A stretch of DNA of 64,000 bases, taken from IMG/VR virus record IMGVR_UViG_3300023179_004149, positions 62,001 to 126,000 of that record; one strand, written 5' to 3'. Positions within the stretch are counted from its first letter, which is position 1. Every line of letters starts with the position of its first letter. The notes below the pieces were generated by a model. It was not told where the DNA came from. It did no database searches and saw nothing but the letters and a program-made list of their open reading frames with translations. Shown here in pieces: positions 1 to 64,000 of the stretch. A program made the translations under genes and the position numbers.

Positions 1-391
1 ACTCTAACATCTCAGACCTCATCTGGTTCACAGATATGATAAAGTTTTGTACTTTCTCCAGTACTTCATTGGTTGTAAACTTAAAATAGTTTAAATCATA
101 CAGGTGATTATAATGAGTACTTGATAATCCCTTAGCGAAATTATTGTCATTCACGTCGAATAACATGTAGCTATCAACATAGCCAACATACACACGGTTA
201 AATATGTCTCTGATTTCTTTGATCTTTTTTGTGCTGGTAAAGCGTACTATTATTACAGACTGACCCATGCTAAATCTAACAAGGGAATCGGAATTAATAA
301 CAGCGGATATACCGTGCCTAAAATTCTCTGGGTATCTACCCAAAAAGAATAACATATACTCTCGCTTACGGGACTTAGTAAGTTTCATCAT
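1..391 (-). CDS. hypothetical protein, partial (runs off the left edge)
   Basis: Not in the ORF track. Manual translation from ATG at 391 (MMKLTKSRKREYMLFFLGRYPENF...) stays open to the window edge and is co-oriented with its neighbours. Confidence 0.7.
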   Translation of the reverse strand, partial: MMKLTKSRKREYMLFFLGRYPENFRHGISAVINSDSLVRFSMGQSVIIVRFTSTKKIKEIRDIFNRVYVGYVDSYMLFDVNDNNFAKGLSSTHYNHLYDLNYFKFTTNEVLEKVQNFIISVNQMRSEMLE

Positions 392-435
392 ATTTTCCCA
401 AATATGATACTTTAATTTAAAAAGTAGAAAATCCA

Positions 436-2682
436 TTATATCGTGTCTATTAATGTTGAGATGTTATTTTCCTTTTTAACAAGAATTCTGTGGTCGGCCC
501 AATCTTGAATCAATGGATTATGACTGATAATCCAAATGTGTTCAAAGAACTGTTTGAGTTTTTCAAAAAACAGACCGACTTTTTCAAGGTTCTGGTTGGA
601 TACTTTTCCAGTAACTTCATCAAACACTATGATATTAGGTTTTGGTAATGAACATACTTTACTCAACACACATCTTAGTGCTAGAGAACTTACAGTTTTT
701 TCATACCCCGATCCCGCATTAATTGGTTTTTCAACACCTGTTTCGCTATCTACCATCCAGAACTCAACCTCACCCTTTTCATTCATGCGCATCTCAAGAA
801 CAAACTCACAACTATCAGCAAGAAGTATTTTAAGATGGCTATTAATGAGTGGTATCATAGTACTTAACACCATTTTAGAAATACCATTCTTACCGTAAAT
901 ATCCAAGTAAACCTTAAAAATGTGGTCTATCATTTCTTCGTTCTTCAACTCTTTGAGTAGTGCGTTATAACCCTCTATTTTACCATTAGCGGTCAGAATA
1001 TCTCTATCTGTTCCGTTTATTTGTAAAGATACGGTTTCTTTTTCTTCGTTCAAAGAATTCAAAGAGAATTTTATTTTTTGAATATCAGTATCTATTAACT
1101 GGTTCTTCTCAACCCTACTCTTTATATCTCTATAGTTCTTTAACTTCTCATTACCACGGATTAAGCTATCCTGATACGCTTTCAACTCTAAACGGCTTTT
1201 CTCAATTAATAAATTGTTCCTGTTATATAAATCCCAGGCTACTTTTGCTTTATCAAGACCCTCTATCTTAGTATTGGCTATTTTTATAATCTCTTGTGTT
1301 GTTTCAAGAGATTCGTTTTTCTCTTTGAGTGACGTTTCGTTTTTCTCGATTTCATCACTATGATCAACGTTGTCCAGTGCCCTTTTACAAGTCTGGCAAA
1401 TCTCACTATTCTTCAACATATCGATAGTGGCTTCAATCGTATGTATTTCCAGTTTGGTTTTTATCTCTCGTTCTGTATAATCTCGAAGCTCTCCTTTGAG
1501 AGTACCGTATAAATCAATATCATACTCAATTTTAGGTTCTGGCATAGCGTCGATAAGGTTTCTGATACTCTCTTCCTTATCTTTGATAAGAGATTCGAGT
1601 TTCTGTATACCAGTGATGATGTTTTCTTCGCTCGATTTGTATAATTCGGTATCGATATCGTTATATCGAGTTTTATATAATTTTTCTGATTCATCTGTCA
1701 ATTCGGTTATTTTGGTTTTTAGTTCGTTAAGTTTTGAGTTTAAACCAACTAACATACCTTGGTATTGTTTAATATGATCTTCTTCAAGCGTAATTTTAGC
1801 CATAATTTCTTGGCTATTGTTATAGTAAAGCTTTGATTTCTCTTTCCATTCTGTATATTTTTTCTTGGCTATCTTTTCTTTCTCACGGAAAAATTCAAGA
1901 CCTATAAACCTGGTTAATATCCTACCGCGCTCAGTTGGTTTGGTTTTAATTAAATCATCCAGATTATCACCCGTTGTTAAGATCGTAATCAAGAAATCAT
2001 CATAAGTACCAACATATGTTTTGATTAATTCATCGGTATACTTTCTTTGCTCACCATTTAATTGTTTTACGCCACCACGAGGTAAAACCTGATAAAAATC
2101 AACATCACCCTTACAAGTATGGGAACCATCTTTAGCTTTTTTTCTGGTTATTGTTCTTTTGATAATGTAGTCATCACCTTCAATCTCGACCTTACCCTTT
2201 ACCTCAACCAAATCAGAATCAAGGAATCTGTTAAAGACTTCCTCATTCTTATCTGTTTTGGTTGTAGTACCAAAAAATAAGAACAATAATAAGTCAACTG
2301 TCATAGTTGTGTTATGTGAAACAATACCATTAGTGTAATATTGCGCCACCTCGTCCACCTGAATATCATATAAATCACTTTTTTCCTCTAATAACTCAAC
2401 GCTCTTAACTAAACTCACACCATTAATTGTCTGTATGGGTTCACCAACCTTAAGAGTGTTAAGATTAATAAAGTGTCCATCCTCATGTTTCACTTTATGT
2501 AAATCAGCTCCCTCAACAACCATTGCATTTTCAAGTTCGCAACGATAAACATCAGCATTTTTTTCCGTAATACCGCACCATATTATGTCTTTATAACCAT
2601 AGGGTGTGTTTACCTTAATTCCAAGATTACCATATTTTTGATATAGCTCATTTAATTTACCAATCGTTATCTCTTTAATCAT
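436..2682 (-). CDS. sbcC: Split-intein C-fragment (124 aa) fused to the C-terminal part of Rad50/SbcC (gp46-like) ATPase
   Basis: Intein blocks B (GADLH), F (LYDIQV) and G (NGIVSHN) are followed by TTMTVD, the end of Walker A. Also long coiled coil, zinc hook CQTC, signature-like GSGYEK, Walker B IIVFDE and H-loop IISH. Confidence 0.93.
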   Translation of the reverse strand: MIKEITIGKLNELYQKYGNLGIKVNTPYGYKDIIWCGITEKNADVYRCELENAMVVEGADLHKVKHEDGHFINLNTLKVGEPIQTINGVSLVKSVELLEEKSDLYDIQVDEVAQYYTNGIVSHNTTMTVDLLLFLFFGTTTKTDKNEEVFNRFLDSDLVEVKGKVEIEGDDYIIKRTITRKKAKDGSHTCKGDVDFYQVLPRGGVKQLNGEQRKYTDELIKTYVGTYDDFLITILTTGDNLDDLIKTKPTERGRILTRFIGLEFFREKEKIAKKKYTEWKEKSKLYYNNSQEIMAKITLEEDHIKQYQGMLVGLNSKLNELKTKITELTDESEKLYKTRYNDIDTELYKSSEENIITGIQKLESLIKDKEESIRNLIDAMPEPKIEYDIDLYGTLKGELRDYTEREIKTKLEIHTIEATIDMLKNSEICQTCKRALDNVDHSDEIEKNETSLKEKNESLETTQEIIKIANTKIEGLDKAKVAWDLYNRNNLLIEKSRLELKAYQDSLIRGNEKLKNYRDIKSRVEKNQLIDTDIQKIKFSLNSLNEEKETVSLQINGTDRDILTANGKIEGYNALLKELKNEEMIDHIFKVYLDIYGKNGISKMVLSTMIPLINSHLKILLADSCEFVLEMRMNEKGEVEFWMVDSETGVEKPINAGSGYEKTVSSLALRCVLSKVCSLPKPNIIVFDEVTGKVSNQNLEKVGLFFEKLKQFFEHIWIISHNPLIQDWADHRILVKKENNISTLIDTI
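2311..2682 (-). mobile_element. Split intein C-fragment (IntC, 124 aa; +1 residue Thr)
   Basis: MIKEITIGKL...YYTNGIVSHN|T: HINT-fold motifs without block A and without an endonuclease domain. Confidence 0.9.
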
Positions 2683-3688
2683 TTGTTTTTATATTTAAAA
2701 ATTGTAAACATTTTTTTATTGTTAATTCTTTATTTTTTCTATAATCAGAATCCCATATTGTCAACACCTCATAACCCTCATCAACCGCAGCCAACTTTTT
2801 AAATTCGTCTTGCTCTTGAATTTCTTTAGCTGTTAAATTTTTTCTAAAAGGATGTGGGTAATCATCTGGTTTATATTTCGAAGGGTTACCATGATAATCA
2901 TCGCCATTATACTCAATAATTTTTTTCATTTTAATATCAGCGAAATCATATAACCACAAACCACCATTTTTTTTATTTAATCTAATTTCTTTATTTTTAG
3001 TAGCGAAATAAACATGCTCTCTGTTCTTTATTTCATATTGTTCTAAAATTAAATAAAATAATTCTTGTGATATTTTAGAGTACCCTATTTTTAAATTACC
3101 GCCAGACGATAAAGATTTTTGCCAATCAATTTGTCGTTTATTAAAAATAAATTTACCTCTTTCCTCACCATGTTTTGCGACACATTTTTCAAGTGTAAAC
3201 GTTCTCTGTTGTTCGGATATTCTATCAATAGCCTCAGCCTCCGTTAAACCCCTTTTCATCCAATATTCCTTTTTTTTGGGGGAAGCATTACCTTCTTTTT
3301 GTTTTCTTTTCTGGTATTTTAATTTACCCACAATATCACCATATTTTTCAATAAACGCCCTTTCGGTATTCATTAAATGACATTCTATTTTAAATTTAGC
3401 TTCTTCTTTGGTAAAACCTTTATCTAGCCAATAATCAATATAAACTGGTTTAAATTTCTTGATTTTTAATTCCGCTTCATCTTTAGATAAACCTCGTTGA
3501 ATCCAATAATTTACCGAATAAGCCGAACCATTTGCAATAGTTATATTATTATCTTTTAATCGTTTTACTATAACTGATTCATCAACACCAAATTCTTTTG
3601 CTATTTTTTTCGTCGATTTTAATTCTTTAGTGTAATCGGTAATGATTTTTTCAACTTGTTCTGTAGTAAATTCATATTTTTTACCCAT
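2675..3688 (-). CDS. Free-standing homing endonuclease, Vsr-like/EDxHD (DUF559-like) nuclease with N-terminal HTH and repeats
   Basis: C-terminal YDF...IIEYNGDDYHGN...GYEVLTIWDSD. N-terminal HTH (STKKIAKEFGVDESVIVKRL) and three YWxxxGxxxxEA repeats. Lies between the two intein halves. Confidence 0.85.
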   Translation of the reverse strand: MGKKYEFTTEQVEKIITDYTKELKSTKKIAKEFGVDESVIVKRLKDNNITIANGSAYSVNYWIQRGLSKDEAELKIKKFKPVYIDYWLDKGFTKEEAKFKIECHLMNTERAFIEKYGDIVGKLKYQKRKQKEGNASPKKKEYWMKRGLTEAEAIDRISEQQRTFTLEKCVAKHGEERGKFIFNKRQIDWQKSLSSGGNLKIGYSKISQELFYLILEQYEIKNREHVYFATKNKEIRLNKKNGGLWLYDFADIKMKKIIEYNGDDYHGNPSKYKPDDYPHPFRKNLTAKEIQEQDEFKKLAAVDEGYEVLTIWDSDYRKNKELTIKKCLQFLNIKTND

Positions 3689-3715
3689 ATTTATAGTTTC
3701 TTTACTATAAATATG
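3686..3715 (-). promoter_or_regulatory. Hairpin sequestering the endonuclease start codon, with a TATTTATA promoter-like motif in its 5' arm
   Basis: Coding strand CATATTTATAGT-aaagaa-ACTATAAATATG is a perfect 12-bp inverted repeat ending in the ATG. Confidence 0.8.
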
Positions 3716-3749
3716 TCCAGCTAACTAAAAAGGTAAGGGTATTGAAAAA

Positions 3750-4355
3750 TTATTTTAATTCTTCGGGTATAAAACCCAACGTTTTCAATATATAATCCTC
3801 ATTATATTCAATTGTTATATTAGTATTTTCTTTAATACATTTACCGCCATAATTTGGCGGGTCGGATATTACCGACGTAATACCGTTTTTATTTTCATAT
3901 TTGAGTTTATTACCCGAACCATACGACAAGAAATTAGAGAATTCAATCTCTTTGATTTTAAATTTCTTATATCTATTAGTTTGTTCTTTGTAATTCTCTA
4001 ATTCGATATTTACTGAGTTGTCCAGTTTGATGAGATGGGCTGTGTTAATCTCAATGTTGTTATCGATCAAGTATTGTTCGATTAACTTCTTTTGGTAGTT
4101 TTCATCTAAAATAAGCTCAGAAGCGTCCGCTCCACCCTCAGCCACAAGTTCAGAGTTCTTGCTAATAATTGGCTTAAAAATAACTTTAACTTTATTGGTC
4201 TTATACCTGTTTTGAAAATATTTTTCAATTTCTTTTTCTTTTACTTGCGAATGATTATCTAACGTATCTTCCCATATAACTTTTATATAGTTGTTACTAT
4301 CATAAATATCGTCATTTTTGGGCTTAGATGTCGTATATGTCATTGTAGTTATCAT
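3750..4355 (-). CDS. sbcC: N-terminal part of Rad50/SbcC (with ~130-aa extension) fused to a split-intein N-fragment
   Basis: FKIKEIEFSNFLSYG (typical SMC/Rad50 first strand), then GITSVISDPPNYGGK (Walker A up to the Lys), then CIKENTNI... and a stop 29 aa later. Confidence 0.9.
   Translation of the reverse strand: MITTMTYTTSKPKNDDIYDSNNYIKVIWEDTLDNHSQVKEKEIEKYFQNRYKTNKVKVIFKPIISKNSELVAEGGADASELILDENYQKKLIEQYLIDNNIEINTAHLIKLDNSVNIELENYKEQTNRYKKFKIKEIEFSNFLSYGSGNKLKYENKNGITSVISDPPNYGGKCIKENTNITIEYNEDYILKTLGFIPEELK
3753..3839 (-). mobile_element. Split intein N-fragment (IntN, 29 aa, Cys1)
   Basis: CIKENTNITIEYNEDYILKTLGFIPEELK* matches block A (C-h-x-x-x-T-x-I) directly after the Walker A Lys. 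Confidence 0.88.
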
Positions 4356-4593
4356 TTTCTATTCTTTTATTGGTTACGGTAATTGTGTTGTCTTCTTGTT
4401 TAATTTCTGGTTGAGGTGTTTCTTCTTTTCCTATCGGACTTTGTTTAATCTCAATGTCTGGTTTATTACCGTACTTAAGAACCGAAAAAGCATTCCCAAT
4501 GAGATCATTTAAAAATTTATCTGGATCGCCAATATCGTTAATCTTACAATATAATTCGATCTCATCAAGTTGTTTCTTATTAAGTTTAAGCAT
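4324..4593 (-). CDS. hypothetical protein (89 aa)
   Basis: ATG at 4593 overlaps the sbcD stop (ATGCTTAA) and is preferred over the track's TTG start at 4620. Fills the gap between sbcD and sbcC-N. Confidence 0.65.
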   Translation of the reverse strand: MLKLNKKQLDEIELYCKINDIGDPDKFLNDLIGNAFSVLKYGNKPDIEIKQSPIGKEETPQPEIKQEDNTITVTNKRIENDNYNDIYDI

Positions 4594-5386
4594 TGGTAAA
4601 TATTTCGCAACCCTCTTCAATATCCGAAAAATCAGTTATTTTGAAGGTAAGGTATTTAACGGGATTATCGATATCGTAAAGTTTATAGTCGAAACCATTA
4701 TCAGTAATAGTAAGAACACCATATCCGTGTTGGGACACAGTTTCTCCGTAATTTTGTTGAATCATGCTACCAGGATAGATAACATCTATACCTGATTTGG
4801 TTTTTAATATCTGTCTTTTGTGTATATCACCGCACATTACGATATGACAATCAGCGAACTTTTCAACGTCGACACCATGAGTAAAACTATAACCCATTTC
4901 ATTAACAGCTCCAACTATTACACCATGAAACAACCCTATTTTCTTTTTACCTTTATATGAATTATGATGTAGTTGTTCGGGTGTAGCATGACTATCAAAA
5001 ATAGAATACACGACCCAGGCTACGTCATCATCTTCAATAACATCAGACTTGGTGTAATAGTGAATATTATCCAAATCCAAGGCCTTGATGATTGGTGTTA
5101 ACGCATCCATACGCTCTTTGTTCTGTTCAACAATATCGTGATTACCAGGTATTATAATTACTTTCTTAGTTACTGACGAGCATTGAGTTAAAAACCAACT
5201 GACCTCGTTTACCAACTCAGGGCTTATTTGGTTTCTTGAATGTACTATATCACCAGCGATAACAATCCTATCAGGTTGTATCTTTTTCATTTGGTCGATA
5301 AAGTTTGAACACACAGATCTGAATTCTATGTGTCTTTGGATATTCCTAAAATGAATATCTGCAATATGCGCAATTGTTTTAATCAT
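4586..5386 (-). CDS. sbcD: Mre11/SbcD-like (gp47-like) metallophosphoesterase nuclease
   Basis: Five phosphoesterase motifs: ADIH, AGDIVH, PGNHD, FHG, GDIH. Adjacent to Rad50. Confidence 0.92.
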   Translation of the reverse strand: MIKTIAHIADIHFRNIQRHIEFRSVCSNFIDQMKKIQPDRIVIAGDIVHSRNQISPELVNEVSWFLTQCSSVTKKVIIIPGNHDIVEQNKERMDALTPIIKALDLDNIHYYTKSDVIEDDDVAWVVYSIFDSHATPEQLHHNSYKGKKKIGLFHGVIVGAVNEMGYSFTHGVDVEKFADCHIVMCGDIHKRQILKTKSGIDVIYPGSMIQQNYGETVSQHGYGVLTITDNGFDYKLYDIDNPVKYLTFKITDFSDIEEGCEIFTNA

Positions 5387-5399
5387 AATATTTTTATAT

Positions 5400-5825
5400 T
5401 TAACAATGTTCTTTTCTTGAATATTTAGTCCAATGCAGCCAACCTAATGTTTTAGTAATAAAACCCCATTCACGTGTTCTTTTGAAATTAAAAAATAAAG
5501 TATGACATGGTATTTCATTACCATTTTCATCCATCGCTAATTGCAATCTATGTACCCATGTTGCTGGCCTAAAGATTATTGAGCCTGGTTTATACCAAAC
5601 ACTTTTTTGAACCCCGTTATTATCACTAATTTCATAATAACCGCCCTTAAGCACAATACTCATAAAAGCCCAAGGATGGTCGTGCAAACATTCATCATCA
5701 CTTAAAACGATATTATGATGTTTAATCGAAAATAATTCGCCAATAGTTAAAAGAGTTCTCCTTATCAAATAAGGTTTACCATCATCTCTGGTAATAACGG
5801 TTCTTTTAAAGAGCTTTTTTTTCAT
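5400..5825 (-). CDS. cupin-fold protein
   Basis: LHDHPWAFMSIVLKGGYYE and a distal WVHRL form the cupin HxH...E...H metal motif. Confidence 0.7.
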   Translation of the reverse strand: MKKKLFKRTVITRDDGKPYLIRRTLLTIGELFSIKHHNIVLSDDECLHDHPWAFMSIVLKGGYYEISDNNGVQKSVWYKPGSIIFRPATWVHRLQLAMDENGNEIPCHTLFFNFKRTREWGFITKTLGWLHWTKYSRKEHC

Positions 5826-5827
5826 TT

Positions 5828-7555
5828 TTATTTTAATAATTTTAGTTTAAAATGGTCAATCAACATTTCAGCTTCGCGCTTCATGTATGCAACTGGAATT
5901 AATTTGAAAGTCTGAGAAAACTTATCCCAATAGAATAAACCAGCCCTATTAAACTTACGTCCAGTTTCTCTTTCGTACATTACACCATATACCGACAACT
6001 GTAATGTATAATCGTTGTACTGACAATGAGTCAAATGGTTTACTGGGAAATGTAAATATTCACCATAGGCATTCTCGTATTCAAATTTTTTATTTGTATT
6101 ATGTGTTTTAATATAATTTCTCGTCGCTAAATAAGTGTGATTTTTGCTTTCAACGGCCAAACATTTTGTTGGTACGGTATCTATTTTTTCTATTTTTTTA
6201 ACATATCTAAATTTCGATTTTTCTGTATCAGGTAAACAAATATCATTATAATTTTCCGTTTTACATAAAAAAGGATTCACACCGCCATGAGGTTTAAAAC
6301 AAACGTGAAGCGTCTTTATCTTTTTGTTATTACATGTTGTAAAAGCTTTTATTATTGTTGGTTTAAACCCTAACGAAGATATTAGTGTAGACATACCATC
6401 AGCTTGCCATTGTTGGGTTGTTATCATAACGCACCTGTCCCTTGTTTTATTATAATACCCGTCAGTATCCATAAACCCACGTAATAAATCTAACCTTTGT
6501 TGTTTGGATGCTCGTAAATATATATCAGGTATGTGTTTATTTTTTAATAACCCTAATTTATTTAACTTACCTCGTAAACCATAAATTGTTCTCGATTCGG
6601 CTAAACCACTTGAGCTGCCTGAAACATCTGAGCCTGTATCATACCCCCTATTTTTAAGTTCCTCCCAAATCATTTCGTTCATATTTGTCAAAACCCCACA
6701 GTCTTTTGAACCATCACCCAACCAAACCCCAAATACATAAGGGTCTATCGGTAACTCCAAATTTTTTTCCGTAATGACTTCGGTTGTTTCTATGCGTATG
6801 GGTTGTTTTTGTTTAAACATACCATATAAATCCTCTGTTGTTTTTATTACATTAGAATATTTATATTTTGATAATCTATTAGATATTTCCCATTTATGTT
6901 CGTGATCACAAATTATAGTATCATTTGTATCAAATGTTATTTTATAACATGGGTTATGGTGTATTTCCGATACATGTAATACTTTTGTTAAATTTCCTTC
7001 ACCATCAAAAATAACATCACCCACATTAATATCCGACATTAATTTAAAACCATCTTCTGTCGGTATTTCGGTATCAAGAGATAAACCTTTAAAATCCCAC
7101 ACATTAAATTTATCATAATCTAAGTCTTCGATAATATCGGATGTACCAGCAATACCAAGCTTATCATTAAACTCGTAAGACATGATATATTCTGGTTTTA
7201 AACGATCCGAATTAATCAAACTTAGTTTCTCGTCTGAACACACCTTTTTAAAAGCATTTAAAACCGTTTTTTCGTACTCATCCCTGGGAGAGTATATTCT
7301 ATGCGGCGCAAGTAAAAAGCGCTCTAAAATAGCGTGTAAATTAGTTCCGTATTCATTTGCAAGACGGTTGATTTCTCGCCATTCAGCAATCACCTCTTCT
7401 TTTGTTATTCCTTTTCTGTCCGCCACCCTCTGAGCGTGATAGTCTTCATCAAACTTTTCTTTGTACTTACCCAACATCGTGGTTACCGAAGTGTATTGCA
7501 TGTTTGGAAACTTGTCATTCACATAGGTGTGGGTTTCATGAATTAATTTTATCAT
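5828..7555 (-). CDS. PD-(D/E)xK (RecB/Cas4-like) exonuclease containing an intein
   Basis: Extein motifs SVTT, GTNLH, AGTSD, WDFK|TN and YTLQLSVY. Spliced length 245 aa. Confidence 0.88.
   Translation of the reverse strand: MIKLIHETHTYVNDKFPNMQYTSVTTMLGKYKEKFDEDYHAQRVADRKGITKEEVIAEWREINRLANEYGTNLHAILERFLLAPHRIYSPRDEYEKTVLNAFKKVCSDEKLSLINSDRLKPEYIMSYEFNDKLGIAGTSDIIEDLDYDKFNVWDFKGLSLDTEIPTEDGFKLMSDINVGDVIFDGEGNLTKVLHVSEIHHNPCYKITFDTNDTIICDHEHKWEISNRLSKYKYSNVIKTTEDLYGMFKQKQPIRIETTEVITEKNLELPIDPYVFGVWLGDGSKDCGVLTNMNEMIWEELKNRGYDTGSDVSGSSSGLAESRTIYGLRGKLNKLGLLKNKHIPDIYLRASKQQRLDLLRGFMDTDGYYNKTRDRCVMITTQQWQADGMSTLISSLGFKPTIIKAFTTCNNKKIKTLHVCFKPHGGVNPFLCKTENYNDICLPDTEKSKFRYVKKIEKIDTVPTKCLAVESKNHTYLATRNYIKTHNTNKKFEYENAYGEYLHFPVNHLTHCQYNDYTLQLSVYGVMYERETGRKFNRAGLFYWDKFSQTFKLIPVAYMKREAEMLIDHFKLKLLK
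6098..7087 (-). mobile_element. Class 3 (WCT) intein starting with Gly, with LAGLIDADG endonuclease, 330 aa
   Basis: Starts GLSLDTEIPT. Block B CDHEHKW, block F PTKCLAV, block G IKTHN|T. LAGLIDADG motifs FGVWLGDG and LRGFMDTDG. Confidence 0.9.
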
Positions 7556-7558
7556 AGC

Positions 7559-8530
7559 TTAATCTACTATTCGTGTTGTTTTATTTTTTAACCAATCTTT
7601 TAAATTATCTTGGCCATAAGTTTGGTTGAAGCTAGAAACATCATGTTCTTCTGGCATCCTATTTATCAGGATTCGATTCATTAGTTTACCGCAATCAAGT
7701 TTATTATATATTTTGACAGCATCATCATTGGCATCGGAATCCAAAACAATAATGATAAAGCTATTGGCTTTGCGGTATATCAAATCCAACAACTTATCAT
7801 ACATTTTCTTACCCAGTAACGGTATGCTGTTTGGTATAACTATATGATCAAAAGCACCCTCAACCAAGAATATGGGTTTATCCCAGTTAATCATATTTTC
7901 ATTGAAAATGATACTGGTTTTATCCACCTCTGGGTTTAAATATTTATATTTCGTATTCTGTTTGCTGATGGATCGTGCAACAAAATAATTGAGATCCCCG
8001 TCGATGTCATAAGAAGGTATGACAATCCTATTTTGATATTTACCATCGAGGCAAAACCCGAGTTTATATTTAGCAATTATCTCATCGGTAATGCCTCTAC
8101 TATATAGATAATTAAAAGCTGAAACAAATAAAATGTGCCCTTGTTTACCAGTTAGGTAATAAAAAGATTCAGGTAATTTTAAAACCCGTTTATCAATCTC
8201 AAACCCCTCATCCTCATAAAAGTCACTATCGAATACGAAATGAGCGTTGATGAATTTCCTTAAAGTTTCTTTATCAGCATATTGCTTGAAAAGGTAATAT
8301 AGTTTACCTTTGGTACCATCTGTTTCAGCGCAAGCCCAACAGTTATATACGCCTAATTCATAATTTATTTCAAGATTACCTTTACCATCGTGATCAAGAC
8401 CCTTCTCATAAGAGCAGTTAGGACAGTCAAAACTGATCTGTCCTCTACTCTCATAGTGTTTTCTAGGTTCCCCAAGAAAATCCTCCAATAAACTTATAAG
8501 TTCTTCGTGCCTATCGTCAGAAACGAACAT
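7559..8530 (-). CDS. dnaG: DNA primase (zinc-binding + TOPRIM)
   Basis: CPNC...CWAC zinc finger, YLYSRGI, RIVIP, KYKYLNP, VEGAFD, LDSDA. Confidence 0.88.
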   Translation of the reverse strand: MFVSDDRHEELISLLEDFLGEPRKHYESRGQISFDCPNCSYEKGLDHDGKGNLEINYELGVYNCWACAETDGTKGKLYYLFKQYADKETLRKFINAHFVFDSDFYEDEGFEIDKRVLKLPESFYYLTGKQGHILFVSAFNYLYSRGITDEIIAKYKLGFCLDGKYQNRIVIPSYDIDGDLNYFVARSISKQNTKYKYLNPEVDKTSIIFNENMINWDKPIFLVEGAFDHIVIPNSIPLLGKKMYDKLLDLIYRKANSFIIIVLDSDANDDAVKIYNKLDCGKLMNRILINRMPEEHDVSSFNQTYGQDNLKDWLKNKTTRIVD

Positions 8531-8546
8531 GATGAGTGATTTTCAT

Positions 8547-8578
8547 CAAAAATAAACAAAAAAAACAAAAAAACCAAA
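8547..8578 (-). promoter_or_regulatory. Possible Bacteroidota-type housekeeping promoter (-33 TTTG / -7 TAnnTTTG)
   Basis: Coding strand TTTG-N20-TATTTTTG upstream of primase. The region is T-rich, so a chance match is possible. Confidence 0.4.
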
Positions 8579-9184
8579 TTACTCGATGATCTTTTTCATT
8601 TTCATAAAACCAAGCACACAGGTGTAGCTATCAGCCATATCAAAATTTTCTTTTTTCAGCGCACCCTTAGCATCCAATAACCATTTAATGTTTGGTTCTC
8701 TTTTTGAGACCTTCTCCCAGATTACCATTTTTTTATCGGTGTCTTTTGAGTAAGCACCAAATAATACTAGTTTTTTATTAGACCCTGGTTGCATTAACTC
8801 AGGAAAGGCATTTTTTCTGGCTTCGTATGTACTTACATATTCTGGTACCGCCCCAATAATATCATATGTTATCTTGGTTACCATACCGTTAAATCTAAGT
8901 AGTGTTCCCACCGTATTAACGTTGTTTGAACGCAATAAAGGTTCTTCGATGACAACATGTTTAATCTTGGTTTTCATTTTGGTGTATTTCTTAATAAATT
9001 CAGCATAAAGATCCGCCTTTTTAATCAATTCTTCTGTTTTTGAATCAGGTACTGGTTTAGCCTTTGGTGAGATGTGAGTTAATTCCAGTAGTTGTCCCTT
9101 ATTATCAAAAAGTGACACGCCAATTGTTTTGGTTGACACATCTAAACCCAAAAGATAGTACTCATTATCGTTAGTTTTATTCAT
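8579..9184 (-). CDS. ruvC: RuvC-like Holliday junction resolvase
   Basis: LLGLDVSTKTIG, VVIEEP and DMADS catalytic acidic motifs. Confidence 0.85.
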   Translation of the reverse strand: MNKTNDNEYYLLGLDVSTKTIGVSLFDNKGQLLELTHISPKAKPVPDSKTEELIKKADLYAEFIKKYTKMKTKIKHVVIEEPLLRSNNVNTVGTLLRFNGMVTKITYDIIGAVPEYVSTYEARKNAFPELMQPGSNKKLVLFGAYSKDTDKKMVIWEKVSKREPNIKWLLDAKGALKKENFDMADSYTCVLGFMKMKKIIE

Positions 9185-9281
9185 TTGTTTCTTTTATATT
9201 TTTTTCGGTTAGTGTTTATTAACGCACATAAGAAGCTTCATTTGTATGGGATTCAAATAATCTATAAATATATAACATATT

Positions 9282-11219
9282 TTAAAGTCTAATACGAATA
9301 TTAAAAGAAACGACATCATACCAATACTTTTTGACTGGTTGTGATGGTTTACAAATAGCCAATAAATTACCATTAGCATCGTGTAAACCCAAACCAGTAA
9401 TAATAACAGGATAAAGTTCATCACTACCAGTTTGGAAATCAGCATATGTTGGTGTGTTTAGTAGATTACTCATCTCCAAACCATATGTTGATGTTGTTGA
9501 ACCTTGTGTTGCTAAACCAAATAACTCTTTTGCTGAATCATTTGTTGACCTAAAAAATTCGTTAGCTGATGCCAAACAAACAATATTCAATGATTTTTCT
9601 GTATTATAACTTTTAAACTCCATATTTGAGGTAATACCACTATAAGTACCAGTTAAACCAGTGAAAATAAATTGTGAGCTGTCCCAATAAACATAATTAG
9701 TGTTATCGACAGTAGTAATCATTTTCGTTGGGTCGGTTTTAACAGCTCCTCTCGTTGTACCAGTCGCTAAAGCGCCGTAGTCATAAACTTTAGTACCGCC
9801 ACTCCAGGTTCCGCTTGATGAAATGGTTCCAGCAAAAACATTTTTGAAGTACGAATCAACTATTAATGGATGTGTTATCACAACAAAACCTTTATCCAGG
9901 GCCACAAAACCGACACATTGGTCGTTAAAATAATCATAAGTTGGTTTTTCGATACCCGCAGTTTCGCTAAATACTTTAATACCTTCCATTAAATCAACCG
10001 TACCACCGCTCCATGAAGAAAAATTAGTATCGTATGGGGCTTTAATTGTATCTGAGAATAATAAAACAACGTTACTTTGATATGTTGTGTCATTAAACGT
10101 TGAGTTATTTAAATCTGGTCTAACACCTATATCCTGTACCGATAAATCGGTTTCGGAAAGTGCTTTGTCCATATTGATAGATCTCGAATAACCAGATTTA
10201 TTATATGTACCGTATATGCTAAGTTGTGTTGGCGTTGACGAATACCCCGTATACGAACCAAATACTTGGTTAATTAATGTGTTACCCGTTACACCAGTCG
10301 CAGCATAATAGGGTAATGTCATTCTAAATGTTTTACCGTCAATTATTTCGCCGTATTCGTTATTAGGTATTTCAAATATCAAATACATATCATTTTCAAC
10401 AGGTAAAGCAGCTTTATTTGTAGACATAAATTCATAGCTACCGATTGTTTGTAATACCGTACCATAGTATTCGCCCGTATATCCGCTTGTGGGGTGTACT
10501 GCTAAAGTAACCCCAGATGTTGAACCTGTGTTTGTCCAAGGTGTCCATGTATATTTTTGACCACCTAAAAGGTAATTATATGTTGTGCCAGTCGCTAACG
10601 CACTTGTACCAAGTTGGCTTCTCTTGTATTTCATTAAATCCAACTCCGTAACAGGTAAATTTAAACTTTTTAATAAATTAGCAAATATCGTATTACTTTC
10701 ATCTCTTTTTACAAGCATAGCCTTAGTGATACCTGTTGTTGGTATTGTACCACCAGTAACTATGTTTGTTATTATATTGTACCCATCAAATAAATCATAA
10801 GGCACTGAGTCAGAAACAACAACGGGCGTTTCTACTGGCTTAAGTACTGTTAATGTTGTTGGGTTTACATCATACTCAATATATCCGTTACAATCACCCC
10901 CATTAATATATGTGGATAGACTAAGATCGGTATACTGTAATGTCATATAGTAATTAAAACCGTCTGTATTCAGTGGTGTTATTGTTGTGTTATCAATGTT
11001 ATATTCAACAAACTTAGCCGTTAACGTGTTTGTTGACTTAGTATTTAAATAGGTTTGAAACGCAGCACCCCTCACATTTGTGTGTGTCACCGTAACCGTT
11101 TGGTTCGCTGATGGTAAATAATTAACTGATTGGGCTAAATAGAAGGTTGCTCTACCGTCGGTACCACCACTTTCTTTTTTTCTAAAGAAAGGAATTCTCA
11201 TTTTTAATATTGCACTCAT
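9282..11219 (-). CDS. baseplate/tail-fibre attachment structural protein
   Basis: C-terminal ITGLGLHDANGNLLAICKPSQPVKK is a tail-collar/fibre-like motif. T/G/S-rich beta composition. Confidence 0.65.
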   Translation of the reverse strand: MSAILKMRIPFFRKKESGGTDGRATFYLAQSVNYLPSANQTVTVTHTNVRGAAFQTYLNTKSTNTLTAKFVEYNIDNTTITPLNTDGFNYYMTLQYTDLSLSTYINGGDCNGYIEYDVNPTTLTVLKPVETPVVVSDSVPYDLFDGYNIITNIVTGGTIPTTGITKAMLVKRDESNTIFANLLKSLNLPVTELDLMKYKRSQLGTSALATGTTYNYLLGGQKYTWTPWTNTGSTSGVTLAVHPTSGYTGEYYGTVLQTIGSYEFMSTNKAALPVENDMYLIFEIPNNEYGEIIDGKTFRMTLPYYAATGVTGNTLINQVFGSYTGYSSTPTQLSIYGTYNKSGYSRSINMDKALSETDLSVQDIGVRPDLNNSTFNDTTYQSNVVLLFSDTIKAPYDTNFSSWSGGTVDLMEGIKVFSETAGIEKPTYDYFNDQCVGFVALDKGFVVITHPLIVDSYFKNVFAGTISSSGTWSGGTKVYDYGALATGTTRGAVKTDPTKMITTVDNTNYVYWDSSQFIFTGLTGTYSGITSNMEFKSYNTEKSLNIVCLASANEFFRSTNDSAKELFGLATQGSTTSTYGLEMSNLLNTPTYADFQTGSDELYPVIITGLGLHDANGNLLAICKPSQPVKKYWYDVVSFNIRIRL

Positions 11220-11242
11220 TATATATAATATTATTTAATCTA

Positions 11243-11575
11243 TTATGCTATTGCTGCTGTCGATCTTACTGCAACCAAGTTAGCAGCTGCAGCTGCTGTT
11301 GTAGTTGTTGCCGTAGTCGTAGTTGCGGTTGGTAATCCATAAATTATCTGGTTTTTTATACCAATATTTTTAGATGTCGAGTAAACATTATCATCATAGT
11401 CACCTGTTAGATCTGTGGCCACCTGTGTTAATGTTTCAGTTGCGTTATAGTTAGCGTCTTCATCAGTCAATGAAAAGCTAACTGGCGCAAACCCTTGTCT
11501 CAATAAGGCATCCCTACCCGCATCAGTAAGATAAACCACCATTTCAACCGTGGTACCTGTTGCTATTAAACCCAT
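11243..11575 (-). CDS. small tail/baseplate structural protein
   Basis: YLTDAGRDALL...FSLTDEDANY motif is shared with the 13151 and 13720 ORFs. Thr/Ala-rich tail. Confidence 0.6.
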   Translation of the reverse strand: MGLIATGTTVEMVVYLTDAGRDALLRQGFAPVSFSLTDEDANYNATETLTQVATDLTGDYDDNVYSTSKNIGIKNQIIYGLPTATTTTATTTTAAAAANLVAVRSTAAIA

Positions 11576-11615
11576 AGTTTTACGTTTTATTTAAATATAG
11601 TTATTAATATTTTTT

Positions 11616-11624
11616 TATAAATAG
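11616..11624 (-). promoter_or_regulatory. CTATTTATA phage promoter-like motif
   Basis: Recurring intergenic motif, here 41 nt upstream of a start codon. Confidence 0.6.
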
Positions 11625-11638
11625 TCTTTATCTTAGTT

Positions 11639-12262
11639 TTATGATGTTAAGAATGTTGTATTTGTTGACGTATTTATTAAATTGATAGATAATGTCAAAT
11701 CACTATTAATTAGTGTGGTAAACCCAGAGTCCGTATATACATTAATTTTACAATTAATATCTATAATTCCGTTTTTTTTATTTGGGGTTAATTTTGTTCT
11801 TCCAAAATATTGATAATTTATATTATTTATATTTTGAACAATGTATTGAGCGCCAATTTTATAAGATTGGTAAGGGTATAAAACGGTTTTCGACCCGTTT
11901 TTATATCCTAACTCAGTTGAAAGTATTAATTTACCGATTAAGTTACCTCTGAAATAAACATTATACGTTTGGTATTGGTACGTTTCGTCATCGGCAACGG
12001 AATCCAGGGTTGTTTTTAGTGTGGTGTTTAATTCACCATTCCTGTTTCTAAATGTTAAACCCGACAAAGAAACACCACTCACATAAATCGGTGTTGTTTG
12101 TTTGTTCATTATGTAGATAAAATTATTATCTGTTGACGATGTTGATTTAGTTGAATCGGTAACACTTAACCCATGAGTATTTAAATAGAAATCGGATCCG
12201 TCTATTCTAAAACTGAATTTTGGTTGTATGTCAACTTTTCTTATGTATGTAACTGATGGCAT
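11639..12262 (-). CDS. hypothetical virion protein
   Basis: 207-aa ORF within the structural operon, beta-rich composition. Confidence 0.55.
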   Translation of the reverse strand: MPSVTYIRKVDIQPKFSFRIDGSDFYLNTHGLSVTDSTKSTSSTDNNFIYIMNKQTTPIYVSGVSLSGLTFRNRNGELNTTLKTTLDSVADDETYQYQTYNVYFRGNLIGKLILSTELGYKNGSKTVLYPYQSYKIGAQYIVQNINNINYQYFGRTKLTPNKKNGIIDINCKINVYTDSGFTTLINSDLTLSINLINTSTNTTFLTS

Positions 12263-12275
12263 GATAAATTAAGTT

Positions 12276-13151
12276 TTATGAGCCTCCGCCTACTACAGGT
12301 ACCGATTCATTATCTGAAGAAACCTGATACCACAAATAAGTATTTGACATTAATTCAATACTTTCAGATGTGTTATATGGGTACGTTGTACCAGTAACAG
12401 CGATATTATAATATTTAATTATTAGTTTATAATCCTTACTATTTGTTGCGACCGATGAAAAATCTGGTAATGATGCTGTAACTTTAAAATTATAACCATT
12501 TGGTCCAAACGCATCATTGAAATAATCAGAATATTTCGCATACCCCCCATCAACACCGCCCGTTGATCCAGTGCCGTAACAAAGATCGATACAAGGTTCA
12601 CCATTTAGTCCAGTATTTAACTTGAATCCCTGTGTTAAACCAGTACTAAACCTGGTGGTTCCAGTTCCGACATATGTCCAACTTGATGATAATGAATTCC
12701 AAAAATACAAATCCGCTAATGATAATGGGATTAAATTAGCACCAAGTTGAACGTATAATTTAACACGTAATCGGTTTAAATGTTTACCGTAATTTTCATA
12801 ACTTATCACCGATGAATCTGGCGTATAACCCCCTAACGATGATCCTGTGAATTTAAAATTAAAAGTAAAAGTATTATAATACATTTTATTTAACGTCAAT
12901 TCATTTGGTTTCGTTATCTCTGTGTATTTGAAAGATGAATTACCACTAGCCCTGTTTGACCCCAAAATCACCCCTGGGTCTGAATATGACGCATTTTTAA
13001 AAACAAACGATAAAGATTCATTTGTTGTTTTCGGGAAAAAATCGGTGTGTTTTATTAGTTTGGTTAAATAATTACTACTATCTACCGTCCCAGTGGGAAC
13101 AAATGAAAGATAGTAGCCATTTAAACCAGAAATATTAAATTGTTTTTTCAT
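12276..13151 (-). CDS. hypothetical virion protein
   Basis: 291-aa ORF. Its start overlaps the upstream stop (TAATG). G/S/T-rich. Confidence 0.55.
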   Translation of the reverse strand: MKKQFNISGLNGYYLSFVPTGTVDSSNYLTKLIKHTDFFPKTTNESLSFVFKNASYSDPGVILGSNRASGNSSFKYTEITKPNELTLNKMYYNTFTFNFKFTGSSLGGYTPDSSVISYENYGKHLNRLRVKLYVQLGANLIPLSLADLYFWNSLSSSWTYVGTGTTRFSTGLTQGFKLNTGLNGEPCIDLCYGTGSTGGVDGGYAKYSDYFNDAFGPNGYNFKVTASLPDFSSVATNSKDYKLIIKYYNIAVTGTTYPYNTSESIELMSNTYLWYQVSSDNESVPVVGGGS

Positions 13152-13720
13152 TATATTAGTATATATGTTAATATCGGAGTTGTTGTTTGAGCGACATCTG
13201 GTTCATATAACACATACGATTTTTCTGTGTTATTTTTTATTGTGTATAAAGATTTTTTATACTCTTTATTATCTACTATAGACCCTCTTAGTTTAACCTG
13301 AACGAATACGTCGTTTACATAGTCATCGTTAAATGCGTTATTATTTCCGAGTGATGTTGTTTTAGTACCCGCATGATTTATTACTGGTATTGGTTGTTTG
13401 GTTATAACGTTAGGATCAAACAAAATTTTAGCTTCCCACCAATCGGATGGTGGTGATGATCTTGAACCTGTGCCTATTTTGAATTTGTAATAAGTACCCC
13501 CAGTTACAACATAATCACCAGGTACATAATTGGCAAGGTTTGTACCGTCATATGGTAAAATTTCGTTTGGTTTTGGTACAAAATATTCGTAATTGGCGTC
13601 TGAATCGGTAAGAGAGAAATACTTAACGGCAGTCATAAAACCACCATCAAGAGTTTTTTCTCTACCTAAATCGGTCAAATATATTTCAAAACTATTTGTG
13701 TTATCTTTTATAAAACCCAT
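13151..13720 (-). CDS. tail/baseplate structural protein with CBM5/12-like insert
   Basis: YLTDLGREK...FSLTDSDANY motif, plus YVPGDYVVTGGTYY...PPSDWW. Confidence 0.6.
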   Translation of the reverse strand: MGFIKDNTNSFEIYLTDLGREKTLDGGFMTAVKYFSLTDSDANYEYFVPKPNEILPYDGTNLANYVPGDYVVTGGTYYKFKIGTGSRSSPPSDWWEAKILFDPNVITKQPIPVINHAGTKTTSLGNNNAFNDDYVNDVFVQVKLRGSIVDNKEYKKSLYTIKNNTEKSYVLYEPDVAQTTTPILTYILI

Positions 13721-16434
13721 TAGAAATCTATCGTTGCTTGTATTATTAACATATCAGAATTATATTTTCTAACCAACGGTTGACTAAACTTACCTATAGC
13801 AACCAGATCGTCATCAGCGTCGTATATACCTATTTCGGTAAATGATGCTTTATCTTCATTTGGGTTAAACGTAGGGTTTGCACTATTAATGAATTGATTA
13901 GGCAATACGTTACATGTGAGTATTGTTTTATAAACCATAGCATGAATATCAGTTTCAACGTTACCGTAGAAGAAGTTTTCATCTCCGAATGTCATTCCTG
14001 TAATATTAGTTGAACTTGGGATAGAAATAAAGTTATTTACATTATAAGTTTGTCCAGAACTTACACTAAGGAAAGATTTATCGATATTAACCCTTAAATT
14101 TGCTATGTTTAACGGTGTCATACCATTATCCACGGGCTCAGTACCAAGTCCAGCAGCATCAATATAGAAATAAGTTAAATTACTTCCAGCTGTTGGTGAG
14201 AAACTTAACTGTATTCTTCTATTAGCTGTTGTACCAGTGGTAAATACACCGTAGTACGCCGAATTCAACAATTGTCCGTTATAGAATACCCACACAACAT
14301 TATTATTAGGTATTTCGTTTAAGGTTAAACATACGGCACCTGTTGATCCTGTGTATATTCCATTGGCATAAGTATACGCCAGGTAATTAGATGGTACTAC
14401 CACACTCTGTCTTATTAACGATGATGTTTGGGTCGTACCAGTTACATAGTTAATCATCAGATCCGATGTTGATACGATATCCGTGGCCTTAAACCATATT
14501 GTGGTACCAGTTGTTTGTGTGTCAATATAATATTTGTTTGAGGTACCTATTCCAGTAATTGTATTTGAAGGATCCAAAACACTACCAACGTTACTACTTG
14601 TTAAACCAGAACTAATGAATAAACTACCTATTGGTTTTTGTGAGGTTTGGTATGTGTAATAGTTAGTCCCAAGATATGTTACTGGCGTAACCGATCCTGT
14701 GCCAATGATTACCTCACTAAATAAACCAAAGTATTCTGTGTTGGTTTGGAAACCGCCGTTATATAAACATCCATTGGTCCCCACGTAGTTATTGATATTG
14801 TAATAATTCCAATCGTTTGCCGCTGGTGTGGCGTTAATATCGGTTTTTTGCCATAACATCGTAATAGCATTTGTTCTATAACCCATACCTGTAAACCCAG
14901 TATATGGCATTAAATAACTAAATTCGCTATAAGATAACCCAGTATATCCAGTTGGTTGTTGAGAAAATTGGAATGTAATGTCTTTGGCAACAGTATCTGT
15001 GTTTTTAACTGTTGCGTAATTTTCACAATGTAATCCTGTATTTCCTGATACATCAGCAAAAATGTAGCTCACGTGAAAAGCTTCGTTAGGTTGAAGTGCA
15101 CCTATCGTACTTGATTCAGGACAAACCCCAGGATTAACCATCGTCAACTGCGGGGTCGGTAATGTGTAATTCCTGTTACCCTTATAAGATAACGCAACCA
15201 ATAATTCTTGATCTTCGATTATAACAATCTTCTCGTCAACCAATACTTTACCAACAACTGTTGGTATATACTCCTGGTCTATCAAATCATAATATTTGAT
15301 TGTGTTATTAGCACCCATGTACTTAACTGTATCATCACAAACAAACGTATATCCGATATTGGTGGCTGTACTAATGCCCCCAAATTGTTTTTTATGCCAC
15401 ATTAAATACGGCACTTTTAATTTGAATGTATTACTATAAAACCCCTCAGCATAATAATTACTAACCGATTTATTAGTGTAGTGAATTATACCTATTTTGT
15501 TTTTATCTATCGTAATAAAATAATCGTAATTTATAGCCGTACCCCAATAATTTTTTGATTTATTTCCATACTTACCTTTATATAATGAGCTATCTAAACC
15601 AATTATATCATCAAGAGTAACAATTGTCATATTCCAAACTGGAATGTCATCACCAGACGGTGTGGCCCCTGTTGTGAAATTCAACATACCATTCTGCCAA
15701 TAAGCTGTTGGGTCTTGAGCGTCATAATAATCAGCTATTGTATTTGATCCTGGGTATATAAAGCCATTTACCTTGTATGAATCATACCCTGGTAGTGCTC
15801 TGTCGACCTGGAATTCGATTGCGGTTCCAGAAGTGTAACCCGATAAATTGTAGGTTGATCCGCTGTTTACCGTAACAATTGAGAACATTTCATACAAAAT
15901 AGGTTTGGGGTTTATCGTAACCCCAGATACATCCGTATAATTTGCAGTATATCCGCTTGTTTTGATCTTTAAAAACAAATAATCACCAGTATCAATGGTT
16001 GTCTTATATCCTGTGTTTTTAATGCTATTGCTGTTAAAACGCAATGTGATTTTGTTCGATATTGTGGGTGTTGTACCTGTAACATTGGAAACTAAACACA
16101 AAGAACTATCAATATCTACAGTTCCACCAGTATTATAAGTAAAAAATCCACGCTCTTTAGCAGCAGCATGAATCTCAATAGGTTTTGAGGTAATTACAGA
16201 TATTGGGTTTCTATAATTTGTTCCACTACTTGGAACTGGGTATTGCACATCGTGTTGTGAATCCGCTGGTCTTAAAATGTTTATTAAGCTAGGATCATCG
16301 GACGAGTAATCCATCTCACCATCCCCCAGGGTAAAGTTTACAAACGACAGAGATCCGTTAGATAGATTTCTCCTACCTTTATTAGTTAACTTCAAATTAA
16401 CCAACGGGTCGGTTTTTTTTATTATATAGCTCAT
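13720..16434 (-). CDS. large tail-fibre/baseplate protein (tail-collar-like N and C termini)
   Basis: N-terminal LTNKGRRNL...FTLGDGEMDY and C-terminal FTEIGIYDADDDLVAIGKFSQPL. Confidence 0.65.
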   Translation of the reverse strand: MSYIIKKTDPLVNLKLTNKGRRNLSNGSLSFVNFTLGDGEMDYSSDDPSLINILRPADSQHDVQYPVPSSGTNYRNPISVITSKPIEIHAAAKERGFFTYNTGGTVDIDSSLCLVSNVTGTTPTISNKITLRFNSNSIKNTGYKTTIDTGDYLFLKIKTSGYTANYTDVSGVTINPKPILYEMFSIVTVNSGSTYNLSGYTSGTAIEFQVDRALPGYDSYKVNGFIYPGSNTIADYYDAQDPTAYWQNGMLNFTTGATPSGDDIPVWNMTIVTLDDIIGLDSSLYKGKYGNKSKNYWGTAINYDYFITIDKNKIGIIHYTNKSVSNYYAEGFYSNTFKLKVPYLMWHKKQFGGISTATNIGYTFVCDDTVKYMGANNTIKYYDLIDQEYIPTVVGKVLVDEKIVIIEDQELLVALSYKGNRNYTLPTPQLTMVNPGVCPESSTIGALQPNEAFHVSYIFADVSGNTGLHCENYATVKNTDTVAKDITFQFSQQPTGYTGLSYSEFSYLMPYTGFTGMGYRTNAITMLWQKTDINATPAANDWNYYNINNYVGTNGCLYNGGFQTNTEYFGLFSEVIIGTGSVTPVTYLGTNYYTYQTSQKPIGSLFISSGLTSSNVGSVLDPSNTITGIGTSNKYYIDTQTTGTTIWFKATDIVSTSDLMINYVTGTTQTSSLIRQSVVVPSNYLAYTYANGIYTGSTGAVCLTLNEIPNNNVVWVFYNGQLLNSAYYGVFTTGTTANRRIQLSFSPTAGSNLTYFYIDAAGLGTEPVDNGMTPLNIANLRVNIDKSFLSVSSGQTYNVNNFISIPSSTNITGMTFGDENFFYGNVETDIHAMVYKTILTCNVLPNQFINSANPTFNPNEDKASFTEIGIYDADDDLVAIGKFSQPLVRKYNSDMLIIQATIDF

Positions 16435-16446
16435 TATATTTTTATA

Positions 16447-16454
16447 ATAAATAG
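16447..16454 (-). promoter_or_regulatory. CTATTTAT phage promoter-like motif
   Basis: Recurring intergenic motif, 13 nt upstream of the ATG at 16434. Confidence 0.6.
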
Positions 16455-16468
16455 ATTTATTTTAACTT

Positions 16469-19400
16469 TTAAAGCTGTGTTGTTTTAATATTAATATTTT
16501 TTACGTTAAATACGTTTTTTGTTTCTACTGTACTTAATGAAATGTTTTCCACCCCAGCGAGAGTTATGTTAATTGTACTATTTGTTGATACATTTTTCAA
16601 TGTTATTACCCTGGTTTCCACATTATTTTCTACACTTATTGACGTCTGTACAAATGCTGTGTTAATTACTGAATCATTTACGAATATTGCTAAATTATCA
16701 ATCGTACCCGATTTAAACGTTGTCTGTTTTTTCGACGTAGAGTAACTTAACATAATCTGTAGATCCGTTTGTGGTATTATACTAAATTTATTATCATATG
16801 TTGTGTATTTATTAACAACATAGTTTTGCGTTATTGGTAATAAATTACTATCTGCCGTTAATACAGATAAGTTAGCTGAAGCATTAGATGATTGGTTAAT
16901 TATCAATCTAACCGTATATGTGTTCAATATTTGAGCTGCCGCAGCAATTGATGCCTTTGGAGTAAGCGTAGTTGTTCTATTTAACTTATCCAGATTCGTA
17001 TTAAATAGCATACCGAAAATAGTTGTTGCCTGGTGACCACAGGCATTTGTTGCTGTTAATTTACCCATAAATTCGCCAGTAACGGGATAACCCACCTGAT
17101 CTTTCGGATAATAGTAATCCATAATAATATCGGTTCCGTTTAATCTGAAATCAAATTCACCGTATTGCGTTACAATTCTTCTGTTTTCATCGGTTACATC
17201 ATAAAACTTATTCAGGGCCGTAACCAATTTAGCATTCGTCGTCGTACCGCTAAATGATTTGCTGGTAAATCCTGTTTTCAAGTTTAAGGAATTATTATAG
17301 AAATATAAATCATTTGTCACCCCCGTAGTTAATGTTTCAATTGTTGATTCGAACACTTCAACGCGAGTTCTATCTTTATAGAACGTAAAATTATTTACTA
17401 AACAGAAATCGCGTTCTTCCCAATTCGTTATATCTAATGCGGGTTCTGTTACACCAGATGCGACAGTAACCGCATCTGGGTTTACATACTTATATAGAAC
17501 ACCTCTGTTAACACTATATTTTTTGGAGTGGAACAATGATGAGGTATCGAAAGTAATTAAATTAGGTGTAACGAACAACCCTGGGTTGTTCCTTTCGTCT
17601 TCTCGACATAATCTTTCAAACAACGGCATTAAACCAATTGCCTCACCCTGGTAAGGTCGTAAATAATACGATCTTGTGTTAAACGAAGCGTCAGTAAAAC
17701 CAGATGCTATTTTAATCGGGTTATACGGTACTGATGGTTTCAAATAAATGTTTGAAACCCCAAGTCTTGAAATACCAAACACGTCATTATAGTTTGTACC
17801 CTCGACTTCGCCGTCACCAGTTGTCATACCCATGGTTGAGCCCGTATAGTAACCCTTTCCAAAAGTACCGTTTGTGTAATAACCGTTGTTGTTTAATATC
17901 TTATTTTGCGTTATAATTTCATAATTATCCAATATGTCATATGATCTATCAATGAATATATGATTTGGTAATAATACACTATTCCAACGACTACTTTCTG
18001 ATGTATAACCACTAACTGAACCCGTTGCAATATAAGGTGTGTTATTTGTAACTGGTAACGTTTTTGGTAATCTGGATGCTGTTGAGCTAAAGTTATATAC
18101 GTTACCCTCATCAACATACGGTACCCAAGAAGAACCTAAGAATGTATAGGTCGTAACACCACTCGCACCAATACCACCAGTTTCACCACTCGCAGCAAGC
18201 GATCTGTGGCTAAATAATTCACTGGTTAATTTAGTCCAATATGTTGTGTTAGATACTGATGTGCCCGATGGCACCGTCGTCTTAGCGTAGAAATACCTAT
18301 ATACCGTCGATGACCCTTCCGTTACTCCGCTTGTTACGAATTCCCCACGAGTATATACTCGTGTTGGTTCATACGTGGTTGATTTATTGTAAACGTATCT
18401 AAAGAATATATTCGTACCAGTATATGTTGCCAGGATTAAATCACCAAATGAATAACTCATAGGTGATGTGGTATCGAATGAAACAATATTACGATATACG
18501 TAATCAATAACGTTAGGTGTTGGGTAACCGTTAACCATACTTTCTTCGTAACCCCAAGGAGTGAAGTTGGCTGGGTTATAACGTTCCAATTCAATAAAAC
18601 ATGATCTCGATCCTCTCGGTCTGTAAATTGGGTGTATTGAACCTGTTGTACCTGTTGTTGAGTAACAATGTGATGTATGTATCTCATTGATACACACATA
18701 TAACTTATATTTTGTTTCCGTCACTATTGTACTACCAGAAACCATTTTATAATCCTCAATCGCCACTTTAACAATATCATTCAACTCATAGTTAATGATC
18801 TGTTCGTTAAACTCTGGAACTGTTGATAACAGATCCTGGTATAGCTCAGTTGAATACACATCATTTTCCTTAGCGTAATATTGGAAGATTGTAGCTCCCG
18901 TTGTATTAAGTATGCCCGTATAGTATCTTCTGTTTAATCTAATTTGATTTAATATATTAGTCGAATAATTCAATTGTGTGTAATCGTTCAACCCATCACC
19001 ATAAGATATAAATGTCTTAGTCGCCGTTGTAGTCGATGTACCCAATGCAGTACCGTTAAGATATGTGTTTTGTGGTACATAATTTACTGTTCTATTATGG
19101 TTTAATAAACGTCTACTTACATTTTTACCAATACTGATTGTGTTGGCTATATTACTGAATTCTGTTTGCTTAGGTGTATTACCCAAATAGTAATCAAAAT
19201 AATTGAAGTCATATGATACTGGTCGACCATTAACACCCGTGGCCGTTGTTGTACCACTTGATGCTGTAATTTCACCAGAATAATCATATATTTTACTTCT
19301 TACACTAAATGTGAAATCAATTTTATCATTACCCAATGGCTTATCATATTCCTTGGTATTGTATTCCAATGTACCAGTTGTAAACTTTTTATAGTAATCC

Positions 19401-22400
19401 AGGTACATTTTATTCATCAAATACGAAGGATCCAATGAATAAGTAACATTAGGTGTTGTTAACACATTATATTTACCACTACCGTAATTTAATTTAAGTT
19501 CATTAAAGCTTAAATCAGCCAGGTTGTATATTGGTTTAAGCGACAAACCTTCACTTCTATACCCAAATTTATTAAATACATTACCTGAATTAAATAACAC
19601 CCTAAATCTTGGGTCATTCAGTGAATCGGCAACATCAGGATTACTATGTGTATATTCGAGTTTTTCATATCTCGATAAAGTACATGGTACCGTTATAGGT
19701 ATGATGTTTAAATATATTTTATCACCAGCCTTAAAGAAGTCCTGGTAAGTGTATTCAAATTGTCTATCGTCTGGTAAATCATCACCATTAAACGTAAATG
19801 ACTGCTCATCGTATAGAACTTGATTACTATTCAATAACTGAATCCTAACCGTTTGTGCTATGTTCGATTGTGACTCAAAATATAATTTGATCTTAATTGT
19901 TAAGAAGTTACTTTTTGTTACGAGATAATAGCCAGGGTTGGTTTTTATCAACGTTAAATCAGTACCGATACTATTAAAGTTTTCGTTTAATGACTGTATG
20001 GATACCGCATTGTTGGTATTCAGCGCCAGGGTTAAAGTATCCTGTAATGTATGTATGAATATACTATCTTCTTTTGGTGTATAGAACGGCCCAACATAAG
20101 CTGGGTTAACTGGATATAAACCATCGAATGTTAATCCGATAGAATCACTCACATATATCTGATTACCAACAAGTGTGTCAGTAACTCTATATGTTGTACC
20201 TGGTGTATCTCCGCTGAAAACGTGAACCAGGTTAAGTGATTTAGTTAAATTTATTGATGCCTTATTAGCAATTGGGTCTAATATTATCTTGTCAATATAA
20301 GCCGTATCAACCTGCATGAACGGATCTGTTGCTGTTCTATCTTCATATCTACCATACAAACCACCTGTTATACCAGTTGTTGTCGAAGGTAAACCATCGG
20401 TTCCAATGTTACTCACAAAAGTAACACCCGTTATAATTGAAATATTTCCATTTGTGGCATACATCGTATCACCAGTAACCTTATATAATTTAGAATCGCC
20501 CGACACGGAAGTACTTATCAACTTACTTGTATCTGTTGAATCTATAAGACCAACATATTCACCGTAGTAGTACGTCTGACCGCTGGTGTAATTAAATATT
20601 TGTTCGTAATTGGTAGTCCAGTTACTAATATAGCCCCTACTTGTACCAGTTGGTTTTGTTGCTGATCTATCCTTACTATAACCAAAATATTTAGGTTGTT
20701 TTATATACAATAACGCACCAGTATTATCAGTAAAGCTCAATAAAGTTGTACCAGTGTAATTGGTTAGATTTATAGTTCTACCAGTAAAGTCAAAGTAACA
20801 TACGTGTGGTTTTGGTGGGGGGCAATCATAAGTTAAACCAATTCGAATAAACGCTTGCGCTGCACCGATACTATTCATATAGAACGATCTTTCAGTACCC
20901 GTAATACCAGTACTATCCTGGAATGATACGGTTCTTGAATCGGTGTTATAATCGATATGATCCCATAGGTATTTAGTTACCCCGCTGTATGTATCCGTTG
21001 CCGCATTTGGTGCCAATCCTTTCGTACCCCCTGTTGTTGTAATACCAGAATAAGAACCCCAGTTAAACAACGCTTTGGTGTTTAATCTATAAACATTATT
21101 TTCGTAAACCACAAATACACCATATTTAGGGCCAGCCGTATTGGTGTTACCGCTGTAAATGGTATCGTCACCATAGTTAACACCAGATGCCCATATTTCA
21201 TACCTACCCTCGCTTTCGTCGCAGAAATCAGAGATAGAGTAGAAGCTACCCAGGTATCTTTCATTACCCATTAATTCACCATATACCTTATCACCTTGTT
21301 TAGCTGTAATAGTATATGATGGAATACTACCATCAATACTTTCAGTAATAATACCTTCATTTGGTAATACCTTATTAGTACCCATATAAACGGGTCTTAA
21401 CGCCAGTTCTTGGAATTCAGAACCATCGGTACCCAACCAATTAACTGATGTGTTTAAACCGTGCTTATATTTGAATTTATTATCATTAAATGCTGAGTTT
21501 TGTATTTTCTTACCTGCATTATATATGGTTGTTGCTGGAATAAACTGTTGAATTAGTTTAATCCAGTGTGTATCGAATTGTCCCAAGAACGCTAAAGATC
21601 TTGAAATATCCATAGGGTTTGTTGTACCACTATAATAATCAAGATAGATCTTTGTTAACGTTGGGTATGTGCTGATTACCTTTCTATTTGTTGGGTTAAT
21701 GAAGTTGTTTACCGATTGTTTAACAAACTCGTTAAACGACATGTTAGTATCATCAAACGATATTGGATTACTGAATGTAAGGTCGGCATTAACCATACCA
21801 AGATTTCTCACATATTGTCTATATATTGATACATCAAGAATTCTATCAGAACCAATATACACTTCAAATTCTTTTGAGTTAATGGTCAACTTAGTGTTAT
21901 CACTATAATAGTCAGTATATCCATTATTCTCATCGTTAACCAGTTGAGTTGTGCTCGTTACCACCATCCAACTCTTACGATCATCGATGGTTCTTTCCAA
22001 TTCAAATAAATGAACCGAACCACTTTTTTTGAAAGCGTTTATATACGCCTTACCAAAATCGTATGGCCCGTAGTTGAACTTATCCTCGATAGCAGAACCA
22101 CCATTACCCTGGTAATGTATGTTAAATGGGGTTGTTGGATAACCTTGAGTATCGAATGGTTGTAAATCCAATAATACCTGCGGATCATCTGTCGAACCAA
22201 CGTAAATTTTATTCAACACATCACCCACATTTAATGGTCTTTCAGCTAAATACACATATTCATTCAATTCAAATATATCATCGGGGAAACCAACTAATTT
22301 GAGAATGAACTCAATTGATTTTCTTGTTCCTTTTGATTTGAAAAGATATGCTGCGTTGATCAAGATTCTTCTCCAGAGTTCAATATCAACCTCAGCAGGT

Positions 22401-23905
22401 GTCATTGTCGTCGAAGACACACTTGTTGTAAATAAAGATTCGATAAGCGTGTTTTCGTCTTCCAATTCATAAGTTTCAAAACCGAGCATATGTGCAAAGT
22501 TTTTCAACAATAAATCAGGTACGTTTTCTACTTTATCGTAACTTACGTGTCTCATAAAGGTAATACCATCGATGTATTTTCTAATCTCATCGAATTGTTT
22601 ACCGTAAAGCTGGAATAATAAATTAACTTTTCTATCCTCTGTATCAAACTCCTTTAATGAATCTGTTGTTAAGAAACGAGCAATTAAATTCGTTTTCGCA
22701 GCATCATAGCTCTCGGCCAGGTCATTTAATTTTGTCGTATATGTATCAAATGAATCAGTGAACATATCAATATTCACATCATCGAGCTTAGGGAAGTACA
22801 CAGTTTCCTTAGTTTCAACAATCACACCATTATCGGATAACGTAGGGAATACGAAATCACTTTTATACTGGTTCGTTGCCAAATCATATGATAGTAAGAA
22901 CGAAGCGAAATCGGATAGTTCACTAAAGAACTCATCATAAACCGCTTGTTTTGGTTTTATATAAAAACTATTATTTGTTTCTGAATTAATGTTTACCAGG
23001 GCACCGAACGGATTACCATTCACAACCACCGTAATACCCGCATTAGCATCCGTTGTAGTTGGTAGTGTTACACTCACAATAGGGTATTCCACCCCATTAA
23101 AATAAATGACGTAGTTACTGTATTGTTTAGCTAAGTTTCTATAAACCGTAATATTCTCATTATCGGTTGATGTTGCGCCAGTGCTAAAATAATTGATACC
23201 AAACGGATTAGCTAAACCAAATAAGCTCACCTTGAATTGTGAACGGTTTTCGTTAGTTATATATGCATAATTACTGATGTTTGGTTTATATATTGATACC
23301 GCATTTGATTTCAACGCCGCTGGGAATTGATTGTATATCTCCATTAAAGAAGTTTTGATTCTTTCTTTCAAAGAAGAATACAATACATGATTATCTAACT
23401 TTTTACGATCAAATAACACCTTAACCGATAAATTCTTATCGATCAGTTGTTGAGTTGTTTCAACATATGGTTTACCGCTAAAATACGATAAATTTCTATC
23501 GGCAATATCATTTATCGTGTATGATCCAACTGGATCATTACCTACTGATTCAGTAGATTGTGCTGGGCTATTTATCTTAGTTGATGTGCTTATGCTGAAA
23601 TTACCCATGGTGAAATATGGGTCACCCTGTATTTCATCTTTTGAATTGGCAAACTGTAAACCAACTAATTTGTTACCGAAGGTATCGTTACCGAACGCAC
23701 CAATAACACCCTGGGCTTTTCTCCACCTCAAAGCGTTTTCATATTGCACATATGATGAACAAGGTACATATTTTGTTTCACCGTTTATCAAATATGTACG
23801 ATAACCATCACACCCCAATGATCTTGATGCTGCGATTGCTTCATCGGCAGTATTATATAAATCACGAATGATTTGTTGGTCATATGTAAAACTAAGATTA
23901 GCCAT
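16469..23905 (-). CDS. giant baseplate wedge protein (P2 gpI / T4 gp7-like domain)
   Basis: VPDLLLKNFAHMLGF...ELWRRILINAAYLFKSKGTRKSIEFIL motif. 2478 aa, downstream of gp25/gp6-like genes. Confidence 0.7.
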   Translation of the reverse strand: MANLSFTYDQQIIRDLYNTADEAIAASRSLGCDGYRTYLINGETKYVPCSSYVQYENALRWRKAQGVIGAFGNDTFGNKLVGLQFANSKDEIQGDPYFTMGNFSISTSTKINSPAQSTESVGNDPVGSYTINDIADRNLSYFSGKPYVETTQQLIDKNLSVKVLFDRKKLDNHVLYSSLKERIKTSLMEIYNQFPAALKSNAVSIYKPNISNYAYITNENRSQFKVSLFGLANPFGINYFSTGATSTDNENITVYRNLAKQYSNYVIYFNGVEYPIVSVTLPTTTDANAGITVVVNGNPFGALVNINSETNNSFYIKPKQAVYDEFFSELSDFASFLLSYDLATNQYKSDFVFPTLSDNGVIVETKETVYFPKLDDVNIDMFTDSFDTYTTKLNDLAESYDAAKTNLIARFLTTDSLKEFDTEDRKVNLLFQLYGKQFDEIRKYIDGITFMRHVSYDKVENVPDLLLKNFAHMLGFETYELEDENTLIESLFTTSVSSTTMTPAEVDIELWRRILINAAYLFKSKGTRKSIEFILKLVGFPDDIFELNEYVYLAERPLNVGDVLNKIYVGSTDDPQVLLDLQPFDTQGYPTTPFNIHYQGNGGSAIEDKFNYGPYDFGKAYINAFKKSGSVHLFELERTIDDRKSWMVVTSTTQLVNDENNGYTDYYSDNTKLTINSKEFEVYIGSDRILDVSIYRQYVRNLGMVNADLTFSNPISFDDTNMSFNEFVKQSVNNFINPTNRKVISTYPTLTKIYLDYYSGTTNPMDISRSLAFLGQFDTHWIKLIQQFIPATTIYNAGKKIQNSAFNDNKFKYKHGLNTSVNWLGTDGSEFQELALRPVYMGTNKVLPNEGIITESIDGSIPSYTITAKQGDKVYGELMGNERYLGSFYSISDFCDESEGRYEIWASGVNYGDDTIYSGNTNTAGPKYGVFVVYENNVYRLNTKALFNWGSYSGITTTGGTKGLAPNAATDTYSGVTKYLWDHIDYNTDSRTVSFQDSTGITGTERSFYMNSIGAAQAFIRIGLTYDCPPPKPHVCYFDFTGRTINLTNYTGTTLLSFTDNTGALLYIKQPKYFGYSKDRSATKPTGTSRGYISNWTTNYEQIFNYTSGQTYYYGEYVGLIDSTDTSKLISTSVSGDSKLYKVTGDTMYATNGNISIITGVTFVSNIGTDGLPSTTTGITGGLYGRYEDRTATDPFMQVDTAYIDKIILDPIANKASINLTKSLNLVHVFSGDTPGTTYRVTDTLVGNQIYVSDSIGLTFDGLYPVNPAYVGPFYTPKEDSIFIHTLQDTLTLALNTNNAVSIQSLNENFNSIGTDLTLIKTNPGYYLVTKSNFLTIKIKLYFESQSNIAQTVRIQLLNSNQVLYDEQSFTFNGDDLPDDRQFEYTYQDFFKAGDKIYLNIIPITVPCTLSRYEKLEYTHSNPDVADSLNDPRFRVLFNSGNVFNKFGYRSEGLSLKPIYNLADLSFNELKLNYGSGKYNVLTTPNVTYSLDPSYLMNKMYLDYYKKFTTGTLEYNTKEYDKPLGNDKIDFTFSVRSKIYDYSGEITASSGTTTATGVNGRPVSYDFNYFDYYLGNTPKQTEFSNIANTISIGKNVSRRLLNHNRTVNYVPQNTYLNGTALGTSTTTATKTFISYGDGLNDYTQLNYSTNILNQIRLNRRYYTGILNTTGATIFQYYAKENDVYSTELYQDLLSTVPEFNEQIINYELNDIVKVAIEDYKMVSGSTIVTETKYKLYVCINEIHTSHCYSTTGTTGSIHPIYRPRGSRSCFIELERYNPANFTPWGYEESMVNGYPTPNVIDYVYRNIVSFDTTSPMSYSFGDLILATYTGTNIFFRYVYNKSTTYEPTRVYTRGEFVTSGVTEGSSTVYRYFYAKTTVPSGTSVSNTTYWTKLTSELFSHRSLAASGETGGIGASGVTTYTFLGSSWVPYVDEGNVYNFSSTASRLPKTLPVTNNTPYIATGSVSGYTSESSRWNSVLLPNHIFIDRSYDILDNYEIITQNKILNNNGYYTNGTFGKGYYTGSTMGMTTGDGEVEGTNYNDVFGISRLGVSNIYLKPSVPYNPIKIASGFTDASFNTRSYYLRPYQGEAIGLMPLFERLCREDERNNPGLFVTPNLITFDTSSLFHSKKYSVNRGVLYKYVNPDAVTVASGVTEPALDITNWEERDFCLVNNFTFYKDRTRVEVFESTIETLTTGVTNDLYFYNNSLNLKTGFTSKSFSGTTTNAKLVTALNKFYDVTDENRRIVTQYGEFDFRLNGTDIIMDYYYPKDQVGYPVTGEFMGKLTATNACGHQATTIFGMLFNTNLDKLNRTTTLTPKASIAAAAQILNTYTVRLIINQSSNASANLSVLTADSNLLPITQNYVVNKYTTYDNKFSIIPQTDLQIMLSYSTSKKQTTFKSGTIDNLAIFVNDSVINTAFVQTSISVENNVETRVITLKNVSTNSTINITLAGVENISLSTVETKNVFNVKNINIKTTQL

Positions 23906-24803
23906 TATTGATTACGTTGTTGTATGCTTTTGTTGTATCTATATTCGTTCTCTTTTTTCTAACTTCATATAGAGGATTATTCAAACTATCTTTGACTTCA
24001 TATAAGTCATACTGAGCGTAAATATTCTTATCGAAATCATAAAGGGTGTAGATACCATCATTAATAGATTTTGACTGATCACCAAACAAACTAATTGCCA
24101 GGCTATCAATATCGTAATTTACCAATTCAAGTTCGATCACTTGTGGTGAGAAACTCGTATTTGTAATAATAACATTTTGCCCTTTGGTTCCCAGGAATGG
24201 ATTTGCCGTCGGTTTAAAACTTGGTGCCGTATTTGGTGTTACAGAACAGAAAAGTAATGTACCTATGTTATTGTAAATATACTTTATACTCTTAGATGAT
24301 GAGTTCGGTGTATTTACCTGTACTGGTTCAGATAAAAATGAAGATGTTATCACTCTGTACAAATTCTGTATTTTAGTACCGTCATTATTCAAGTACTCAA
24401 CCCTATATCCGTCTAAACCATTATTGTTAAATTTATTGGTAAATTCTGCTGGCGCTGTCTTTATATCAAAGACCAATCCATTAACATCTGGATAGGTCGC
24501 TAATTGACCGCAATCAGCTATCGGTATACGTATTTGTGCTGGCCTGATGTAAACAGTATAAAACCCAACCTGGTTAAAGACATCTTTTGGTAATGTCATA
24601 TTATATAATCCGCCCAATATTTCAACAGATGATCCACCTAATGCCGTGCTCGACATTACGGGTTTCATCACCTGAGTACCAGTTAATTTTGTAATTGTTT
24701 GTTTATCTGTAGAATTCCTTGTCTTAGAATATATTACAATTATTTCTATATCACTTGGACTCACATCAGCGGGTCTTTTTACCCCATAAACACCTATAGC
24801 CAT
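23898..24803 (-). CDS. hypothetical virion protein
   Basis: 301-aa ORF coupled to its neighbours in the baseplate operon. Confidence 0.55.
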   Translation of the reverse strand: MAIGVYGVKRPADVSPSDIEIIVIYSKTRNSTDKQTITKLTGTQVMKPVMSSTALGGSSVEILGGLYNMTLPKDVFNQVGFYTVYIRPAQIRIPIADCGQLATYPDVNGLVFDIKTAPAEFTNKFNNNGLDGYRVEYLNNDGTKIQNLYRVITSSFLSEPVQVNTPNSSSKSIKYIYNNIGTLLFCSVTPNTAPSFKPTANPFLGTKGQNVIITNTSFSPQVIELELVNYDIDSLAISLFGDQSKSINDGIYTLYDFDKNIYAQYDLYEVKDSLNNPLYEVRKKRTNIDTTKAYNNVINNG

Positions 24804-24806
24804 ATA

Positions 24807-25910
24807 TTATAAATTTTTAAAGTTATAACCCTTTGTATTTATTTTGTAAAAACCTAATCCGTTTTTGCTTAACTCGTTAAGATTTTTCGTATTTTTTAAT
24901 TTTTTTACTTTCTCGAATGGACTATTTACACCTCTATCAATAAATACATCGGATAATATTTTTGGTTCCTCAGAATACCCATCAAATAAAACCATATTTG
25001 CGGTTGTATCTGGTAAATCGTCAACCCTGAGATAAGTAAATATAGTTGTTCCATCGCCTAAATCAACATATTTTATAGGATTTGGTGTATCCAAGTATAA
25101 AACATATTCAGACAATTTGGTTGTGGGTTCATCTTTCAAAATCATGGTCGTAATATTTAGGCCTGGTATATTAAATTTTACATATAATCTAACCACTTTA
25201 TTATCCGCGAGATTTTCTTGAAGAACCGATTGTTTGTTATCATTTGCGAAATCACCAACAAAACGTGAGATTTTGGTTTCTTTTGCCGCCGATAAAGAAA
25301 TATTTGTTTTATGTTGTTTATTTTGTGCTAGTTCTTTAACCTCACTAATATTAATTGCTTGATTTCCATCTTTATCTCTTTCAAGTATTACATTAAATCT
25401 ACTTTGCTGGTTTAATCCCATCGCATAATTAGTTTGTGGAAAAATCATTTTAGGTCTGATTTTTTCTACTGTTTTTATTACATTGGTTTTAGGAAAGTAT
25501 TTGTCAATAATATCAAATTTGCTGCTGGTAATACCAGTAACAAATACTTTATCATTACTTGGTGTAAAGTGATCTATTACAGCATCATATGTTGAGACAA
25601 CGGGTGCTTCAAATTTATCGACATTAAAGTCATATGTTATACCCGAATTAGAAACAGTTAACACCATCTTGGTCATATCTTTAGACAACGGTATAGATTT
25701 AGGCTTAACTTCCTGAAGCATTGATAATTCGGTTCTTGAAGCGTTTGCTATTGTGGTATTAACCATATCAACAATCTTTTCCAATTGTTTTATCTTATAA
25801 TCCTCTGGTTGTTGATATTCAGCGTTTACATAAGTTCCTGGTAAAAACGTGTTCGACTCAAGATGAACAATTATATTTTGTTCAATATCATTTAGTGGTA
25901 TCTGTATCAT
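24807..25910 (-). CDS. hypothetical virion protein
   Basis: 367-aa ORF with TAATG overlap, in the baseplate operon. Confidence 0.5.
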   Translation of the reverse strand: MIQIPLNDIEQNIIVHLESNTFLPGTYVNAEYQQPEDYKIKQLEKIVDMVNTTIANASRTELSMLQEVKPKSIPLSKDMTKMVLTVSNSGITYDFNVDKFEAPVVSTYDAVIDHFTPSNDKVFVTGITSSKFDIIDKYFPKTNVIKTVEKIRPKMIFPQTNYAMGLNQQSRFNVILERDKDGNQAINISEVKELAQNKQHKTNISLSAAKETKISRFVGDFANDNKQSVLQENLADNKVVRLYVKFNIPGLNITTMILKDEPTTKLSEYVLYLDTPNPIKYVDLGDGTTIFTYLRVDDLPDTTANMVLFDGYSEEPKILSDVFIDRGVNSPFEKVKKLKNTKNLNELSKNGLGFYKINTKGYNFKNL

Positions 25911-28399
25911 TATAATTTAAGTTGTGATGTTGTAGATGTAATCTCGCTTAAATATGTTTGAGTTGGTTTATCACCTATATTTAATGTTACATTTATAGGT
26001 ATAAATATATTCTTTGAATTATCGTCGTTTTCGATTCCAACTCTTAATTTACCTTTGATTGTAATTTTTTTGGTATTTAACATTGCCTGAAGAATCTTAT
26101 ACCCAATATTATACTTCAATGAAAAATTTAATTCACCGCCTGGTGTTACATTTTTATCACCTGACACTGTTAAAATGGTGTCAAAAACATAATCCCTCAC
26201 ATCAAAAATATTTAGGTTATTTTCGGTATTTGAATTAAAACCATCGTTTGCTTTAAGTTTGACAACCTCGACATCTAATTCACTTAATATTTTAGCATCA
26301 ACTAGATTAAAATCATTGTTCTTCTTATATATTAAGTTTAAATAACTTGACTTATAAACTGGATAATTCTCCGTTGTAAAGTTGTCATTCACATATTTTA
26401 AAATTTTAGATTTAAATATATCTTTGGTATCAAATTGTAATATGTTTGTTATCTCATTAACTATCATTTTATATTTATTGATGTCACTTTTCTTTATTTC
26501 ATTATAACGAACTAAAAGATACTTTTTAACGTCTTCCATTCTTTCAAAATTATTATATGTGTAACCCAATAGAATAAATAATTTAGCTAACGAAAGATAA
26601 AACCCAGAACCACCAACGAACTCTGCGGCCCAATGAATACAATTGTTGTTTTCGTCGTATTCCACACATTTAGTAAAGTTATATTGAAACATATCGTAAA
26701 TCGCCCTGGGGTTGTTTAATATCTGCTCAAATACATCAACCTCAAAAAAAAGATTTTTTGATAACGCCCATACATTATCAGGTGTTTCGATTATGATTGA
26801 ATCTGACGGCGAAAGGAACGAGTTAACCTCAGCATCTAAAATAGAATTATCAATTACCGTTAGTGCCTCGCACAATATTTGGTCTTTATAGATCGTATTA
26901 GTTGCTGTGTTACCACTAATGATTGAGTTATCTAACCCAATAACCATATCAGTAAAATCAACAGAAGATATTTTCCAGTTAACCGTATCGATATTTTTTA
27001 TTTTAAAATCAATAATATTATTAGAATACCCAGTGTATGTTTTATTTATAACAGGTAATGTAATCGTATTTTTATTCAAACAGAAAAAAGTAAGATAATT
27101 ACTATAAATTGTGTTGATATAATCGTTATATTTTTGAACCAACCCCCCAGTATAGCTCAAGAAAGTTTCATCTTGAGTGAACGATAAATTAAATATATTA
27201 TAATTTATATTAGTATTATCGACTTTATAATAAACGTCACGTATTATATTATTAATTGTAAAATTGAATGGATTTAATGGTGGTGGTGCTGGTTGTGGTA
27301 GCGTTGCATCTACTGGTTTTTTGTTGACGACCCTAAACTCATCAAAATATCTATCAAATGCGAATTCATATAAGTCAAATCCATTCCTGATTAAATCGTA
27401 TGAATTAGTTGTATAGTCATATTCGGCCATCCTATAAGTTTTAGTCGAATAGTTAAGCATATATTTTATGTACAAAGATTCTTGTTTAAAATCGCTGGAT
27501 TTCTGAAACCATTTCTTACTTGTTTCAGATGTCGATGATGGTATTAATGTTATCTTTTTTGCGTTTAGCGCATCCCAAAAAGAAAACTTAACGTACAAAT
27601 CAGTATATACACTGGTATTTAAAAAAAATAAAGAAAACCCATCACAACCATTGGTTAACACAAAACAGGGCCTTTCAACCAGAATATCGTAATTTGATGG
27701 TTTCTCATTTAAATTATATCTTTGGTTTACAAATACAGGTACAGATATCAATCTTTTTTGTTTAAAGTTATCTGGTGAATCAAATATCTCCATTAATAAT
27801 AATGAGTTATAAAAATATGGTTTGTTCTTATATAATAATGCGTTGTCTTTCCAATCGTTGTTGTTATTCCAAAATGGAATCGTAAATGAATTATAAAAAA
27901 CAGGTATACCTGGTTTAACTGGCTTTTTAAGGTTAGCCTGATCCACCTCATTAAACACAGCCATACCAGAATCTGTCAGTACTGTTTTGTTTAGTTTATT
28001 CTTATCACCGTCTTGAGCGGGTGCCCTTAATAAATTATCTTGACGTATATCCAAATAGCTATTATATGCGACGTCTGGCAAAGTACCGTCGTTATTTAAT
28101 AACCCCAAACCAATCTTTGTATTTTTGTAATGTTCTTTAAAATAATATTCGATGTATGGTAAAATATTATTATAGTCTTCAGTTTGAAAATAACGTAAAA
28201 AAAATAAATTAAAATTAATTACTTTTGATCTTTCGGGTTTAAATTCAACAACCTCAGCATCAGTGATACTATTAATTACGTTGTTAGTTGTTAAATTCAG
28301 TAATTTATTATTATAGGAATCCCTATCGGATGAATAGTCTTCCGATAATATTAGATTATTAATATTTTTATCGTTATCGTTTATTGATATTGTTAACAT
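25910..28399 (-). CDS. hypothetical protein (probably structural)
   Basis: 829-aa ORF in the operon; no motif recognised. Confidence 0.5.
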   Translation of the reverse strand: MLTISINDNDKNINNLILSEDYSSDRDSYNNKLLNLTTNNVINSITDAEVVEFKPERSKVINFNLFFLRYFQTEDYNNILPYIEYYFKEHYKNTKIGLGLLNNDGTLPDVAYNSYLDIRQDNLLRAPAQDGDKNKLNKTVLTDSGMAVFNEVDQANLKKPVKPGIPVFYNSFTIPFWNNNNDWKDNALLYKNKPYFYNSLLLMEIFDSPDNFKQKRLISVPVFVNQRYNLNEKPSNYDILVERPCFVLTNGCDGFSLFFLNTSVYTDLYVKFSFWDALNAKKITLIPSSTSETSKKWFQKSSDFKQESLYIKYMLNYSTKTYRMAEYDYTTNSYDLIRNGFDLYEFAFDRYFDEFRVVNKKPVDATLPQPAPPPLNPFNFTINNIIRDVYYKVDNTNINYNIFNLSFTQDETFLSYTGGLVQKYNDYINTIYSNYLTFFCLNKNTITLPVINKTYTGYSNNIIDFKIKNIDTVNWKISSVDFTDMVIGLDNSIISGNTATNTIYKDQILCEALTVIDNSILDAEVNSFLSPSDSIIIETPDNVWALSKNLFFEVDVFEQILNNPRAIYDMFQYNFTKCVEYDENNNCIHWAAEFVGGSGFYLSLAKLFILLGYTYNNFERMEDVKKYLLVRYNEIKKSDINKYKMIVNEITNILQFDTKDIFKSKILKYVNDNFTTENYPVYKSSYLNLIYKKNNDFNLVDAKILSELDVEVVKLKANDGFNSNTENNLNIFDVRDYVFDTILTVSGDKNVTPGGELNFSLKYNIGYKILQAMLNTKKITIKGKLRVGIENDDNSKNIFIPINVTLNIGDKPTQTYLSEITSTTSQLKL

Positions 28400-30087
28400 T
28401 TTTTATCTTGATATTTAGTGAATGGTTTTATTTTTTCAATATCAAGATTTGTTTCCAAACCAAGATTATCCAATATGTCCGTTAGCTCACTAATGTACTG
28501 GCTACCGTCTTTTGATGTAATATCATTGATATTGAGGGTGTATTTTTTGGTTAACCTTTTTTCACTGGTAACAAAAAATTTTATATCGTTGTGTACATAG
28601 AAGGATCCGTTCGTAAAGGGAAAATCAATTAAAACACCATCCTCGTTTGTTGTACCTATATCGTAAAATTCACGCCATATCCACTTTTGTTCTTTTCTAC
28701 TATAAACCGCATAATCGGGTATCCCTAATAAACTATCACTACTATCAATATATGCCGATTTTAATTTTATTTCTTTTTTAAAAAATGGGTTATAATGAAA
28801 TAATACATCTCTGTGTATTAATCTATGTTTAAAATAACAAATCTCGGTTTCAGTTAGTTGCTCTGTACTATATTCACATATACTATGGAAAAATCTATCA
28901 CCCATCTTCACCACCTGACCTGGCTTATTGTTGCTGGTTATTTGTTCTATACCGTCACCCACTTCAACAAACTCGATATAACGATCCACATGGCTCTCGA
29001 CATTTGAATAAGAAGAGTTTATCGCCCCGTTTTTGATAATACCAATATATAATTCAGATATCGGTTGATTCAGGTGGTTTTTGTAATTACCGATATTAAT
29101 GTCCTTAGTTGAAAACCAGTTTTTTATTAGTGTGTTATAGTTATTTAATGAAAAACCACAATCATCAATTTCATTAATGATATCGATGACCTCAAGGGTT
29201 TTTATATAATATTCTAATTGTTCTTTCTCAACCACTTTGGATACCGTGTATTCGGGTTCAACAAAAGGGTATATTTTAGGTCTTGGTTTATTAATAATAT
29301 CAGGAGCATCATCAGCTTTTAGCTTAAGATTACGCACGGGGAATGTCGAAGCGTCTGTTAACTTTTTAACAACACCGCCAGAACCAGATCCTTTATTGAT
29401 TACCGTACCTAAGTTAACAACCGCCGTAGCATTCTCTGTTTGTTGGGTTTGGTTTATAAATACTCTAATATTATTAGGGTAATCTATCGTTATTTTATTT
29501 AATCCGATTTCAATTACGTTATATATACCATCTGGTAAGTTTATATTTTTACTTTTTATATTTACTTTATCACCAACTTTAAAGTTATGACCCAAGGGGA
29601 AAAATAAACCCACATTTTTTGCCTTAATACCGTTAAAATATGTTTTTGCTGGTAAACCGTTTGTAAGATCCAAATAAAATTTAGTAGTGCCGCTGGACGT
29701 TCTATTATTTATCACTTTAACACCCTTGATGTTAACGTCCATACCACTTGCATTTTTAATAACTGTAGGAACAGATCTTAAAATAACCACCGACCAGTTT
29801 CTTGTGTTTATTTCAAATAAGGTTTTATCCATATTTATTTTCTGTGGTCCAGCGGTTGTTTCATTATACACATCAAAACAATATATAGGATCTATCTTAC
29901 CATACATCCTAAATGTTGAGGCTTGGTTTTTTTCCGTGTCGTATTGGGTAACTTGAGATATGTTATAAAACAAATTATTCTCATACATGATTTTATTTGG
30001 TTGATCAAGTATGATGCGGCTATTTATGTTTGTATTAGATGACCCAACGTATTTTTTATTACCTATTACTTCACTTATGATATCCAT
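28393..30087 (-). CDS. hypothetical virion protein
   Basis: 564-aa ORF containing a GHNFKVGDKV beta-barrel-like segment common in phage tail proteins. Confidence 0.5.
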   Translation of the reverse strand: MDIISEVIGNKKYVGSSNTNINSRIILDQPNKIMYENNLFYNISQVTQYDTEKNQASTFRMYGKIDPIYCFDVYNETTAGPQKINMDKTLFEINTRNWSVVILRSVPTVIKNASGMDVNIKGVKVINNRTSSGTTKFYLDLTNGLPAKTYFNGIKAKNVGLFFPLGHNFKVGDKVNIKSKNINLPDGIYNVIEIGLNKITIDYPNNIRVFINQTQQTENATAVVNLGTVINKGSGSGGVVKKLTDASTFPVRNLKLKADDAPDIINKPRPKIYPFVEPEYTVSKVVEKEQLEYYIKTLEVIDIINEIDDCGFSLNNYNTLIKNWFSTKDINIGNYKNHLNQPISELYIGIIKNGAINSSYSNVESHVDRYIEFVEVGDGIEQITSNNKPGQVVKMGDRFFHSICEYSTEQLTETEICYFKHRLIHRDVLFHYNPFFKKEIKLKSAYIDSSDSLLGIPDYAVYSRKEQKWIWREFYDIGTTNEDGVLIDFPFTNGSFYVHNDIKFFVTSEKRLTKKYTLNINDITSKDGSQYISELTDILDNLGLETNLDIEKIKPFTKYQDKKC

Positions 30088-32390
30088 TAGATAGAATAAT
30101 TTGTTTCTATATCATATAATGAATTAGCCCCTTTCCATACACCAAAGTAATAGAATCGACCATTATATGAGTTATTATCGTTGATTGTGTTTAATATTGT
30201 ACCACTTTGATTATAAATTACGCCATCCTCTTCAATATAAATTTCAGTATCTTCTATTTGTTGTGATAAATTGATCGGTGCAATATCAACATTAGATAAT
30301 GAACCTTTGTTATAAGATGAGTATACTTGATATTTAATCAAATCTGGTAACTGATCGGTAACATCATAAACACCGATTCTCATTAACGGTATTTTACCGT
30401 TTAGTTCGGTACAATTTAAAAATACACCGAAAGTATTATACGGACTAATTGCCTGGGTATATGGTTTTTGTACTTTAAATGAATTAGCGTTTGAATCTTT
30501 CAATTGTGAAATAGCAACAGCATATAGGGTTGGTGTGAAATTCGTTTCGGAGTTATCACCGTAGTTCCAAGTATTATCAACACCAAAGGAACTAGTACCC
30601 TCATTCCATAAAAAATCTTCAATCTTAAATGTATTTATGAACACATCACCCATATTGAATCCATTTTGTGTTTGTACACCTATACCAAAATATTTCTCAC
30701 AATCTAATAAAGTATGTGAATACGTGCTCGTAAAATAAGGATCAGATGGTTCATTTAATAATCTATTAGCTACATATAAAGAACCATCAGATGTGCCGCT
30801 CGGTTTATTTTTAGATTTAGTTCCATCATCACCCCAAACAGAAAATCTCGGTACAAGGATTGAACCTATTATAGTTGGTACGTCATAGTTTACAACATTA
30901 TCGAGCGTCAACGGAAAATTCCAATAATTTGATGATTTAGCTGGATTAAAGCGTGGTAAATAACCTATGTAATCCCCATCAACCAAAACATCATCAATAT
31001 TATGTTTTGTATGTTCAACAATAACAGTATAAAACTTTCTTTTTCGGTTAATTATATCATATTCAAACAAAGCCCCCTCTTGGTGCCAACCACCTAAATC
31101 AGGATCACCAGTGTTTGATGCTGGTATCCTTACACCAGGTAATACTTCTTGGTTGAAATAACCCCATGCCTTTCTTCTACCATTCCAAGCCTCATCGGTA
31201 TCATATATTTCAAAAGCATAATATCCTTTTGTTGGTATACCGATGGTCGTATCTTCAGTTTTAACTAGATCACCAAATTCATTGGTAACGTAGTAATCTT
31301 GATACATTGGTAGTGTAATTCTAAACACACCGTTATACTTGGAACCAGTAAATACACCAACACGTTTTTTTATTGGTTTATTAATATCATCAATTCTATA
31401 AACAACAATTTCCATTTGCTGAAACGGATAAATATCACCAGAGAAATTGTTTGCGTTATCATATCCAGGTATTTCGTAATTTAGAGTTGTATTGTTAAAC
31501 GCTGAAGAAAATTTATATGATGGTTCTATTGTGAACGCACCACTCGGTGAGTGAATGTAACCAAAGAATATAGCAGATGGTGTATATTTAAAGTTAATTC
31601 TAAAATCACATCTCGATATACCCACATCACAAGCATCTTCATCACCCCAGAAAGGCGATACCATTATCTGTTTTACCTGATGAAACACATTAGGCATTTC
31701 ATCAATATTAGTCTTAACTTCCACCTCAAAATTATTACTACCTTTGTAGATAAAACCTGGTATTTTATTAGATACTGTTGTTTCAACACCAGTTGCCGTT
31801 TCCAGAGCTTTAATTACCTCAGCTGATGTTAACTGCTCAACAAGATCGTTAGCTGTTAAATCAAAAGACAGTGTGTCAAATACATCAAAATCCATTACCA
31901 CATTTTGATTACCTAGTGGCACACCAAAAATCATATAATCACCAGATTCGTTTGTTATAGTCGTGTATTTATAATACTTTTCCATTATCTCAACATATTG
32001 TGGGTAATGGGTGAAATCTGATTCGGTTGGGAAATTACCTATCGCTCTATGGCTTGGATTATTGCTGTTTCTTATTCTTGGGAATAGATTGTACCTTACA
32101 CCATTAGGAAACGTATCATTAACCGTTTGGAATGGATATAGTTGTGTTATTTCATCCTTGGTTTGGTCGTCAGCTGTTATGGGAACAAACACGCTCACTT
32201 TCGCATTTTGAACACCAAATCCGCTGTTTAACATAACACGCCCCACTATGACACCATAATCAGAACAAACACGAGAATACACATCAGAATTGGTTATTTT
32301 CAAACTCAATATTTCAATGTTATCAAATTCCTGTTCAAGGTTTACTCTAATTACTTTATCATCATTTTTTAAATCTACTGGTATTCTCAT
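30087..32390 (-). CDS. hypothetical baseplate-associated protein with N-terminal transthyretin/carboxypeptidase-regulatory-like beta sandwich
   Basis: GVIVGRV...GVQNAKVSVF...TNESGDYMIFGVPLG pattern. Follows the gp6-like gene. Confidence 0.55.
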   Translation of the reverse strand: MRIPVDLKNDDKVIRVNLEQEFDNIEILSLKITNSDVYSRVCSDYGVIVGRVMLNSGFGVQNAKVSVFVPITADDQTKDEITQLYPFQTVNDTFPNGVRYNLFPRIRNSNNPSHRAIGNFPTESDFTHYPQYVEIMEKYYKYTTITNESGDYMIFGVPLGNQNVVMDFDVFDTLSFDLTANDLVEQLTSAEVIKALETATGVETTVSNKIPGFIYKGSNNFEVEVKTNIDEMPNVFHQVKQIMVSPFWGDEDACDVGISRCDFRINFKYTPSAIFFGYIHSPSGAFTIEPSYKFSSAFNNTTLNYEIPGYDNANNFSGDIYPFQQMEIVVYRIDDINKPIKKRVGVFTGSKYNGVFRITLPMYQDYYVTNEFGDLVKTEDTTIGIPTKGYYAFEIYDTDEAWNGRRKAWGYFNQEVLPGVRIPASNTGDPDLGGWHQEGALFEYDIINRKRKFYTVIVEHTKHNIDDVLVDGDYIGYLPRFNPAKSSNYWNFPLTLDNVVNYDVPTIIGSILVPRFSVWGDDGTKSKNKPSGTSDGSLYVANRLLNEPSDPYFTSTYSHTLLDCEKYFGIGVQTQNGFNMGDVFINTFKIEDFLWNEGTSSFGVDNTWNYGDNSETNFTPTLYAVAISQLKDSNANSFKVQKPYTQAISPYNTFGVFLNCTELNGKIPLMRIGVYDVTDQLPDLIKYQVYSSYNKGSLSNVDIAPINLSQQIEDTEIYIEEDGVIYNQSGTILNTINDNNSYNGRFYYFGVWKGANSLYDIETNYSI

Positions 32391-32393
32391 ATT

Positions 32394-34211
32394 TTAAAAG
32401 CCTGTTACTTTTTGTGTAACAGGTATTATCGTTATATCATTTTCTGGGTATTTTATTTGTAAAAGCTGTTCAGCACCAACATTAATAGCCCCGTTAGATA
32501 AATCAATTTCATTTGTAGTGGTGTTGATTATTTGTGTTGAATCTAATGATGATGATGAATATTCTCCACCAACTTTATTAAATGCTTTAATATAATTCAC
32601 ATTTAACACACCTGGGACCTGAGTTATCTTTTTTATAAGAGCACCAGTTAAATAACTTTGTCCGAGTTGTTGATTAGTCTGAGCAAACTCAGATTTAAGT
32701 ATGGTTACTATATTAGATATGGCACTAACCTGAGAACCAGATTGCGTTAATATAGATATTTCAAAGCCAAGATTTATTACCTGTGCTGGCCTTGTAACAA
32801 CGTAGTCATTGATCATTCGGTATCTCGATACATAGTTCGCTATGTTTTGTAATATTACCGATGAAACCATCTCAGTGGCTAAACCATTAACATCGTTAGT
32901 TAAAACAGAAACGTTAATTTTATTTTGTGATTCTGTCACCGCTACTTTTGTAGGTACACCGTATTTAGCTGGCATACCCATAATAATTGATTTATAGTCA
33001 TTCAAGGTCACGGCCCTGTTTTGAGCGGCAAAGTTATATGCTATATAATTCCTGAGTTCTTCAATTGAAGGAGCGTCAGAACCACCAATAGCTGGGGTTA
33101 CGTTTGTTACTGTTAACGAACCCTGAACAATAGCATTTGTTTGCGGATTGGGACCCGTTATTCTCATAGCAACCTGACCAACCGTATTGATTGTACCAAC
33201 ACCAACATTTGTTCCTGTACCACCACCAACTCTATATTTAACATACATCGTTGTATTATTTAATGGTGCCCAACCTAAACTGTTATTATTAACGAAAGAT
33301 TTTAGATCAAATATACCCGCTGTGGCAAAAGTATCTAATATATCAAGACCTTGACTTACTTGTGAACCGAATGTGAGTGTACAAAATCCATTAGGTGCGT
33401 ACTCTTTTATGAACCTACGATCAACTTTAATGTAATCCCCAGGATATACACCGTTGGTATCGGGTATCGAATCTTGGTTTTCAACAAATACGTTATCTTC
33501 CGCCAACGAATTTACTTCGTACCATTTATTTACTGACCCGTTAAACTCGGTTAACGTAGGTAATGTTTGATAGTTAACACCATTTTTATGGATAACCGAC
33601 TCAATTGATAGTACATTATTTTCTGGTAATGTTATTTGATAGAACGGTTGTGTGTTTCTAATAACTTGAGTATATATTTTAGTTGTACCCGCTATCAGTA
33701 TAGCTGTTTTTGTAATAGTATAGGCACTTAATATACCGTTTACATAAACGGGAATTTTGGTTCTATCCACATTATTAGAAATGTTAAAGTTTGAAGCAAA
33801 GTCGACATCGTATAATAATTCAAACGTTTGATCATCAGTCAAAAATTGAGAACCAGCGTAAAGTAATGGTAAGTATCTTTTATCTTCCGCATCCCCTCTT
33901 ACTGGTACTTGAATTGATAATGTCGCAACAGCGACACTTGCTGATGAACTAGGTAGTTTAAGACCATAGGTTTTTGCTATATTAAACAATGATTGCCTTT
34001 CCTGCGCGTAATCCAAAACCGTTTCCTGTAATGAGCGGTCGATATGAAATTGTAAGTTATCGGCAATAGCAGCATTCAAATCAAGAAATACTGAAAGTAT
34101 TGAAGCATCATTGTAGTTTTGAACAATACCTGGGTAATACTGTTTAATATAATTTATTTGAGATTGTTTTAACGACGCGAAATCTCTCTGTGAATAATTA
34201 ATCGTTGCCAT
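32394..34211 (-). CDS. baseplate wedge subunit (T4 gp6 / baseplate J-like)
   Basis: RDFASLK, YRVGGG..NV and GGSDAPSIEELR...AQNRAVTLNDY. Confidence 0.88.
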   Translation of the reverse strand: MATINYSQRDFASLKQSQINYIKQYYPGIVQNYNDASILSVFLDLNAAIADNLQFHIDRSLQETVLDYAQERQSLFNIAKTYGLKLPSSSASVAVATLSIQVPVRGDAEDKRYLPLLYAGSQFLTDDQTFELLYDVDFASNFNISNNVDRTKIPVYVNGILSAYTITKTAILIAGTTKIYTQVIRNTQPFYQITLPENNVLSIESVIHKNGVNYQTLPTLTEFNGSVNKWYEVNSLAEDNVFVENQDSIPDTNGVYPGDYIKVDRRFIKEYAPNGFCTLTFGSQVSQGLDILDTFATAGIFDLKSFVNNNSLGWAPLNNTTMYVKYRVGGGTGTNVGVGTINTVGQVAMRITGPNPQTNAIVQGSLTVTNVTPAIGGSDAPSIEELRNYIAYNFAAQNRAVTLNDYKSIIMGMPAKYGVPTKVAVTESQNKINVSVLTNDVNGLATEMVSSVILQNIANYVSRYRMINDYVVTRPAQVINLGFEISILTQSGSQVSAISNIVTILKSEFAQTNQQLGQSYLTGALIKKITQVPGVLNVNYIKAFNKVGGEYSSSSLDSTQIINTTTNEIDLSNGAINVGAEQLLQIKYPENDITIIPVTQKVTGF

Positions 34212-34631
34212 TTAGAATGTTAGTGTTACTATATCTGATGATTGGAATGTACCAGATGTTATTGTATAATCTATACTTACCGTTACAGTATGTCTTTTTT
34301 GATCGTCCCCTGTGTATTGTGGGTCATCAAAAAATTGAGTAATGGTTATCTTATTTATTTTAAGGTTAGGTATATACCTATTCACCGCATCATTGATCTC
34401 ATTTTCAATGTTGTTTTTTACAATTTCATCCAGTGGTTCAAATATATACTGATATAAATTGGTACCAAAATCAGGTAAAAAATAACGACTACCCTTTCTC
34501 GTCAATAACAAGTGAACCAAATTAGATTTGATTTCCCTTTCTGGTATCTCAGTCAAATATAAAAAATCACCATTTGTACCGTCTTTAAAGGGAAAATTTA
34601 TTCCGTAGGTTTGTTTTCTGATGTTATTCAT
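34212..34631 (-). CDS. baseplate wedge subunit gp25-like
   Basis: IKSNLVHLLLTRKGSRYFLPDFGTNLYQYIFEP is a gp25/GPW motif. Confidence 0.9.
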   Translation of the reverse strand: MNNIRKQTYGINFPFKDGTNGDFLYLTEIPEREIKSNLVHLLLTRKGSRYFLPDFGTNLYQYIFEPLDEIVKNNIENEINDAVNRYIPNLKINKITITQFFDDPQYTGDDQKRHTVTVSIDYTITSGTFQSSDIVTLTF

Positions 34632-34647
34632 CTTAGTTATTTTATCA

Positions 34648-34655
34648 ATAAATAG
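34648..34655 (-). promoter_or_regulatory. CTATTTAT phage promoter-like motif heading the baseplate operon
   Basis: Lies just downstream of the nrdJ terminator and 17 nt upstream of the gp25-like ATG. Confidence 0.65.
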
Positions 34656-34680
34656 TAAGAAAGTCTGTTTTTTTGTAAAT

Positions 34681-34707
34681 AAAAAAACCTGGCTCGGGCC
34701 AGGTTTT
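34681..34707 (-). terminator. Rho-independent terminator after nrdJ
   Basis: Coding strand AAAACCTGGC-ccga-GCCAGGTTTT-TTT: GC-rich stem plus U-tract. Confidence 0.85.
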
Positions 34708-34735
34708 ATTTATCTTATTTATTTTAGTTCTTAAA

Positions 34736-37684
34736 TTATTTAACCTCACATCCAGACGCTCCGCAGGCTAACTCACCTGTAAGGTCCGTATTATCATCGA
34801 ATTCAATTACCTTTGATAAATCTATATTGGTTAATGATTTCATCATCCCATCATACTGTTCCTTTGTACAGTCGGAAAACGGTGCCTGAATGTAACTACC
34901 ACCATCATAAGGTAATACTGATAAACCATTGTAAAACTCTTTATTTTCCCACATCCATAAACCAACAAGATCCCATTCGTTTTCTTTAATGTTAATTGTT
35001 GCCGATACGTTATGTGTGTTTTCACCTTTTCTGTGACCAGTTCTGATCCATTCCTTACTTACCTTTTTAACCCTTTCCAAAGTAGAAATAGCTGATTCGG
35101 TTCTTAAGATTGAATCTTTTGGTGCCATCTGTGGTACGCTGATTACAGCCGTATCGTGTGGGCGGAAGTACTCGTCTTCAACCAATTCTGGATGGTATGT
35201 TGCCAAGTAATAATAAATCGCTTCATTCTTACCAACACGGATTCTACGTATATAGTAATCGTTGTGCCAAGCGTGGATACCAGATGATGTACCAAGAACC
35301 AATGAAGATGTGCCCGATGGTTTAACTGTTGTTGATCTCGCAGCTGCATTTATACCTATTAAAGCAGCAACACGTGCGTTTTCTTCTTTTACGATATTAG
35401 CGGCTTCAACCATATCATATTCAAGTACAACACCTGAACCAATACCAGTCATGCCAACACCTATTAGGGCCTCTTTTTCGGTTGTTCTCTTCCATATCTC
35501 ACGTAAGTAATGGAAGTCAGTATAACCAGCCTGTAATGTACCTATAAACGCAGCGGCTTTAACTCTTTCGTTGTAATCCTCTTGTGAAACAATATCTGAA
35601 ACATTTACCTCAGTCAAATTACAAAATTGATTTGGTCTTAACGAAATTTCACAATTATGAGCTGAGACACCATTTAAATCAAATTCATGTACATCATCGA
35701 CAGTTACATCATAAACATCCTCAACAGCATCAACTTCAATCGATATAATTTCATCATAAAATCGTGTTCTATTGTATTTCCTCTTATATCCAGATAAAAT
35801 AGTTTTTAATTTATTTTTTTTAATTGGTTCATCAAAACCAATAATTTGATTATATATTTGAATATTATCGTTACTAATAATTAATTCAAATAACTCTTTA
35901 CAGAAATAATCGGATTTAGAACCTTTACCGTTTGGTAGTGATTTAAATTTTTCATTACTCCTTTTAAAAATTGAAGATACTATACCAAACCTAATTAATA
36001 TTCTTTGTACCCTTTTCAAAAGATTTTCATCAGCTTGTGTGAGTCTAATAGAATAACCTTTTATAAAATTACCCTGAACAGACCCGTCAGCATCAAATAA
36101 CCCTCTTAATAAACCCTGTAAAAAAACGTAAGAGGCGCTTTCTATTTTATCCGTTATTTTCTTATTACCATAAATAACATCGAACTTATTGGCTAACTTA
36201 CTAATGCCAACACATTTGATTCTTTTTTTATCATAATTGGTTATGTCTTGAATTTGTAGATCTGACCTGTGATCAACATTATCGATAATTCTTTTATAAG
36301 CTATTTCAGACATAACATCTTTAGTTTCACCCCAAAAATCAAGTGAACTATCGTTGATTGTCATAGCACCATCACCTATTAACGAACCTAAAATCCAACC
36401 CTCATCAAAACTACCATTGCCAGACCACTTATGTATATCTCTATGGTTTGAAAGTGATATTTTATCACCTATTTTCAAATCTTTTAATTCTTTCCATTCA
36501 TTAAGTAATAATTTTCTTGTTAATTTAGAAATATATTTTAACTTATGATCATTAGTTATTCTAAATTGGTATCCCTTTTTAGTAGTGACTTTATATAATT
36601 GTTTCGTTCCCGTTTTCCAAAAACCGTTCGATAACGTATTATACATTTTACCATTACTAACACAATTAAAATTAGTATTTACCAAATCAGTTACTAATTT
36701 AGCCCCAGTATCTGTCATAACCCACGAATCACCAGCCACACAGCATGGATTGGTTCCGAGACTCTTATCATTTGTAAAAAAAATACCTGGCTCACCTGAA
36801 CCTGATAATTCAATTCGTTTCCATAAATCATCAAAAAAATCTTTTGTTATACGGTGTCTTAATAAGACAGCCGAATTGTTAGCGCGACCTCTCTGTGGAT
36901 TAGATTCCCACCATTCGCCAGACTTACATGAGATCATCTCATCATCATCAGCGGAGAATAAACAAATTAACGCGGCCCTACGAATACCACCAGCTAAAAC
37001 AGCGTCGGCAATATAACAAACCATATCATGCACTTCTATCGAAGTTAATCTGTCACCATCATTTTTACTATCTAAAATCTTTTTTACGTTATGGATACAG
37101 TCTTTTAATGGTTGAGGGCCTGGTGCCTTACCACCAGATGTTATTAATCTAGCTCCCTTTGGTCGTATATCAGAATAATCAAATTGTGGTGTTGATGTTA
37201 TATCGCCAGTATACGATTTAAATAATACCTTAATTGCATCAGCCCAACCTTCAATAGAATCATTTATTAAAAACCTTCTGTTTCTATCCGCTTTTGGTTT
37301 ACGTATATCGGGTAATTTCTCAATATCATGTTTCTGTACTGAATAACCAACACCAGTACCACCCAATAATAAAAACATTATCTCAGCAAATGTATCGATA
37401 TGGTCTATTGGGGTGTAAGCACAATTAAATATCCTATTAGGTGATATTTCGATTGGTTTGCCGCCGAATTGAAGTGATCTCATGGAAGGTAGTACCTTCT
37501 TGTTATAAACCATCTGGTAGTTTTTTATTATCTCGTCTTTCAACATTGGATACTTTTTAATGTGCATATCCATGTTCCTGGTTACTAATTCATTCCAGGT
37601 CTCTCTTCGTTTCTCATCTGGAAGATACTTGGCGTACTTCATGTACACCGTAATTTCGCTTAAAATCTCTTGTGATAAATCCAT
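34736..37684 (-). CDS. nrdJ: Class II (B12-dependent) ribonucleotide reductase with intein
   Basis: PSMRSL, FNCAY, GGIRRAALI, GTNPC|CEISL (spliced), TVKPSGT and C-terminal ACGASGC. Spliced length 619 aa. Confidence 0.95.
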   Translation of the reverse strand: MDLSQEILSEITVYMKYAKYLPDEKRRETWNELVTRNMDMHIKKYPMLKDEIIKNYQMVYNKKVLPSMRSLQFGGKPIEISPNRIFNCAYTPIDHIDTFAEIMFLLLGGTGVGYSVQKHDIEKLPDIRKPKADRNRRFLINDSIEGWADAIKVLFKSYTGDITSTPQFDYSDIRPKGARLITSGGKAPGPQPLKDCIHNVKKILDSKNDGDRLTSIEVHDMVCYIADAVLAGGIRRAALICLFSADDDEMISCKSGEWWESNPQRGRANNSAVLLRHRITKDFFDDLWKRIELSGSGEPGIFFTNDKSLGTNPCCVAGDSWVMTDTGAKLVTDLVNTNFNCVSNGKMYNTLSNGFWKTGTKQLYKVTTKKGYQFRITNDHKLKYISKLTRKLLLNEWKELKDLKIGDKISLSNHRDIHKWSGNGSFDEGWILGSLIGDGAMTINDSSLDFWGETKDVMSEIAYKRIIDNVDHRSDLQIQDITNYDKKRIKCVGISKLANKFDVIYGNKKITDKIESASYVFLQGLLRGLFDADGSVQGNFIKGYSIRLTQADENLLKRVQRILIRFGIVSSIFKRSNEKFKSLPNGKGSKSDYFCKELFELIISNDNIQIYNQIIGFDEPIKKNKLKTILSGYKRKYNRTRFYDEIISIEVDAVEDVYDVTVDDVHEFDLNGVSAHNCEISLRPNQFCNLTEVNVSDIVSQEDYNERVKAAAFIGTLQAGYTDFHYLREIWKRTTEKEALIGVGMTGIGSGVVLEYDMVEAANIVKEENARVAALIGINAAARSTTVKPSGTSSLVLGTSSGIHAWHNDYYIRRIRVGKNEAIYYYLATYHPELVEDEYFRPHDTAVISVPQMAPKDSILRTESAISTLERVKKVSKEWIRTGHRKGENTHNVSATINIKENEWDLVGLWMWENKEFYNGLSVLPYDGGSYIQAPFSDCTKEQYDGMMKSLTNIDLSKVIEFDDNTDLTGELACGASGCEVK
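35654..36742 (-). mobile_element. Canonical intein with LAGLIDADG endonuclease in NrdJ, 363 aa
   Basis: CVAGDSWV...ITNDH...LGSLIGDG...LRGLFDADG...VYDVTV...SAHN|C. Confidence 0.95.
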
Positions 37685-37701
37685 ATCTTTTTTTTTGTTT
37701 T

Positions 37702-37710
37702 TATAAATAG
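37702..37710 (-). promoter_or_regulatory. CTATTTATA phage promoter-like motif upstream of nrdJ
   Basis: Recurring intergenic motif, 18 nt upstream of the ATG. Confidence 0.6.
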
Positions 37711-37734
37711 GTGTTAAATCACCCCAAAGTTTAC

Positions 37735-37779
37735 AAAAACAAAATTTTATAATTGTTATATTTTAATTATAAAATTTTG
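37735..37779 (-). terminator. AT-rich 15-bp inverted repeat followed by U-tract, probable terminator after helicase
   Basis: CAAAATTTTATAATT-N10-AATTATAAAATTTTG followed by TTTTT on the coding strand. Confidence 0.5.
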
Positions 37780-37794
37780 GGTAAATAAATTTAT

Positions 37795-39225
37795 TTACTC
37801 TACTTTTGTTGTGTTTTCAGCTTCAACCCCACCATTTTTTTCACGTTCTTCGAGTACCTTGCGATACGTTTCGTTATGTTTATCGCGCAATTTTTTCTCT
37901 TTATCTTTTTCCATGCCGTTGATGGTTACTCTGTGACCAGTGTCGATTTTCAGAGTACCGTTATCGAATATGCAATTTTCAAACACCATACCATCTTTAC
38001 CCAATCGGTTTTTTAGGATGGCAATAGTTGCCAGGTCAGCTTCTTTTTGCGGTAATGTTTTAGCTATTGACATAATGAAGTGAGCTATTTGTGCTTTTTT
38101 AAGTGAACCACCCATATTTTCAGTCTTTACGACATCAATGCTTGTTGATGCCCTATTACCCTGTGTAGCTGTCCAACAAGCAACATCCATCTCTTCAATC
38201 ATGGTTTCAAGTTGGCGCATGATCTTACCTTCGTTTAACCACTCTTCAATACCTGCCACTTCTTTCTCCATGGAAAGACAATCAACATAATCCAAAATAA
38301 GCATATCAATCTTATGACCCTTAGCATTAAGCTTTTTGATTATGTTTTTTATCTTTGCTATGGTAACTCCGTCAGCGGGTAATTTTTGAAAGAACAGCTG
38401 ATTGTCGTGTCTTTTCTCGATTTTTTCTTTCACATTATTCATCCTATTCATAACGGCTTCTTTGTTAAGCCCCAAATCCTGTAATGGTATTTTTGAAATA
38501 ATCGAATAGTGTTTACGTTGTACCGCCTTTTCTTTATCTTCAAAGAAAACCTGTAATACATTTTTACCACTCATATAAGCGGCATTAGCTACTTTACTAA
38601 GGAATGTTGTTTTACCAACACCCAATGGTGCAATTACTAGGGCTAATTCTTGTTTTGCTAACCCTCCGTTCATAATCTCATCTAGCCCTTCTATACCCGT
38701 TGGAATAGGCTCACGGTAATCGTCAGATAATACGTTTTCGAGGTTATGATATAACGTTATAGCATCTTCAACATCTTTGAAGACTAGAGCGTCTTTTAAT
38801 TTCTTTTCGATTATATCATAATCATCAACAATTCCTTTATCAACTTTCTTAGATATATCCTGTAGTACATGTTTTAATGTTTGTAGTTTTACAAACTTAG
38901 TAGCGAACTCTTGTACGTTTTTGTTTGTTACTTTTTTACTTTCAATTTCGATAACCGTATCAATAAGTTGTGACCTTAATGTTGATTCAGGTACCTGCAT
39001 CTTAATTTCCGTTTTGAGGTTAGGAAAATTAAGGATAGTTTCGTGTTTTTCGTAATACTTTTTAAGTATAACCACTAATTTCTGGTAAGCCTCCACGTTA
39101 AAGTGAGAGGCTTCCAGTTTTTCAATAACAGTCTCGCCGAATTTTGTATCTGTTATTATCTCGTAGAATAGGTCTAATTGGAAACCTCTTCCTAATTCGG
39201 TGATTGATGTTGCGTGACTTTTCAT
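37795..39225 (-). CDS. dnaB: DnaB/gp41-like replicative helicase
   Basis: IPTGIEGLDEIMNGGL, Walker A APLGVGKT, LILDYVD, WTATQGNR, LKNRLG. Confidence 0.92.
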   Translation of the reverse strand: MKSHATSITELGRGFQLDLFYEIITDTKFGETVIEKLEASHFNVEAYQKLVVILKKYYEKHETILNFPNLKTEIKMQVPESTLRSQLIDTVIEIESKKVTNKNVQEFATKFVKLQTLKHVLQDISKKVDKGIVDDYDIIEKKLKDALVFKDVEDAITLYHNLENVLSDDYREPIPTGIEGLDEIMNGGLAKQELALVIAPLGVGKTTFLSKVANAAYMSGKNVLQVFFEDKEKAVQRKHYSIISKIPLQDLGLNKEAVMNRMNNVKEKIEKRHDNQLFFQKLPADGVTIAKIKNIIKKLNAKGHKIDMLILDYVDCLSMEKEVAGIEEWLNEGKIMRQLETMIEEMDVACWTATQGNRASTSIDVVKTENMGGSLKKAQIAHFIMSIAKTLPQKEADLATIAILKNRLGKDGMVFENCIFDNGTLKIDTGHRVTINGMEKDKEKKLRDKHNETYRKVLEEREKNGGVEAENTTKVE

Positions 39226-39233
39226 GAATTAAA

Positions 39234-39695
39234 TTAAATTAAATTGTATTCCAAATAGGTTGTCTCGAGTTTATCTGTTTTTTCTGACAGACACTTTTGA
39301 ATGCGGGTAATAATGTCGTAAATATATTGACGTATATCAACCGTATACCTAATCTTAACTGGGTAAATGGTTGCATCCCATTCACGGTATCCTATAACCC
39401 TTTCATTCATCTTAACAACCATTCTTATTTTGTCATTATTTTTGTTTTGGTCATAAGAAGGGTTCTCGTAATACTGACGTGAATTTTCAGTCATGTAATC
39501 AAGTGTCTTGTTTTTTAAATGGAGCTTGATTATCTCTGTGTTAATATCAAGAGCTTCTTTGAAGCCCAAAGATCTGAGTGCTGTATTGTTATACCCTATT
39601 ACATTGAAGTATCTTTGCACAATTATGTTATCGTTAAGATACAATGTAAACTCAAATTGTTTTTGATCCTTTTTAATCTGTGTTGTTGTGTTCAT
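39234..39695 (-). CDS. hypothetical protein
   Basis: 153-aa ORF between the exonuclease and helicase genes. Confidence 0.6.
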   Translation of the reverse strand: MNTTTQIKKDQKQFEFTLYLNDNIIVQRYFNVIGYNNTALRSLGFKEALDINTEIIKLHLKNKTLDYMTENSRQYYENPSYDQNKNNDKIRMVVKMNERVIGYREWDATIYPVKIRYTVDIRQYIYDIITRIQKCLSEKTDKLETTYLEYNLI

Positions 39696-40743
39696 TTTGT
39701 CCTTTTTTAGATTGTTCGTAAAGTTTTTTCTCTTTATTTATAATAGTAATAAAACTTGACCAAAATGTAAAAAAACCGTCATCATATTTTGGTAAGAATG
39801 TTAAAATTTCGTCTTCTTTCATCATATCCATAATTGTGTTTACCCCGCCTCTACCATCTGGTATGAGGTATTCTTCAACCATTTCTTTAATCGCCTCTTT
39901 TAATTCATCGGTAACATTTGGCGTTTCCAGGTTTATTACTTTACTCATTACAAGGAAGTAATCATTACCGTAAGCACCCCATTTTGTTTTTCCTTCTTTT
40001 ATAGTCAGCAACGCTTTATTACTATCATCCTTAGACAATAACTCATTGGTTCTTTCTAAGACCCAATCTGTTGTTTTTGGTTCTTTTTTTAACTCAGGAA
40101 ACAACTTAAGTACTTTTATTTCCCCTATGTTTTCCAACCCAGATATGTTGTCGGAAGAATCCCCAGCTAACATTTTTATTATACCCACATTTTTGTAGTG
40201 GTAGTCAAAATAATTAGTGAAGTTATCCTGATTGAGGATAGCCTTTTTGTTTGAAAGGTAAACTTTGGTGTCGTCAGATATTAGTTGTAGAAGATCTCTA
40301 TCGTTTGTAAAAATCAACTTATTTTCATTGGGTGAGTTCCTTACATAATAGGCAATACCATCGTCAGCCTCGCATCCATCAATCTCAACTTGTCTTATAA
40401 ATAACTCTTCGAGGTATTGTTTTACTCTAATTCTTTGTCGATCAAGGTCATGTTTTTGGTTTTCATCCTCAAATTTATCCTCTCTATTCTTTTTATAGTT
40501 TGGATAATAACATTGTCGATAAATTTTAGAGTCTTTTCCTTCCCAAAACACAACAACTTTTGTAATACCAAAATCCTGGTAAAATCGTTTTATTGTGTTT
40601 ATGAAGTGGAATATGGTGCCAACGCTACCGTGTTTCATTTGGACTTGTTTGGCACCATAAAATCCCTGTTTCAATAAACCTTCGCCGTCGATCAATAAGG
40701 TATTAATCTTCGTAATCGACTTGGGCTTCGTTTTGAACTTCAT
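39673..40743 (-). CDS. 5'-3' exonuclease / flap endonuclease (T4 RNase H, PolI N-terminal-like)
   Basis: LLIDG, YYPNYKKNR, EADD, TNDRDLLQL, GDSSDNISG..IGE. Confidence 0.92.
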   Translation of the reverse strand: MKFKTKPKSITKINTLLIDGEGLLKQGFYGAKQVQMKHGSVGTIFHFINTIKRFYQDFGITKVVVFWEGKDSKIYRQCYYPNYKKNREDKFEDENQKHDLDRQRIRVKQYLEELFIRQVEIDGCEADDGIAYYVRNSPNENKLIFTNDRDLLQLISDDTKVYLSNKKAILNQDNFTNYFDYHYKNVGIIKMLAGDSSDNISGLENIGEIKVLKLFPELKKEPKTTDWVLERTNELLSKDDSNKALLTIKEGKTKWGAYGNDYFLVMSKVINLETPNVTDELKEAIKEMVEEYLIPDGRGGVNTIMDMMKEDEILTFLPKYDDGFFTFWSSFITIINKEKKLYEQSKKGQNEHNNTD

Positions 40744-41776
40744 ATTCTTCTAAGATAAAGTTTTCATCACCGAGTCTTTCTGACCAGTAATCTTTTGTTT
40801 CTGCTTTGTATTTGTTCAGTGCTGCTTTGTTATCACGCTTATCATCAGTAATAAAACCGTGAGGTGTAACGATAATTCTTGAATCAGCATAACCTAGGCC
40901 ATTGATGTGGTTTTTATCAACTGTTACTTTTGTTTTAGTTGCAAAATTGATAGTTCTACCGTTACTTGTGGCATCAATTTTTGAAATACCAGCATTTGCT
41001 TCGTTACCGAAACGGAATACCAATGTTGAACACTGATAGATAGCTTCACCACCTTTAGGTTTTATCTTTGGTTTACCCATGGGCGAGTCTGGTAACGCAA
41101 CCCATGGTAAATTACAGATTACAATACCATTGGTGTGCTTTGATGTTTCTTTACGGCTGTTGTTGATTTTCTGATTCAAACCCATGTTGAACTTTTCAGC
41201 TAATACACGTGCTGTGTGCTGTGTGCCTCCTTTACCTTGCCATGTCATTTCACACGGCACTGAACCCACCGAGTCCCAGAAGAAGCAAATATCATATGGT
41301 ATTTCACCCTTATCTTGCTTAGCCAGTACATCATTGATATAATCGGTAACCTGTTCAATGTAATTGAAGTCATCACGGTAGAAGAAGAATCCATCCCATT
41401 CTCCTGTTTCCTCATTTTTATCGCATTGAAGACCCATTAATTTACAGTGATCAAAAGACCACTTCTTTTCTGTTACCAGGAAGATTGGTAGGATACCTTG
41501 TTTCTGAGCATCTACCGCCGCAGCTATCAATGCTGATGTTTTACCTGCATTTGAGTGACCGAGTAACATGTTAACATGTCCCATTGCAGGGCCTGGTAAA
41601 CCAGATGCTTCTAAGAACGCTTCACCACATGATAAAAACTGATCAGGTTTATACTTTGTTGATGTACTCATTTTAGCTTTTAGTGACTTAAAATCGAACT
41701 CCTTTTTAGCCACACCCTTTTTCGGTTTTTTTTCCTCATTAGCACCATTTTCTGGTGTATTAGTTTCTTTATTCAT
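40703..41776 (-). CDS. recA: RecA/UvsX-like recombinase
   Basis: Walker A GHSNAGKT, VTEKK, FWDSVG, KGGEAI, KNHI. Start placed at ATG 41776 because the track's extension to 41842 runs through a hairpin. Confidence 0.85.
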   Translation of the reverse strand: MNKETNTPENGANEEKKPKKGVAKKEFDFKSLKAKMSTSTKYKPDQFLSCGEAFLEASGLPGPAMGHVNMLLGHSNAGKTSALIAAAVDAQKQGILPIFLVTEKKWSFDHCKLMGLQCDKNEETGEWDGFFFYRDDFNYIEQVTDYINDVLAKQDKGEIPYDICFFWDSVGSVPCEMTWQGKGGTQHTARVLAEKFNMGLNQKINNSRKETSKHTNGIVICNLPWVALPDSPMGKPKIKPKGGEAIYQCSTLVFRFGNEANAGISKIDATSNGRTINFATKTKVTVDKNHINGLGYADSRIIVTPHGFITDDKRDNKAALNKYKAETKDYWSERLGDENFILEEYEVQNEAQVDYED

Positions 41777-41790
41777 ATTTGTTGTGTTTT

Positions 41791-41844
41791 CAAAAGATAT
41801 GGGTATCCCCTTTGACTTTTTACAGTCATCAAAGATACCCATAT
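41791..41844 (-). terminator. long hairpin between ssb and recA (terminator/attenuator or processing site)
   Basis: ATATGGGTATC...GATACCCATAT 11-bp outer stem with further inner pairing, followed by CTTTT on the coding strand. Confidence 0.6.
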
Positions 41845-41856
41845 GTTATTATATAA

Positions 41857-42774
41857 TTAAAACGGTAAGTCATCAACCGACAAAGAAACTGGTTCTTCGT
41901 TGTAGTGCTCCTCAACCAGAGTGTTAGTTGGAGATTGGTAATTAGCCTTAGAAGGTTCTTTTAATGATGGTGTTGATACTTGGTTATCTTCTGACTTAGC
42001 TACAAATTTCTTAGCTTCTGAATCCCAAATAGGTTCACAACCTTGTGCTACTATGCGCAGATATTCTATTGGTTTCTTTTTGTATACGTCTTTCCATGTA
42101 ATCTTATCATTTAACCAAGCATTCGCTTGATCTTCATCATTACTAACTGGTGATGGGTCATCAACCATAATTTGTGATACTTTCGTGAATCCTTTAGATA
42201 CGTCACGAACTGTTGTGATAGCGATATCACGACCCATACCATCTGGTCTCCAGATTGCTCCACTTCCTGGGTTCTTATCGTCGAGTCGCTTCATTAATGG
42301 GATTAATTTATCCATAATTCCTGAACCGTCACCAACTTTGTTAAATCTCCAAAATTTTGGACCCTCATGTTCCTTACCGCGTTCAATACCACGAACGATA
42401 TAAAAATCACGTGATCTGTAATTTCCCGCTAATGCTTTATCATCTTTATCACCGCTCTTAACTAGGATATTGTACATATCGTTAAGAGGTGATTCTTCAC
42501 CATCCTGTGTAGGATCGTATAGTTTCTGCCATTTCTTACCTATCTTTAGGTTGTGGAATTTAACCAACGCGAAATAAGTAAACGGATCGTCCGCTGTTAA
42601 AGGTAATATTCTGAATACCTTTTCTTCTGTGTTAACCCCATCTGGCAGAGCCAGAGTAAAATACTTTGTAAGGTCAACTTCATTTTTCGCCGTAGTTGTT
42701 ACGGTCTTTGCTTTTTCGTAGTCAGCCAGTGTGTTTTGTACGGCTTTGTTCCAATCAATGTTTTTGTAATCCAT
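41857..42774 (-). CDS. ssb: single-stranded DNA-binding protein (gp32-like)
   Basis: FRILP...HNLK, GPKFWRF, GRDIAI and acidic tail ending VDDLPF. Upstream of recA. Start placed at ATG 42774. Confidence 0.8.
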   Translation of the reverse strand: MDYKNIDWNKAVQNTLADYEKAKTVTTTAKNEVDLTKYFTLALPDGVNTEEKVFRILPLTADDPFTYFALVKFHNLKIGKKWQKLYDPTQDGEESPLNDMYNILVKSGDKDDKALAGNYRSRDFYIVRGIERGKEHEGPKFWRFNKVGDGSGIMDKLIPLMKRLDDKNPGSGAIWRPDGMGRDIAITTVRDVSKGFTKVSQIMVDDPSPVSNDEDQANAWLNDKITWKDVYKKKPIEYLRIVAQGCEPIWDSEAKKFVAKSEDNQVSTPSLKEPSKANYQSPTNTLVEEHYNEEPVSLSVDDLPF

Positions 42775-42798
42775 AAATACGTTAATTTTTATGTTACA

Positions 42799-42827
42799 AT
42801 AGTAAGTATGATTGTTCAAAAAGTCAA
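42799..42827 (-). promoter_or_regulatory. sigma70-like promoter heading the replication block
   Basis: Coding strand TTGACT-N17-TACTAT, 25 nt upstream of the ssb ATG. Confidence 0.65.
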
Positions 42828-42845
42828 GAAAAAAGATGGTGTTTT

Positions 42846-43172
42846 TTACGTAAACATGGTATTACCGAATAAGTTCTTATATCGTTTTACTCCGACAACT
42901 AATATACCCACATAAGGCGCTGGGGCTGGGGAGGTCGTATTTCTTTCAATACTTCTAACACTGATTGATGATATTGACATATCCACCTTACCTAACATCG
43001 AAAAGGTTAAACCAGTTACCCCATTAATGTCTAGGGTTACCGTATCGTTTGTATTACCTAATGTAATAAATGATTGATAATTTATTGAATAGCCCGTAGT
43101 TTCCACCGCTGTTACAGCAGTATCTCCAGTTGTTATTTTTGTTAATACTAATTCTTGTTGATAATGTGGCAT
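42846..43172 (-). CDS. hypothetical protein
   Basis: 108-aa beta-rich ORF, in frame with the upstream TAG-terminated ORF. Confidence 0.6.
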   Translation of the reverse strand: MPHYQQELVLTKITTGDTAVTAVETTGYSINYQSFITLGNTNDTVTLDINGVTGLTFSMLGKVDMSISSISVRSIERNTTSPAPAPYVGILVVGVKRYKNLFGNTMFT

Positions 43173-43178
43173 AATATA

Positions 43179-43970
43179 CTATATATTTTTAAATGGATTA
43201 TCTTGTGGTGAATAGAAACTATCTTTCACTTGGCTATCATTGTAATCCGACATAATTGTTTTCATCATTGACATTTTTGATTTTTTTTCCATATCTGTCT
43301 GTGTTTTTTCACCTTGCCCTTTTGAATAGTCATCCAGGGTTACGCTAAAAGGATATGAGTCTTTTGCCAATGATTGTCTTCTTTCCATTTCGGTTGGTGG
43401 TCTCATTAATTCAACCTGTTTTGTCAAATCTTGCATTTTATTAATTAATGAATCCATTTTGGTTACGTTATTTTGAATGGCATCCACACGGCTCATTAAA
43501 TTATTAAATTGCTGAGTTGATTGATCAACTTTAGATAAAACATCTTGAACCTTCATTTTAAGTTCGTTGGTACCGTTTACGAGCTCAGTAACATCAACCT
43601 CCGTGGTATCATCATCACCACCCATTTCAACCCCAGATTCCATACTGTCATCACCCGCGCCACCCGTGTCATCCATACCAGCAGCAGGCGCTTCCGCATC
43701 AGCATTCATATCCAATGGTTCATTTGGCACCCCAACTTCACCAGTTGGATTATTCGGGTCAATACCTGTTGGTTCATTTGTATCCATATCATCAGCTGGT
43801 TCAGCAGCTGGTTCTTGCACTGGTGGAGGTGTATTCGGATCTTCCTCAGCTTCTGGAAGTTGCTGATGGAAATAGTATTGACCTTCTTTAATCAAATTAT
43901 CTTGATAGGATACTATTTGGCGGAAACGGCCAAGTTCTTTAGATAACGCCTCATTTAGCTTTTTGCTCAT
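43179..43970 (-). CDS. hypothetical protein with acidic disordered region and coiled coil
   Basis: D/E/P/A/G-rich segment followed by heptad-like helices. The only TAG-terminated gene here. Confidence 0.65.
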   Translation of the reverse strand: MSKKLNEALSKELGRFRQIVSYQDNLIKEGQYYFHQQLPEAEEDPNTPPPVQEPAAEPADDMDTNEPTGIDPNNPTGEVGVPNEPLDMNADAEAPAAGMDDTGGAGDDSMESGVEMGGDDDTTEVDVTELVNGTNELKMKVQDVLSKVDQSTQQFNNLMSRVDAIQNNVTKMDSLINKMQDLTKQVELMRPPTEMERRQSLAKDSYPFSVTLDDYSKGQGEKTQTDMEKKSKMSMMKTIMSDYNDSQVKDSFYSPQDNPFKNI

Positions 43971-43971
43971 A

Positions 43972-44190
43972 TTATCTGATAAAATTTCTATTTGAATTAC
44001 TTATTGGTCTTTCTTCTCTTAATAATTCTCTACCGTCTTCGAGAACTAATTTCTTTTCAATGATTGTTCTTTCAATTAAACCGTCCTTGCTCTTAATATA
44101 ACAGACACCAGTCTTTAAATCACAAACTTCTTGTCCTTCGGCTGGGTTTTCACCCAAAAAATCGTTAATTTGCTTGTTTATCTGATTCAT
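43972..44190 (-). CDS. hypothetical protein
   Basis: 72-aa ORF (CDLKTGVC) directly behind a CTATTTATA motif. Confidence 0.6.
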   Translation of the reverse strand: MNQINKQINDFLGENPAEGQEVCDLKTGVCYIKSKDGLIERTIIEKKLVLEDGRELLREERPISNSNRNFIR

Positions 44191-44203
44191 AAAAAATATT
44201 TCT

Positions 44204-44212
44204 TATAAATAG
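44204..44212 (-). promoter_or_regulatory. CTATTTATA phage promoter-like motif
   Basis: AAGACTATTTATAA is identical to the copy around 11616; 14 nt upstream of the ATG. Confidence 0.65.
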
Positions 44213-44222
44213 TCTTATTTTT

Positions 44223-47200
44223 TTATAAAGTACTTAAAACCCCACTGAATGAATTAAATAACGCATCACCTGGCCCAGGGTGTTTAGTTAATTTGGTTTT
44301 CTGACCAATTACAGTGAAACCCTTCGATTCATACAGTTTAATAAATGTATCAATTTGTCTTTCCCAGCTACTATCATTTACGGTGGTGGTACTTTTTAAA
44401 TTACCCCAACCATAGCTACCATTTAAAATGTAATATTTAGCATTAGGGTACTTTGTTTTTATTAAGGTTATTAATTGATCGGCATTCGTGTTGTTTACAG
44501 ACCATCCGTCATTTGAACCTATAGATAATACCACTTTAGAAACTTTAGCATCAACATTTGCTTTATTTAAAGCTGATATTAAATTAACTGTTGTCCAACC
44601 AGTCACACTTAATGTTGTTGGGTTGGTTATTTTAGATATATTTGAATATTGTTGACTAACAGCTAAAGAAATAGAATCCCCGATTGTAATCGATGTACTA
44701 CCAATGTTTGTTGTATCACTATCCCAATACAACGGGTCGCTAACGTCATTAAATTTGTTAGCATACAATTCAGCCGTTGTACTCCTTCTTAATACATTAG
44801 GATCCGTTAATTTGGATGTGTATATTGACCTATCTTTAACAGTGATTACGAAAGATTTATCATTTGTATCACCACAACCTTTACATATTTCAACTTTTTT
44901 AGCAAATAATAATGCGGCATCATACGGATTTAAATTAGTACTATTATCAACCCAATCACTAAAATTGAAAGTTTTATTATATAAAAAATCTAATTGATCC
45001 TGTACGGTTCGACCAATAATATCCAGTATTTTTTCTGGATTGAAGGTATTCCCATAAGATATACCATTCCACTGTATTAAACCAACGGATGGATATCCAT
45101 CCGTATCTTCATCGTTGGTTTTCGTTGGATTGAATAAGCCGATGGTTTCAACATACATATTACCCATTATACCAGCAACTTGAGATTTTGTTAAACCTTT
45201 AGACTTCAAATAGTTTTTAATTATTATCTGATTATTAATATTTTTACCGTTAATAGCATTGTATCTAAATTTCAATTCTCTATCTGTTGCACTTTTAGGT
45301 AATCCACTCGTATTAACTATGTCGAAATAAAGCGCATTATTGGTGGTTGTTGTACTAAAAAATGATAAAACATTAGTGTCCCCACTAAATGTACCAACAT
45401 ATGTAACTTTAGCCAGATCTAAAATAGTACTCACTAAATCACTGATCTTTATTTTTTTATCCTTACTAAAATCTTTACTACCATTAAAGACATCAAATAA
45501 TTTTTTACTACGTGGTAGACTAAGTGGTGTTTCATTATATTTTGAAAATCCACTTTGTATAAACATATTGCACAACGATAAATCTATTGAATTAACATTG
45601 ATTTTGCTATCTATACGATAGTTTACCTCAGTATCATTTGTTATCTCAGTATCTGAAACAATACCATATACCGTATCTTTTAAATTATCAATTTTTATTT
45701 CGGATTGATAAACCGTTGCTGAAGCAATTTTATCTAATAAAACAGATAAACCAGATTGTCTGGAATAACCACCTTCGTTACTTTTATAAAGTTGTGACAA
45801 AGAAGCATGAGTTTTATTAAATTTATCTTTATACCTATCATCTTTGACTCTTTCCATATTCATAATAGCAATACTAACCATACCATCCAATATCTTACGA
45901 TGATCATTTGTTGTTGAATTTATTACATATTTTGATGTATTATATAAGGTGGCGATTATTGCTTTATTTGTTATATTATTACCAGTCGATTTACTTAAAG
46001 AGTAAATATAGGTACCCAATATATCCTTACCGTCAAAATCTTGGTAGAACGTATCGTTAATAATTTTTTGTAAGTATTCACCATATGGTTTATTAGAACT
46101 TTCAATTTTAGTGATTGGCCCGTAAGTATCTTTAATACCAATGGTTTGTATCCTGTTAGCCACTGGGACAGCTTGTTCAATTTGCCCGATTACTTTTTTT
46201 AACTGTTCAAGTATTACACGTCTTCTATCATCTTTAGTCGCTATTGGTTGTCTAACACCTTTGAAGGTCGTATACATTGAATTGGTTGATATTTTATGTG
46301 AAACATTGGTGATCCAATAGGTGCCATAAAACAGCGGTACGTTTTTCAAATAAAAGTAACTCAAGGGTTGAATTGTTGCATTACCTAATCCAGAAACCTG
46401 GCAAGTATACATATACTTTTCATATATAGGGAATAAATTACTTGTTTTAACGGTATTTGTTCCAGCGGATTTATTACTGTTATTAATATAATCAGTCCAG
46501 TTTAATATAGCTGATTCGGTAAATGAAAACTGAGAACTATCCAGTTCAAGTGATGTAAACATTTGTTGGTTTTGTTTGCCAAAATCAACAATAAATGATG
46601 TTACATTAGAATCTTTTATTTCATTTGGTGCATTTTCAGCGTTAAGAGTGTAGTCTTTATTTTTATCATCAAACGATATATCCAAACAAAATGAGTTCAA
46701 ATAATATTTGGTTGCTTTTTGTTCGGGTTTTAATCTATTTAATTCAGATGGTGTATTACCAACCTGAAAAATATAACCTGGTAAACCAGATAACCCACCA
46801 TAATAAGTTCCTTTATTTTCACCAACTATATCCTCACCAAATAATTCAGTATCTGTATGTGTTCCGAACATTTGATCAACAACATTACTCATACCAAATG
46901 ATGTTGATTGTGCTATAACACTACTCATGTTTAAATAATTAGGTATCCTCAAGAAATTAAAACCACTACCAGCTGCAACGGTACTATATATCTTATCCAC
47001 AGCTGTTGATATAATGTTTGAGAATGGGTTATTACTCGATGCGTTGTTTAAATCCTTATTAACAATAATATACTCATTTGAAAAGTCAGTATATAAGGTA
47101 TTATATAATGCTGGTAAATCCGCTAATACTTCAGTTCCAATATCGTTATTACCCCTATCCAAAATTTGGAATATTTGGAATAAATCGTAACCCTTTTTAT

Positions 47201-50200
47201 TTTTTGATGGTTCACAATCTTTATCACCAAAACTAATGAGAGGGAATAAATTATAATCCTTTATGTTGCTGATTTGTAATTGATCTAATTTACTAATTCC
47301 TTGAATATCGGTAACAATTGAGTCTGTGGTATACTCAAGTTTATCATATATTTGCTTGAAGTTGTAATAAGTTGTCTTTTTAAAATCATCAAAATTATCA
47401 TCACGTAATTTATTCTTATATGAATTAGGATTTGATGGGTTAGATGCGTCTGCGTAATATGTGTTGATTGTGTTAATAAACGAAGACATACCCCCAAGAG
47501 TATTGTTAACTGTTTTTTTCACAAAATCAATAAAATATTTCTGCTTATCCGATTCTGAAATAGTATTAAGGAAATCAATATTTTTAATTGGTTGATTTAA
47601 TCTACTGTCATTCTGAGGGTCATTCATTGGTTTAAGATAAACCTGAGATAATTTTAAATATTCCTGATAGGGTTGAATTGCGTTACCAGGTAATAAAGCC
47701 TCATTAATATATAATGTTGGTGTTTTTTCGGTTTTAAATTCATTATTCGATTTATTACTAATTTGTACTAATGTAATATATACGTATGATCTAATTATTT
47801 TTAATAATATTTTATATGTTTTTTCGTCAAATTTAATATTTAATGATCTATAAAATTGAGTTACAATATTATAGTATAAGTTGTCGTAAAACTTGGAATC
47901 ATAAGGATTTTTATATAAAGCTGACCCATAGAATCTTGGGTCAGCACCCTCATCAACTACCTTGATGTATGAATTATTTTGTATATATTTTTTATTAAGA
48001 TTAATTAAATTATTCTTCTCATCTTGTGTTGGTTCTGTGAAGCTTTCTATGTATTGATCAGAAAAAAGTATTTTTCTCATCATATATTTAACTATATCAA
48101 ATTCACTAAGAGTATCATCTAAGTCCTTATATGATTTAATTAAAGTATCATAATCCGATTTGTCAGATAACATTATATCTGGATTAAACGGGAATAAATG
48201 AGGGGTGAATTGGAGGTTGTTGTGTTCTGTAGATCCGAGCGGTGAAAAATTAGCTATTGTTTTTTTCATGCCACAAAACCCTTTTATTGCGGCTTCCGTT
48301 TTATTTAATTGCGCAAGCGTCAAAGCACCATTCATAAATTTATTAATACCGTATTTAGCCACAAAGTCATAAAAATACATTGAGTTACCTATTAGTAATA
48401 AGTTTATTTCATCGGCTGTTAATGTATAACCATCATCATCATAATCTTCGATGTCATTATACGCAATAAGTGATGATGCCATCATTAACGTGCGAAGATT
48501 AAATGTACCACTTTGATCCCTGGTTGCAAATTTTAAAAATTCATCCTTAAACGCTTCCAATTTTTCAATATCCAATGAATCTAATAATTGATTAAACGCA
48601 AACTGATCACCAAATAATGGGCCGTCACCAGTAAAATATTTTTTATATGTATCATAATCATCTATATTAAAATAGTTTTTTGTAAAATAATCACCATTAT
48701 TCAACATCTCATCCATACCATTATCAGAATCATAATAAAACCCATCTGTTTCATTATAATCGGGTTTTAATGAATAATATGATAACGTGGGATCAAACCA
48801 AAAGAATCTGGTTGTACCTTTCAATATTGTTTCATTATTAAATGCGTATTTAGTTAAAAAATTAGAATCGTTAAACGAAGGACTAACTAAATATTTTGGC
48901 TTTGCTGGATTTACATTACTGTCGTCAATATAAGATTTATTTTCCTTAAATACTCTGTTAATGACATCAATAAATGATTTTTTTGATGTTTCAACGCTAT
49001 CAAATTTACCATCTTTAAATTTAAATAACATCAAATCATTACTATTACCAGACTGTTGGTAAAAATTATTACTGAACGCATTTAAGTAGTATCGATTAGC
49101 TTTTTTATTTACTATACCATCAAAACCATAAAATTTTTCAGCATCAGTTTGATTCTTTTGTATTAAATCAACATGATCTGTAATAAAAGTACTGTCGTAG
49201 CTATTACTTAAAACGTTTTTATTATCATACGTAAAGCGAATATCATCCAAATTCTGATCATTCGATTTGAATAATTCAAAAGGGTCGATAAACCCACCAG
49301 ACGATGGGTATAAACCATATACCGCCATTGAGTCGATAGTTTCGTGATTTTGGATCTTATTTAATCGTTCAAGTGACCATAACTCTTTAAAATAATTGGT
49401 TATGTTTGTAGCTATTTGATTAACAGCATCCTCAATACCGATAGCCGTGTTATCCTTAAGTTTGATGGATGTGTCAAACTGAAGTTTGGCGTACTCTTTG
49501 TTAAAATAATAATTCTCCATCAAATACAATAGATATGGGTACCTTTGATTTCCAAATACCCTTAAACTACATATTTTAGAAAAATATGATAATAGTTCTT
49601 CATCGGTGATTGCATCACTAAGATATAACGCCTTAATCTTGGCCAGGGTTATAAATGATTGGATCATCGATTTACGTCGATCCGTATTAATTATATTTAT
49701 GGCGGTAGTAAATTGTGAATATAAAAAATCTGGTGTATATTCTAAGTTATTTTTAGAATACCCACCAACCCAACTATTTCTATAGAAAGCCGTAAACTCC
49801 ATTATGTTAGAGTCAAATGTTTTTATTGGTTTACTTATACCGCAATGGCCACCAATTAATGAATGGGGTTTATTGTTATTATATTGGCTTTTTTCTACCT
49901 TACCATTCAAATAATCACCATAAATAAATTTATTATATTCATTTAAAAAATTATTCTGTATACCATACCCAACGGCTGGCATAATATTAGTTGTGTTTAA
50001 TGTGATACTGCTATTAATCTCCAGATCATTGTCATACCCAATCAAATAATCAAAAGAATATTGTTGTTCTTTAATTAATGATCTGTCAACAATACGTGTT
50101 GATGGATGATAAATGGTACCAAATAAACTATCTGTTATCGTTGTTAATAATACCGATTTTCGTGTAATAACCTTACCTTTATACATTTTAGGTGTTCTTA

Positions 50201-50705
50201 ACAACTCATTAGAATAATACAGATCTTTCGTAATTTCTGGTATATCGGTTGGTATTAGAATTTTATTAGTTCTATCAAACACAGTGGATTGATCCACTAC
50301 ATTTGTGGTATTATTATCAAAGTTATAAATACTAAACTTTTGTTCATTAAAATAGTGTAAACCACCCAGGTATAAAATAAAAGGATATGGTAGCTCGATT
50401 AGTTCTTGGTTTTTATTAAAAAGCTGATGTAGATTTTGTGTTGAAACTGAATATTCACCTTCTTTTAATAATTGTTGCATATATGTTTTAACAAACATAA
50501 AAGCAACTTCTGGCGAGTTCGTCCTACCGCCATCCATTGATATTACCAAAGTATCAGCAAATGACGTTGTATTTAGAATAGTCGGCCCTTTAAATAAATC
50601 ATTCTCAACCGAAATATTTGTATTATCGGGTTTATTTACTATGGCACTATTATAATCAATAGTATTATTTTTATTATAATATTTAACTAAATTATCTAAA
50701 TTCAT
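44223..50705 (-). CDS. giant baseplate hub-like protein with C-terminal phage-tail lysozyme and SGNH hydrolase domains
   Basis: gp27/VgrG-like YTCQVSGLGNATIQP...GTYWITNVSHKI. Lysozyme AGIMGNMYVE...GLIQWN...QLDFL. SGNH GDS...G...GSND...HP. Confidence 0.72.
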   Translation of the reverse strand: MNLDNLVKYYNKNNTIDYNSAIVNKPDNTNISVENDLFKGPTILNTTSFADTLVISMDGGRTNSPEVAFMFVKTYMQQLLKEGEYSVSTQNLHQLFNKNQELIELPYPFILYLGGLHYFNEQKFSIYNFDNNTTNVVDQSTVFDRTNKILIPTDIPEITKDLYYSNELLRTPKMYKGKVITRKSVLLTTITDSLFGTIYHPSTRIVDRSLIKEQQYSFDYLIGYDNDLEINSSITLNTTNIMPAVGYGIQNNFLNEYNKFIYGDYLNGKVEKSQYNNNKPHSLIGGHCGISKPIKTFDSNIMEFTAFYRNSWVGGYSKNNLEYTPDFLYSQFTTAINIINTDRRKSMIQSFITLAKIKALYLSDAITDEELLSYFSKICSLRVFGNQRYPYLLYLMENYYFNKEYAKLQFDTSIKLKDNTAIGIEDAVNQIATNITNYFKELWSLERLNKIQNHETIDSMAVYGLYPSSGGFIDPFELFKSNDQNLDDIRFTYDNKNVLSNSYDSTFITDHVDLIQKNQTDAEKFYGFDGIVNKKANRYYLNAFSNNFYQQSGNSNDLMLFKFKDGKFDSVETSKKSFIDVINRVFKENKSYIDDSNVNPAKPKYLVSPSFNDSNFLTKYAFNNETILKGTTRFFWFDPTLSYYSLKPDYNETDGFYYDSDNGMDEMLNNGDYFTKNYFNIDDYDTYKKYFTGDGPLFGDQFAFNQLLDSLDIEKLEAFKDEFLKFATRDQSGTFNLRTLMMASSLIAYNDIEDYDDDGYTLTADEINLLLIGNSMYFYDFVAKYGINKFMNGALTLAQLNKTEAAIKGFCGMKKTIANFSPLGSTEHNNLQFTPHLFPFNPDIMLSDKSDYDTLIKSYKDLDDTLSEFDIVKYMMRKILFSDQYIESFTEPTQDEKNNLINLNKKYIQNNSYIKVVDEGADPRFYGSALYKNPYDSKFYDNLYYNIVTQFYRSLNIKFDEKTYKILLKIIRSYVYITLVQISNKSNNEFKTEKTPTLYINEALLPGNAIQPYQEYLKLSQVYLKPMNDPQNDSRLNQPIKNIDFLNTISESDKQKYFIDFVKKTVNNTLGGMSSFINTINTYYADASNPSNPNSYKNKLRDDNFDDFKKTTYYNFKQIYDKLEYTTDSIVTDIQGISKLDQLQISNIKDYNLFPLISFGDKDCEPSKNKKGYDLFQIFQILDRGNNDIGTEVLADLPALYNTLYTDFSNEYIIVNKDLNNASSNNPFSNIISTAVDKIYSTVAAGSGFNFLRIPNYLNMSSVIAQSTSFGMSNVVDQMFGTHTDTELFGEDIVGENKGTYYGGLSGLPGYIFQVGNTPSELNRLKPEQKATKYYLNSFCLDISFDDKNKDYTLNAENAPNEIKDSNVTSFIVDFGKQNQQMFTSLELDSSQFSFTESAILNWTDYINNSNKSAGTNTVKTSNLFPIYEKYMYTCQVSGLGNATIQPLSYFYLKNVPLFYGTYWITNVSHKISTNSMYTTFKGVRQPIATKDDRRRVILEQLKKVIGQIEQAVPVANRIQTIGIKDTYGPITKIESSNKPYGEYLQKIINDTFYQDFDGKDILGTYIYSLSKSTGNNITNKAIIATLYNTSKYVINSTTNDHRKILDGMVSIAIMNMERVKDDRYKDKFNKTHASLSQLYKSNEGGYSRQSGLSVLLDKIASATVYQSEIKIDNLKDTVYGIVSDTEITNDTEVNYRIDSKINVNSIDLSLCNMFIQSGFSKYNETPLSLPRSKKLFDVFNGSKDFSKDKKIKISDLVSTILDLAKVTYVGTFSGDTNVLSFFSTTTTNNALYFDIVNTSGLPKSATDRELKFRYNAINGKNINNQIIIKNYLKSKGLTKSQVAGIMGNMYVETIGLFNPTKTNDEDTDGYPSVGLIQWNGISYGNTFNPEKILDIIGRTVQDQLDFLYNKTFNFSDWVDNSTNLNPYDAALLFAKKVEICKGCGDTNDKSFVITVKDRSIYTSKLTDPNVLRRSTTAELYANKFNDVSDPLYWDSDTTNIGSTSITIGDSISLAVSQQYSNISKITNPTTLSVTGWTTVNLISALNKANVDAKVSKVVLSIGSNDGWSVNNTNADQLITLIKTKYPNAKYYILNGSYGWGNLKSTTTVNDSSWERQIDTFIKLYESKGFTVIGQKTKLTKHPGPGDALFNSFSGVLSTL

Positions 50706-50707
50706 AA

Positions 50708-53377
50708 TTATATCTCTTTATATATGTCGAATACATTATTTATTGATTCAGCTTTATTCAATATAATATCGTCAGCGGTACTACTAAACGTCAGTGTATT
50801 AACTGTGGTATCATCAAATGAAACTTTAGCTGAGGTAAAGTTAGTATCAATTGCTATTGTATTTAATTTTTTATTAAGATCTTTAAGGAACCCCTGTATT
50901 AAATTAGCATCTTCACTTGAATTAAGTGAATTGTTAAATGGTTCTGGGTATTTATCGCTATAATAAATTTTGTTATATTTAAGATCTGGTATAATAGATG
51001 TTTTATTTTGTTTACCGTTTTCTAAAGCAATAGAATAGAGTTTAGGGGATGTGGTATTATATAACTTAGCGAATTTATTATTTGTTATTATAGCATTTTT
51101 TTTGTTAATAATTTCATCAAACTCTTTTTCACTAAATTTACTTTTATAGAGCTTTATCTCGTTTATAGTTTCTTTCTTATAAGTATCGGCATCATTTTTT
51201 TTAACATTGAAGAATGAATAACCAAATGATGTGAGGTTGTTTTGGAATTCATTTTTATCTGTGTATTTTTTTATAATTGAAGCCAGTAAATATTTTTGAT
51301 TAATACTGGTAATGGTGTTAATAACGTTATCGTCAATCAAACCAATTTCATAGTTAGCCATTGAGTTGGCATAATCACTTAAATTATTTGATCTGTAAAT
51401 AAAACCAGAATACATCAAATGCAATGTATATTTTTTAAATAACTCAAGCATAATATCATCCGCTTTTTTCTTATCCTCATATACACTCAAATCATCATAG
51501 TTAGAGTTACCTAAACAAAAAACCGATATAATACCAGTTTTTTTATTGCCGAAGAGATTATTCTGATCAGCACCGCCCATCTCTTTATGTAATCTACCTA
51601 TCGCATTATAAAATTCCTCCACAAATTGTACTTCAAACCAATCATCCGTTGCCGTATTTTTACCAGGGTATACCTGGACATTCATTTCAACATCCTCACC
51701 ATTTAAATTTCTTTTTTTGCTTTCATAATAATTGGGGAATGCTGAATATATTTTTGATTGATTTTTGTTTATAACAACAGTCGTATTTTTATCCTGAATT
51801 AATTGTCTTAAACCATCTTTCTCAATTTGGTTTATCGCCATCTCAGACACAATACGCATAAGTAACAGAAACGTTTGTATATTATTACTTATTATCCTAA
51901 CCACATTACTTAAATTTGGTTCGTATTTTAATGAATCTTTAATATTCTTTATCGTAATATCATAAGATTTATCCTCAATCTCTTTCAAAATATCATCCAA
52001 TAATAAATCAACCAGGGTTATGATATTGTTAAAATTATCTAAAAATAAACTATCACTATTTTTAAATTTAAAAATATCCTCAGTTAAAATATTATTTATA
52101 TCAGGTTTGGGTTGGTATGTTTTTACAGACCCATAAAATTTATTTATATTATTGGTGTAATTATTATACTGGGATAACGAGGTTATCTTTTTTAATTCAT
52201 TGTTAATATCGGATATACAATTAGCCGTTACCTGATCAAAAATACCGTTATCGGGTTTATCAATTATCTTATAAAGATATAACGAATTATTGCTATCTCT
52301 TTCTTTTGTATAAACTGTAGTATCGTTAAAATTAGCCCTGATCAATTCAACATTAGATTCAATAAAGTATTTTATCCTCAGTAAATTATTATTATCTTCT
52401 TCATTGTTGAGGTTGTCTGAATTATTAATTATTGAATCATATTGTATGCTTTGTAACGCCCTGGCTAAGTTAGTTAGCTTTGGAGCGCCCAATATTTCCA
52501 ATTTACTATATTTGTTAGAGTTTGAACCAAATTGATTAGCTAACTCTTTATTTTGGTTTTCGTATAATTTTTTAAGTATCTTATTACCTAAATAATCACC
52601 GTCTGAGGTTGCAAACATATATGGTGCCGCATAAGCATATATTATCAATATACTATTTAACAAAGAAAACACATCAGATTTGAAGTTACAGGTAATTGTA
52701 TAGTCACCAGTATTTGGATCAAATCGGTAATTTGATTGTATTAATACTAATTGTGTCTCAACCGTTTTACCATAATAACCCTTATATTTTAGAACAAATT
52801 TAGGATATGGGTAGGTGAAAAATATATTATATGGGTTATTTTCATCATTACCTCTTTCAAACAATGTTCTACCTTGAATATCAATAAATGTTATAGTCAT
52901 TGTTGGCTGAAAATCAGCATTTATGGCTATATCAATTGATGAAATACCGAATGTCTCTGGATCAACTATAAATGATTCACTTAATGGATTGTTAGTTATA
53001 TCGTTAGTAAAAAATTCACTCCACTGTGTCGTTAATTTATTTTTATACTGCGCTTTAGTGGTATTAGTTGCATTTTTTTGCAACGGGTTTAACATATTAA
53101 TTGTGATGAAATCATTATTAGGTAATATCGTTGTCTTCTCATTATCTTTAATAACACTATATTCTGGTTTTTTAAAAACCTTTAATTCAGCATATATTGT
53201 CAAGTCTTCCTGTTTGATATAACGGTCACTAACCACACCGTTTTCATCCATAACTTTATTCGGATCAATAACGATAGCACCCCTATCCGATTTTCTTTTA
53301 TCATCGGTGTTTATAACACGCTTCCATAATATATTTTCTATTAAACCCTTTTGCGGTTTTATAAATGTATTAGCCAT
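50708..53377 (-). CDS. probable baseplate hub N-terminal-type structural protein
   Basis: FGISSIDI...PTMTITFIDIQGRTLFE...PYPKFVLKYKGYYG resembles the first hub beta-barrel. Sits between the LysM-like and hub genes. Confidence 0.55.
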   Translation of the reverse strand: MANTFIKPQKGLIENILWKRVINTDDKRKSDRGAIVIDPNKVMDENGVVSDRYIKQEDLTIYAELKVFKKPEYSVIKDNEKTTILPNNDFITINMLNPLQKNATNTTKAQYKNKLTTQWSEFFTNDITNNPLSESFIVDPETFGISSIDIAINADFQPTMTITFIDIQGRTLFERGNDENNPYNIFFTYPYPKFVLKYKGYYGKTVETQLVLIQSNYRFDPNTGDYTITCNFKSDVFSLLNSILIIYAYAAPYMFATSDGDYLGNKILKKLYENQNKELANQFGSNSNKYSKLEILGAPKLTNLARALQSIQYDSIINNSDNLNNEEDNNNLLRIKYFIESNVELIRANFNDTTVYTKERDSNNSLYLYKIIDKPDNGIFDQVTANCISDINNELKKITSLSQYNNYTNNINKFYGSVKTYQPKPDINNILTEDIFKFKNSDSLFLDNFNNIITLVDLLLDDILKEIEDKSYDITIKNIKDSLKYEPNLSNVVRIISNNIQTFLLLMRIVSEMAINQIEKDGLRQLIQDKNTTVVINKNQSKIYSAFPNYYESKKRNLNGEDVEMNVQVYPGKNTATDDWFEVQFVEEFYNAIGRLHKEMGGADQNNLFGNKKTGIISVFCLGNSNYDDLSVYEDKKKADDIMLELFKKYTLHLMYSGFIYRSNNLSDYANSMANYEIGLIDDNVINTITSINQKYLLASIIKKYTDKNEFQNNLTSFGYSFFNVKKNDADTYKKETINEIKLYKSKFSEKEFDEIINKKNAIITNNKFAKLYNTTSPKLYSIALENGKQNKTSIIPDLKYNKIYYSDKYPEPFNNSLNSSEDANLIQGFLKDLNKKLNTIAIDTNFTSAKVSFDDTTVNTLTFSSTADDIILNKAESINNVFDIYKEI

Positions 53378-53687
53378 AATAATTTAAACGCTGCCTTAAT
53401 TTTCTTTCATATTCCCTCAAGGTATCCTCAAGCGGTAATGGTATTCTAACGGTTTGCCCATCGAGAATGTTCCATTCCTGTCCACCGAATTCTGGATTAA
53501 CCATCAGTATTAACCAACCGTAATAAGGTGAATCATAATAATTTTGACTCACCTTATCCAATCTGGTTTTATTTTTATCATATATAATAAAATCATCCGT
53601 TTCTTTCGGTGTTAATGCAACATAAGGCGGAGATATGATTTTATCATCCGTATTTAGTTTTCTGTAACGATTATAATACCCTCCCAT
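53370..53687 (-). CDS. LysM-like baseplate wedge protein (gp53 / tail X-like)
   Basis: RLDKVSQNYYDSPYYGWLILMVNP...GQTVRIP. Confidence 0.85.
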   Translation of the reverse strand: MGGYYNRYRKLNTDDKIISPPYVALTPKETDDFIIYDKNKTRLDKVSQNYYDSPYYGWLILMVNPEFGGQEWNILDGQTVRIPLPLEDTLREYERKLRQRLNYYG

Positions 53688-56600
53688 TATTGACCCATTT
53701 CATATTTAGTTAACTCAGTTTGGGTGGAACCAGTATCTGGTAGTGGCCCAATTATAGTTTGTTTATTTTCGTTAGTGTTGATAATATTAAACCTATTTTT
53801 GTTATTAATAAATAGTTTATAGTTATCTTTAGCTGTATTTATTATATTTTTAGTATCACGCATTGATAATTTATAATCTTCTTCAGAACCTTTTATCAAA
53901 GTGGGTACTATTAAATCAGTAGATATATCTTTCCAAGTCGCACCTGTAGTAAATACGGTGTTAACTTTTGTCTTAACCACATCGTAATTTGAATTATACT
54001 TATCCGCAATACCACCTAACTTAATAACAGCTGAATCACTATAATTTTTAATGATTGTAAATGTTGAATCCAATATGGTTGATATTTTATCATACCTATC
54101 ATTTAATTGTTTAGCTGATGTTTTAGGATCCGTACTAATACCAATCACTGGTTTATTTTCTGGTTTTTTAATATCTTCCATGATTTTAGCTTTATCAGCA
54201 TTACTGATAAAACTAAAGAAATCTAAAAATAAAACATCCAATAATCCAGTCATATGTATATTTTGTCCTACTAACGCTGTATCTGTTAAATTTGATTTAC
54301 TGAAAAGTTCTTCAGTAATTGGAATATCATACATAAGAAAATTATTTAAAGTACTAACCTCACTATCAATTATCGACCCTGATGGTACTTGATATGTATA
54401 ATACCCAATATATGTTGTTTTATAGTCTAATCTATCAGAGGTGTAAAATAATTTAGTACCATCTGATGTTAAACCAGTTACTTGGTTAATAAAATTATTA
54501 CCCGCAGTGATTAAAATATCCAAATTAAATCCATCATGTATGAAATTATCATTCATCATTAAATCTAAAGTTCTATTTGAAAATTCAAATAATTCATAAC
54601 TTAGTTTTTCGAATGTATAGGTCATACCATAAAAATTATTATAGGTACCCCCGTTATCTGTTAGCGTCTTAACTGTTGTTTGACCAGCTGCGGCTGTATA
54701 ATCTTGGTTTGTGTTTATTGTTACACCAGAAGTACCAGTGGCGCCAGAATATAACGTGAAGTTTGCTGTTGTTCCGTAATTATTAATTACCGTATAATCA
54801 TTTAAACCAACTGATTGCACTAGTGTGTTGTTATAAGTATAACCAGTTTTAGCTATTTGTTGTATTGATGGGTTATTCGTAATTTGTTTAAATAAATAAT
54901 TACCGTTACACATTTTTAAAAAGTTAGCTTTATCGATATTACTGATTCCACTTTGTACCGCCGTATCTGTAAAAGTAGCACAAACAGCGAAATCTATAAT
55001 AGATATAATACCGTTATAAATTGTCTTATATTCATTATATGGTTCATAACCAAAAATAGATTTTCCATTTTTTGACAATTTTTTACCATTAGGTATTACT
55101 TCATAATAAACTGATTGATTCTTTTCATTTAATCTAACATCATATCCCTCAGCTACAACAGATAAACCTGTCAATAACGTAGCAAATTTACCTGTGTTTT
55201 CAGTTACGTCATTTAATGTTGTATTAAGGGTTTCAACCAAATCATTATAATAATTATCCAATATAGCTATGAGGTAATCCGTAAATATTTTTCTATGTGG
55301 TGTTTCAAAATAAGTTAAATAATTTTTATATACATTTAAAGTTTCTGGTGATTTAAACCAAAAATGAGATAATTCCAATTTTAATTTAGCCTTCATCTCC
55401 TCTTTTAATAGATAAAATAATGAGTTAATGTTTTGGCTATAAAAACTGTAATCTTTAATATACAACCCAGCCGCTTCACTATTTTTACCGTTACCACCAG
55501 TTAAGTAACCTGGGTTAAATCTAGAATCATCATTGTAAAAACCATTAACAATATGGTTACCGTTACCTATCTTATACATATATTCTTGTGGATATAAGTG
55601 TATTCTAATTGGGTTCGGGTTAAAATCATATCCACTTATACGTGACATTAAACCATCAATATTACCATATTCTACATAATTTCTATTTTTAGCTTCAATA
55701 TCAAAAAAATTATATAAATAGAATTTACTATCGTTCGCACCAGGGGTTAATACATTAGCTGAATCATATATATTATTAGATTGTGTTGGTAAATTATTAA
55801 AATCTGTAATACTTTTTGTTGTATCACCAATGATATATTTATTATAGTTTTTATTTAACAACAATAATCTTAAAACCGATGTTTTATCTAATAATTTATT
55901 ATACTTGAAGTTATCAACAATCAATTTAGAATAAGTCGTATAGAGATCTTTAAATAAACCGTAATATTGAATCTCATAGGTTTCAAAATATCTTTTATTT
56001 AAATATGTGTCAGATGTAGGATCATCTTTAGTTATTGTTTCTTCGGTATTACCCAAATACTCAAATAAGAAACCTTGTTCACCATAGTTTCTCCATTCTA
56101 TCTGTATCCAATAAGTTGTATCAGTTGGTGTTTTATTGCTTAATGTATTACCATATATCGCATACGTTGCATTATTATCAGCCTTTCTCTGGTAAAAATT
56201 ATTATCATAGTAAACCACATCATATACTTGATACACGGTACCACTATTATATGTTGTTGAATTATTAATAAAATCAGTGTATATACCACCTGGTGGTGTT
56301 GGTTGATTAACTAATGTTACAACACCGATGGTACCACCTGGTAATGTTTCATTAAATTTATCCTGAACATATTTTTCACCTGTAGCAATTATTGGAATGA
56401 GGTCTAGTTGATTACCATCAAAGAAACTCCTTTCCATGTTGATGAGATTTCTTTCTGACTCATTTGTATTTGCATACGTTCTACCATCGTATATATCCGC
56501 ATTAGCATAATAATTGAATGTTAAAGCATTCTGTAATTCCTCAACGTATGTTCTTAATCCAGAACCACCTATGTATTTTATTGACATACTTACGTTAGCA

Positions 56601-59600
56601 ATCATTGGTTGAACACCAATACCTTCTGGGTTTAAATCCCAAACCAAAGGATCATAACTAATATTCAAATTAGTTATAAGCATTTTGGTATTATACATAT
56701 CACCCAATCTTAATACACATATAGGTGGTTTACCGAATGCAGTATTTGATGCGTCACAAGTATCTGTTTGGCTACGTTTAATGGTATTACCTGGTCTCAT
56801 ACACTGTTGTAGGAAAGTCAATCTACTATTTAAACCTTCTGGTGTCATCGAGTGCATACCTGGAATGAAGTATTTTAACTTCTCTTTCATACTTTTATAA
56901 ACAGTGGGTGCATCTTCTTTTAATACTTCAAAATAATCACATTCTGTAATTAGTTTATCTAATATTCTTTGAGCTATATCTCTTTTAGTGATATTAGTAT
57001 TATCTAACGTCTTCAATGAGGCTACCGTAATAGTTTCTGGTTTTTTAACTGCTTCTGGTTTATTTGGTATTACTGGTTTTATTTGTGGTGTAACAGTAAT
57101 ATCAACTCTTCTCGCATATGAACTTTCTATCGATAAAGCACCACATACTGTATCAGCATATGTATAAGCTGTTTTACCCGCTGGGTTAAACGTACCAATT
57201 TGTGTTTTATCAACAGTTTCAGTAACACCTATTTTAGTTGGATCTGTAATATAAGTATTTTTTATATCACTTGTTTCAAAACAATAACAATCTTTTTTTG
57301 TTAGTTTATCTTCTGATGGTGCATTACGAACCATGAAGTAAACGTCACCAGAAGTTGTCTTCAGGTTAGTCGCTGTTGGGTTAATTTTACTTATCGCTTC
57401 AGTAAATGATATTACTGTTGATGCATTAATATTAAATGTGATTTTATCTCTGGTGTTATTAGGTTGTGCTGGGTTAGCGGGTGCTTCTCTCCATACCACT
57501 AAAGAAGTTGTTACATCCTCTAAAATAGAGTCAATATTACTTTTGGTTATTTCATCACCCGCTTGATCCTTATTAAATATCTTATTGGTTGCCGATCCCA
57601 TTATATTATCGGTTAATAACCATTTAATAACCGATTTAGCTCTTCTAATACCTAAATTTTTATTATATTCAGATGGTAATTTAGAACCTAGAGCACTAGA
57701 ATATGCTGTTAAGTTAATAGATAAATCAAAATTATTATATTTTGAATCTTTTAACTCATTAATTACATCTGTTTGTTGTTTATTAAAACCATAATATGGT
57801 TCGGTATGATCTGTGGCCATAAAATAGTTATCCCCACTATCAATACCTAACGTATAAAAATATCTTAACCACTCTGAATTAACAGCATATTTATCATTGG
57901 TTTTTTTAACCGCCTGTGCGTTGGTTGAGATGTCAGATAAATTTAATTTCTTATATTGATCAAAATACACACCGAATGATTCAATAGTACCACCGTAAAC
58001 ACCTGTTTTAGTGCTATATACTGTTGGGTCTAACGGAACATCATTTTCGAAAAATAACCCCTTTGTGAAACTTGGTGGTGGTGTTAAATCATTTGTATTA
58101 TTGAAAGTGGGTTCATCCACAGATTTATTCACTAAAGCGTTAGTAAATTGTGGTGTTAATAAATCATTTGGTTTTGATTTATTAACACCATTTAAGACCG
58201 CTTTGAAATATTCGATATCTGATTGTGAGAATTGATTCCATATTCTTGCAAGTTCAAAAATATCAAACTCCTGGCAACCAGCCCAGAAAGCGTTTAATAT
58301 CTCATCAACTTCACCATCAGTCAATTTAGCCAGTTCTTTTTTAACTAAAAGATTCAAAATACTTGGATGGTCAACAACTATCTTAAATGATATCGTACCA
58401 CTCCTTTCAGTATTATTGTAAGTGTATATTGGTTCTGGTCTACCCAAGAACTGGTGAGTTGTCCAATTTGAAGAGGTGTCATCAGTGAATTTAATATCAT
58501 ATGGCGGGAACCACATAATTCTACCACCATTCGGGCCAATTTCACATTTTTTTAATTCTTTTTGTTGTTGTGAATCTCTCCAAGCCAGGTTTTCTATCGA
58601 GAACATGTATTTCTTAGCTGATCCACCATTTACATTAAGTTCACTTGGAAATATATTTAAATTACCAAATCTATCCAATACTGAATTTCTTTCACGTCTA
58701 ATTAATTCTTTATATCTTATTGCACCCGTTATATTTGAATATGACCTACCTTTAGTCCAAACACGACACAACTCGGCTTGTTCATACATTTTCTTATCAT
58801 CACGCTTACCTGTTTCATCTAAACCAGGAACTATGTATCTGTTACCTATCGTATCACCTTTTGAATTTTTCTTAGGTATTACTTTTGGTTTTATTGTTGC
58901 GTTAGCTCTTGATGTAAAACTATACCCGTCGTAAAACTTAGTAAGTGTTTGGTCAATTGGTGAGTTGTATTGATTATTAATCGATTTATCCAATAATCTT
59001 TGTGTTTTATCTAAAATAGAACATTCGATAAAATTAATATTATTTGATAGACTATCCTTGTTTCTAATACGATTTGATGGTGTTAATGTGCTGCCAGTTT
59101 CACCTTTTAACACAAAAACTTTTTCGGTTGCTGCATTCTTTGACCAAACAAAATTAGTTTCAATAGAACCATATTCGGATACTTGATTATAGCCTGGTTC
59201 TATTTTATTTATCTGTTCTATTGTATTACCATACACACTACTCGTTATTAACGCCTCAGTAACTTTATCATTTGTATTAACAATATCACCATCAGAATCT
59301 TGCATAAGATAAAACGGATCAATCTTATCCTTTTTACTACCAATATAATAATCACCAACAGGCCTTTTGCCAGAACCCAAACCTAAGAATGCCGTTACAC
59401 CTCTTATTATTTGAGCAACCGACTCACCCGCCTGGAATAAACCACTTTTGTAATCATTCGTATAATTTGGTGAATATTTGTTAATCGATATATTTGCAAA
59501 TAAAGCCGCCTTTTGACCGTCACCAGTATGATTTAAAAAATACATGTCACGTTCATTTCTGGCTGTTCTACCACTAAGATCACTAATAAACTTACCAAAA

Positions 59601-61462
59601 GCCGTTTTAGGCATTTTTTGGTTTGTGTTATAAAATTCATTATTAAAACATTGTGGTATATAATCTTTTGTTTTATAGTTAATATATGAGAATGGTAAAT
59701 TAACACCAGCTAAATGTTCAGCAAACTGTACAGCTTTACCAACTGGATTACTCGATACGCTGATAGTGTTATCCTTTTCAAACCAAGATTTTGGGTTTGA
59801 CAATAAATCAAACAAAGTATTTGGGTTTGTTAAGGATTCATCCAATTTAGTTTTTAATACTGTTTCTTGAGCTATGTTCTGTAACAATCTCGCTTCGAGA
59901 TTAAACTTCAACTGTAAAGCAGCAATGTTCATCAATAATGTTTCATCCTTCAATGGTTGTGTAACAGAACCATTTAATAAACTCTCCATACGATCAACGT
60001 TAGTAAGTATAGATACAGGTGAAACCGCAGCACTTATATTCAAGAATTGACTCGGTTCATATGTGTTTGGTTGGTCAAACGAATAAACACCAGATTTATA
60101 GGCTTGAATGTACGGTTGTATATTTTGATTATTTAATATACTATTAACGACTGGTTCATAAGTGTTTATTTCAACTGGTAAATATCTATTTTGTTGTAAT
60201 ATTAAATTTAATGCAACTTCAGGTGGTTGACCGCTTGAAATTATCAAATCTAAACTATTTGGTATATTATAATCATTTATAGTTGTTACCTTACCAATAG
60301 TTGTTATTAAACTATTATATATATAACTATATTCACCAGTATATAACGGATCATTAAATGGTTTATTTTTAACCATCAATTTCTTAAGTTCCTTTGTCGC
60401 CGTATTATCTAGATATGCACCATCATCAACGACTTTATAATCGCTTAATGTTGTTTGAATACCTTTATCATTTGAAAATGATTTATACCCATCTGGTGCT
60501 ATGTTTGGATTATTTCTACTGAAATCAAAATTTCTCGGTTTATCCGATGTGTTATTGATCGTATCTGGGTTATTTACTTTGTAATCGTTAATAACCGAAT
60601 CAGTACCCAAATCACTTCTGTATGAGCGATATCCCTCTGGTGTTATTTTTTTATCATTTCTACCAAGATCTTTTTTTCTTGGGTCTACCGATGCTTTATC
60701 GATATCACCAGGATCTTTTATATTGTAATCGCTAATCGTTATTTCTTGACCCAAGTCATTTCTATACGCACCATAACCAAATGGAGTTATGTTAGGAAGA
60801 TTTTTAGTTAAATCCCTATTTCTCGGATCCTCAGATTCAGATGTTATATTACCAGGGTTCGTAACACTATAATCACTTATAGATGTATCGTTACCCAGAT
60901 CAGCTCTGTATGAATTATAACCATCTGGTGTTATCTCTGATAGGTTTTTAGTTAAATCTTTATTTCTTAGGTCTATTGATTCTGAAGTTATATTACCAGG
61001 GTTTTTTACATTATAATCACTAATAGATACTTCAGTACCTAAATCAGCTCTATATGAATCATAACCGTCTGGTGTTATATCATTAAGGTTTTTGTTTAAA
61101 TCAGATGTTCTTGATAATGTTGATGTTGTATCAATATTACCTGGTTTGGTAACATTGTAATCATTAATAGATACTTCAGTACCTAAATCAGCTCTATATG
61201 AATCATAACCAGTTGGTGCGAAGGTGGCATCATTTCTTCCTAAATCTAATTGTCTTGGGTTGGTTGCGTTGGATGTGACATTACCTGGGTTTTTAACCAT
61301 AGATGAGTGTATCATAGCATCTTTACCTATAGCATCGAGATATGACTGTAAATTAGATGTACCGCTCAGGTCTGTTAAACCCTGAATGATATCATTTGGT
61401 GTTCTTAAATTTAAAGCCAATACATTTTGTCTGTATTGTTCCGAAATCGTTTTTAGACCCAT
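53687..61462 (-). CDS. giant tail-tube initiator-like baseplate protein with N-terminal repeats and OmpA-like insert
   Basis: FPPYDIKFTD...W....FLGRPEPIYTYNNTERSGTISF and PPICVLRLGD...ITNLNISY tube-like halves. YNKNLGIRRAKSV and RRVDI. Follows the tape measure gene. Confidence 0.68.
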   Translation of the reverse strand: MGLKTISEQYRQNVLALNLRTPNDIIQGLTDLSGTSNLQSYLDAIGKDAMIHSSMVKNPGNVTSNATNPRQLDLGRNDATFAPTGYDSYRADLGTEVSINDYNVTKPGNIDTTSTLSRTSDLNKNLNDITPDGYDSYRADLGTEVSISDYNVKNPGNITSESIDLRNKDLTKNLSEITPDGYNSYRADLGNDTSISDYSVTNPGNITSESEDPRNRDLTKNLPNITPFGYGAYRNDLGQEITISDYNIKDPGDIDKASVDPRKKDLGRNDKKITPEGYRSYRSDLGTDSVINDYKVNNPDTINNTSDKPRNFDFSRNNPNIAPDGYKSFSNDKGIQTTLSDYKVVDDGAYLDNTATKELKKLMVKNKPFNDPLYTGEYSYIYNSLITTIGKVTTINDYNIPNSLDLIISSGQPPEVALNLILQQNRYLPVEINTYEPVVNSILNNQNIQPYIQAYKSGVYSFDQPNTYEPSQFLNISAAVSPVSILTNVDRMESLLNGSVTQPLKDETLLMNIAALQLKFNLEARLLQNIAQETVLKTKLDESLTNPNTLFDLLSNPKSWFEKDNTISVSSNPVGKAVQFAEHLAGVNLPFSYINYKTKDYIPQCFNNEFYNTNQKMPKTAFGKFISDLSGRTARNERDMYFLNHTGDGQKAALFANISINKYSPNYTNDYKSGLFQAGESVAQIIRGVTAFLGLGSGKRPVGDYYIGSKKDKIDPFYLMQDSDGDIVNTNDKVTEALITSSVYGNTIEQINKIEPGYNQVSEYGSIETNFVWSKNAATEKVFVLKGETGSTLTPSNRIRNKDSLSNNINFIECSILDKTQRLLDKSINNQYNSPIDQTLTKFYDGYSFTSRANATIKPKVIPKKNSKGDTIGNRYIVPGLDETGKRDDKKMYEQAELCRVWTKGRSYSNITGAIRYKELIRRERNSVLDRFGNLNIFPSELNVNGGSAKKYMFSIENLAWRDSQQQKELKKCEIGPNGGRIMWFPPYDIKFTDDTSSNWTTHQFLGRPEPIYTYNNTERSGTISFKIVVDHPSILNLLVKKELAKLTDGEVDEILNAFWAGCQEFDIFELARIWNQFSQSDIEYFKAVLNGVNKSKPNDLLTPQFTNALVNKSVDEPTFNNTNDLTPPPSFTKGLFFENDVPLDPTVYSTKTGVYGGTIESFGVYFDQYKKLNLSDISTNAQAVKKTNDKYAVNSEWLRYFYTLGIDSGDNYFMATDHTEPYYGFNKQQTDVINELKDSKYNNFDLSINLTAYSSALGSKLPSEYNKNLGIRRAKSVIKWLLTDNIMGSATNKIFNKDQAGDEITKSNIDSILEDVTTSLVVWREAPANPAQPNNTRDKITFNINASTVISFTEAISKINPTATNLKTTSGDVYFMVRNAPSEDKLTKKDCYCFETSDIKNTYITDPTKIGVTETVDKTQIGTFNPAGKTAYTYADTVCGALSIESSYARRVDITVTPQIKPVIPNKPEAVKKPETITVASLKTLDNTNITKRDIAQRILDKLITECDYFEVLKEDAPTVYKSMKEKLKYFIPGMHSMTPEGLNSRLTFLQQCMRPGNTIKRSQTDTCDASNTAFGKPPICVLRLGDMYNTKMLITNLNISYDPLVWDLNPEGIGVQPMIANVSMSIKYIGGSGLRTYVEELQNALTFNYYANADIYDGRTYANTNESERNLINMERSFFDGNQLDLIPIIATGEKYVQDKFNETLPGGTIGVVTLVNQPTPPGGIYTDFINNSTTYNSGTVYQVYDVVYYDNNFYQRKADNNATYAIYGNTLSNKTPTDTTYWIQIEWRNYGEQGFLFEYLGNTEETITKDDPTSDTYLNKRYFETYEIQYYGLFKDLYTTYSKLIVDNFKYNKLLDKTSVLRLLLLNKNYNKYIIGDTTKSITDFNNLPTQSNNIYDSANVLTPGANDSKFYLYNFFDIEAKNRNYVEYGNIDGLMSRISGYDFNPNPIRIHLYPQEYMYKIGNGNHIVNGFYNDDSRFNPGYLTGGNGKNSEAAGLYIKDYSFYSQNINSLFYLLKEEMKAKLKLELSHFWFKSPETLNVYKNYLTYFETPHRKIFTDYLIAILDNYYNDLVETLNTTLNDVTENTGKFATLLTGLSVVAEGYDVRLNEKNQSVYYEVIPNGKKLSKNGKSIFGYEPYNEYKTIYNGIISIIDFAVCATFTDTAVQSGISNIDKANFLKMCNGNYLFKQITNNPSIQQIAKTGYTYNNTLVQSVGLNDYTVINNYGTTANFTLYSGATGTSGVTINTNQDYTAAAGQTTVKTLTDNGGTYNNFYGMTYTFEKLSYELFEFSNRTLDLMMNDNFIHDGFNLDILITAGNNFINQVTGLTSDGTKLFYTSDRLDYKTTYIGYYTYQVPSGSIIDSEVSTLNNFLMYDIPITEELFSKSNLTDTALVGQNIHMTGLLDVLFLDFFSFISNADKAKIMEDIKKPENKPVIGISTDPKTSAKQLNDRYDKISTILDSTFTIIKNYSDSAVIKLGGIADKYNSNYDVVKTKVNTVFTTGATWKDISTDLIVPTLIKGSEEDYKLSMRDTKNIINTAKDNYKLFINNKNRFNIINTNENKQTIIGPLPDTGSTQTELTKYEMGQ
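60420..61330 (-). repeat. coding tandem repeat, 144 nt / 48 aa period, about 6 copies
   Basis: Unit PDGYDSYRADLGTEVSISDYNVKNPGNITSESIDLRNKDLTKNLSEIT. A 46-nt exact duplicate occurs at 61021-61066 and 61165-61210. Confidence 0.9.
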
Positions 61463-61474
61463 AATATTATATTA

Positions 61475-64000
61475 TTAAACTAATGGTTTAATTGGTACGG
61501 TATTGGTATTATGATAATCACCAAAACCATTATTATATGATTGTTGTACTGATTGTATTGACGCACCAACCATATCACGAGCACCATACATTTGATCCCA
61601 TGTTACCACCTTACCGTCCGATGATTCTATTCTTATTGTACCACTATGATTTATTGAAGCGGTTCCACCACCATAATTAGTATTTGATCTCTCATACGCC
61701 GCCTGGTCAATAAAATTACGTATATTACTGTTATCATATCTCCCAGCGTTTGATGTAACGTTTGGTGTTTGATTTGCATTATATAATTCTCTACCAATAT
61801 CAGCAGCATCTAAACCAAGAGCTATAGCGGTACCAACCCCAGGGAATAAATTAGCTATTGCTGAACCCCCTTGTAACGCTGCGCCAGTATAGTCACCTTC
61901 AAGTAAATCACCTATTGCAAATCCCGCACTAATCAATGAACCGAGTACTGGTATATGTGAAAGTGCTTTACTACCCATTTTTGTACCAATCTTACCAAAT
62001 AAACTAACAGCACCCTTTTTACCCGCAAAACTGGCTAATTTACCAGCACCAAATTTGGCAGCACCCGATATACCATGAATACCCCCCTCAAATAGACCAG
62101 TTTTTATTATACTACTTGTCGGGTCTACCATGCTATTAGCTATATTAGTTTGTGCGTCTTTACCATAAATACCGCTTAAGATACCAGTTGTGTCGGAAGC
62201 GATACCCTCAGATTGCATCTTTAGACCCGCATTTTTCATTTTATCACCACCTAACCAGCCAGGTAACGCACCACCAAGTAATTCAATTAGCTTACCTAAA
62301 CCAGTTTTTAAAATCGGCGCAACATATTTTATGACTTCAGAAATTATGGGTGCTGCAACATCATGAAATAAGGTTTTAATGGTTTCCCCTATTTTTTGTC
62401 CTAACCCACCAGGCCCTTCAAATATACTTACTATTTTATTAAATATATTTTCACCCTTTTCTAAAATTGATTTGAATTTAGCACTTAACCCATCATTACC
62501 CATAATATCCTTTTGAATAAATTCAGCTATTTTTATTCCAGCCTTTTCAACCATTTCAAGGAAACTATCAAAATCAGTACCGCCGAATAATTTATTCATA
62601 ACGGATGAAAAACCTAACGTAAATCTATCAGCTATTAATGATAATCGTTCAGCTAAATTATTTCTTTCTATAGCGGCTTTATCGTTCTTTTTTCTAGCAT
62701 CAAGTATAGCATTTAATTGGTTTTTATCTGTCATTTCAGATAATAACATATCAACACCAGCTGAGTTTTTTATAACATATTGACCTTTTTCGTTTAATTT
62801 CATTAACGAAGCTAAGGCTGGTTTATCTTCATCTTTAATACCAAATAAATTAAAACCAGCTTTACTTAACACGGTCATTTTATCCGCTATTTTAGCTTGT
62901 TCAATAGCTGTATTCTTTATATTTTCATAATCTTGTCCAAGCGCCTGAGCCGCTAATTGTAATTGTTTTCTCGCAGCTGGAGAAATTAAAAAATCACCCG
63001 TGGCCGTTTTTGTTACCATACCGTTAACAAGGTCTGCGTATTTTTCGGCTAACGCAGCTGGGTCATTCATTGATTCAAACGCCAATTGCATAGGGTCACC
63101 AAAACTTGAAGCAAACTTACCACCAAGTACTTGCATCTGTGCTGCCGCTTCAGCCGCTTTTTCTGGGTCGAAAAACGCATCTTTAAACGCCTCCGTTGAT
63201 TTAACAATATCAAACCTAATCGCTTGCGCTTTTGCGGCTAACTTAGTTAAATTATCTAAACCTTTACCAAATCCAATACCAGTTAAACTTGTGACTAACT
63301 CATTATATGTTTTTAATACAGCTGTGGTATTGACATTATACCTGGCCGCCATATTTCTGGCTTTATCCGTTAATTTAATCGTCTTATCCAGTGATATACC
63401 AATATTATCAAAACTCGCTGCTAATTGAGCGGCCCCTTCAACACCTAACCCAGTACCTTTACCTAATTCGGTAAGTAATCCTACTTCTTCTTTTGAGAAA
63501 AATCTATTTTTACCTGTCGTTTGACTAAACTCGCTGAATATAGTGGCCACATCTTTCATTGAACCACCGTATTTAGATGCCTCTAACGCAAGACCACTCA
63601 TATTTTGTAATAAACCATGTGATTCTTGGTGTGTTAAACCAATATCCGCAGCTAAATTACCGACTGTACTTTGTATTTGTAAAAACGTATCAAATACCTT
63701 TTTTATTGGAGTGTAGAATAAATTAAAAATTGTTTTTCCGAGATTAAAAATGGTTTTTACTAAACCTGAAACAAATCCAACAATATCTGATACAAGACCA
63801 AATACTTTTTTAAAACCCTCACCCATCGATACAATTGAATCGGATACCATTTCTCCACTTTTACCCATTGAACTAAATAACGGTATTGTTTTCCTTATCT
63901 GTTTTTGGTTTAGTTTAGTTAACACCAAATCAATTTTTTTACGTTTCAATGCCTCATTAATAATATCTAATTCACCACCACTCGCTGTTTTCTTTTGTTT
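61475..64000 (-). CDS. tape measure protein, partial (frame open to the right edge)
   Basis: Ala/Gly/Leu-rich helical sequence, IPVLGSLISAGFAIGDLLEGDYTGAAL segment, upstream of tube-initiator and LysM genes. No stop between 63949 and 64000. Confidence 0.82.
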   Translation of the reverse strand, partial: KQKKTASGGELDIINEALKRKKIDLVLTKLNQKQIRKTIPLFSSMGKSGEMVSDSIVSMGEGFKKVFGLVSDIVGFVSGLVKTIFNLGKTIFNLFYTPIKKVFDTFLQIQSTVGNLAADIGLTHQESHGLLQNMSGLALEASKYGGSMKDVATIFSEFSQTTGKNRFFSKEEVGLLTELGKGTGLGVEGAAQLAASFDNIGISLDKTIKLTDKARNMAARYNVNTTAVLKTYNELVTSLTGIGFGKGLDNLTKLAAKAQAIRFDIVKSTEAFKDAFFDPEKAAEAAAQMQVLGGKFASSFGDPMQLAFESMNDPAALAEKYADLVNGMVTKTATGDFLISPAARKQLQLAAQALGQDYENIKNTAIEQAKIADKMTVLSKAGFNLFGIKDEDKPALASLMKLNEKGQYVIKNSAGVDMLLSEMTDKNQLNAILDARKKNDKAAIERNNLAERLSLIADRFTLGFSSVMNKLFGGTDFDSFLEMVEKAGIKIAEFIQKDIMGNDGLSAKFKSILEKGENIFNKIVSIFEGPGGLGQKIGETIKTLFHDVAAPIISEVIKYVAPILKTGLGKLIELLGGALPGWLGGDKMKNAGLKMQSEGIASDTTGILSGIYGKDAQTNIANSMVDPTSSIIKTGLFEGGIHGISGAAKFGAGKLASFAGKKGAVSLFGKIGTKMGSKALSHIPVLGSLISAGFAIGDLLEGDYTGAALQGGSAIANLFPGVGTAIALGLDAADIGRELYNANQTPNVTSNAGRYDNSNIRNFIDQAAYERSNTNYGGGTASINHSGTIRIESSDGKVVTWDQMYGARDMVGASIQSVQQSYNNGFGDYHNTNTVPIKPLV

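Follow-up and report, generated by a model that had tools for sequence, protein, structure and literature searches.

A probable mobile short-N split-intein and homing-endonuclease cassette in the Walker A motif of a jumbo-phage Rad50 gene

Introduction

In the 64,000-nucleotide stretch of phage metagenomic DNA analysed here (the window), the Rad50/SbcC gene of a jumbo phage is broken inside its Walker A motif by a mobile cassette, composed of a short-N split intein and a predicted homing endonuclease, and the two halves of the host protein are very probably rejoined by protein trans-splicing. We infer trans-splicing from conservation, fold and homology. If it takes place, an essential recombination ATPase has been put under obligatory post-translational assembly. 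The locus is also a natural example of a homing cassette caught in transit between diverged phage genomes.

Typical split inteins have an IntN of ~100 aa and an IntC of ~35-40 aa (PMC10189870), proportions that are reversed in the window intein. Short-N split inteins are in demand as tools, since peptide synthesis can supply the small fragment, and only a handful of natural ones, called rare, have been characterised, namely AceL-TerL, GOS-TerL, VidaL and PolB16 (PMC11766414, PMC13014065). The fractured genes of Dassa et al. 2009 (gp41-1, NrdJ-1, IMPDH-1 and others; PMC2677866) have a genomic arrangement identical to the one reported here, and the free-standing endonuclease ORF is Vsr-like in half of those loci. 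Rad50/SbcC does not occur as a host in that work, which does describe an SbcD-like gene that has no intein and is broken up by a Vsr-like ORF.

Organization of the Locus

Two half-gene ORFs on the same strand flank a separate endonuclease ORF with a start and stop of its own, which is the layout of a fractured gene. All three ORFs are on the minus strand, and coordinates are window positions. The first ORF (3750-4355; 201 aa) ends in ...DPPNYGGK plus a 29-aa tail that begins at a Cys, and comprises the Rad50 N-extein (3840..4355; 172 aa) and IntN (3753..3839; 29 aa), with the Cys1 codon at 3837-3839 and the stop codon at 3750-3752. A spacer of 61 nt (3689..3749) separates this stop from the predicted free-standing homing endonuclease (2675..3688; 337 aa). 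The last ORF (436-2682; 748 aa) starts with the 124 residues of IntC (2311..2682), which run to ...GIVSHN, and continues with TTMTVD into the C-extein (436..2310; 624 aa plus stop); the codons of Asn124 and Thr+1 are at 2311-2313 and 2308-2310, respectively. The cassette order is IntN, stop, spacer, endonuclease and IntC, and the endonuclease stop and the IntC start codon share an overlap of 8 nt at 2675-2682 (ATGATTAA). A preliminary description of this DNA had proposed a fractured Rad50/SbcC gene at these ORF positions, which proved correct to the base, and its short IntN, long IntC, Cys1 and Thr+1 are all found in the window. The sizes of 29 and 124 aa are those of a short-N split intein, for which IntN ranges over ~15-37 aa and IntC exceeds 100 aa (PMC13014065).

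The Rad50 Host and the Empty Site

The insertion lies in frame inside Walker A, as had been proposed, between the Lys and Thr codons of GGK/TT. The N-extein opens with a clade-specific N-terminal extension of ~130 aa, continues with the initial Rad50 strands and closes with the first half of Walker A (PPNYGGK, 3840-3860); from end to end, it can be aligned to residues 1-168 of uninterrupted orthologues. The C-extein carries a CQTC zinc hook at 1387-1398, a signature motif reading GSGYEKT at 694-714, Walker B at 616-633 (IIVFDE) and an H-loop at 517-531 (ISHN); Walker A is complete only once the halves are joined, Thr+1 completing the motif. Residues 125-746 of the 748-aa ORF match phrog_77 (SbcC-like, E = 2.9e-39), and SMC_N (PF02463) is recorded for the orthologue P0018. 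The Mre11/SbcD nuclease partner gene stands directly upstream on the minus strand (4586..5386; Pfam Metallophos, E = 5.5e-10; phrog_100, SbcD-like, E = 1.9e-26), and Mre11-Rad50 synteny is kept in L001-L004. These motifs and the adjoining partner identify the host as a Rad50/SbcC ATPase. A search of the 321-kb source contig revealed no other close copy of Rad50.

Uninterrupted orthologues, which are up to 96% identical and share synteny, measure 785-799 aa and read ...ANYGGKTTMTVD... at the junction; the exteins sum to 172 + 624 = 796 aa, in agreement with that length. Aligned with these phage proteins, the joined exteins restore the orthologue sequence ...NYGGK/TTMTVD..., as the preliminary description had anticipated, and the C-extein is 96% identical to the uninterrupted protein P0002. 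At the DNA level, BLASTN against the intein-less allele L003 delimits the extra DNA as window 3839..2311, an insertion of 1529 bp that spans exactly from the Cys1 codon to the Asn124 codon. The homology of L003 to the N-extein side ends at 3840, and its empty site matches the window flanks joined in silico at 65 of 72 bases.

The Split Intein

IntN consists of a 15-aa core, formed by Cys1 and the beta1-beta2 hairpin (3795-3839), and a 14-aa tail with the conserved helical sequence ...LGF(I/L)PxELK (3753-3794). Across 18 loci, tail residues I17, G22, F23, P25, E27, L28 and K29 do not vary, although there are synonymous changes in the codons, and the tail helix is confidently predicted in the model of P0135, a contiguous relative. 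IntC contains the first helix and then block B (ADLHK with His62, 2494-2508), block F (LYDIQVDEV with Asp106, 2347-2373) and block G (GIVSHN, 2311-2328), all on the minus strand. Its sequence matches metagenomic relatives (E down to 6e-49), VidaL (PDB 6vgv, E = 8e-6) and CatC (6dsl_B, E = 8e-5), residue 3 aligning with residue 24 of the VidaL fusion construct. As judged by sequence comparison, these matches lie far beyond chance, and they agree with the kinship to known short-N inteins that had been suggested.

Together, IntN and IntC tile the natural contiguous inteins P0135, P0155 and P0140, found at the same Rad50 site. A HINT fold is indicated for IntC by the sequence matches and also by the predicted structure of P0135, the intein part of which has a pLDDT of ~86-95. 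The best PDB match of this model is VidaL (E = 9e-10, TM 0.77), followed by dozens of inteins; 55 PDB matches reach E <= 0.001, and the 50 listed are all intein, BIL or hedgehog HINT structures. Solved inteins and the contiguous-relative model thus support the fold; the scores that IntC obtains with the Pfam intein models are subthreshold (Intein_splicing, E = 0.0033, 17.7 bits vs a cutoff of 35.8), which counts against the trans-splicing explanation. IntC begins where the VidaL IntC begins and includes the first helix, and the break in the P0135 model falls after the tail helix (residues 188-195) and before the strand and helix that follow (212-227). The split site is of the S1 (VidaL-like) type with an added helix.

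Cys1, the block-B His, the block-F Asp and the terminal His-Asn show no variation among the split Rad50 loci aligned, and position +1 is always Thr (in 12) or Ser (in 3). The preliminary description had counted Thr+1 as part of an uncharacterised combination of features; it is no oddity here: this residue is the P-loop Thr, the norm at GK/T sites. The dN/dS of IntC (0.04-0.12) points to strong purifying selection. Several features count against splicing. In the window, Ala replaces both the Thr of TxxH in block B (ADLH) and the block-F His present in most relatives (HQYY, here AQYY). Thr is, moreover, a weaker nucleophile than Cys or Ser.

The Endonuclease and the Spacer

The 337-aa ORF probably belongs to a Vsr-like, I-Bth0305I-type homing endonuclease family, an assignment already made in part by the preliminary description and borne out by the fold of its AF2 model (pLDDT 85.6). 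Foldseek matches this model to Vsr (1cw0, prob 0.99; 1vsr, prob 0.98) and to I-Bth0305I (3r3p, prob 0.89, TM 0.62). Sequence searches gave no significant match among PDB chains or Pfam nuclease families; the ORF does match phrog_22677 (E = 4.9e-30) and has 369 relatives in IMG/VR, and two homologues carry the JGI name very-short-patch-repair endonuclease. The protein divides into an HTH at its N-terminus, three helical repeats (YW..G.s..EA) and, at its C-terminus, a Vsr-like / EDxHD nuclease domain. The modelled C-terminal domain resembles the I-Bth0305I catalytic domain and the Vsr-like (EDxHD) endonucleases, whereas the N-terminal DNA-binding region, with its HTH and helical repeats, is peculiar to the window family. 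The EDxHD residues are D248, E259, D263, H266 and D313, a D, E, D, H, D pattern that is invariant in the alignment, and a dN/dS of 0.11-0.21 denotes purifying selection.

The spacer contains a promoter-like element (3706-3737, minus strand; consensus CTTTACC-N-GGTTATATTTATA), nearly invariant in 15 loci whose endonucleases are only ~45-55% identical. There is also a perfect 12-bp inverted repeat (3704-3715 / 3686-3697, minus strand), the 3' arm of which contains the endonuclease ATG. The RNA fold of the spacer in the window gives z = -3.55; across the loci compared, neither a consensus structure nor covariation of a family-wide stem was found.

Mobility and Distribution

The window and L001 share 95-100% identity in the cassette and 75-90% in the flanks, with sharp identity boundaries at the insertion ends. 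The dS of the cassette (~0.07-0.17) is far below that of the exteins (~0.9), so the cassette has moved recently as a unit; by this sequence comparison the movement was horizontal, between phages. Among close relatives the cassette is present in some and absent in others, and about 116 of the best 120 close orthologues are uninterrupted. Independent Rad50 loci with the three-ORF layout number 23 and come from different assemblies. A like layout, with related endonucleases, is also found at GK/T P-loops of TerL and Clp ATPases, and TerL C-halves with an IntC-like N-terminus appear among the HMMER matches. The arrangement is common among phage P-loop ATPase genes in metagenomes.

Proposed Mechanism and Alternatives

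Rad50 would be made in two parts, an N-extein-IntN polypeptide of 201 aa and an IntC-C-extein polypeptide of 748 aa, translation of the latter beginning at the ATG that overlaps the endonuclease stop. The beta-hairpin and short helix of IntN would dock into the incomplete HINT domain of IntC, and the reconstituted class-1 intein would undergo an N-S acyl shift at Cys1 and then transesterification onto the Thr+1 hydroxyl. Cyclisation of Asn124 and an O-N shift would finish splicing, and the product would be a 796-aa Rad50 with an intact P-loop, able to act as the partner of the adjacent Mre11. In mixed infections, the endonuclease would cut intein-less Rad50 alleles, and repair would copy the whole cassette into them (homing).

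Splicing might instead have been lost, with the intein halves retained only as a non-covalent dimerisation module for the Rad50 fragments. This is unlikely, although there is a precedent in phage Aeh1 NrdA (PMC3045599), whose gene is fractured by a mobile element and whose parts assemble non-covalently, and the window carries two substitutions in secondary catalytic motifs (ADLH and AQYY). The primary catalytic residues are invariant in every split Rad50 locus examined, a constancy that docking alone does not need, and without splicing the P-loop would be interrupted, between Lys and Thr, by a HINT domain of ~150 aa. It is very improbable that the insertion has inactivated Rad50, leaving it to decay while the phage uses host SbcCD or another pathway. 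The interrupted state is indeed that of a minority of close orthologues; nevertheless, both extein ORFs are intact with a dN/dS of ~0.045, intact split ORFs persist in lineages with exteins ~70% identical or less (L002, L006-L025), and IntC is under strong purifying selection. The metagenomic origin of the contig leaves a very slight chance, the smallest of those considered here, that the locus is an assembly chimera or that the halves are joined at the RNA level in an intron-like manner. Against this stand the recurrence of the layout in independent assemblies (NCBI, Logan, ENA and IMG/VR), boundaries that coincide exactly with codons of intein blocks A and G, and the nature of the inserted coding sequence, a HINT domain under protein-level selection.

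Relation to Known Inteins and Significance

Under the preferred reading of a trans-spliced Rad50, the element type is already known, and what is new is Rad50 as the host of a short-N split intein. The preliminary description knew of no characterised example with a Rad50 host, a short-N split and Thr+1. None was found in the searchable literature, where no Rad50-hosted split intein of any kind turned up, but the window intein is not singular: it is one member of a large metagenomic clade, with VidaL and Cat as solved relatives. VidaL (Burton et al. 2020, cited in PMC13014065) heads the matches both to IntC, by sequence, and to the contiguous relative, by structure. Like the window intein it comes from phage metagenomic DNA, is inserted in a P-loop protein, is Cys-dependent, pairs a short, 16-aa IntN with a long IntC, and is split after beta2 and before the first helix (S1 as defined in PMC13014065). 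It differs in its host gene and shares only ~30% identity with IntC, and the window IntN has in addition the conserved 14-aa helix, to a total of 29 aa. AceL-TerL, GOS-TerL and Cat (PDB 6dsl), with an IntN of 25-37 aa and an IntC of 104-115 aa (PMC11766414), are likewise short-N split inteins of phage genes, and CatC is the second PDB sequence match of IntC. They are split after the first helix (S2, PMC13014065), in contrast to the window intein, split before it, and have a terminase host and Cys at +1 instead of Rad50 and Thr. PolB16 OarG (PMC10189870) is a natural S1 split whose IntN of 15 aa equals the window IntN core in length; unlike the window intein it is cysteine-less (Ser1/Ser+1), with an IntC of 168 aa and a PolB polymerase host.

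The 29-aa IntN had been put forward as a useful ligation tool. The locus does provide a Cys1/Thr+1 short-N member with native GGK/TTM junctions, and the extra IntN helix is a candidate affinity element; however, natural IntNs of 15-16 aa are already characterised (PMC13014065), so its value as a tool is incremental. A wider reading, somewhat doubtful at present, is that the cassette represents a large undescribed short-N subfamily that occupies P-loop sites, travels with one endonuclease family and uses the IntN helix as an affinity handle. This reading cites dozens of 50%-identity clusters in Rad50 and sister groups in TerL and Clp ATPases, all at GK/T or GK/S P-loop sites, and takes the LGF(L/I)PxELK helix as a handle for fragment capture. 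If true, many peptide ligases would become available that are orthogonal to one another and compatible with Thr/Ser+1, and semisynthetic splicing would gain a new design element. A contiguous VidaL-like intein was also observed in the UvsX-like P-loop of Salicola phage SCTP-2.

The Interrupted Rad50 Gene

The data support the reading of this locus as a fractured phage Rad50 gene, interrupted at the GK-T junction of Walker A by a split intein of the naturally short-N type and by a homing endonuclease of Vsr-like type. Three minus-strand ORFs make up the locus: one of 201 aa (3750-4355) comprising the N-extein and the N-terminal intein fragment (IntN), a middle ORF of 337 aa (2675-3688) for the endonuclease, and one of 748 aa (436-2682) comprising the C-terminal intein fragment (IntC) and the C-extein. 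The 201-aa ORF reads ...DPPNYGGK and then continues with a 29-residue tail to its stop, the first residue of this tail being a Cys (codon 3837-3839), while the first 124 residues of the 748-aa ORF end in GIVSHN and are followed by TTMTVD. Between the 201-aa ORF and the endonuclease ORF lies a spacer of 61 nt, and the stop of the endonuclease ORF overlaps the ATG of the 748-aa ORF by 8 nt. All the coordinates, lengths and residues of the Rad50 and intein ORFs in the preliminary description proved correct.

The 748-aa product was compared with 5.8 billion proteins. Most of its matches are proteins of 785-799 aa that align, at up to 96% identity, with no more than the C-terminal 83% of the query, the 624-aa C-extein; the 124-aa N-terminal segment is also present in four proteins from the same search. 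With the two pieces aligned separately (alignment A1), the uninterrupted proteins read ...ANYGGK-TTMTVD... precisely at the extein junction of the window, which is the restored ...GGK-TTMTVD... junction that had been proposed, and the summed exteins (172 + 624 = 796 aa) agree with the length of the uninterrupted orthologues. An intein-less allele (L003) encodes a 96%-identical uninterrupted Rad50 in the same gene order as the window (exonuclease, Mre11, small ORF, Rad50, DUF6576, sigma factor). By BLASTN, the extra DNA of the window relative to this allele is 3839..2311, exactly the 1529 bp that make up IntN, its stop, the spacer, the endonuclease ORF and IntC; once joined in silico, the two flanks share 65 of 72 bases with the empty site (L003, around 6469-6540). 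The fractured Rad50/SbcC gene is thus confirmed by the contiguity of the exteins in orthologues and by the exact extent of the inserted DNA.

The host protein is assigned to Rad50/SbcC by its match to phrog_77 (E = 2.9e-39). The zinc hook (CQTC), the signature motif, Walker B and the H-loop of Rad50 were all found, and a Mre11/SbcD gene lies directly upstream. The 201-aa N-piece had no PHROG match. An intein at the same Rad50 site seems to be built into the phrog_77 profile, which would distort the annotation of N-terminal Rad50 pieces. All Rad50 C-exteins match this SbcC profile (967 positions) only from about position 334. An N-terminal extension of ~130 aa (3963-4355, minus strand) precedes the first canonical Rad50 strand and is conserved in this phage clade (A1). 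The locus had no megablast match among GenBank phages, and tblastn returned only distant Rad50s and, for the intein, matches in Salicola phage SCTP-2 and in the TerL of Delftia phage PhiW-14.

The Split Intein

VidaL and Cat, the latter a consensus atypical intein, represent the two families of naturally occurring short-N split inteins that have been characterised. In sequence searches of the PDB, IntC alone matches both of them (VidaL, 6vgv, E = 8e-6; Cat C-fragment, 6dsl_B, E = 8e-5). When 1.84 billion cluster representatives were searched exhaustively with HMMER, 358 relatives of IntC were found, and among the best 150 of these the intein domain stands at the extreme N-terminus of the protein in 95. 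Contiguous inteins exist at the same Rad50 site (P0140, P0135, P0155, P0128, and P0151), and IntN and IntC were aligned piecewise to these natural relatives. The two fragments tile them, leaving as sole remainder a 9-residue linker in P0135 (alignment A3). In the structural model of P0135 built from this alignment, the intein part has a pLDDT of ~86-95, and VidaL is the top PDB match (E = 9e-10, TM 0.77), ahead of dozens of inteins. In every aligned split Rad50 locus, Cys1, block-B His, block-F Asp and terminal His-Asn are conserved without exception, as is a Thr or Ser at +1; the window departs at two secondary positions, where the Thr of TxxH and the block-F His of most relatives are both replaced by Ala. 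The claim of a split intein is supported by these matches, the tiling, the HINT-type model and the invariant catalytic residues. Pfam intein models match IntC only below threshold and IntN not at all. On the evidence of sequences and models, a functional Rad50 ATPase very probably requires protein trans-splicing.

IntC includes the first helix, and its residue 3 is aligned to residue 24 of the VidaL fusion construct, which places the break at an S1-type site after beta2 (for the definitions of the S1 and S2 sites, see PMC13014065). VidaL and PolB16 are split at the same type of site, whereas the TerL inteins are split at S2. A beta-hairpin core of 15 aa and a tail of 14 aa make up IntN. This tail is missing from the contiguous P0140 and present in the other contiguous relatives and in every split Rad50 locus; it is modeled as a confident short helix (P0135 residues 188-195). 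Since tail residues I17, G22, F23, P25, E27, L28, and K29 are invariant in 18 loci despite varying codons, while the hairpin core mostly varies freely, the tail is the most constrained part of IntN after Cys1. We infer that it serves fragment capture.

The Thr at +1 is simply the Thr of the P-loop. Cys1/Thr+1 and Ser1/Thr+1 inteins such as Mxe GyrA and Neq Pol are already known (table in PMC11766414). The short-N split inteins in the literature searched are AceL-TerL, GOS-TerL, Cat, VidaL, and PolB16. The full-text literature searched, whose coverage leaves out some key reports, describes fractured genes, canonical split inteins and short-N inteins, none of them hosted in Rad50/SbcC/gp46. What appears to be new is the Rad50 host gene; the kind of element, a split intein with a homing endonuclease, is known.

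The Predicted Endonuclease and Candidate Expression Signals

The middle ORF belongs to phrog_22677 and has 365 protein relatives. It had no significant Pfam match, its nuclease domain included, and no PDB match by sequence with either the single sequence or a 25-sequence profile, so the Vsr-like assignment depends on the predicted fold. The model (25 homologues, pLDDT 85.6) comprises an N-terminal HTH, three helical repeats and a C-terminal alpha/beta domain. Foldseek matches this last domain to Vsr (1cw0, prob 0.99; 1vsr, 0.98) and to the catalytic domain of the homing endonuclease I-Bth0305I (3r3p, prob 0.89, TM 0.62), with weak E-values (~0.1-0.6) that reflect the several domains of the query. 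Invariant D248, E259, D263, H266, and D313 fit the active-site type of Vsr and I-Bth0305I. The intervening Vsr-like endonuclease of the preliminary description is upheld by this fold and these residues, and the middle ORF is supported as a predicted Vsr-like homing endonuclease. Half of the fractured genes of Dassa et al. contain this family (PMC2677866).

Within the spacer, an element of ~32 nt hardly varies even between loci with endonucleases of just 45-55% identity; it resembles a two-box promoter and may represent one. The window spacer also contains a perfect 12-bp inverted repeat that includes the endonuclease ATG (fold z = -3.55). The arrangement is reminiscent of T4 homing endonuclease genes, which are controlled by a hairpin and an internal promoter (PMC2988022), and of the control elements that Dassa et al. 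describe at fractured genes (PMC2677866). A family-wide regulatory hairpin is not claimed, because RNAalifold found no consensus RNA structure across loci and the candidate TTTACC/GGGTAAA stem has no covariation. The spacer sequence TATAAATA was considered as a T4-type late promoter of the endonuclease ORF and rejected, since it overlaps the ATG. The 8-nt stop/start overlap suggests that IntC and the Rad50 C-extein are translated by coupling to the endonuclease ORF.

Mobility of the Cassette

A related locus from an independent NCBI assembly (L001) has the same three ORFs. Between it and the window, the exteins have a dS of ~0.90 (dN/dS ~0.045), against 0.07 for IntN, 0.09 for the endonuclease and 0.17 for IntC. 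In 60-bp bins, identity rises from 75-90% to 95-100% precisely at 3839 and drops again shortly past 2311, where a co-conversion tract of ~100 bp is possible. The low dS and the sharp steps indicate that the cassette is far more recent than the separation of its two host genes and that it moved as one unit. In the comparison with L002, which is more distant, the dN/dS values are 0.12 (IntC) and 0.21 (endonuclease).

The gap between the exonuclease and Mre11 genes is a hotspot of insertion polymorphism. The window has there a 141-aa ORF (5400-5825, minus strand) that is missing from the empty-allele contig, and L001 has in its place a 281-aa LAGLIDADG-like ORF (2468-3313 of that locus).

Distribution

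The window derives from a viral contig of 320,934 bp. An endonuclease-profile scan of IMG/VR detected 369 relatives, and the best 80 of these were analysed together with L001 and L002. The same three-ORF layout was found in Rad50 genes at 23 of the analysed loci. IntN has 29 aa in these loci (30 aa in one) and ends in the conserved tail, IntC has ~124 aa, its start in most cases lying only a few bases from the endonuclease stop, and all 23 read ...SHN followed by Thr or Ser. At the remaining loci, a nuclease domain of the same family lies between short-N split inteins in the GK-T P-loops of other genes, namely terminase large subunits (IntN of 53-58 aa) and Clp-type ATPases (both D1 and D2 P-loops, IntN of 28-38 aa); no description of the Clp-type cases was found in the literature searched. 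Using phmmer with the window C-extein, Rad50 was recognised in only 32 of the best 150 of the 358 IntC relatives. The real share is higher, since further proteins of ~650 aa with IntC at the N-terminus, a sample of which was scanned against PHROG, proved to be SbcC-like C-halves of gp46-type Rad50s, which are shorter. VidaL and Cat are relatives of the large clade in which this locus falls.

Other Candidate Inteins and Large ORFs

Three very large minus-strand ORFs of the window (16469-23905, 2478 aa; 44223-50705, 2160 aa; 53687-61462, 2591 aa) and several of 600-900 aa had no PHROG match. The PD-(D/E)XK exonuclease ORF (5828-7555, minus strand) carries a 330-aa insert (~6101-7090, GLSLDTE...YIKTHN) between WDFK and TNKK, missing from the orthologues of L001, L003 and the syntenic contig L004. 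Its first residue is Gly, not Cys or Ser, it has a weak LAGLIDADG match, and it contains, as is typical of class 3 inteins, a triplet of Trp (DHEHKW), Cys (PTKCLAVES) and Thr (KTHN). The 982-aa ribonucleotide reductase ORF (34736-37684, minus strand) matches the RNR PHROG in two stretches and probably holds a third intein, since intein-like block B and block F/G segments are present (residues ~374-439 and 669-703). Gene 204 of Salicola phage SCTP-2 (3243-5213 of locus L085), annotated as 'hypothetical protein', is UvsX/RecA-like and contains a contiguous VidaL-like intein in its P-loop (GDSG-C...SHN-SGKS).

What the first reader, a model, noticed from the sequence alone, without database searches (positions are those of the whole stretch)
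2675..3688. Vsr/EDxHD-like homing endonuclease sits exactly in the intein break and overlaps the IntC start
Seen: the gene occupies the gap between IntN and IntC, and its last 8 nt overlap the IntC ATG. It has an HTH, three YW-x3-G-x4-EA repeats, two K(Y/H)G-x3-GK repeats and an EYNGDDYH nuclease domain. Inference: the endonuclease invaded a mini-intein just after block A, creating the unusual split, and the IntN-endonuclease-IntC cassette homes into intein-free Rad50 alleles. The repeats may be a modular DNA-binding array. The overlap suggests Rad50-C translation is coupled to the endonuclease.
Basis: partly seen in the sequence, partly recalled or inferred. Interest (0 to 1): 0.7.

Follow-up and report, generated by a model that had tools for sequence, protein, structure and literature searches.

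The report
Homing endonuclease splitting a phage Rad50 intein
A freshwater jumbo phage carries its Rad50/SbcC repair-ATPase gene in two pieces, broken inside an intein by a free-standing Vsr-like homing endonuclease gene; this "fractured gene" layout has been known since 2009, but here in a new host gene and with clear signs that the whole cassette still moves between phages.

Summary
ORF 3688..2675 (337 aa) lies between a 29-aa IntN and a 124-aa IntC. Together these interrupt a Rad50/SbcC-like gene at the Walker A motif (GGK|T). The ORF's stop overlaps the IntC ATG by 8 nt.

The protein has an N-terminal HTH, a helical region with the reported repeats, and a C-terminal Vsr fold. That fold matches Vsr (1cw0, Z 10.6) and I-Bth0305I (3r3p, Z 9.8). 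The catalytic set is invariant in 53 homologues.

IntC is most like the atypically split inteins VidaL and CatC. A complex model pairs IntN with IntC (0.82 against 0.21 for the best control).

Relatives show all three states at the same site: empty, contiguous mini-intein, and split with the endonuclease.

Against a second occupied phage, the cassette is 95-98% identical in DNA (dS 0.07-0.17). The flanking Rad50 is 86-88% identical (dS about 0.9), and the change is sharp at both splice junctions. This points to recent horizontal transfer of IntN-endonuclease-IntC as one unit.

The layout matches the "fractured genes" of Dassa et al. 2009. It is therefore a new member of a known kind, with Rad50 as a new host gene. 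Cleavage, splicing and translational coupling remain untested.

The parts
4586..5386 (-). SbcD/Mre11-like nuclease gene, the partner of the Rad50-like gene (context).
   Evidence: Pfam Metallophos E 5.5e-10. PHROG 100, SbcD-like, E 1.9e-26.
3840..4355 (-). Rad50/SbcC-like N-extein, 172 aa, ending in the first half of Walker A (...NYGGK). Relatives suggest the true start may be the second Met, 4 codons in.
   Evidence: It is collinear with uninterrupted 788-797 aa Rad50/SbcC homologues.
3750..3839 (-). IntN, 29 aa plus stop: CIKENTNITIEYNED (block A, two strands) plus the tail YILKTLGFIPEELK. The tail is conserved in split cassettes and absent from the contiguous intein P0260.
   Evidence: A complex model places residues 170-200 of this ORF against IntC.
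3689..3749 (-). 61-nt spacer between the IntN stop and the endonuclease ATG. It holds a 12-bp hairpin (3715..3686) that includes the ATG, and the sequence TATAAATA (3695..3688).
   Evidence: MFE -15.3 kcal/mol, z -2.7, 3 of 200 shuffles fold as well. Hairpins of a similar kind occur in L030, L024, L022 and L019. Dassa 2009 reports the same feature.
2675..3688 (-). Free-standing Vsr-like (EDxHD-type) homing endonuclease gene, 337 aa.
   Evidence: PHROG 22677 E 4.9e-30.
3542..3676 (-). Endonuclease aa 5-49: three-helix HTH domain.
   Evidence: VIA-align matches to the GcrA DNA-binding domain (Z 7.7) and to Tc3, sigma-4 and ParB HTHs (Z 6-6.8). Weak Pfam HTH_50 hit.
3101..3514 (-). Endonuclease aa 59-196: helical repeat region with three YW-x3-G-x4-EA hairpins and two K[YH]G-x3-GK units. 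It is the presumed DNA-recognition array.
   Evidence: No Pfam family matches even at E 10. The Atlas lead to DUF7487/NUMOD3 clusters is only a lead.
2687..3091 (-). Endonuclease aa 200-334: Vsr-fold nuclease domain with D248, D251, E259, D263, H266 and D294 invariant, and D313 nearly so.
   Evidence: 1cw0 Z 10.6, 3hrl Z 10.0, 3r3p Z 9.8. Invariant columns. Weak DUF559/MTES_1575 hits.
2675..2682 (-). 8-nt overlap ATGATTAA between the endonuclease stop and the IntC start.
2311..2682 (-). IntC, 124 aa. It holds helix alpha-1, the block B His (ADLH), block F (DLYDIQVDEVAQYYTNG) and block G (IVSHN).
   Evidence: phmmer hits to VidaL 6vgv (E 8e-6) and CatC 6dsl (E 8.3e-5). Weak Pfam Intein_splicing hit. 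358 homologues found.
436..2310 (-). Rad50/SbcC-like C-extein, 624 aa, starting at Thr+1 (TTMTVDLL...). It contains a CxxC hook-like motif (CQTCKR) and the Walker B region.
   Evidence: PHROG 77, SbcC-like, E 2.9e-39. Pfam SbcC_Walker_B, weak. Homologues named 'DNA repair exonuclease SbcCD ATPase subunit'.

Best explanation
This is a 'fractured gene'. A 1,529-bp mobile cassette (window 3839..2311, minus strand) sits in the Walker A codons (GGK|T) of the phage's Rad50/SbcC-like gene.

The cassette is an atypically split mini-intein, broken after its first two strands. The break holds a free-standing Vsr-like (EDxHD-type) homing endonuclease gene with its own start and a 5' hairpin.

Inferred mechanism:
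- The two Rad50 pieces are made separately.
- The 29-aa IntN and 124-aa IntC associate and trans-splice (Cys1, Thr+1). This restores GGKTT and yields a roughly 796-aa Rad50 that works with the neighbouring SbcD/Mre11.
- When an occupied phage and an empty phage infect the same cell, the endonuclease binds through its HTH and helical repeats. It cuts the uninterrupted allele at or near GGTAAA|ACAAC.
- Recombinational repair then copies the whole IntN-endonuclease-IntC unit into the break.

Shown: the anatomy, the fold, all three allelic states, and the population-genetic signature of transfer of the whole unit. Inferred: cleavage specificity, splicing activity and regulation.
For: Anatomy and junctions.

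Host gene: SbcC-like PHROG 77 (E 2.9e-39) with an SbcD neighbour.

Nuclease:
- AlphaFold model with pLDDT 88.
- Vsr and I-Bth0305I are the top structural matches, at Z 9.8-10.6.
- The catalytic residues are invariant across 53 homologues.
- 29% identity (E 9e-16) to the 'putative VSR endonuclease' that splits the PolB intein of Aeromonas phage Aes123.

Intein:
- The best PDB sequence matches are the atypically split VidaL and CatC.
- The IntN/IntC complex scores 0.82 against 0.21 for the best of 3 controls. That mark was reached by 51 of 78 solved complexes and 2 of 108 mismatched pairs. Runs agree in at least 68% of contacts, and partner pLDDT is at least 56.

Allelic states:
- Empty site in L002-L017 and L031, up to 96% aa identity.
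- Same cassette in L019, L020, L022-L025 and L030.
- Contiguous intein in P0260, P0248, P0271 and P0255.

Mobility, window against L030:
- DNA identity is IntN 97.8%, spacer 95.1%, endonuclease 97.6% and IntC 96.5%. The N-extein is 86.8%, the C-extein 86-88% and SbcD 80.6%.
- dS is 0.07, 0.09 and 0.17 for the cassette parts, against 0.90-0.92 for the exteins.
- Identity changes within about 10-20 nt of each splice junction.
- The empty L031 (92.7% nt) is closer to the window than the occupied L030 (88%).
- Contigs from two other lake metagenomes show the same contrast.

Selection: dN/dS is 0.11 for the endonuclease and 0.04 for the exteins.

The architecture, hairpin plus TATAAATA, and 3' overlap match Dassa et al. 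2009.
Against: - No cleavage or splicing experiment exists.
- Sequence searches alone do not link the protein to Vsr or I-Bth0305I. phmmer and a profile against the PDB gave nothing, and Pfam DUF559/MTES_1575 hits are below cutoff.
- Block B has Ala where Thr is usual (ADLH).
- The complex score could partly reflect memory of solved split inteins.
- No empty-allele joint was seen in the source sample. Only assembled contigs were available, and these drop rare variants.
- The low cassette divergence could in principle come from gene conversion between two already occupied alleles rather than invasion of an empty one.
Confidence: 0.85

Rival explanations
1. The endonuclease homes on its own into resident contiguous mini-inteins. 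On this view its target is intein DNA at the split point, not the empty Rad50 allele. The intein halves would be vertically inherited passengers.
For: - Contiguous mini-inteins at the same site exist and could serve as targets.
- Endonucleases of this lineage are 42-48% identical between the Rad50 and ClpB cassettes, while the inteins are only 27-37% identical. So the endonuclease has changed intein partner at least once.
Against: - In window against L030, the high-identity tract runs through all of IntN and all 372 nt of IntC. It stops at the extein junctions, not near the endonuclease ORF ends.
- The nearest relatives are empty, not contiguous-intein alleles: 116 of the 120 best Rad50 hits are uninterrupted.
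Confidence: 0.1
2. The cassette is a fixed, vertically inherited relic. On this view the endonuclease is inactive or domesticated, for example as a DNA-binding regulator, and the split Rad50 simply persists.
For: - The arrangement is widespread and old. Endonuclease homologues down to 44% identity sit in the same place.
- HTH and helical repeats could serve a regulatory role.
Against: - The catalytic residues are invariant in 53 homologues.
- dN/dS is 0.11 over the whole ORF.
- Presence of the cassette disagrees with host relatedness, and cassette dS is about 10 times lower than extein dS.
Confidence: 0.04
3. The Rad50 gene is simply broken by an insertion. On this view it is a pseudogene in two pieces and no functional protein is restored.
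For: No splicing data exist. The block B Thr is replaced by Ala.
Against: - Both exteins are under strong purifying selection in occupied genomes, with dN/dS 0.04.
- Cys1, the block B His, the block F Asp, the penultimate His, the terminal Asn and Thr+1 are all present.
- IntC is conserved at 49-75% across cassettes.
- IntN and IntC are predicted to pair.
- SbcC/SbcD are practically universal in jumbo phages (PMC7824862).
Confidence: 0.02

Closest known systems
'Fractured genes' of Dassa, London, Stoddard, Schueler-Furman & Pietrokovski 2009 (NAR 37:2560; PMC2677866)
   Same: [quoted passage not shown]
- The endonuclease is of the Vsr-like family.
- There is a hairpin with TATAAATA upstream of the endonuclease start.
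- The endonuclease 3' end overlaps the downstream intein-half ORF (6-69 bp in 15 of their loci).
- One of their loci (Terminase) has the same unusual split, leaving a 122-aa IntC that lacks only motif N1.
   Different: - The host gene differs. Rad50/SbcC is not among their eight enzyme types; they saw only an SbcD-like gene split without an intein.
- This locus also comes with empty, contiguous and split alleles, and with a measured divergence contrast that shows recent movement of the whole unit.
I-Bth0305I, prototype of the EDxHD homing endonucleases (Taylor et al. 2011; PDB 3R3P; PMC3239194)
   Same: - Vsr-fold C-terminal catalytic domain (Z 9.8; 95 of 97 residues aligned).
- N-terminal DNA-binding region with repeated helical motifs around an HTH.
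- The same catalytic positions are conserved.
   Different: - I-Bth0305I is encoded in a group I intron of recA, not in an intein gap.
- No significant sequence match was found.
- The N-terminal repeats here (YW-x3-G-x4-EA) match no Pfam NUMOD model.
- The spacing from the catalytic His to the last Asp follows Vsr (28 residues), not I-Bth0305I (9 residues).
Atypically split inteins (GOS/AceL TerL, VidaL, CatC, PolB16 OarG)
   Same: - Short IntN and long IntC.
- IntC is detectably homologous to VidaL and CatC.
- The split falls after strand beta-2 and before helix alpha-1, as described for VidaL and PolB16.
   Different: - IntN carries an extra conserved 14-aa tail (..GF[LI]PxELK).
- The host is Rad50.
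- The +1 residue is Thr.
- Activity has not been measured.
Aeromonas phage Aes123 PolB1 split intein with 'putative VSR endonuclease' (JN377899)
   Same: A cultured T4-like phage has a replication gene split by intein halves that flank a homologous Vsr-like endonuclease (29% identity over aa 106-329). The ORFs overlap on both sides.
   Different: The split is canonical (long IntN), the host gene is PolB, and the intein is cysteine-less.

Membership tests
Fractured gene (split intein plus free-standing homing endonuclease; Dassa 2009) | One conserved gene is present as two adjacent same-strand ORFs that are collinear with uninterrupted homologues. | tested here: met
   The N-extein (172 aa) and C-extein (624 aa) align end to end with 788-797 aa homologues. 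The junction is exactly GGK|T.
Fractured gene (split intein plus free-standing homing endonuclease; Dassa 2009) | Intein halves lie at the broken ends, with the catalytic splice residues present. | tested here: met
   Cys1, block B His, block F Asp, HN and Thr+1 are present. IntC is homologous to solved inteins. IntN/IntC pairing scores 0.82 against 0.21 for the best control.
Fractured gene (split intein plus free-standing homing endonuclease; Dassa 2009) | A separate endonuclease ORF with its own start and stop lies between the halves. | tested here: met
   ORF 3688..2675 starts 61 nt after the IntN stop and overlaps the IntC start by 8 nt.
Fractured gene (split intein plus free-standing homing endonuclease; Dassa 2009) | Protein trans-splicing restores the host protein. 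| not testable with these tools
   Only inferred, from purifying selection on the exteins (dN/dS 0.04) and from the intact splice residues.
EDxHD / Vsr-like homing endonucleases | Vsr-type nuclease fold. | tested here: met
   1cw0 Z 10.6, 3hrl Z 10.0, 3r3p Z 9.8 and 1vsr Z 9.6 are the top matches for aa 182-334.
EDxHD / Vsr-like homing endonucleases | Conserved catalytic Asp, Glu, His and Asp at the Vsr D51, F62, H69 and D97 positions. | tested here: met
   D248, E259, H266 and D294 are invariant in 53 homologues. They sit at a constant offset of +197 from the Vsr residues named. The mapping is by spacing plus structural superposition, not a residue-level alignment printout.
EDxHD / Vsr-like homing endonucleases | Significant sequence similarity to family members. 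| tested here: inconclusive
   No hit to 3R3P or Vsr by phmmer or profile. Pfam DUF559/MTES_1575 hits are below cutoff. There are clear hits (E 2e-16 to 9e-16) to Aeromonas phage proteins annotated as VSR endonucleases.
EDxHD / Vsr-like homing endonucleases | Site-specific double-strand cleavage of the uninterrupted target allele. | not testable with these tools
   Indirect only: the distribution of empty and occupied alleles and the low cassette dS.
Atypically split inteins | IntN of about 15-37 aa, with IntC carrying the rest of the HINT fold. | tested here: met
   IntN is 29 aa and IntC 124 aa. The size range is taken from PMC13014065.
NUMOD DNA-binding modules | A match to the NUMOD1-4 profiles. 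| tested here: not met
   No NUMOD hit at E up to 10 for aa 52-198 or for the whole protein. Only low-scoring Atlas leads were found.

The most novel reading that the evidence does not exclude
The endonuclease lineage may be a retargetable reader of P-loop codons. The same nuclease core (42-48% identity) sits in atypically split inteins at the identical GK|T position of two unrelated ATPase genes, Rad50 and ClpB NBD2. The inteins themselves are only 27-37% identical. The endonucleases differ mainly in their N-terminal module and in the number of YW-x3-G-x4-EA repeats (3 against 5-6). If each repeat reads a few base pairs, this would be a natural modular DNA-recognition array. It would also give a route by which a free-standing endonuclease hops between inteins and creates new atypically split inteins.
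Probability: 0.25. Interest if true: 0.6.

Novelty: new member of a known kind. Interest (0 to 1): 0.38.

Why it matters
- It adds Rad50/SbcC (and, in relatives, ClpB) to the genes known to be fractured by a split intein plus a Vsr-like endonuclease.
- It gives unusually clean natural evidence that IntN-endonuclease-IntC moves as one unit between diverged phages.
- All three evolutionary states (empty, contiguous, split) occur at one site. This is the series the 2009 gene-breaking model predicted for the origin of split inteins.
- In practice, it offers a new naturally occurring atypically split intein family with many diverged members. IntN has a 15-aa core, Cys1 and Thr+1. Such inteins are sought for protein semisynthesis.
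- It also offers an endonuclease family whose target can be guessed exactly.

Tried and rejected
- megablast of window 1-8000 against GenBank phages gave no match.
- A viral-contig scan with the endonuclease found no confirmed locus. The context came instead from the protein search and contig look-ups.
- phmmer and a 53-sequence profile against PDB sequences found no nuclease.
- Foldseek on the whole multi-domain model gave only weak E-values, with no match at E <= 0.001 and helical mitoribosome proteins on top. The VIA-align second look resolved the domains.
- Pfam on the repeat region alone gave nothing at E 10. The Atlas DUF7487/NUMOD3 leads score below 0.9 and are not relied on.
- Laying contigs of four lake metagenomes found no joint that skips the cassette. 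Contigs cannot show rare alleles, so this is not evidence of absence.
- Rejected: that the 8-nt overlap is special. Such overlaps are common in this genome, and L019 has no overlap.
- Rejected: that TATAAATA is a T4-type late promoter here. The phage encodes sigma-70-like factors, and the motif is not conserved in all cassettes. It is left as an observation.
- Not done: a labelled tree of Rad50 with cassette states, and a residue-level alignment to I-Bth0305I, whose sequence was not fetched.
Full report
**Where it is**

The window is part of a 320,934-bp IMG/VR virus record judged 100% complete. It is a jumbo phage with 32.6% GC. The source appears to be a lake-water metagenome. Everything in the finding lies on the minus strand.

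**Observation**

Three consecutive ORFs are involved.
- ORF 4355..3750 (201 aa) ends ...SDPPNYGGK|CIKENTNITIEYNEDYILKTLGFIPEELK*.
- A 61-nt spacer follows, then ORF 3688..2675 (337 aa).
- ORF 2682..436 (748 aa) begins MIKEITIGKLNELYQKYG... and reads ...YYTNGIVSHN|TTMTVDLLLFLFFG... at residues 124/125.

The endonuclease stop and the next ATG share ATGATTAA, an 8-nt overlap.

The reported motifs are all present: YW-x3-G-x4-EA at aa 61, 86 and 142; K[YH]G-x3-GK at aa 115 and 172; EYNGDDYH at aa 259-266.

**Host gene**

- The C-terminal piece matches the SbcC-like PHROG 77 (E 2.9e-39) from residue 125 onward.
- The gene immediately upstream (5386..4586) is an SbcD/Mre11-type phosphoesterase.
- Homologues are named 'DNA repair exonuclease SbcCD ATPase subunit' by their sources.
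- Joining the exteins gives NYGGK-TTMTVDLL, a Walker A motif. The break therefore lies between the Lys and the Thr of GK[ST].

**The intein**

- IntN is 29 aa and IntC is 124 aa.
- By sequence, IntC is most similar to the solved atypically split inteins VidaL (6vgv, E 8e-6) and CatC (6dsl, E 8.3e-5).
- Cys1, a block B His (ADLH), the block F Asp, the penultimate His, the terminal Asn and Thr+1 are present.
- A complex prediction of the N piece (residues 133-201) with the first 160 residues of the C piece scored 0.82. The best of three controls scored 0.21.
- That mark was reached by 51 of 78 solved complexes and by 2 of 108 mismatched pairs. The runs agree in at least 68% of contacts, and the partner's pLDDT is at least 56.
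- The interface covers residues 170-200 of the N piece. On IntC it covers residues 1-25, 56-63, 102-107 and 115-125.
- This supports pairing but does not show it, and it could partly reflect likeness to solved split inteins.

**The endonuclease**

- An AlphaFold model built on 53 homologues has mean pLDDT 88.
- Whole-model Foldseek was weak. The VIA-align second look gave three domains.
- Residues 182-334 match E. coli Vsr (1cw0, Z 10.6), the DUF559 protein NGO0050 (3hrl, Z 10.0), the I-Bth0305I catalytic domain (3r3p, Z 9.8, 95 of 97 residues) and 1vsr (Z 9.6).
- Residues 5-49 match HTH domains: GcrA Z 7.7, and Tc3, sigma-4 and ParB around Z 6.
- Residues 59-196 are paired helices that carry the repeats.
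- D248, D251, E259, D263, H266 and D294 are invariant, and D313 nearly so.
- The roles of Vsr D51, F62 (a Glu in the homing family), H69 and D97 come from the literature. The window's D248, E259, H266 and D294 sit at a constant +197 offset from them, and N261 corresponds to Vsr H64 and I-Bth0305I N208.
- Direct sequence searches do not reach Vsr or I-Bth0305I. Pfam DUF559 and MTES_1575 appear only below cutoff.
- tblastn finds proteins of Aeromonas T4-like phages annotated as VSR endonucleases (E 2e-16 to 9e-16). In Aes123 that gene lies between the two intein-bearing halves of PolB.

**Relatives: three allelic states**

*Empty*
- A scan with the C-extein found 16 viral contigs where N- and C-extein codons are contiguous (L002-L017).
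- Of the 120 best protein hits, 116 are uninterrupted proteins. Almost all of these are 785-799 aa, and two shorter ones are 617-621 aa. They include proteins 96% identical in the C-extein, P0122 and P0123.
- L031, which encodes P0122, aligns with the window at 92.7% DNA identity on both sides of a clean 1,529-bp gap, 3839..2311.

*Split with endonuclease*
- L019, L020/21, L022/23, L024/25 and L030 carry the same N-piece | endonuclease | C-piece arrangement. Their endonucleases are 44-98% identical to the window's.

*Contiguous*
- An exhaustive search with IntC found P0260, a 931-aa Rad50 with a 135-aa mini-intein at the same GGK| site.
- In P0260, CVTKETKIKIKINDD runs straight into IKEITIGELN. 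That is precisely where the window's intein is interrupted.
- P0248 and P0271 are Mre11-Rad50 fusion proteins with a contiguous intein that still has the IntN tail GF[LV]PxELK. They look like products of endonuclease loss.

**Evidence that the unit moves**

Window compared with L030, both occupied:

| Segment | DNA identity | dS |
|---|---|---|
| IntN | 97.8% | 0.07 |
| Spacer | 95.1% | – |
| Endonuclease | 97.6% | 0.09 |
| IntC | 96.5% | 0.17 |
| N-extein | 86.8% | 0.92 |
| C-extein | 86-88% | 0.90 |
| SbcD | 80.6% | 1.38 |

- Mismatch density changes within about 10-20 nt of each splice junction.
- The empty L031 is closer to the window than the occupied L030. Presence of the cassette therefore does not follow host relatedness.
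- Contigs from two other freshwater metagenomes (X3, X4) show the same pattern. Pieces over the cassette have 1-3.5% mismatches, while extein pieces have 9-11%.
- The endonuclease has dN/dS 0.11 and the exteins 0.04.
- Together these are the expected traces of recent homing of the whole IntN-endonuclease-IntC cassette into an intein-free site, with very short co-conversion tracts. They argue against an inert relic, and against an endonuclease that moves only within a resident intein.

**Regulatory features**

- The spacer folds into a 12-bp hairpin that includes the endonuclease ATG. The MFE is -15.3 kcal/mol, z is -2.7, and 3 of 200 shuffles fold as well.
- The hairpin's 3' arm reads TATAAATA.
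- Comparable hairpins with different sequences occur in L024, L022 and L019. L020 is weaker.
- Dassa et al. describe the same feature in 15 of 16 loci, and 3' overlaps of 6-69 bp in 15 loci.
- The overlap here is 8 nt. It is 4-11 nt in four relatives, but L019 has a 12-nt gap.
- Short overlaps are common in this genome. Translational coupling is therefore possible but not indicated by the overlap alone.
- Strict coupling would also tie Rad50-C output to an endonuclease that such hairpins are thought to repress. This last point is inference.

**Paralogous cassettes**

- Longer homologues (406-519 aa) lie in a ClpB-like AAA+ gene of related jumbo phages.
- There the upstream piece ends G[ST]G[VT]GK|C followed by a short IntN of about 32-34 aa. 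The downstream piece begins with a long IntC ending SHN|TE.., which is again GK|T of a Walker A.
- These endonucleases are 42-48% identical to the window's over the C-terminal 280-330 residues. They have another N-terminus and 5-6 YW repeats. The inteins are only 27-37% identical.
- The endonuclease lineage has therefore changed intein partner at least once, or the inteins diverged much faster. This is the basis of the 'novel case'.

**Comparison with what is known**

- The architecture is that of the 'fractured genes' of Dassa et al. 2009. The endonuclease family was later named EDxHD after I-Bth0305I.
- The split type is that of atypically split inteins.
- Rad50/SbcC is not among the published fractured hosts in the papers read. 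A full-text search for intein with Rad50/SbcC and phage found nothing relevant. The library is incomplete, so prior description elsewhere cannot be excluded.

**Verdict**

This is a real feature that was correctly read. It is a new member of a known kind. The added value is the three-state series at one site and the divergence contrast.

Noticed in passing
window 6102-7087 (minus strand), inside ORF 5828..7555: A second intein of about 329 aa with a LAGLIDADG domain (S...HN|T) interrupts a PD-(D/E)xK exonuclease-like gene two genes upstream of Rad50. It is absent from the close relatives L031, L002 and L030. L030 instead has a free-standing 281-aa LAGLIDADG ORF between the exonuclease and SbcD, only about 22% identical to the intein's endonuclease part.
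   Followed up: partly
window 35654-36658 (minus strand), in ORF 34736..37684; also G000:C1:175819-177873, 183851-184882 and 209319-210266: The genome is intein-rich. The Pfam Intein_splicing model hits at least four further genes, including two hits within one 793-aa frame. One of those is 33% identical to the Rad50 IntC. The host proteins were not identified.
   Followed up: no
L026:2148-6669, L027:1885-6565, L028:2128-6492: Related jumbo phages have a ClpB-like AAA+ gene fractured at the NBD2 Walker A (GK|T). The insert is another atypically split intein plus a 406-519 aa paralogue of this endonuclease with 5-6 YW repeats.
   Followed up: partly
proteins P0248 (1017 aa) and P0271 (1211 aa): These are Mre11/SbcD-Rad50 fusion proteins with a contiguous version of this intein at the same P-loop site. 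They keep the IntN tail GF[LV]PxELK and look like scars of endonuclease loss.
   Followed up: partly
window 3753-3794 (minus strand); the same position in L019, L020, L022, L024 and L030: The 14-aa IntN tail (..[IL][IV]KK[LI]GF[LI]P[EDN]ELK) is conserved at protein level in all split cassettes, even where the endonucleases are only 44-47% identical. It is absent from the contiguous mini-intein P0260. Its role is unknown; it may aid IntN-IntC association or be constraint from the mobile element's 5' end.
   Followed up: no
window 3705-3713 (minus strand) and the equivalent spacers of L019, L020, L022 and L024: A TATATTTAT-like motif about 20-30 nt upstream of the endonuclease ATG (farther, about 35 nt, in L019) recurs in cassettes whose spacers are otherwise diverged. 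It may be a promoter element or just one arm of the hairpin.
   Followed up: no
L023:7347-8126 and L031:889-1575: Relatives carry free-standing ORFs with weak NUMOD3 hits near the Rad50 region that the window lacks at the same places. These are further endonuclease-like insertions that vary between related phages.
   Followed up: no

What the first reader, a model, noticed from the sequence alone, without database searches (positions are those of the whole stretch)
3686..3715. Promoter-in-hairpin switch on the endonuclease start codon
Seen: CATATTTATAGT-aaagaa-ACTATAAATATG is a perfect 12-bp stem. Its 3' arm carries the ATG and its 5' arm carries the TATTTATA motif found upstream of other genes. 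Established: T-even homing endonucleases such as I-TevI are silenced on early read-through transcripts by a hairpin and are translated from a late promoter that omits the 5' arm. Inference: the same logic operates here with a different promoter and no Shine-Dalgarno. Because IntC-Rad50 overlaps the endonuclease stop, the switch could also time assembly of active Rad50.
Basis: partly seen in the sequence, partly recalled or inferred. Interest (0 to 1): 0.72.

Follow-up and report, generated by a model that had tools for sequence, protein, structure and literature searches.

The report
Promoter-in-hairpin gate on homing endonuclease
A perfect 12-bp hairpin ties a phage promoter motif to the start codon of a homing-endonuclease gene that splits the phage's rad50, so the enzyme is probably made only from its own promoter; this repeats a trick known from phage T4, here in a giant freshwater phage whose host uses no Shine-Dalgarno sites.

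Summary
On the minus strand, 3715->3686 is a perfect 12-bp stem with a 6-nt loop (-10.5 kcal/mol, z = -8.3). Its 3' arm holds the ATG of a 337-aa Vsr-like homing endonuclease gene (HEG). Its 5' arm holds TATTTATA.

TATTTAT is the most enriched upstream motif in this 321-kb phage. It sits 25-19 nt before about 40 start codons. That is the same register as the -7 box of 57 host-type (Bacteroidota) promoters. It is also conserved upstream of the HEG in 20 homologous rad50 cassettes.

The same design (motif in the 5' arm, ATG in the 3' arm) recurs at the split terminase gene and at two or three other genes. The three strongest cases all lie downstream of a co-oriented host-type promoter.

The best reading is a T4 I-TevI/mobE-type translational gate, with confidence about 0.6. 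No transcript data exist. The ATG-covering stem is missing from many homologous cassettes, although stems that pair the motif are enriched and are specific to the sense strand.

Hairpins with late promoters upstream of HEGs in "fractured genes" were described in 2009, so this is a new member of a known kind. The suggested timing of Rad50 assembly is unsupported.

The parts
3686..3715 (-). Perfect 12-bp stem with a 6-nt loop (the finding). As RNA it is -10.5 kcal/mol.
3704..3715 (-). 5' arm of the hairpin. It carries the TATTTATA motif (3713..3706), which starts 25 nt before the ATG, the canonical position of this motif in the genome.
3698..3703 (-). Loop (AAAGAA). The inferred transcription start region is about 12 nt after the first T of the motif, by analogy with the host -7 box register. 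This is inferred, not mapped.
3686..3697 (-). 3' arm. It contains the leader positions -9..-1 and the ATG (3688..3686) of the endonuclease gene.
3717..3737 (-). Conserved intergenic block just 5' of the motif. It is T-rich and is a degenerate inverted copy of the 21 nt of rad50 that abut the intein insertion point. It could be a -35-like element or an operator; its role is undecided.
2675..3688 (-). Free-standing homing endonuclease gene, 337 aa, with N-terminal helix-turn-helix repeats and a C-terminal Vsr-like (I-Bth0305I-type) nuclease domain.
3750..4355 (-). Rad50/SbcC N-terminal fragment that ends in Walker A ..NYGGK, followed by a 29-aa N-intein (3839..3753, starting with Cys).
436..2682 (-). 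124-aa C-intein (2682..2311, ending ..SHN, with Thr at +1) fused to the rest of Rad50/SbcC. Its ATG overlaps the last 8 nt of the endonuclease gene.
8547..8578 (-). Host-type (Bacteroidota) promoter, TTTG, a 20-nt spacer, then TATTTTTG. It heads the co-oriented, terminator-free gene string that runs through mre11 and rad50-N into the hairpin.
4586..5386 (-). Mre11/SbcD-like phosphoesterase, in the same transcription direction and upstream of rad50-N.

Best explanation
The hairpin is a translational gate of the kind known from phage T4. A host-type early promoter about 4.9 kb upstream makes long transcripts that run through mre11 and rad50-N into the endonuclease gene. These transcripts contain both arms, so the 12-bp stem forms and buries the AUG and the nine leader bases before it. 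In an organism without Shine-Dalgarno sites, where initiation depends on an unstructured A-rich leader, this should block initiation. The 5' arm is itself the core (-7/-10-like) element TATTTATA of a second, phage-specific promoter class, which also serves virion genes and other endonuclease genes. RNA started from that promoter begins in or just after the loop, lacks the 5' arm, is unstructured, and is translated.

Shown: the stem, the motif's enrichment, register and conservation, the recurrence of the design, the upstream promoter, and the absence of a terminator.

Inferred: that the motif is a promoter, where transcription starts, the timing class, and the effect on translation.
For: (1) Structure. 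The stem is -10.5 kcal/mol with z = -8.3, and RNA starting in the loop folds at only -0.5 kcal/mol. The stem is kept in a 211-nt context.

(2) The motif behaves as a promoter element.
- It is the top upstream 8-mer.
- It peaks at -25..-19 from the ATG in about 40 genes.
- That is the same register as the -7 box of 57 TTTG-N19/20-TAnnTTTG promoters, whose box starts at -29..-22. In Flavobacterium that box spans -12..-5 from the transcription start (PMC6847099).
- It is present in both directions between divergent genes.
- It is upstream of the large terminase subunit, adaptor, protease, baseplate wedge and tail fibre genes and of two further endonuclease genes.

(3) The motif and an upstream block are conserved before the HEG in 20 homologous rad50 cassettes whose HEGs are only 44-63% identical.

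(4) The design recurs in this genome.
- The N-terminal terminase fragment has 12 bp of Watson-Crick pairs (14 bp with G-U); gene 16374..16697 has 12 bp with two G-U pairs; gene 218749..221382 has 10-11 bp.
- Two Watson-Crick stems of 12 bp or more were observed against 0.01 expected from leader shuffles.
- Six of the seven longest ATG-covering stems in the genome carry the motif in the 5' arm.

(5) The three strongest hairpins all lie downstream of a co-oriented host-type promoter. Genes with such a promoter upstream have stronger stems: Mann-Whitney p = 0.013, and post-hoc Fisher p = 0.006.

(6) An RNA-level function is favoured over a DNA-level one.
- Stems that pair the motif are enriched in homologous cassettes, with mean -5.4 against -3.0 kcal/mol, and 0 of 300 null sets reach this.
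- They are much stronger on the sense strand than on the antisense strand, for example -9.9 vs -0.2, -11.1 vs -2.2 and -10.2 vs -3.7.
- In the closest terminase relative, an outer U-G pair is replaced by C-G.
- The shared half-sites are 12 nt apart at the HEG and 8 nt apart at the terminase gene.

(7) There is no terminator between the upstream promoter and the hairpin.

(8) Precedent exists for I-TevI, I-TevII, I-TevIII, segB, Aeh1 mobE and the T4 genes soc, e, 25 and 26 (PMC2988022), and for fractured-gene HEGs (PMC2677866).

(9) In Bacteroidota, initiation is tuned by secondary structure and by upstream adenines (PMC6847099). The genome shows the A-rich -14..-10 signature.
Against: - No RNA run was listed for this phage, so no 5' end or expression timing is known.
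- That the motif is a promoter is an inference. Its fixed distance to the ATG would also fit an RNA-level signal.
- The ATG-covering stem is not a conserved property of the cassette. L003, L005, L009 and L012 have essentially no structure (0 to -3.4 kcal/mol). In L013, L020, L021 and L023 the 3' arm ends 3-7 nt before the ATG.
- The terminase hairpin is likewise limited to this phage and one 95%-identical relative.
- Two other endonuclease genes with the same motif in this genome have no significant hairpin.
- The fourth hairpin gene follows a strong terminator, where read-through should be rare.
- The only close variants (97-98% identical cassette) show no change in the 30 nt, which is uninformative.
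- The stem is almost all A-U and only moderately stable.
Confidence: 0.6

Rival explanations
1. The palindrome has no regulatory role. It is a by-product of an A/T-rich leader next to a T/A-rich motif, perhaps sharpened by template-switch (quasi-palindrome) mutation, and it persists because the cassette spread recently.
For: - The ATG-covering stem is absent in many homologous cassettes and in most terminase homologues.
- The motif and A-rich leaders are partly self-complementary, and leader shuffles already give -2 to -5 kcal/mol.
- The cassette is nearly identical in a phage whose rad50 exteins are only 88% identical, so there has been little time for decay.
Against: - Two perfect 12-bp stems were found where 0.01 are expected.
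- Six of the seven longest ATG-covering stems carry the motif.
- Hairpin strength is associated with an upstream host-type promoter.
- Sense-strand-specific stems with G-U pairs arose with different sequences in several cassette lineages.
Confidence: 0.2
2. The inverted repeat works as DNA. It could be an operator for a dimeric regulator or for the endonuclease's own helix-turn-helix domain, repressing the promoter it overlaps. Alternatively it could be a two-way promoter whose mirror copy (3688-3695, + strand) fires antisense into rad50-N.
For: - The palindrome is perfect, so both strands are equivalent here.
- The HEG has N-terminal helix-turn-helix repeats.
- I-TevI represses its own late promoter through an operator that resembles its homing site (PMC2988022).
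- The block just upstream (3717-3737) resembles, in inverted orientation, the rad50 sequence at the insertion point. It matches 12 of 21 nt here, 16 of 21 in L182 and L007, and sits in the same register in 17 of 21 cassettes.
- Palindromic motif pairs do occur between divergent genes.
Against: - The shared half-sites are 12 nt apart at the HEG and 8 nt apart at the terminase gene.
- In homologues the pairing relies on G-U pairs and vanishes on the other strand.
- What is constant across cases is 'motif paired with start region', not a sequence.
- The + strand copy lacks the upstream T-tract and the downstream A-run of the motif consensus, and it has no gene to serve.
- The hairpin itself shows no similarity to the homing site. 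Only the neighbouring block does, and without cassette-specific covariation (matched pairs 12.58, mismatched pairs 12.57).
Confidence: 0.12
3. The hairpin is an RNA end or processing element. It could be a 3' stabiliser of the rad50-N message, an RNase site, or a weak terminator that uncouples rad50-N from the downstream genes.
For: - It lies 34 nt after the rad50-N stop codon, in an intergenic gap.
- The 211-nt region is unusually structured, with z = -5.1.
Against: - No U-tract follows the stem, which has only two G-C pairs. The scan found no terminator here.
- A 12-bp stem is shorter than typical RNase III substrates (established knowledge).
- Termination here would cut off IntC-Rad50, which is needed to rebuild Rad50.
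- This reading does not explain why the 3' arm is the start codon in four genes.
Confidence: 0.05

Closest known systems
I-TevI (phage T4 td intron endonuclease) and the other T-even cases: I-TevII, I-TevIII, segB, Aeh1 mobE, and the T4 late genes soc, e, 25 and 26 (PMC2988022)
   Same: - A late-expressed gene is embedded in an earlier polycistronic unit.
- A hairpin hides the translation initiation region on read-through RNA.
- A promoter placed at the hairpin makes RNA too short to form it.
- Both endonuclease genes and virion genes use the device. Here these are the HEG and the large terminase subunit gene.
   Different: - The promoter element is TATTTATA in the sense strand, not the gp55-type TATAAATA. 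TATAAATA appears only as the complement in the 3' arm, abutting the ATG.
- There is no Shine-Dalgarno site to hide, so the AUG and the A-rich leader are paired instead.
- The host is a Bacteroidota by its promoter type.
- Nothing has been tested experimentally.
Fractured genes: split-intein halves around a free-standing Vsr-like endonuclease gene (Dassa et al. 2009, PMC2677866)
   Same: - The three-ORF layout is identical: N-extein plus N-intein, then the HEG, then C-intein plus C-extein overlapping the HEG's end.
- The nuclease is Vsr-like.
- A hairpin lies upstream of the HEG start and contains a phage promoter element. That paper reports this for 15 of 16 loci, 10 of them with TATAAATA.
   Different: - The host gene is rad50/sbcC (T4 gp46 type), which is not among the host genes quoted from that paper. 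Its SbcD-like case has no intein.
- The intein is split very asymmetrically (29 + 124 aa).
- The promoter motif differs.
- The genome context is a 321-kb freshwater phage, not marine metagenome reads.
I-Bth0305I / E. coli Vsr endonuclease fold
   Same: The C-terminal domain of the model matches Vsr (1vsr, 1cw0; probability 0.97-0.98) and the I-Bth0305I catalytic domain (3r3p; probability 0.89). E259, D263, H266 and D313 are invariant in 36 homologues.
   Different: - No sequence-level match to any solved structure.
- Pfam hits are below threshold.
- The long N-terminal helical DNA-binding part is unrelated to Vsr.
I-TevI autorepression operator (Edgell et al. 2004, as reviewed in PMC2988022)
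   Same: A sequence next to, or overlapping, the HEG's own promoter resembles the homing site. Here it is the block 3717-3737 against the 21 nt of rad50 before the insertion point.
   Different: - The resemblance is inverted and weaker in this window (12 of 21, against 15 of 20 for I-TevI).
- It shows no cassette-specific covariation.
- Binding is untested.

Membership tests
T4-type promoter-in-hairpin translational switch | A stable local hairpin pairs the translation initiation region on RNA that comes from upstream. | tested here: met
   A 12-bp stem includes the AUG and positions -9..-1. It is -10.5 kcal/mol with z = -8.3 and is kept in a 211-nt fold. This is in silico only.
T4-type promoter-in-hairpin translational switch | A promoter lies inside or at the hairpin, so that its transcripts lack the 5' arm. 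| tested here: inconclusive
   TATTTATA fills the 5' arm. The motif is enriched and position-locked, sits in the register of the host -7 box, and is conserved in 20 cassettes. The transcription start is unmapped, and no RNA run was listed.
T4-type promoter-in-hairpin translational switch | An upstream promoter of an earlier class, with read-through into the gene. | tested here: met
   A host-type TTTG-N20-TAnnTTTG promoter lies at 8547-8578(-). There are six co-oriented genes, no terminator and no intervening TATTTAT promoter. Timing class is inferred.
T4-type promoter-in-hairpin translational switch | The hairpin sequesters a Shine-Dalgarno sequence. | tested here: not met
   There is no SD here or genome-wide (12 of 410 genes, equal to random). 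The start codon itself is paired.
T4-type promoter-in-hairpin translational switch | A gp55-type late promoter TATAAATA in the sense strand upstream of the start. | tested here: not met
   The sense motif is TATTTATA. TATAAATA shows no comparable positional peak, and here it abuts the ATG, too close to serve it.
T4-type promoter-in-hairpin translational switch | Translation is repressed on long RNA and active on short RNA. | not testable with these tools
   This needs reporter fusions, toeprinting or ribosome profiling.
Fractured gene (split intein plus free-standing HEG) | The upstream ORF ends with an N-intein that starts with Cys/Ser directly after a conserved extein motif. | tested here: met
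   ..NYGGK|CIKEN.., a 29-aa N-intein. The same junction occurs in 20 homologous cassettes.
Fractured gene (split intein plus free-standing HEG) | The downstream ORF starts with a C-intein ending in HN, followed by a nucleophilic +1 residue, and it overlaps the HEG's end. | tested here: met
   The 124-aa C-intein ends ..VSHN|T. There is a weak Intein_splicing hit (E = 0.003). The overlap with the HEG is 8 nt.
Fractured gene (split intein plus free-standing HEG) | Uninterrupted alleles of the host gene exist and match across the junction. | tested here: met
   792-797-aa Rad50 proteins are 89-96% identical to the C-extein. Locus L183 reads ..NYGGK|TTMTVD.. without an insert.
Vsr-like (I-Bth0305I-type) homing endonuclease | A Vsr-type nuclease fold with conserved acidic and histidine catalytic residues. 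| tested here: met
   Foldseek probability is 0.97-0.98 to Vsr and 0.89 to I-Bth0305I, but E-values are weak (0.19-0.83) because the query has several domains. E259, D263, H266 and D313 are invariant. Hits to DUF559 and REase_MTES_1575 fall below threshold. Cleavage is untested.
Intrinsic terminator | A G+C-rich stem followed by a U-tract. | tested here: not met
   The stem has two G-C pairs in 12 and is followed by GGGUAAAAAA. The scan did not call it.
I-TevI-type autorepression operator | A promoter-overlapping sequence that resembles the endonuclease's homing site. | tested here: inconclusive
   The hairpin itself shows no similarity beyond chance. The adjacent block 3717-3737 matches the inverted N-flank at 12-16 of 21 positions, in the same register in 17 of 21 cassettes. 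The shuffled null has mean 10.9 and a 99th percentile of 14, and there is no covariation.

The most novel reading that the evidence does not exclude
Giant T4-related phages of Bacteroidota may run their temporal programme with a two-part grammar that has not been described. The first part is a phage-specific TATTTATA promoter placed exactly where the host -7 box sits, perhaps read by the phage sigma factor encoded two genes beyond rad50. The second part is a set of stems that pair this promoter element with the AUG wherever such a gene lies behind a host-type early promoter. This would show that structure-only gating of initiation works, and is selected, in a Shine-Dalgarno-free translation system. 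In addition, the homing endonuclease may repress its own promoter through an inverted mimic of its rad50 target.
Probability: 0.35. Interest if true: 0.55.

Novelty: new member of a known kind. Interest (0 to 1): 0.4.

Why it matters
If confirmed, it would extend the classic T4 device for delaying translation of late genes and selfish endonucleases to a very distant giant phage. That phage's host starts translation without Shine-Dalgarno pairing and uses a different promoter grammar, so the logic would be general rather than a T-even peculiarity.

It also gives a compact, testable element (about 60 nt) for studying how mRNA structure alone controls initiation in Bacteroidota. It points to a candidate phage promoter class (TATTTATA) that could be used to annotate timing classes in uncultured freshwater jumbo phages.

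For mobile-element biology, the locus is a clean, currently polymorphic example of a fractured rad50 gene, with empty and occupied alleles in near-identical phages.

Tried and rejected
- **DNA search in the phage collection.** A DNA search of window 2600-4400 found no match.
- **Single-sequence pattern search.** A search for the HEG in viral contigs found nothing. The alignment-based search worked.
- **RNA evidence.** No RNA run was listed. DNA runs gave only a 97% variant with an unchanged hairpin, which is uninformative.
- **Covariation in homologous cassettes.** The ATG-covering stem is not conserved, so no pairwise covariation test on a common structure was possible. I used energy against shuffles and sense against antisense folding instead.
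- **Rfam.** No known RNA family lies in 2500-5000.
- **Sigma-70 promoter and terminator scan.** Counts are at chance level, and nothing falls at the hairpin.
- **Operator idea for the hairpin itself.** It shows no similarity to the IntN/IntC junction or to the empty-allele site beyond chance. Only the neighbouring block shows similarity.
- **Long-range RNA pairing.** Pairing between the rad50 N-flank and that block is not predicted in the 211-nt fold.
- **Solved structures.** A profile search for the HEG gave no hit, so fold comparison was needed.
- **Pfam on the rad50-N fragment.** There was no meaningful hit. Its identity rests on uninterrupted homologues.
- **Conserved AAA after the motif.** I first read it as a start-site signal, then dropped that reading. 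All genes show an A-rich -14..-10 region, which is a translation feature of Bacteroidota.
Full report
**1. What is there**

The window is bases 62001-126000 of a 320,934-bp virus record. DNA runs that hold it come from freshwater lake metagenomes. Around the finding all genes lie on the minus strand.

Read on that strand, positions 3715 down to 3686 form a perfect 12-bp inverted repeat with a 6-nt spacer. The last three bases of the 3' arm are the ATG of ORF 2675..3688(-), 337 aa. The 5' arm contains TATTTATA at 3713..3706. The start codon is genuine, because 36 homologues align from residue 1, with Met1 invariant and Gly2 nearly so.

As RNA, the 30-mer folds at -10.5 kcal/mol, against -0.9 +/- 1.2 for shuffles, and none of 200 shuffles folds as well. 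The stem survives in 91-nt and 211-nt contexts. Perfect repeats of this size are about 40 times more frequent in the genome than in random sequence of the same composition. Most of them are terminators.

**2. The genes**

- The upstream ORF 3750..4355(-) ends ..NYGGK, followed by a 29-aa peptide that starts with Cys.
- The downstream ORF 436..2682(-) begins with 124 aa ending ..VSHN|T, followed by an SbcC/Rad50-like ATPase.
- Proteins 89-96% identical to that ATPase part are 792-797 aa long and uninterrupted. In locus L183 they read ..NYGGK|TTMTVD.. across the junction.

The locus is therefore a rad50 (T4 gp46-type) gene broken by a very asymmetric split intein, with a free-standing gene between the intein halves. 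Mre11 lies just upstream.

The middle gene has N-terminal helix-turn-helix repeats and a C-terminal domain. The predicted fold of that domain matches Vsr endonuclease and the catalytic domain of homing endonuclease I-Bth0305I. E259, D263, H266 and D313 are invariant.

This is exactly the 'fractured gene' arrangement of Dassa et al. 2009 (PMC2677866). A second contig (L182) has exteins only 88% identical but a cassette 98-100% identical, which indicates recent spread.

**3. The motif**

In the whole genome, TATTTAT(A) is the most enriched 8-mer upstream of ORFs. Its position is sharp: 29 copies start at -25..-21 from the ATG and 7 more at -20..-16. At the endonuclease gene it starts at -25.

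The genome also carries 57 copies of the Bacteroidota housekeeping promoter TTTG-N19/20-TAnnTTTG upstream of genes. They are clustered among small genes at 220-300 kb, and their -7 box starts at -29..-22 from the ATG. TATTTAT therefore occupies the same register as a known core promoter element. In Flavobacterium that element ends 5 nt before the transcription start (PMC6847099).

The motif precedes the large terminase subunit, head-tail adaptor, prohead protease, baseplate wedge and tail fibre genes. It also precedes two further endonuclease genes, a ribonucleotide reductase and a PhoH-like gene.

It is conserved, together with an upstream T-rich block, in front of the endonuclease gene in 20 homologous rad50 cassettes from other phages. 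It is also conserved at -23..-20 from the ATG, GTG or TTG start of more than 20 distinct terminase homologues.

I read it as the core of a phage-specific promoter class, probably middle or late. This is an inference, and no paper in the library links this motif to a phage promoter.

The genome has no Shine-Dalgarno signal. It shows the A-rich -14..-10 leader typical of Bacteroidota.

**4. Does the hairpin matter?**

There are four lines of indirect evidence.

(a) The design is not unique.
- At the N-terminal fragment of the large terminase gene, which is itself split by an intein, a 12-bp Watson-Crick stem (14 bp with G-U) joins the motif to the ATG.
- Gene 16374..16697 has a 12-bp stem with two G-U pairs, and gene 218749..221382 has a 10-11-bp stem.
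- With leaders shuffled, 0.01 perfect stems of 12 bp or more are expected, and two are seen.
- Six of the seven longest ATG-covering stems in the genome have the motif in the 5' arm, although only about a tenth of genes carry the motif.

(b) Position in the transcription map fits the model. The three strongest hairpins all lie behind a co-oriented host-type promoter, with no other TATTTAT promoter in between. Across 40 motif genes, those in that situation have stronger stems (Mann-Whitney p = 0.013). For the endonuclease gene that promoter is at 8547-8578(-), six genes upstream, and no terminator lies between them.

(c) RNA beginning after the motif is unstructured, at -0.5 kcal/mol.

(d) In the homologous cassettes, stems that pair the motif are enriched (mean -5.4 against -3.0 kcal/mol for shuffles). 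They use different 3' arms in different lineages, contain G-U pairs, and largely vanish on the antisense strand. This favours RNA over a DNA palindrome. The half-sites shared by the endonuclease and terminase palindromes are 12 and 8 nt apart, which is also hard to reconcile with one dimeric DNA-binding protein.

**5. What weakens it**

- No RNA run was listed, so neither the transcription start nor the timing is known.
- The stem that covers the ATG is specific to this cassette lineage. Cassettes L003, L005, L009 and L012 are essentially unstructured, and in several others the 3' arm stops 3-7 nt before the ATG.
- The terminase hairpin is shared only with a 95%-identical relative, where one outer U-G pair has become C-G.
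- Two other endonuclease genes with the motif lack a hairpin.
- Near-identical variants carry no change in the 30 nt, which says nothing either way.

**6. Comparison with what is known**

Similar arrangements of promoter and hairpin are described for I-TevII, I-TevIII, segB and mobE of phage Aeh1. RBS sequestration by an RNA structure has been shown for the T4 genes soc, e, 39, 25 and 26. All of these lie on long transcripts with earlier genes (PMC2988022).

For fractured genes specifically, Dassa et al. found hairpins upstream of 15 of 16 endonuclease genes, ten of them containing the late promoter TATAAATA, and proposed the same control.

The present case differs in three ways:
- the promoter element is TATTTATA in the sense strand, and TATAAATA is only its complement in the 3' arm, abutting the ATG;
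- there is no Shine-Dalgarno site, so the AUG and the leader are paired;
- the host gene (rad50) and the Bacteroidota host lineage are different.

I file it as a new member of a known kind.

**7. The Rad50-timing idea**

Nothing supports it. The overlap of the endonuclease stop with the IntC start is generic for fractured genes. The IntC-Rad50 start has adenines at -6, -12 and -13 of its own, so independent initiation on early RNA is plausible. It cannot be excluded without expression data.

**8. Verdict**

The finding is of moderate interest, mainly as a transfer of a T4 principle to a Shine-Dalgarno-free system and as a pointer to an undescribed phage promoter class.

Noticed in passing
G000:C1:174691-174722 (locus L089:2192-2223, outside the window): The large terminase gene is also fractured. 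A 333-aa N-fragment ends in a short N-intein. It is followed by a 793-aa ORF holding the C-intein, more terminase sequence and a second, complete intein with a LAGLIDADG domain. The start codon of the N-fragment sits in a 12-bp perfect stem (14 bp with G-U) whose 5' arm is the TATTTAT motif, directly behind a gene driven by a host-type promoter.
   Followed up: yes
Whole genome; in the window at 8547-8578(-): There are 57 copies of the Bacteroidota housekeeping promoter TTTG-N19/20-TAnnTTTG upstream of genes, mostly small genes at 220-300 kb. There are no Shine-Dalgarno sites, and leaders are A-rich at -14..-10. The host is therefore very probably a member of Bacteroidota, and these are probably the early promoters.
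   Followed up: partly
window 3717-3737(-); loci L003-L027, L182: The conserved block just upstream of the endonuclease promoter is a degenerate inverted copy of the 21 nt of rad50 (Walker A codons) that abut the intein insertion point. It matches 12 of 21 positions here and 16 of 21 in L182 and L007, in the same register in 17 of 21 cassettes. It could be an I-TevI-like operator. There is no cassette-specific covariation.
   Followed up: partly
loci L182 and L183; window 436-4355: The rad50 cassette is polymorphic among near-identical phages. L183 has an uninterrupted rad50 (the empty allele). L182 has rad50 exteins only 88% identical but an intein-endonuclease cassette 98-100% identical, a signature of recent homing or transfer. 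L182 and a variant in run X4 share a TTT>CCG change at 3728-3730.
   Followed up: partly
G000:C1:61023-61814 (just before the window start; also in L003, L182, L183): A 263-aa sigma-70-family factor (regions 2 and 4) is encoded two genes downstream of rad50 and is conserved in relatives. It is a candidate reader of the TATTTATA promoters.
   Followed up: no
window 37740-37779 and 58151-58190: Two further perfect inverted repeats (15 bp with a 10-nt loop, and 16 bp with an 8-nt loop). The first lies 56-95 nt upstream of the start of the 982-aa ribonucleotide reductase gene (34736..37684, minus strand). Their function was not examined.
   Followed up: no
G000:C1:304996-305025 (outside the window): A 13-bp perfect stem in which the TATTTAT motif lies in the 3' arm instead of the 5' arm, upstream of gene 304474..304986(-). 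This is a different configuration, perhaps a two-way promoter.
   Followed up: no
loci L110-L167 (terminase homologues): Most related phages start the terminase gene with TTG or GTG, 20-23 nt after the TATTTAT motif. An out-of-frame ATG sits immediately after the motif, which would mislead simple ORF callers.
   Followed up: partly

Follow-up and report, generated by a model that had tools for sequence, protein, structure and literature searches.

We propose that a RecB-like exonuclease gene of a jumbo phage is interrupted within its catalytic motif III, between Lys156 and Thr487, by a mobile class 3 intein of 330 amino acids which splices and homes, and we put the probability of this reading at roughly 80%. 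The gene lies in a stretch of 64,000 nucleotides (hereafter the window; positions 62,001 to 126,000 of IMG/VR record IMGVR_UViG_3300023179_004149), to which all coordinates below refer. The intein begins with glycine; both its class and the kind of site it occupies are already known, such that the general picture of inteins is unchanged.

The interrupted gene and its setting

The precursor is encoded on the minus strand in an open reading frame whose translation contains no frameshift or internal stop, and which ends in a TAA codon at 5828-5830. Its main parts are listed here, with a slash marking splice junctions throughout.

5828..7555, minus strand: precursor gene, 575 aa, RecB-like PD-(D/E)xK exonuclease split by an intein (list of open reading frames and translation)
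7088..7555, minus strand: N-extein, aa 1-156, with nuclease motif II (D140) and motif III (D154-F-K156), ending at Lys-1; matches phrog_298 exonuclease at 2.5e-14
6098..7087, minus strand: intein, 330 aa (precursor G157-N486), in which a LAGLIDADG homing endonuclease domain interrupts the HINT splicing domain; absent exactly from natural 245-aa alleles
5831..6097, minus strand: C-extein, aa 487-575, starting TNKK and holding the RecB-type Q-x-x-x-Y motif (translation); contiguous with the N-extein in intein-less alleles

The source is an AT-rich phage of 321 kb, and the only match returned by a nucleotide search of GenBank phages was a patch of 169 bp. The exonuclease gene sits within a replication and recombination block that includes SbcC-like, SbcD-like, primase and RuvC-like genes, and the order RuvC-like, primase, exonuclease, SbcD-like is conserved among relatives whether the intein is present or absent. 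SbcCD-like nucleases are encoded near the intein-bearing gene. A tRNA with a CTA anticodon in this genome prompted us to consider stop-codon recoding, of which we see no sign: TAG ends 15 of the 261 long open reading frames and coding is dense under code 11.

The exteins contain the motif II Asp, motif III DxK and motif IV QxxxY of a RecB-like PD-(D/E)xK nuclease, the last of these (Q519...Y523) being found in YTLQLSVY at 5987-6010. D154 and K156 are invariant in all 121 of the intein-bearing homologues aligned, a pattern intelligible only if the nuclease is reconstituted; Y516 and Y523 are also invariant. Searched separately, the window's two exteins each fall below the PF12705 threshold, and we used natural intein-less alleles as a proxy for the spliced product: one of these, P0127, scores 29.2 bits against PF12705 (threshold 22) and matches phrog_298 at 1.4e-21. 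Cas4 in the strict sense holds its Fe-S cluster with four cysteines, one of them N-terminal and three C-terminal, whereas only two cysteines, C106 and C511, were found in the exteins; by the four-cysteine criterion the host is, as judged from its sequence, RecB-like and not Cas4.

Natural alleles without the intein

The boundaries of the element can be read directly from natural intein-less alleles, which comprise P0127 and about 50 others, are 245 aa long (575 - 330) and share the gene order found around the window's gene. They align gap-free across WDFK/TNKK, and P0127 is identical to the window exteins at 232 of 245 positions (95%). The insert is therefore missing to the residue from orthologous alleles with continuous flanks, as precise excision of an intein demands, and is polymorphic for presence or absence among closely related phages. 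A prior annotation based on the letters alone (the sequence-only reading) had stated that removal of the intein restores the D-x-K-T motif, which is what these alleles display. Because they read WDFK/TNKK, Gly is the intein's first residue. We also compared the window extein DNA with one intein-less allele around the homing site for a co-conversion tract and saw mismatches spread evenly.

Anatomy of the intein

The intein translates from 6098-7087 as 330 residues without a stop, beginning GLSLDTEIPTEDG and ending KTHN. Its conserved blocks are as follows.

7049..7087, minus strand: block A, GLSLDTEIPTEDG; Gly1 codon GGT at 7085-7087, aligning with Ala1 of MchDnaB1 and Msm DnaBi1
6947..6949, minus strand: intein Cys47 (in PCY), candidate redox partner of the block F Cys; invariant in 121/121 homologues
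6890..6907, minus strand: block B, DHEHKW, with Asp B:7, His B:10 and Trp B:12 (the W of WCT); D61, H64 and W66 invariant in 121/121
6707..6742, minus strand: LAGLIDADG motif 1 (block C), PYVFGVWLGDGS; G276 and W278 do not vary among 50 homologues
6455..6487, minus strand: LAGLIDADG motif 2 (block E), LLRGFMDTDGY; R359, G360, M362, D363, D365 and G366 invariant
6125..6175, minus strand: block F, VPTKCLAVESKNHTYLA, including VPTKCLAVE; Cys F:4 is intein C309 (codon 6161-6163), the predicted initiating nucleophile, invariant in 121/121
6095..6118, minus strand: block G, NYIKTHN/T, with Thr G:5, His G:6, the terminal Asn330 and Thr+1 (first C-extein residue); T, H and N invariant in 121/121

The translation thus bears out the sequence-only reading as regards Gly1, the WCT triplet (in HKW, TKCL and KTHN) and both LAGLIDADG motifs. 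Across the 121 homologues, at 39-94% identity, G1, D61, H64, W66, C309 and T328-H329-N330 do not vary, while position +1 holds Thr in 119 of them and Ser in the other 2. Within LAGLIDADG motif 1, L279, G280, D281 and G282 are at least 90% conserved among 50 homologues. The two LAGLIDADG motifs, with their conserved acidic residues D281, D363 and D365, are those of a homing endonuclease, a family built on an alpha-beta-beta-alpha-beta-beta-alpha fold, and the fold matches agree. An AF2 model (mean pLDDT 87, but uncertain at both junctions, with pLDDT below 50 at residues 156-159 and 488-490) finds PI-SceI (1.5e-16), TliVMA and PI-PfuI as its best Foldseek matches and I-DmoI at 5e-5. On the precursor, the Pfam profile Intein_splicing (PF14890) reaches 14 bits, below its cut-off of 35.8, and LAGLIDADG_3 reaches 18 bits, below 22.5. 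The PF14890 profile is insensitive to this intein's lineage, for which the fold and PDB sequence matches compensate. Pfam misses the Gly1 lineage more generally, and such genes are often annotated as 'HNH endonuclease' or 'hypothetical'.

Assignment to class 3

As far as sequence can tell, the signature of class 3 is complete. Residue 1 is not an obligatory nucleophile; His B:10 (H64), the C-terminal His-Asn (H329-N330) and a nucleophilic +1 residue (Thr) are all present, and the triplet W66, C309 and T328 is invariant both in the 121 homologues and in all 78 class 3 relatives compared, as across those 78 is intein D125 of LAGLIDADG motif 1. Block B has the DxxH form described earlier in class 3 inteins (PMC12245125). 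In the PDB sequence search, the three best matches (3.5e-13 to 5.5e-12) all belong to class 3, with the class 1 intein gp41-1 ranking below them, and the best are MchDnaB1 of M. chimaera (6rix, 3.5e-13; also 6riy) and Msm DnaBi1 (6bs8). Both align residue for residue with the window intein over the shared blocks A, B (DxxHxW), F (VPxxC) and G (THN), and C309 falls on the catalytic Cys that the solved class 3 structures carry in VPVRCVEVD. They differ in being endonuclease-free mini-inteins of 139-145 aa that begin with Ala and interrupt a helicase P-loop (GK/S), whereas the window intein lies in a nuclease motif. In PHROGs the intein matches intein-bearing terminase families at 4.5e-30. These matches (4.5e-30 and 3.5e-13), together with more than 1400 full-length homologues of the precursor in the database, exclude chance as an explanation. 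A phylogeny had been suggested as a check, and in a tree built without a class 1 outgroup the window intein does group with the WCT inteins of terminases, RecT and nucleases.

Since the mechanism is read from sequence alone, one might suppose that splicing proceeds by another route, in which Thr+1 attacks the N-terminal junction directly, as in class 2, or in which Cys309 is purely structural. Gly1 would give the scissile bond unusual freedom, and the clade-specific block F residues Thr F:2 and Thr F:14 could be accommodated by such a scheme. Nevertheless, we consider it improbable. Class 2 consists solely of KlbA orthologues, which carry Cys+1, Ser G:6 and Asp F:4 (PMC4031507), as opposed to the Thr+1, His G:6 and Cys F:4 seen here, and the invariant WCT triplet includes a cysteine, Cys F:4, that is obligatory in every class 3 intein tested (PMC2807308; PMC5222942).

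Glycine as a fixed trait of one clade

A glycine in first position might arise trivially, from a sequencing or assembly error in a Cys, Ser or Ala codon (GGT is a single base change from TGT, AGT and GCT) or from assigning an extein residue to the intein. We reject both explanations and regard the chance of either as negligible: intein-less alleles read K/T with no Gly between, and Gly1 recurs in 121/121 aligned homologues, in 34 distinct IMG/VR copies that use all four codons (GGA 13, GGT 13, GGG 6, GGC 2), in all 24 DxK-site inteins from bacterial assemblies and in the cultured phages Frankenweenie, Traft412 and Rollin.

In a quick tree of 35 Gly1 and 47 non-Gly inteins, built without a class 1 outgroup and with position 1 omitted from the alignment, a single branch has all 35 Gly1 inteins on the same side (SH-aLRT 92); support for this branch in another tree was 86%. 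Two further block F residues mark the clade, T307 (Thr F:2; 32/32 Gly1 inteins) and T318 (Thr F:14; 30/32), positions usually occupied by Val and Leu in other class 3 inteins. Sequence comparison therefore identifies Gly1 as a fixed trait of one class 3 clade at the DxK/T nuclease site, with a sister group in RecT. The 47 non-Gly inteins include 38 that begin with Ala and 4 with Pro; Ala, and less often Pro, is thus usual among relatives, in keeping with the sequence-only reading, which had held Ala or Pro to be the commoner first residues of class 3.

Full-text searches, their scope lying outside the first residues of the 34 class 3 inteins in InBase, found no published functional Gly1 class 3 intein, and the main texts of the published surveys of actinobacteriophage inteins nowhere mention glycine; nobody has remarked on the Gly1 copies in the three cultured phages. 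In 2009, the only recorded Gly1 intein to group with class 3 was that of Arthrobacter sp. FB24 Arth_1007 (PMC2807308), a dead pseudogene without Cys F:4 and His B:10 which was inactive even after back-mutation (PMC3196547). Its exteins are only 52 and 14 aa, unlike the window intein, which has every catalytic residue and intact, conserved exteins. In the class 3 AceL NrdHF split intein, an engineered A1G substitution abolished trans-splicing (PMC7891396), and therefore Gly at position 1 is not automatically tolerated.

Evidence for activity and a proposed mechanism

These two precedents, namely that the sole Gly1 intein tested before was inactive (PMC3196547) and that A1G kills a related class 3 intein (PMC7891396), would suit a different reading, in which the window intein is a decaying, non-splicing remnant like that of Arth_1007 and nuclease function comes from other phage or host nucleases, the phage also having SbcCD-like nucleases nearby. 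We reject this as very unlikely. The splicing residues are invariant in 121 diverged homologues and the acidic residues of the endonuclease are likewise conserved; D154, K156 and the QxxxY tyrosines of the nuclease do not vary in intein-bearing genes; the reading frame is free of frameshifts and stops; and between two intein-bearing genes, extein differences are far more frequent at synonymous than at nonsynonymous sites. For those two genes, the proportions of nonsynonymous and synonymous differences are 0.23/0.61 in the splicing domain, 0.22/0.67 in the endonuclease domain and 0.14/0.86 in the exteins, while the window exteins, with their two codon blocks placed side by side for counting against a natural intein-less allele, give dN 0.027 and dS about 1.3. 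The dS values are close to saturation, which makes the dN/dS figures rough. With the catalytic residues of all three components (intein, endonuclease, nuclease) retained in homologues down to 39% identity, and with dN/dS well under 1, the intein is probably active in both splicing and homing, as the sequence-only reading had suggested for its activity.

By analogy with characterised class 3 inteins, we infer the following chemistry. Gly1, which is devoid of a side chain, would be unable to start splicing. Instead, Cys309 would attack the Lys156-Gly157 bond, helped by block B (His64 and Trp66) and block G (Thr328), forming a branched thioester from which the N-extein would be transferred to the hydroxyl of Thr+1. 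Cyclisation of Asn330 would then free the intein, and an O-to-N acyl shift would leave an intact D-F-K-T motif and hence an active nuclease. For homing, the LAGLIDADG domain would cut intein-less alleles in close relatives, leading to the element being copied in. The class 3 intein of mycobacteriophage Catera gp206, which occupies the same nuclease motif, has been shown to splice efficiently (cited in PMC3196547).

A possible redox control

Cys47 is present in 38 of 46 other class 3 inteins as well as in all 121 homologues, and aligns with Cys48 of M. smegmatis DnaBi1, whose PCY cysteine is thus conserved here. In DnaBi1, oxidative stress links Cys48 to the catalytic Cys of block F by a disulfide, and splicing requires Cys48 (PMC6195587). 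This alignment, which the sequence-only reading had not seen, gives a specific basis to its idea of redox control, which we infer from DnaBi1, and redox-sensitive splicing of the window intein is plausible by the same analogy.

A more ambitious reading, which we consider less likely than not, joins several of these observations. The Gly1 clade would constitute a mechanistic sub-variant of class 3 splicing, in which Gly1 has become obligatory through a re-tuned active site (Thr F:2 and Thr F:14 flanking the Cys, and the invariant Asp B:7); the N-terminal scissile bond might be activated without the side-chain strain that has been proposed for Ala1 and Pro1 inteins; and the Cys47-Cys309 pair might make the maturation of a phage recombination nuclease reversible under oxidative stress, and likewise that of RecT in the sister group.

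Relation to known inteins of phage nucleases and terminases

Closest among known systems are the class 3 inteins found in Cas4/RecB-like exonucleases of actinobacteriophages, which interrupt the same family of host proteins at an identical point, following the Lys of motif III (D/E)xK and preceding Thr. Examples of their junctions are VELK/S...THN/TQNS in Rizal, EFK/A in ScoobyDoobyDoo (gp195), DWK/G in Frankenweenie (gp79) and DYK/G in Traft412 (gp72). They share with the window intein the WCT triplet, the HINT plus LAGLIDADG architecture and a length of about 330 aa. Those of Frankenweenie and Traft412, and that of Pseudomonas phage Rollin, begin with Gly and belong to the same clade, whereas the Ser1 inteins of Catera/Rizal gp206 and the Ala1 intein of ScoobyDoobyDoo lie at ExK sites and outside it. 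Identity between the window intein and the cultured-phage copies is only 29-36%, and its host is a jumbo phage rather than an actinophage.

The sequence-only reading had called the exonuclease an uncommon host protein, and this does not stand. RecB/Cas4-like exonucleases are the second most common intein host in actinobacteriophages, with 40 such inteins in one survey (PMC5050341) and 138 of 784 in another (bioRxiv 10.1101/2025.01.02.630785), to which may be added the more than 1400 database proteins with the Gly1 form and the Gly1 copies in Frankenweenie, Traft412 and Rollin. The window intein is not a one-off: phage nuclease inteins of its lineage are numerous and have been sampled before.

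The class 3 inteins in the P-loop of terminase large subunits (e.g. Cjw1 gp8) are about 30% identical over 330 aa, including the LAGLIDADG domain, and are likewise inserted after a catalytic Lys and before Thr or Ser. They interrupt a different host protein and mostly begin with Ala, with Pro, Glu, Leu and Cys also found at the P-loop or other sites, and they have Val F:2 and Leu F:14 where the Gly1 clade has Thr. One study proposes that exteins were switched from terminase to Cas4 exonuclease (bioRxiv 10.1101/2025.01.02.630785).

Implications

Class 3 inteins find use in protein engineering and serve as models for conditional protein splicing. A large clade in which Gly1 is fixed provides a natural counter-example to the single engineered A1G result, and offers hundreds of diverged sequences in which to study how the N-terminal scissile bond is activated. 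Finally, the placement of the intein in the catalytic motif of a recombination nuclease, combined with a cysteine pair that in mycobacterial DnaB works as a redox switch, suggests that phage recombination could be gated by the conditions of the cell.

Boundaries and class of the intein

The intein occupies the centre of a precursor gene of the window:

5828-7555, minus strand: uninterrupted precursor ORF of 575 aa (ORF list and translation)
6098-7087, minus strand: intein, the central 330 residues, G157-N486 (translation)

In translation the intein begins GLSLDTEIPTEDG, ends KTHN and contains DHEHKW, VPTKCLAVE and two LAGLIDADG motifs. Every coordinate was checked against the window, and the position and motifs quoted in the sequence-only reading match exactly. 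The window's ORF list shows nothing of 50 aa or longer that overlaps the intein in another frame.

Using the N-extein alone as the query (the exteins were never joined for any search), we recovered about 50 natural proteins of 245 aa, the length expected from 575 minus 330. These alleles align to the precursor with one 330-residue gap, are gap-free on either side and read WDFK/TNKK at the junction (slash), and the insert must therefore begin at Gly157 and end at Asn486, with Thr487 as the +1 residue. The closest intein-less allele, P0127, is identical to the window's protein at 232 of 245 extein positions. Gene order around the intein-less alleles is that of the window (RuvC-like, primase, exonuclease, SbcD-like), and presence of the intein is polymorphic among closely related phages.

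Among solved structures, two class 3 inteins come nearest in sequence: MchDnaB1 (6rix, 3.5e-13) and M. smegmatis DnaBi1 (6bs8, 5.5e-12). Their blocks A, B, F and G match position for position, with their Ala1 opposite Gly1. Over its whole length the insert also matches PHROG profiles of intein-bearing terminases (4.5e-30). An AlphaFold model of the intein-bearing protein, built on 50 homologues (mean pLDDT 87, uncertain at the two junctions only), has a fold resembling the bifunctional inteins PI-SceI, TliVMA and PI-PfuI, and also I-DmoI and class 3 mini-inteins. All sequence features of class 3, a class defined by Tori et al. (PMC2807308), are present: the intein lacks an N-terminal nucleophile, has His B:10 and Trp B:12 in block B, Cys F:4 in block F and Thr G:5 in block G, and ends in His-Asn with Thr as the next residue. 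This complete signature and the class 3 nearest structures bear out the class 3 assignment made from the sequence alone. The block F Cys of the window's intein is predicted to form a branched thioester, the chemistry that defines class 3.

Conservation of Gly1

The glycine first proposed at position 1 is likewise upheld, being fixed as the first residue by the intein-less alleles and invariant in all 121 full-length homologues (39-94% identity, drawn from more than 1400 matches). Also invariant in this set are D61, H64, W66, T307, C309, T328, H329 and N330 of the intein and D154 and K156 of the nuclease; at +1, 119 homologues have Thr and two have Ser. The Gly1 codons of 34 distinct IMG/VR inteins are GGA (13), GGT (13), GGG (6) and GGC (2); with four codons in use, the glycine is evidently kept by protein-level selection. 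DxK-site inteins in bacterial genome assemblies begin with Gly in 24 of 24 cases. Two Gly1 nuclease-site inteins, L115 and L116, on MAG contigs of Micrococcales and an unclassified bacterium, have Cys at +1 in place of Thr (VIDHK/GLHVDTP...THN/CVGLA); Cys+1 has been reported as a rarity in class 3.

At other insertion sites found in the same searches (mostly terminase and other P-loops), class 3 inteins mostly begin with Ala, and otherwise with Pro, Glu, Leu, Asp, Cys or Ser. Three Ala1 WCT inteins (L119, L135, L173) end Thr-Cys-Asn rather than Thr-His-Asn, the penultimate His being replaced by Cys. In a maximum-likelihood tree from which the position-1 column was left out, one branch separates all 35 Gly1 inteins (SH-aLRT 92; 86 in another tree), comprising the DxK-site nuclease inteins and a small sister group whose members interrupt RecT at MAKK/TV (PF03837 on the N-extein, 1e-47). 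The mycobacteriophage ExK-site nuclease inteins of Rizal and Catera gp206 (Ser1) and ScoobyDoobyDoo gp195 (Ala1) fall outside this clade. RecT-inserted members, reading ...MAKK/G...THN/TVIRR, lie at L047:1504-2502 and L048:1522-2520 and also in L123, L121 and L154. The Gly1 lineage thus has a second target among recombination proteins, the RecT single-strand annealing proteins. Besides residue 1, two block F positions set the splicing domain of the clade apart: F:2 is Thr in 32/32 Gly1 inteins and mostly Val in other class 3 inteins, and F:14 is Thr in 30/32 and mostly Leu elsewhere. As the clade arose only once, finding these residues together is a lead rather than evidence of compensation.

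The host nuclease and its gene block

The natural intein-less allele passes the PF12705 (PD-(D/E)xK nuclease) threshold (29.2 bits against 22) and matches a PHROG exonuclease family (1.4e-21). Motif II Asp140, motif III Asp154-Phe-Lys156 and QxxxY are present in the window's exteins and are invariant or almost invariant across relatives; the intein sits between motif III and the next residue. The exteins have only two cysteines, so the four-cysteine cluster of Cas4 is absent and the host is RecB-like.

Between the window's exteins and an intein-less allele, dN is 0.027 and dS about 1.3. Two intein-bearing genes differ much less at nonsynonymous than at synonymous sites in exteins, splicing domain and endonuclease domain; dS is near saturation, which makes the ratios rough. 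The nuclease has been kept intact despite an insertion in its catalytic motif, which implies excision of the insert, and these differences, with the conserved catalytic residues, favour the sequence-only view that the intein is probably active. The LAGLIDADG acidic residues are invariant in relatives which, with the co-circulating intein-less alleles, fits ongoing homing.

An SbcC-like gene (window 436-2682, minus strand; phrog_77, 3e-39) and an SbcD-like gene (4586-5386, minus strand; phrog_100, 2e-26; Pfam Metallophos) flank the region, so that the intein-bearing nuclease forms part of a wider set of DNA end-processing genes encoded by the phage. A 141-aa ORF (5400-5825, minus strand) separates the exonuclease from the SbcD-like gene and matches phrog_4786 ('cysteine dioxygenase', 2e-35) with no Pfam match; it is missing from that place in related contigs L096 and L098, and in another relative a 100-aa ORF occupies the spot. 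In relatives L098 and L099, where the exonuclease has no intein, a 228-aa NUMOD3-domain ORF (681-1367 in both), likely a free-standing homing endonuclease, separates a 645-aa gene from the RuvC-like gene; at that place the window has just a 97-bp gap (9185-9281). This is a second mobile-element polymorphism within the same gene block.

Further inteins in the genome

The whole contig, G000:C1 (320,934 bp, 34.5% G+C; window at 62001-126000), appears to be a jumbo phage. The 30 bases with which it opens are repeated at base 320796, roughly 138 bp short of its end, a pattern seen in assemblies that are circular or terminally redundant. A block at 8444-30834 holds 31 tRNA genes, including one with a CTA anticodon (amber-suppressor-like) and one to which ARAGORN assigns a four-base anticodon. 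Across the genome there is no sign of stop-codon recoding, TAG terminating only 15 of 261 long ORFs. At least seven additional inteins lie beyond the window, at these loci of G000:C1:

135240-138134: intein-bearing locus
160376-163414: intein-bearing locus
175756-178137: intein-bearing locus
181502-183505: intein-bearing locus
318088-320193: ORF with one intein

One PhoH-like ATPase has two class 3 inteins (Ala1 after GSGK, Pro1 after FLKG), a SNF2 helicase has a Cys1 intein with the full WCT triplet, an AAA ATPase has a class 1 intein in its P-loop, and a terminase-like ORF has two inteins. Together with the Gly1 nuclease intein, four first residues, Gly, Ala, Pro and Cys, therefore occur among the WCT inteins of one phage.

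Discussion

The nuclease is not the uncommon host at first supposed: in cluster C1 mycobacteriophages, Kelley et al. described 40 inteins that interrupt RecB-like nucleases at the PD-(D/E)xK motif (PMC5050341), and Gosselin et al. counted 138 class 3 inteins in Cas4 exonucleases, inserted at motif III (EFKT) (bioRxiv 10.1101/2025.01.02.630785). The main text of neither mentions glycine. Phage Frankenweenie is in the class 3 tree of Gosselin et al., and on inspection the inteins of Frankenweenie, Traft412 and Pseudomonas phage Rollin all begin DxK/GL..., so the Gly1 form is already in public data from cultured phages, though unremarked. The only Gly1 intein known when class 3 was defined, from Arthrobacter FB24, has WDT in place of WCT (PMC2807308) and later proved a dead pseudogene (PMC3196547); efficient splicing is recorded for the Catera gp206 intein (PMC3196547).

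When M. smegmatis DnaBi1 is exposed to oxidants, Cys48 and Cys118 form a disulfide and splicing is reversibly blocked; Cys48 is also needed for splicing itself (PMC6195587). Cys47 of the window's intein aligns with Cys48, in the same PCY context, and is invariant in 121/121 homologues and found in 38 of 46 other class 3 inteins. The earlier suggestion of redox sensitivity thereby gains a specific structural candidate, and by this analogy it is reasonable to propose that splicing of the window's intein may be redox-sensitive.

In the class 3 AceL NrdHF intein, A1G abolishes trans-splicing (PMC7891396), and a fixed natural Gly1 is for that reason of some interest. The window's intein is one of a Gly1 sub-lineage of class 3 nuclease inteins that is widespread and abundant in the environment.
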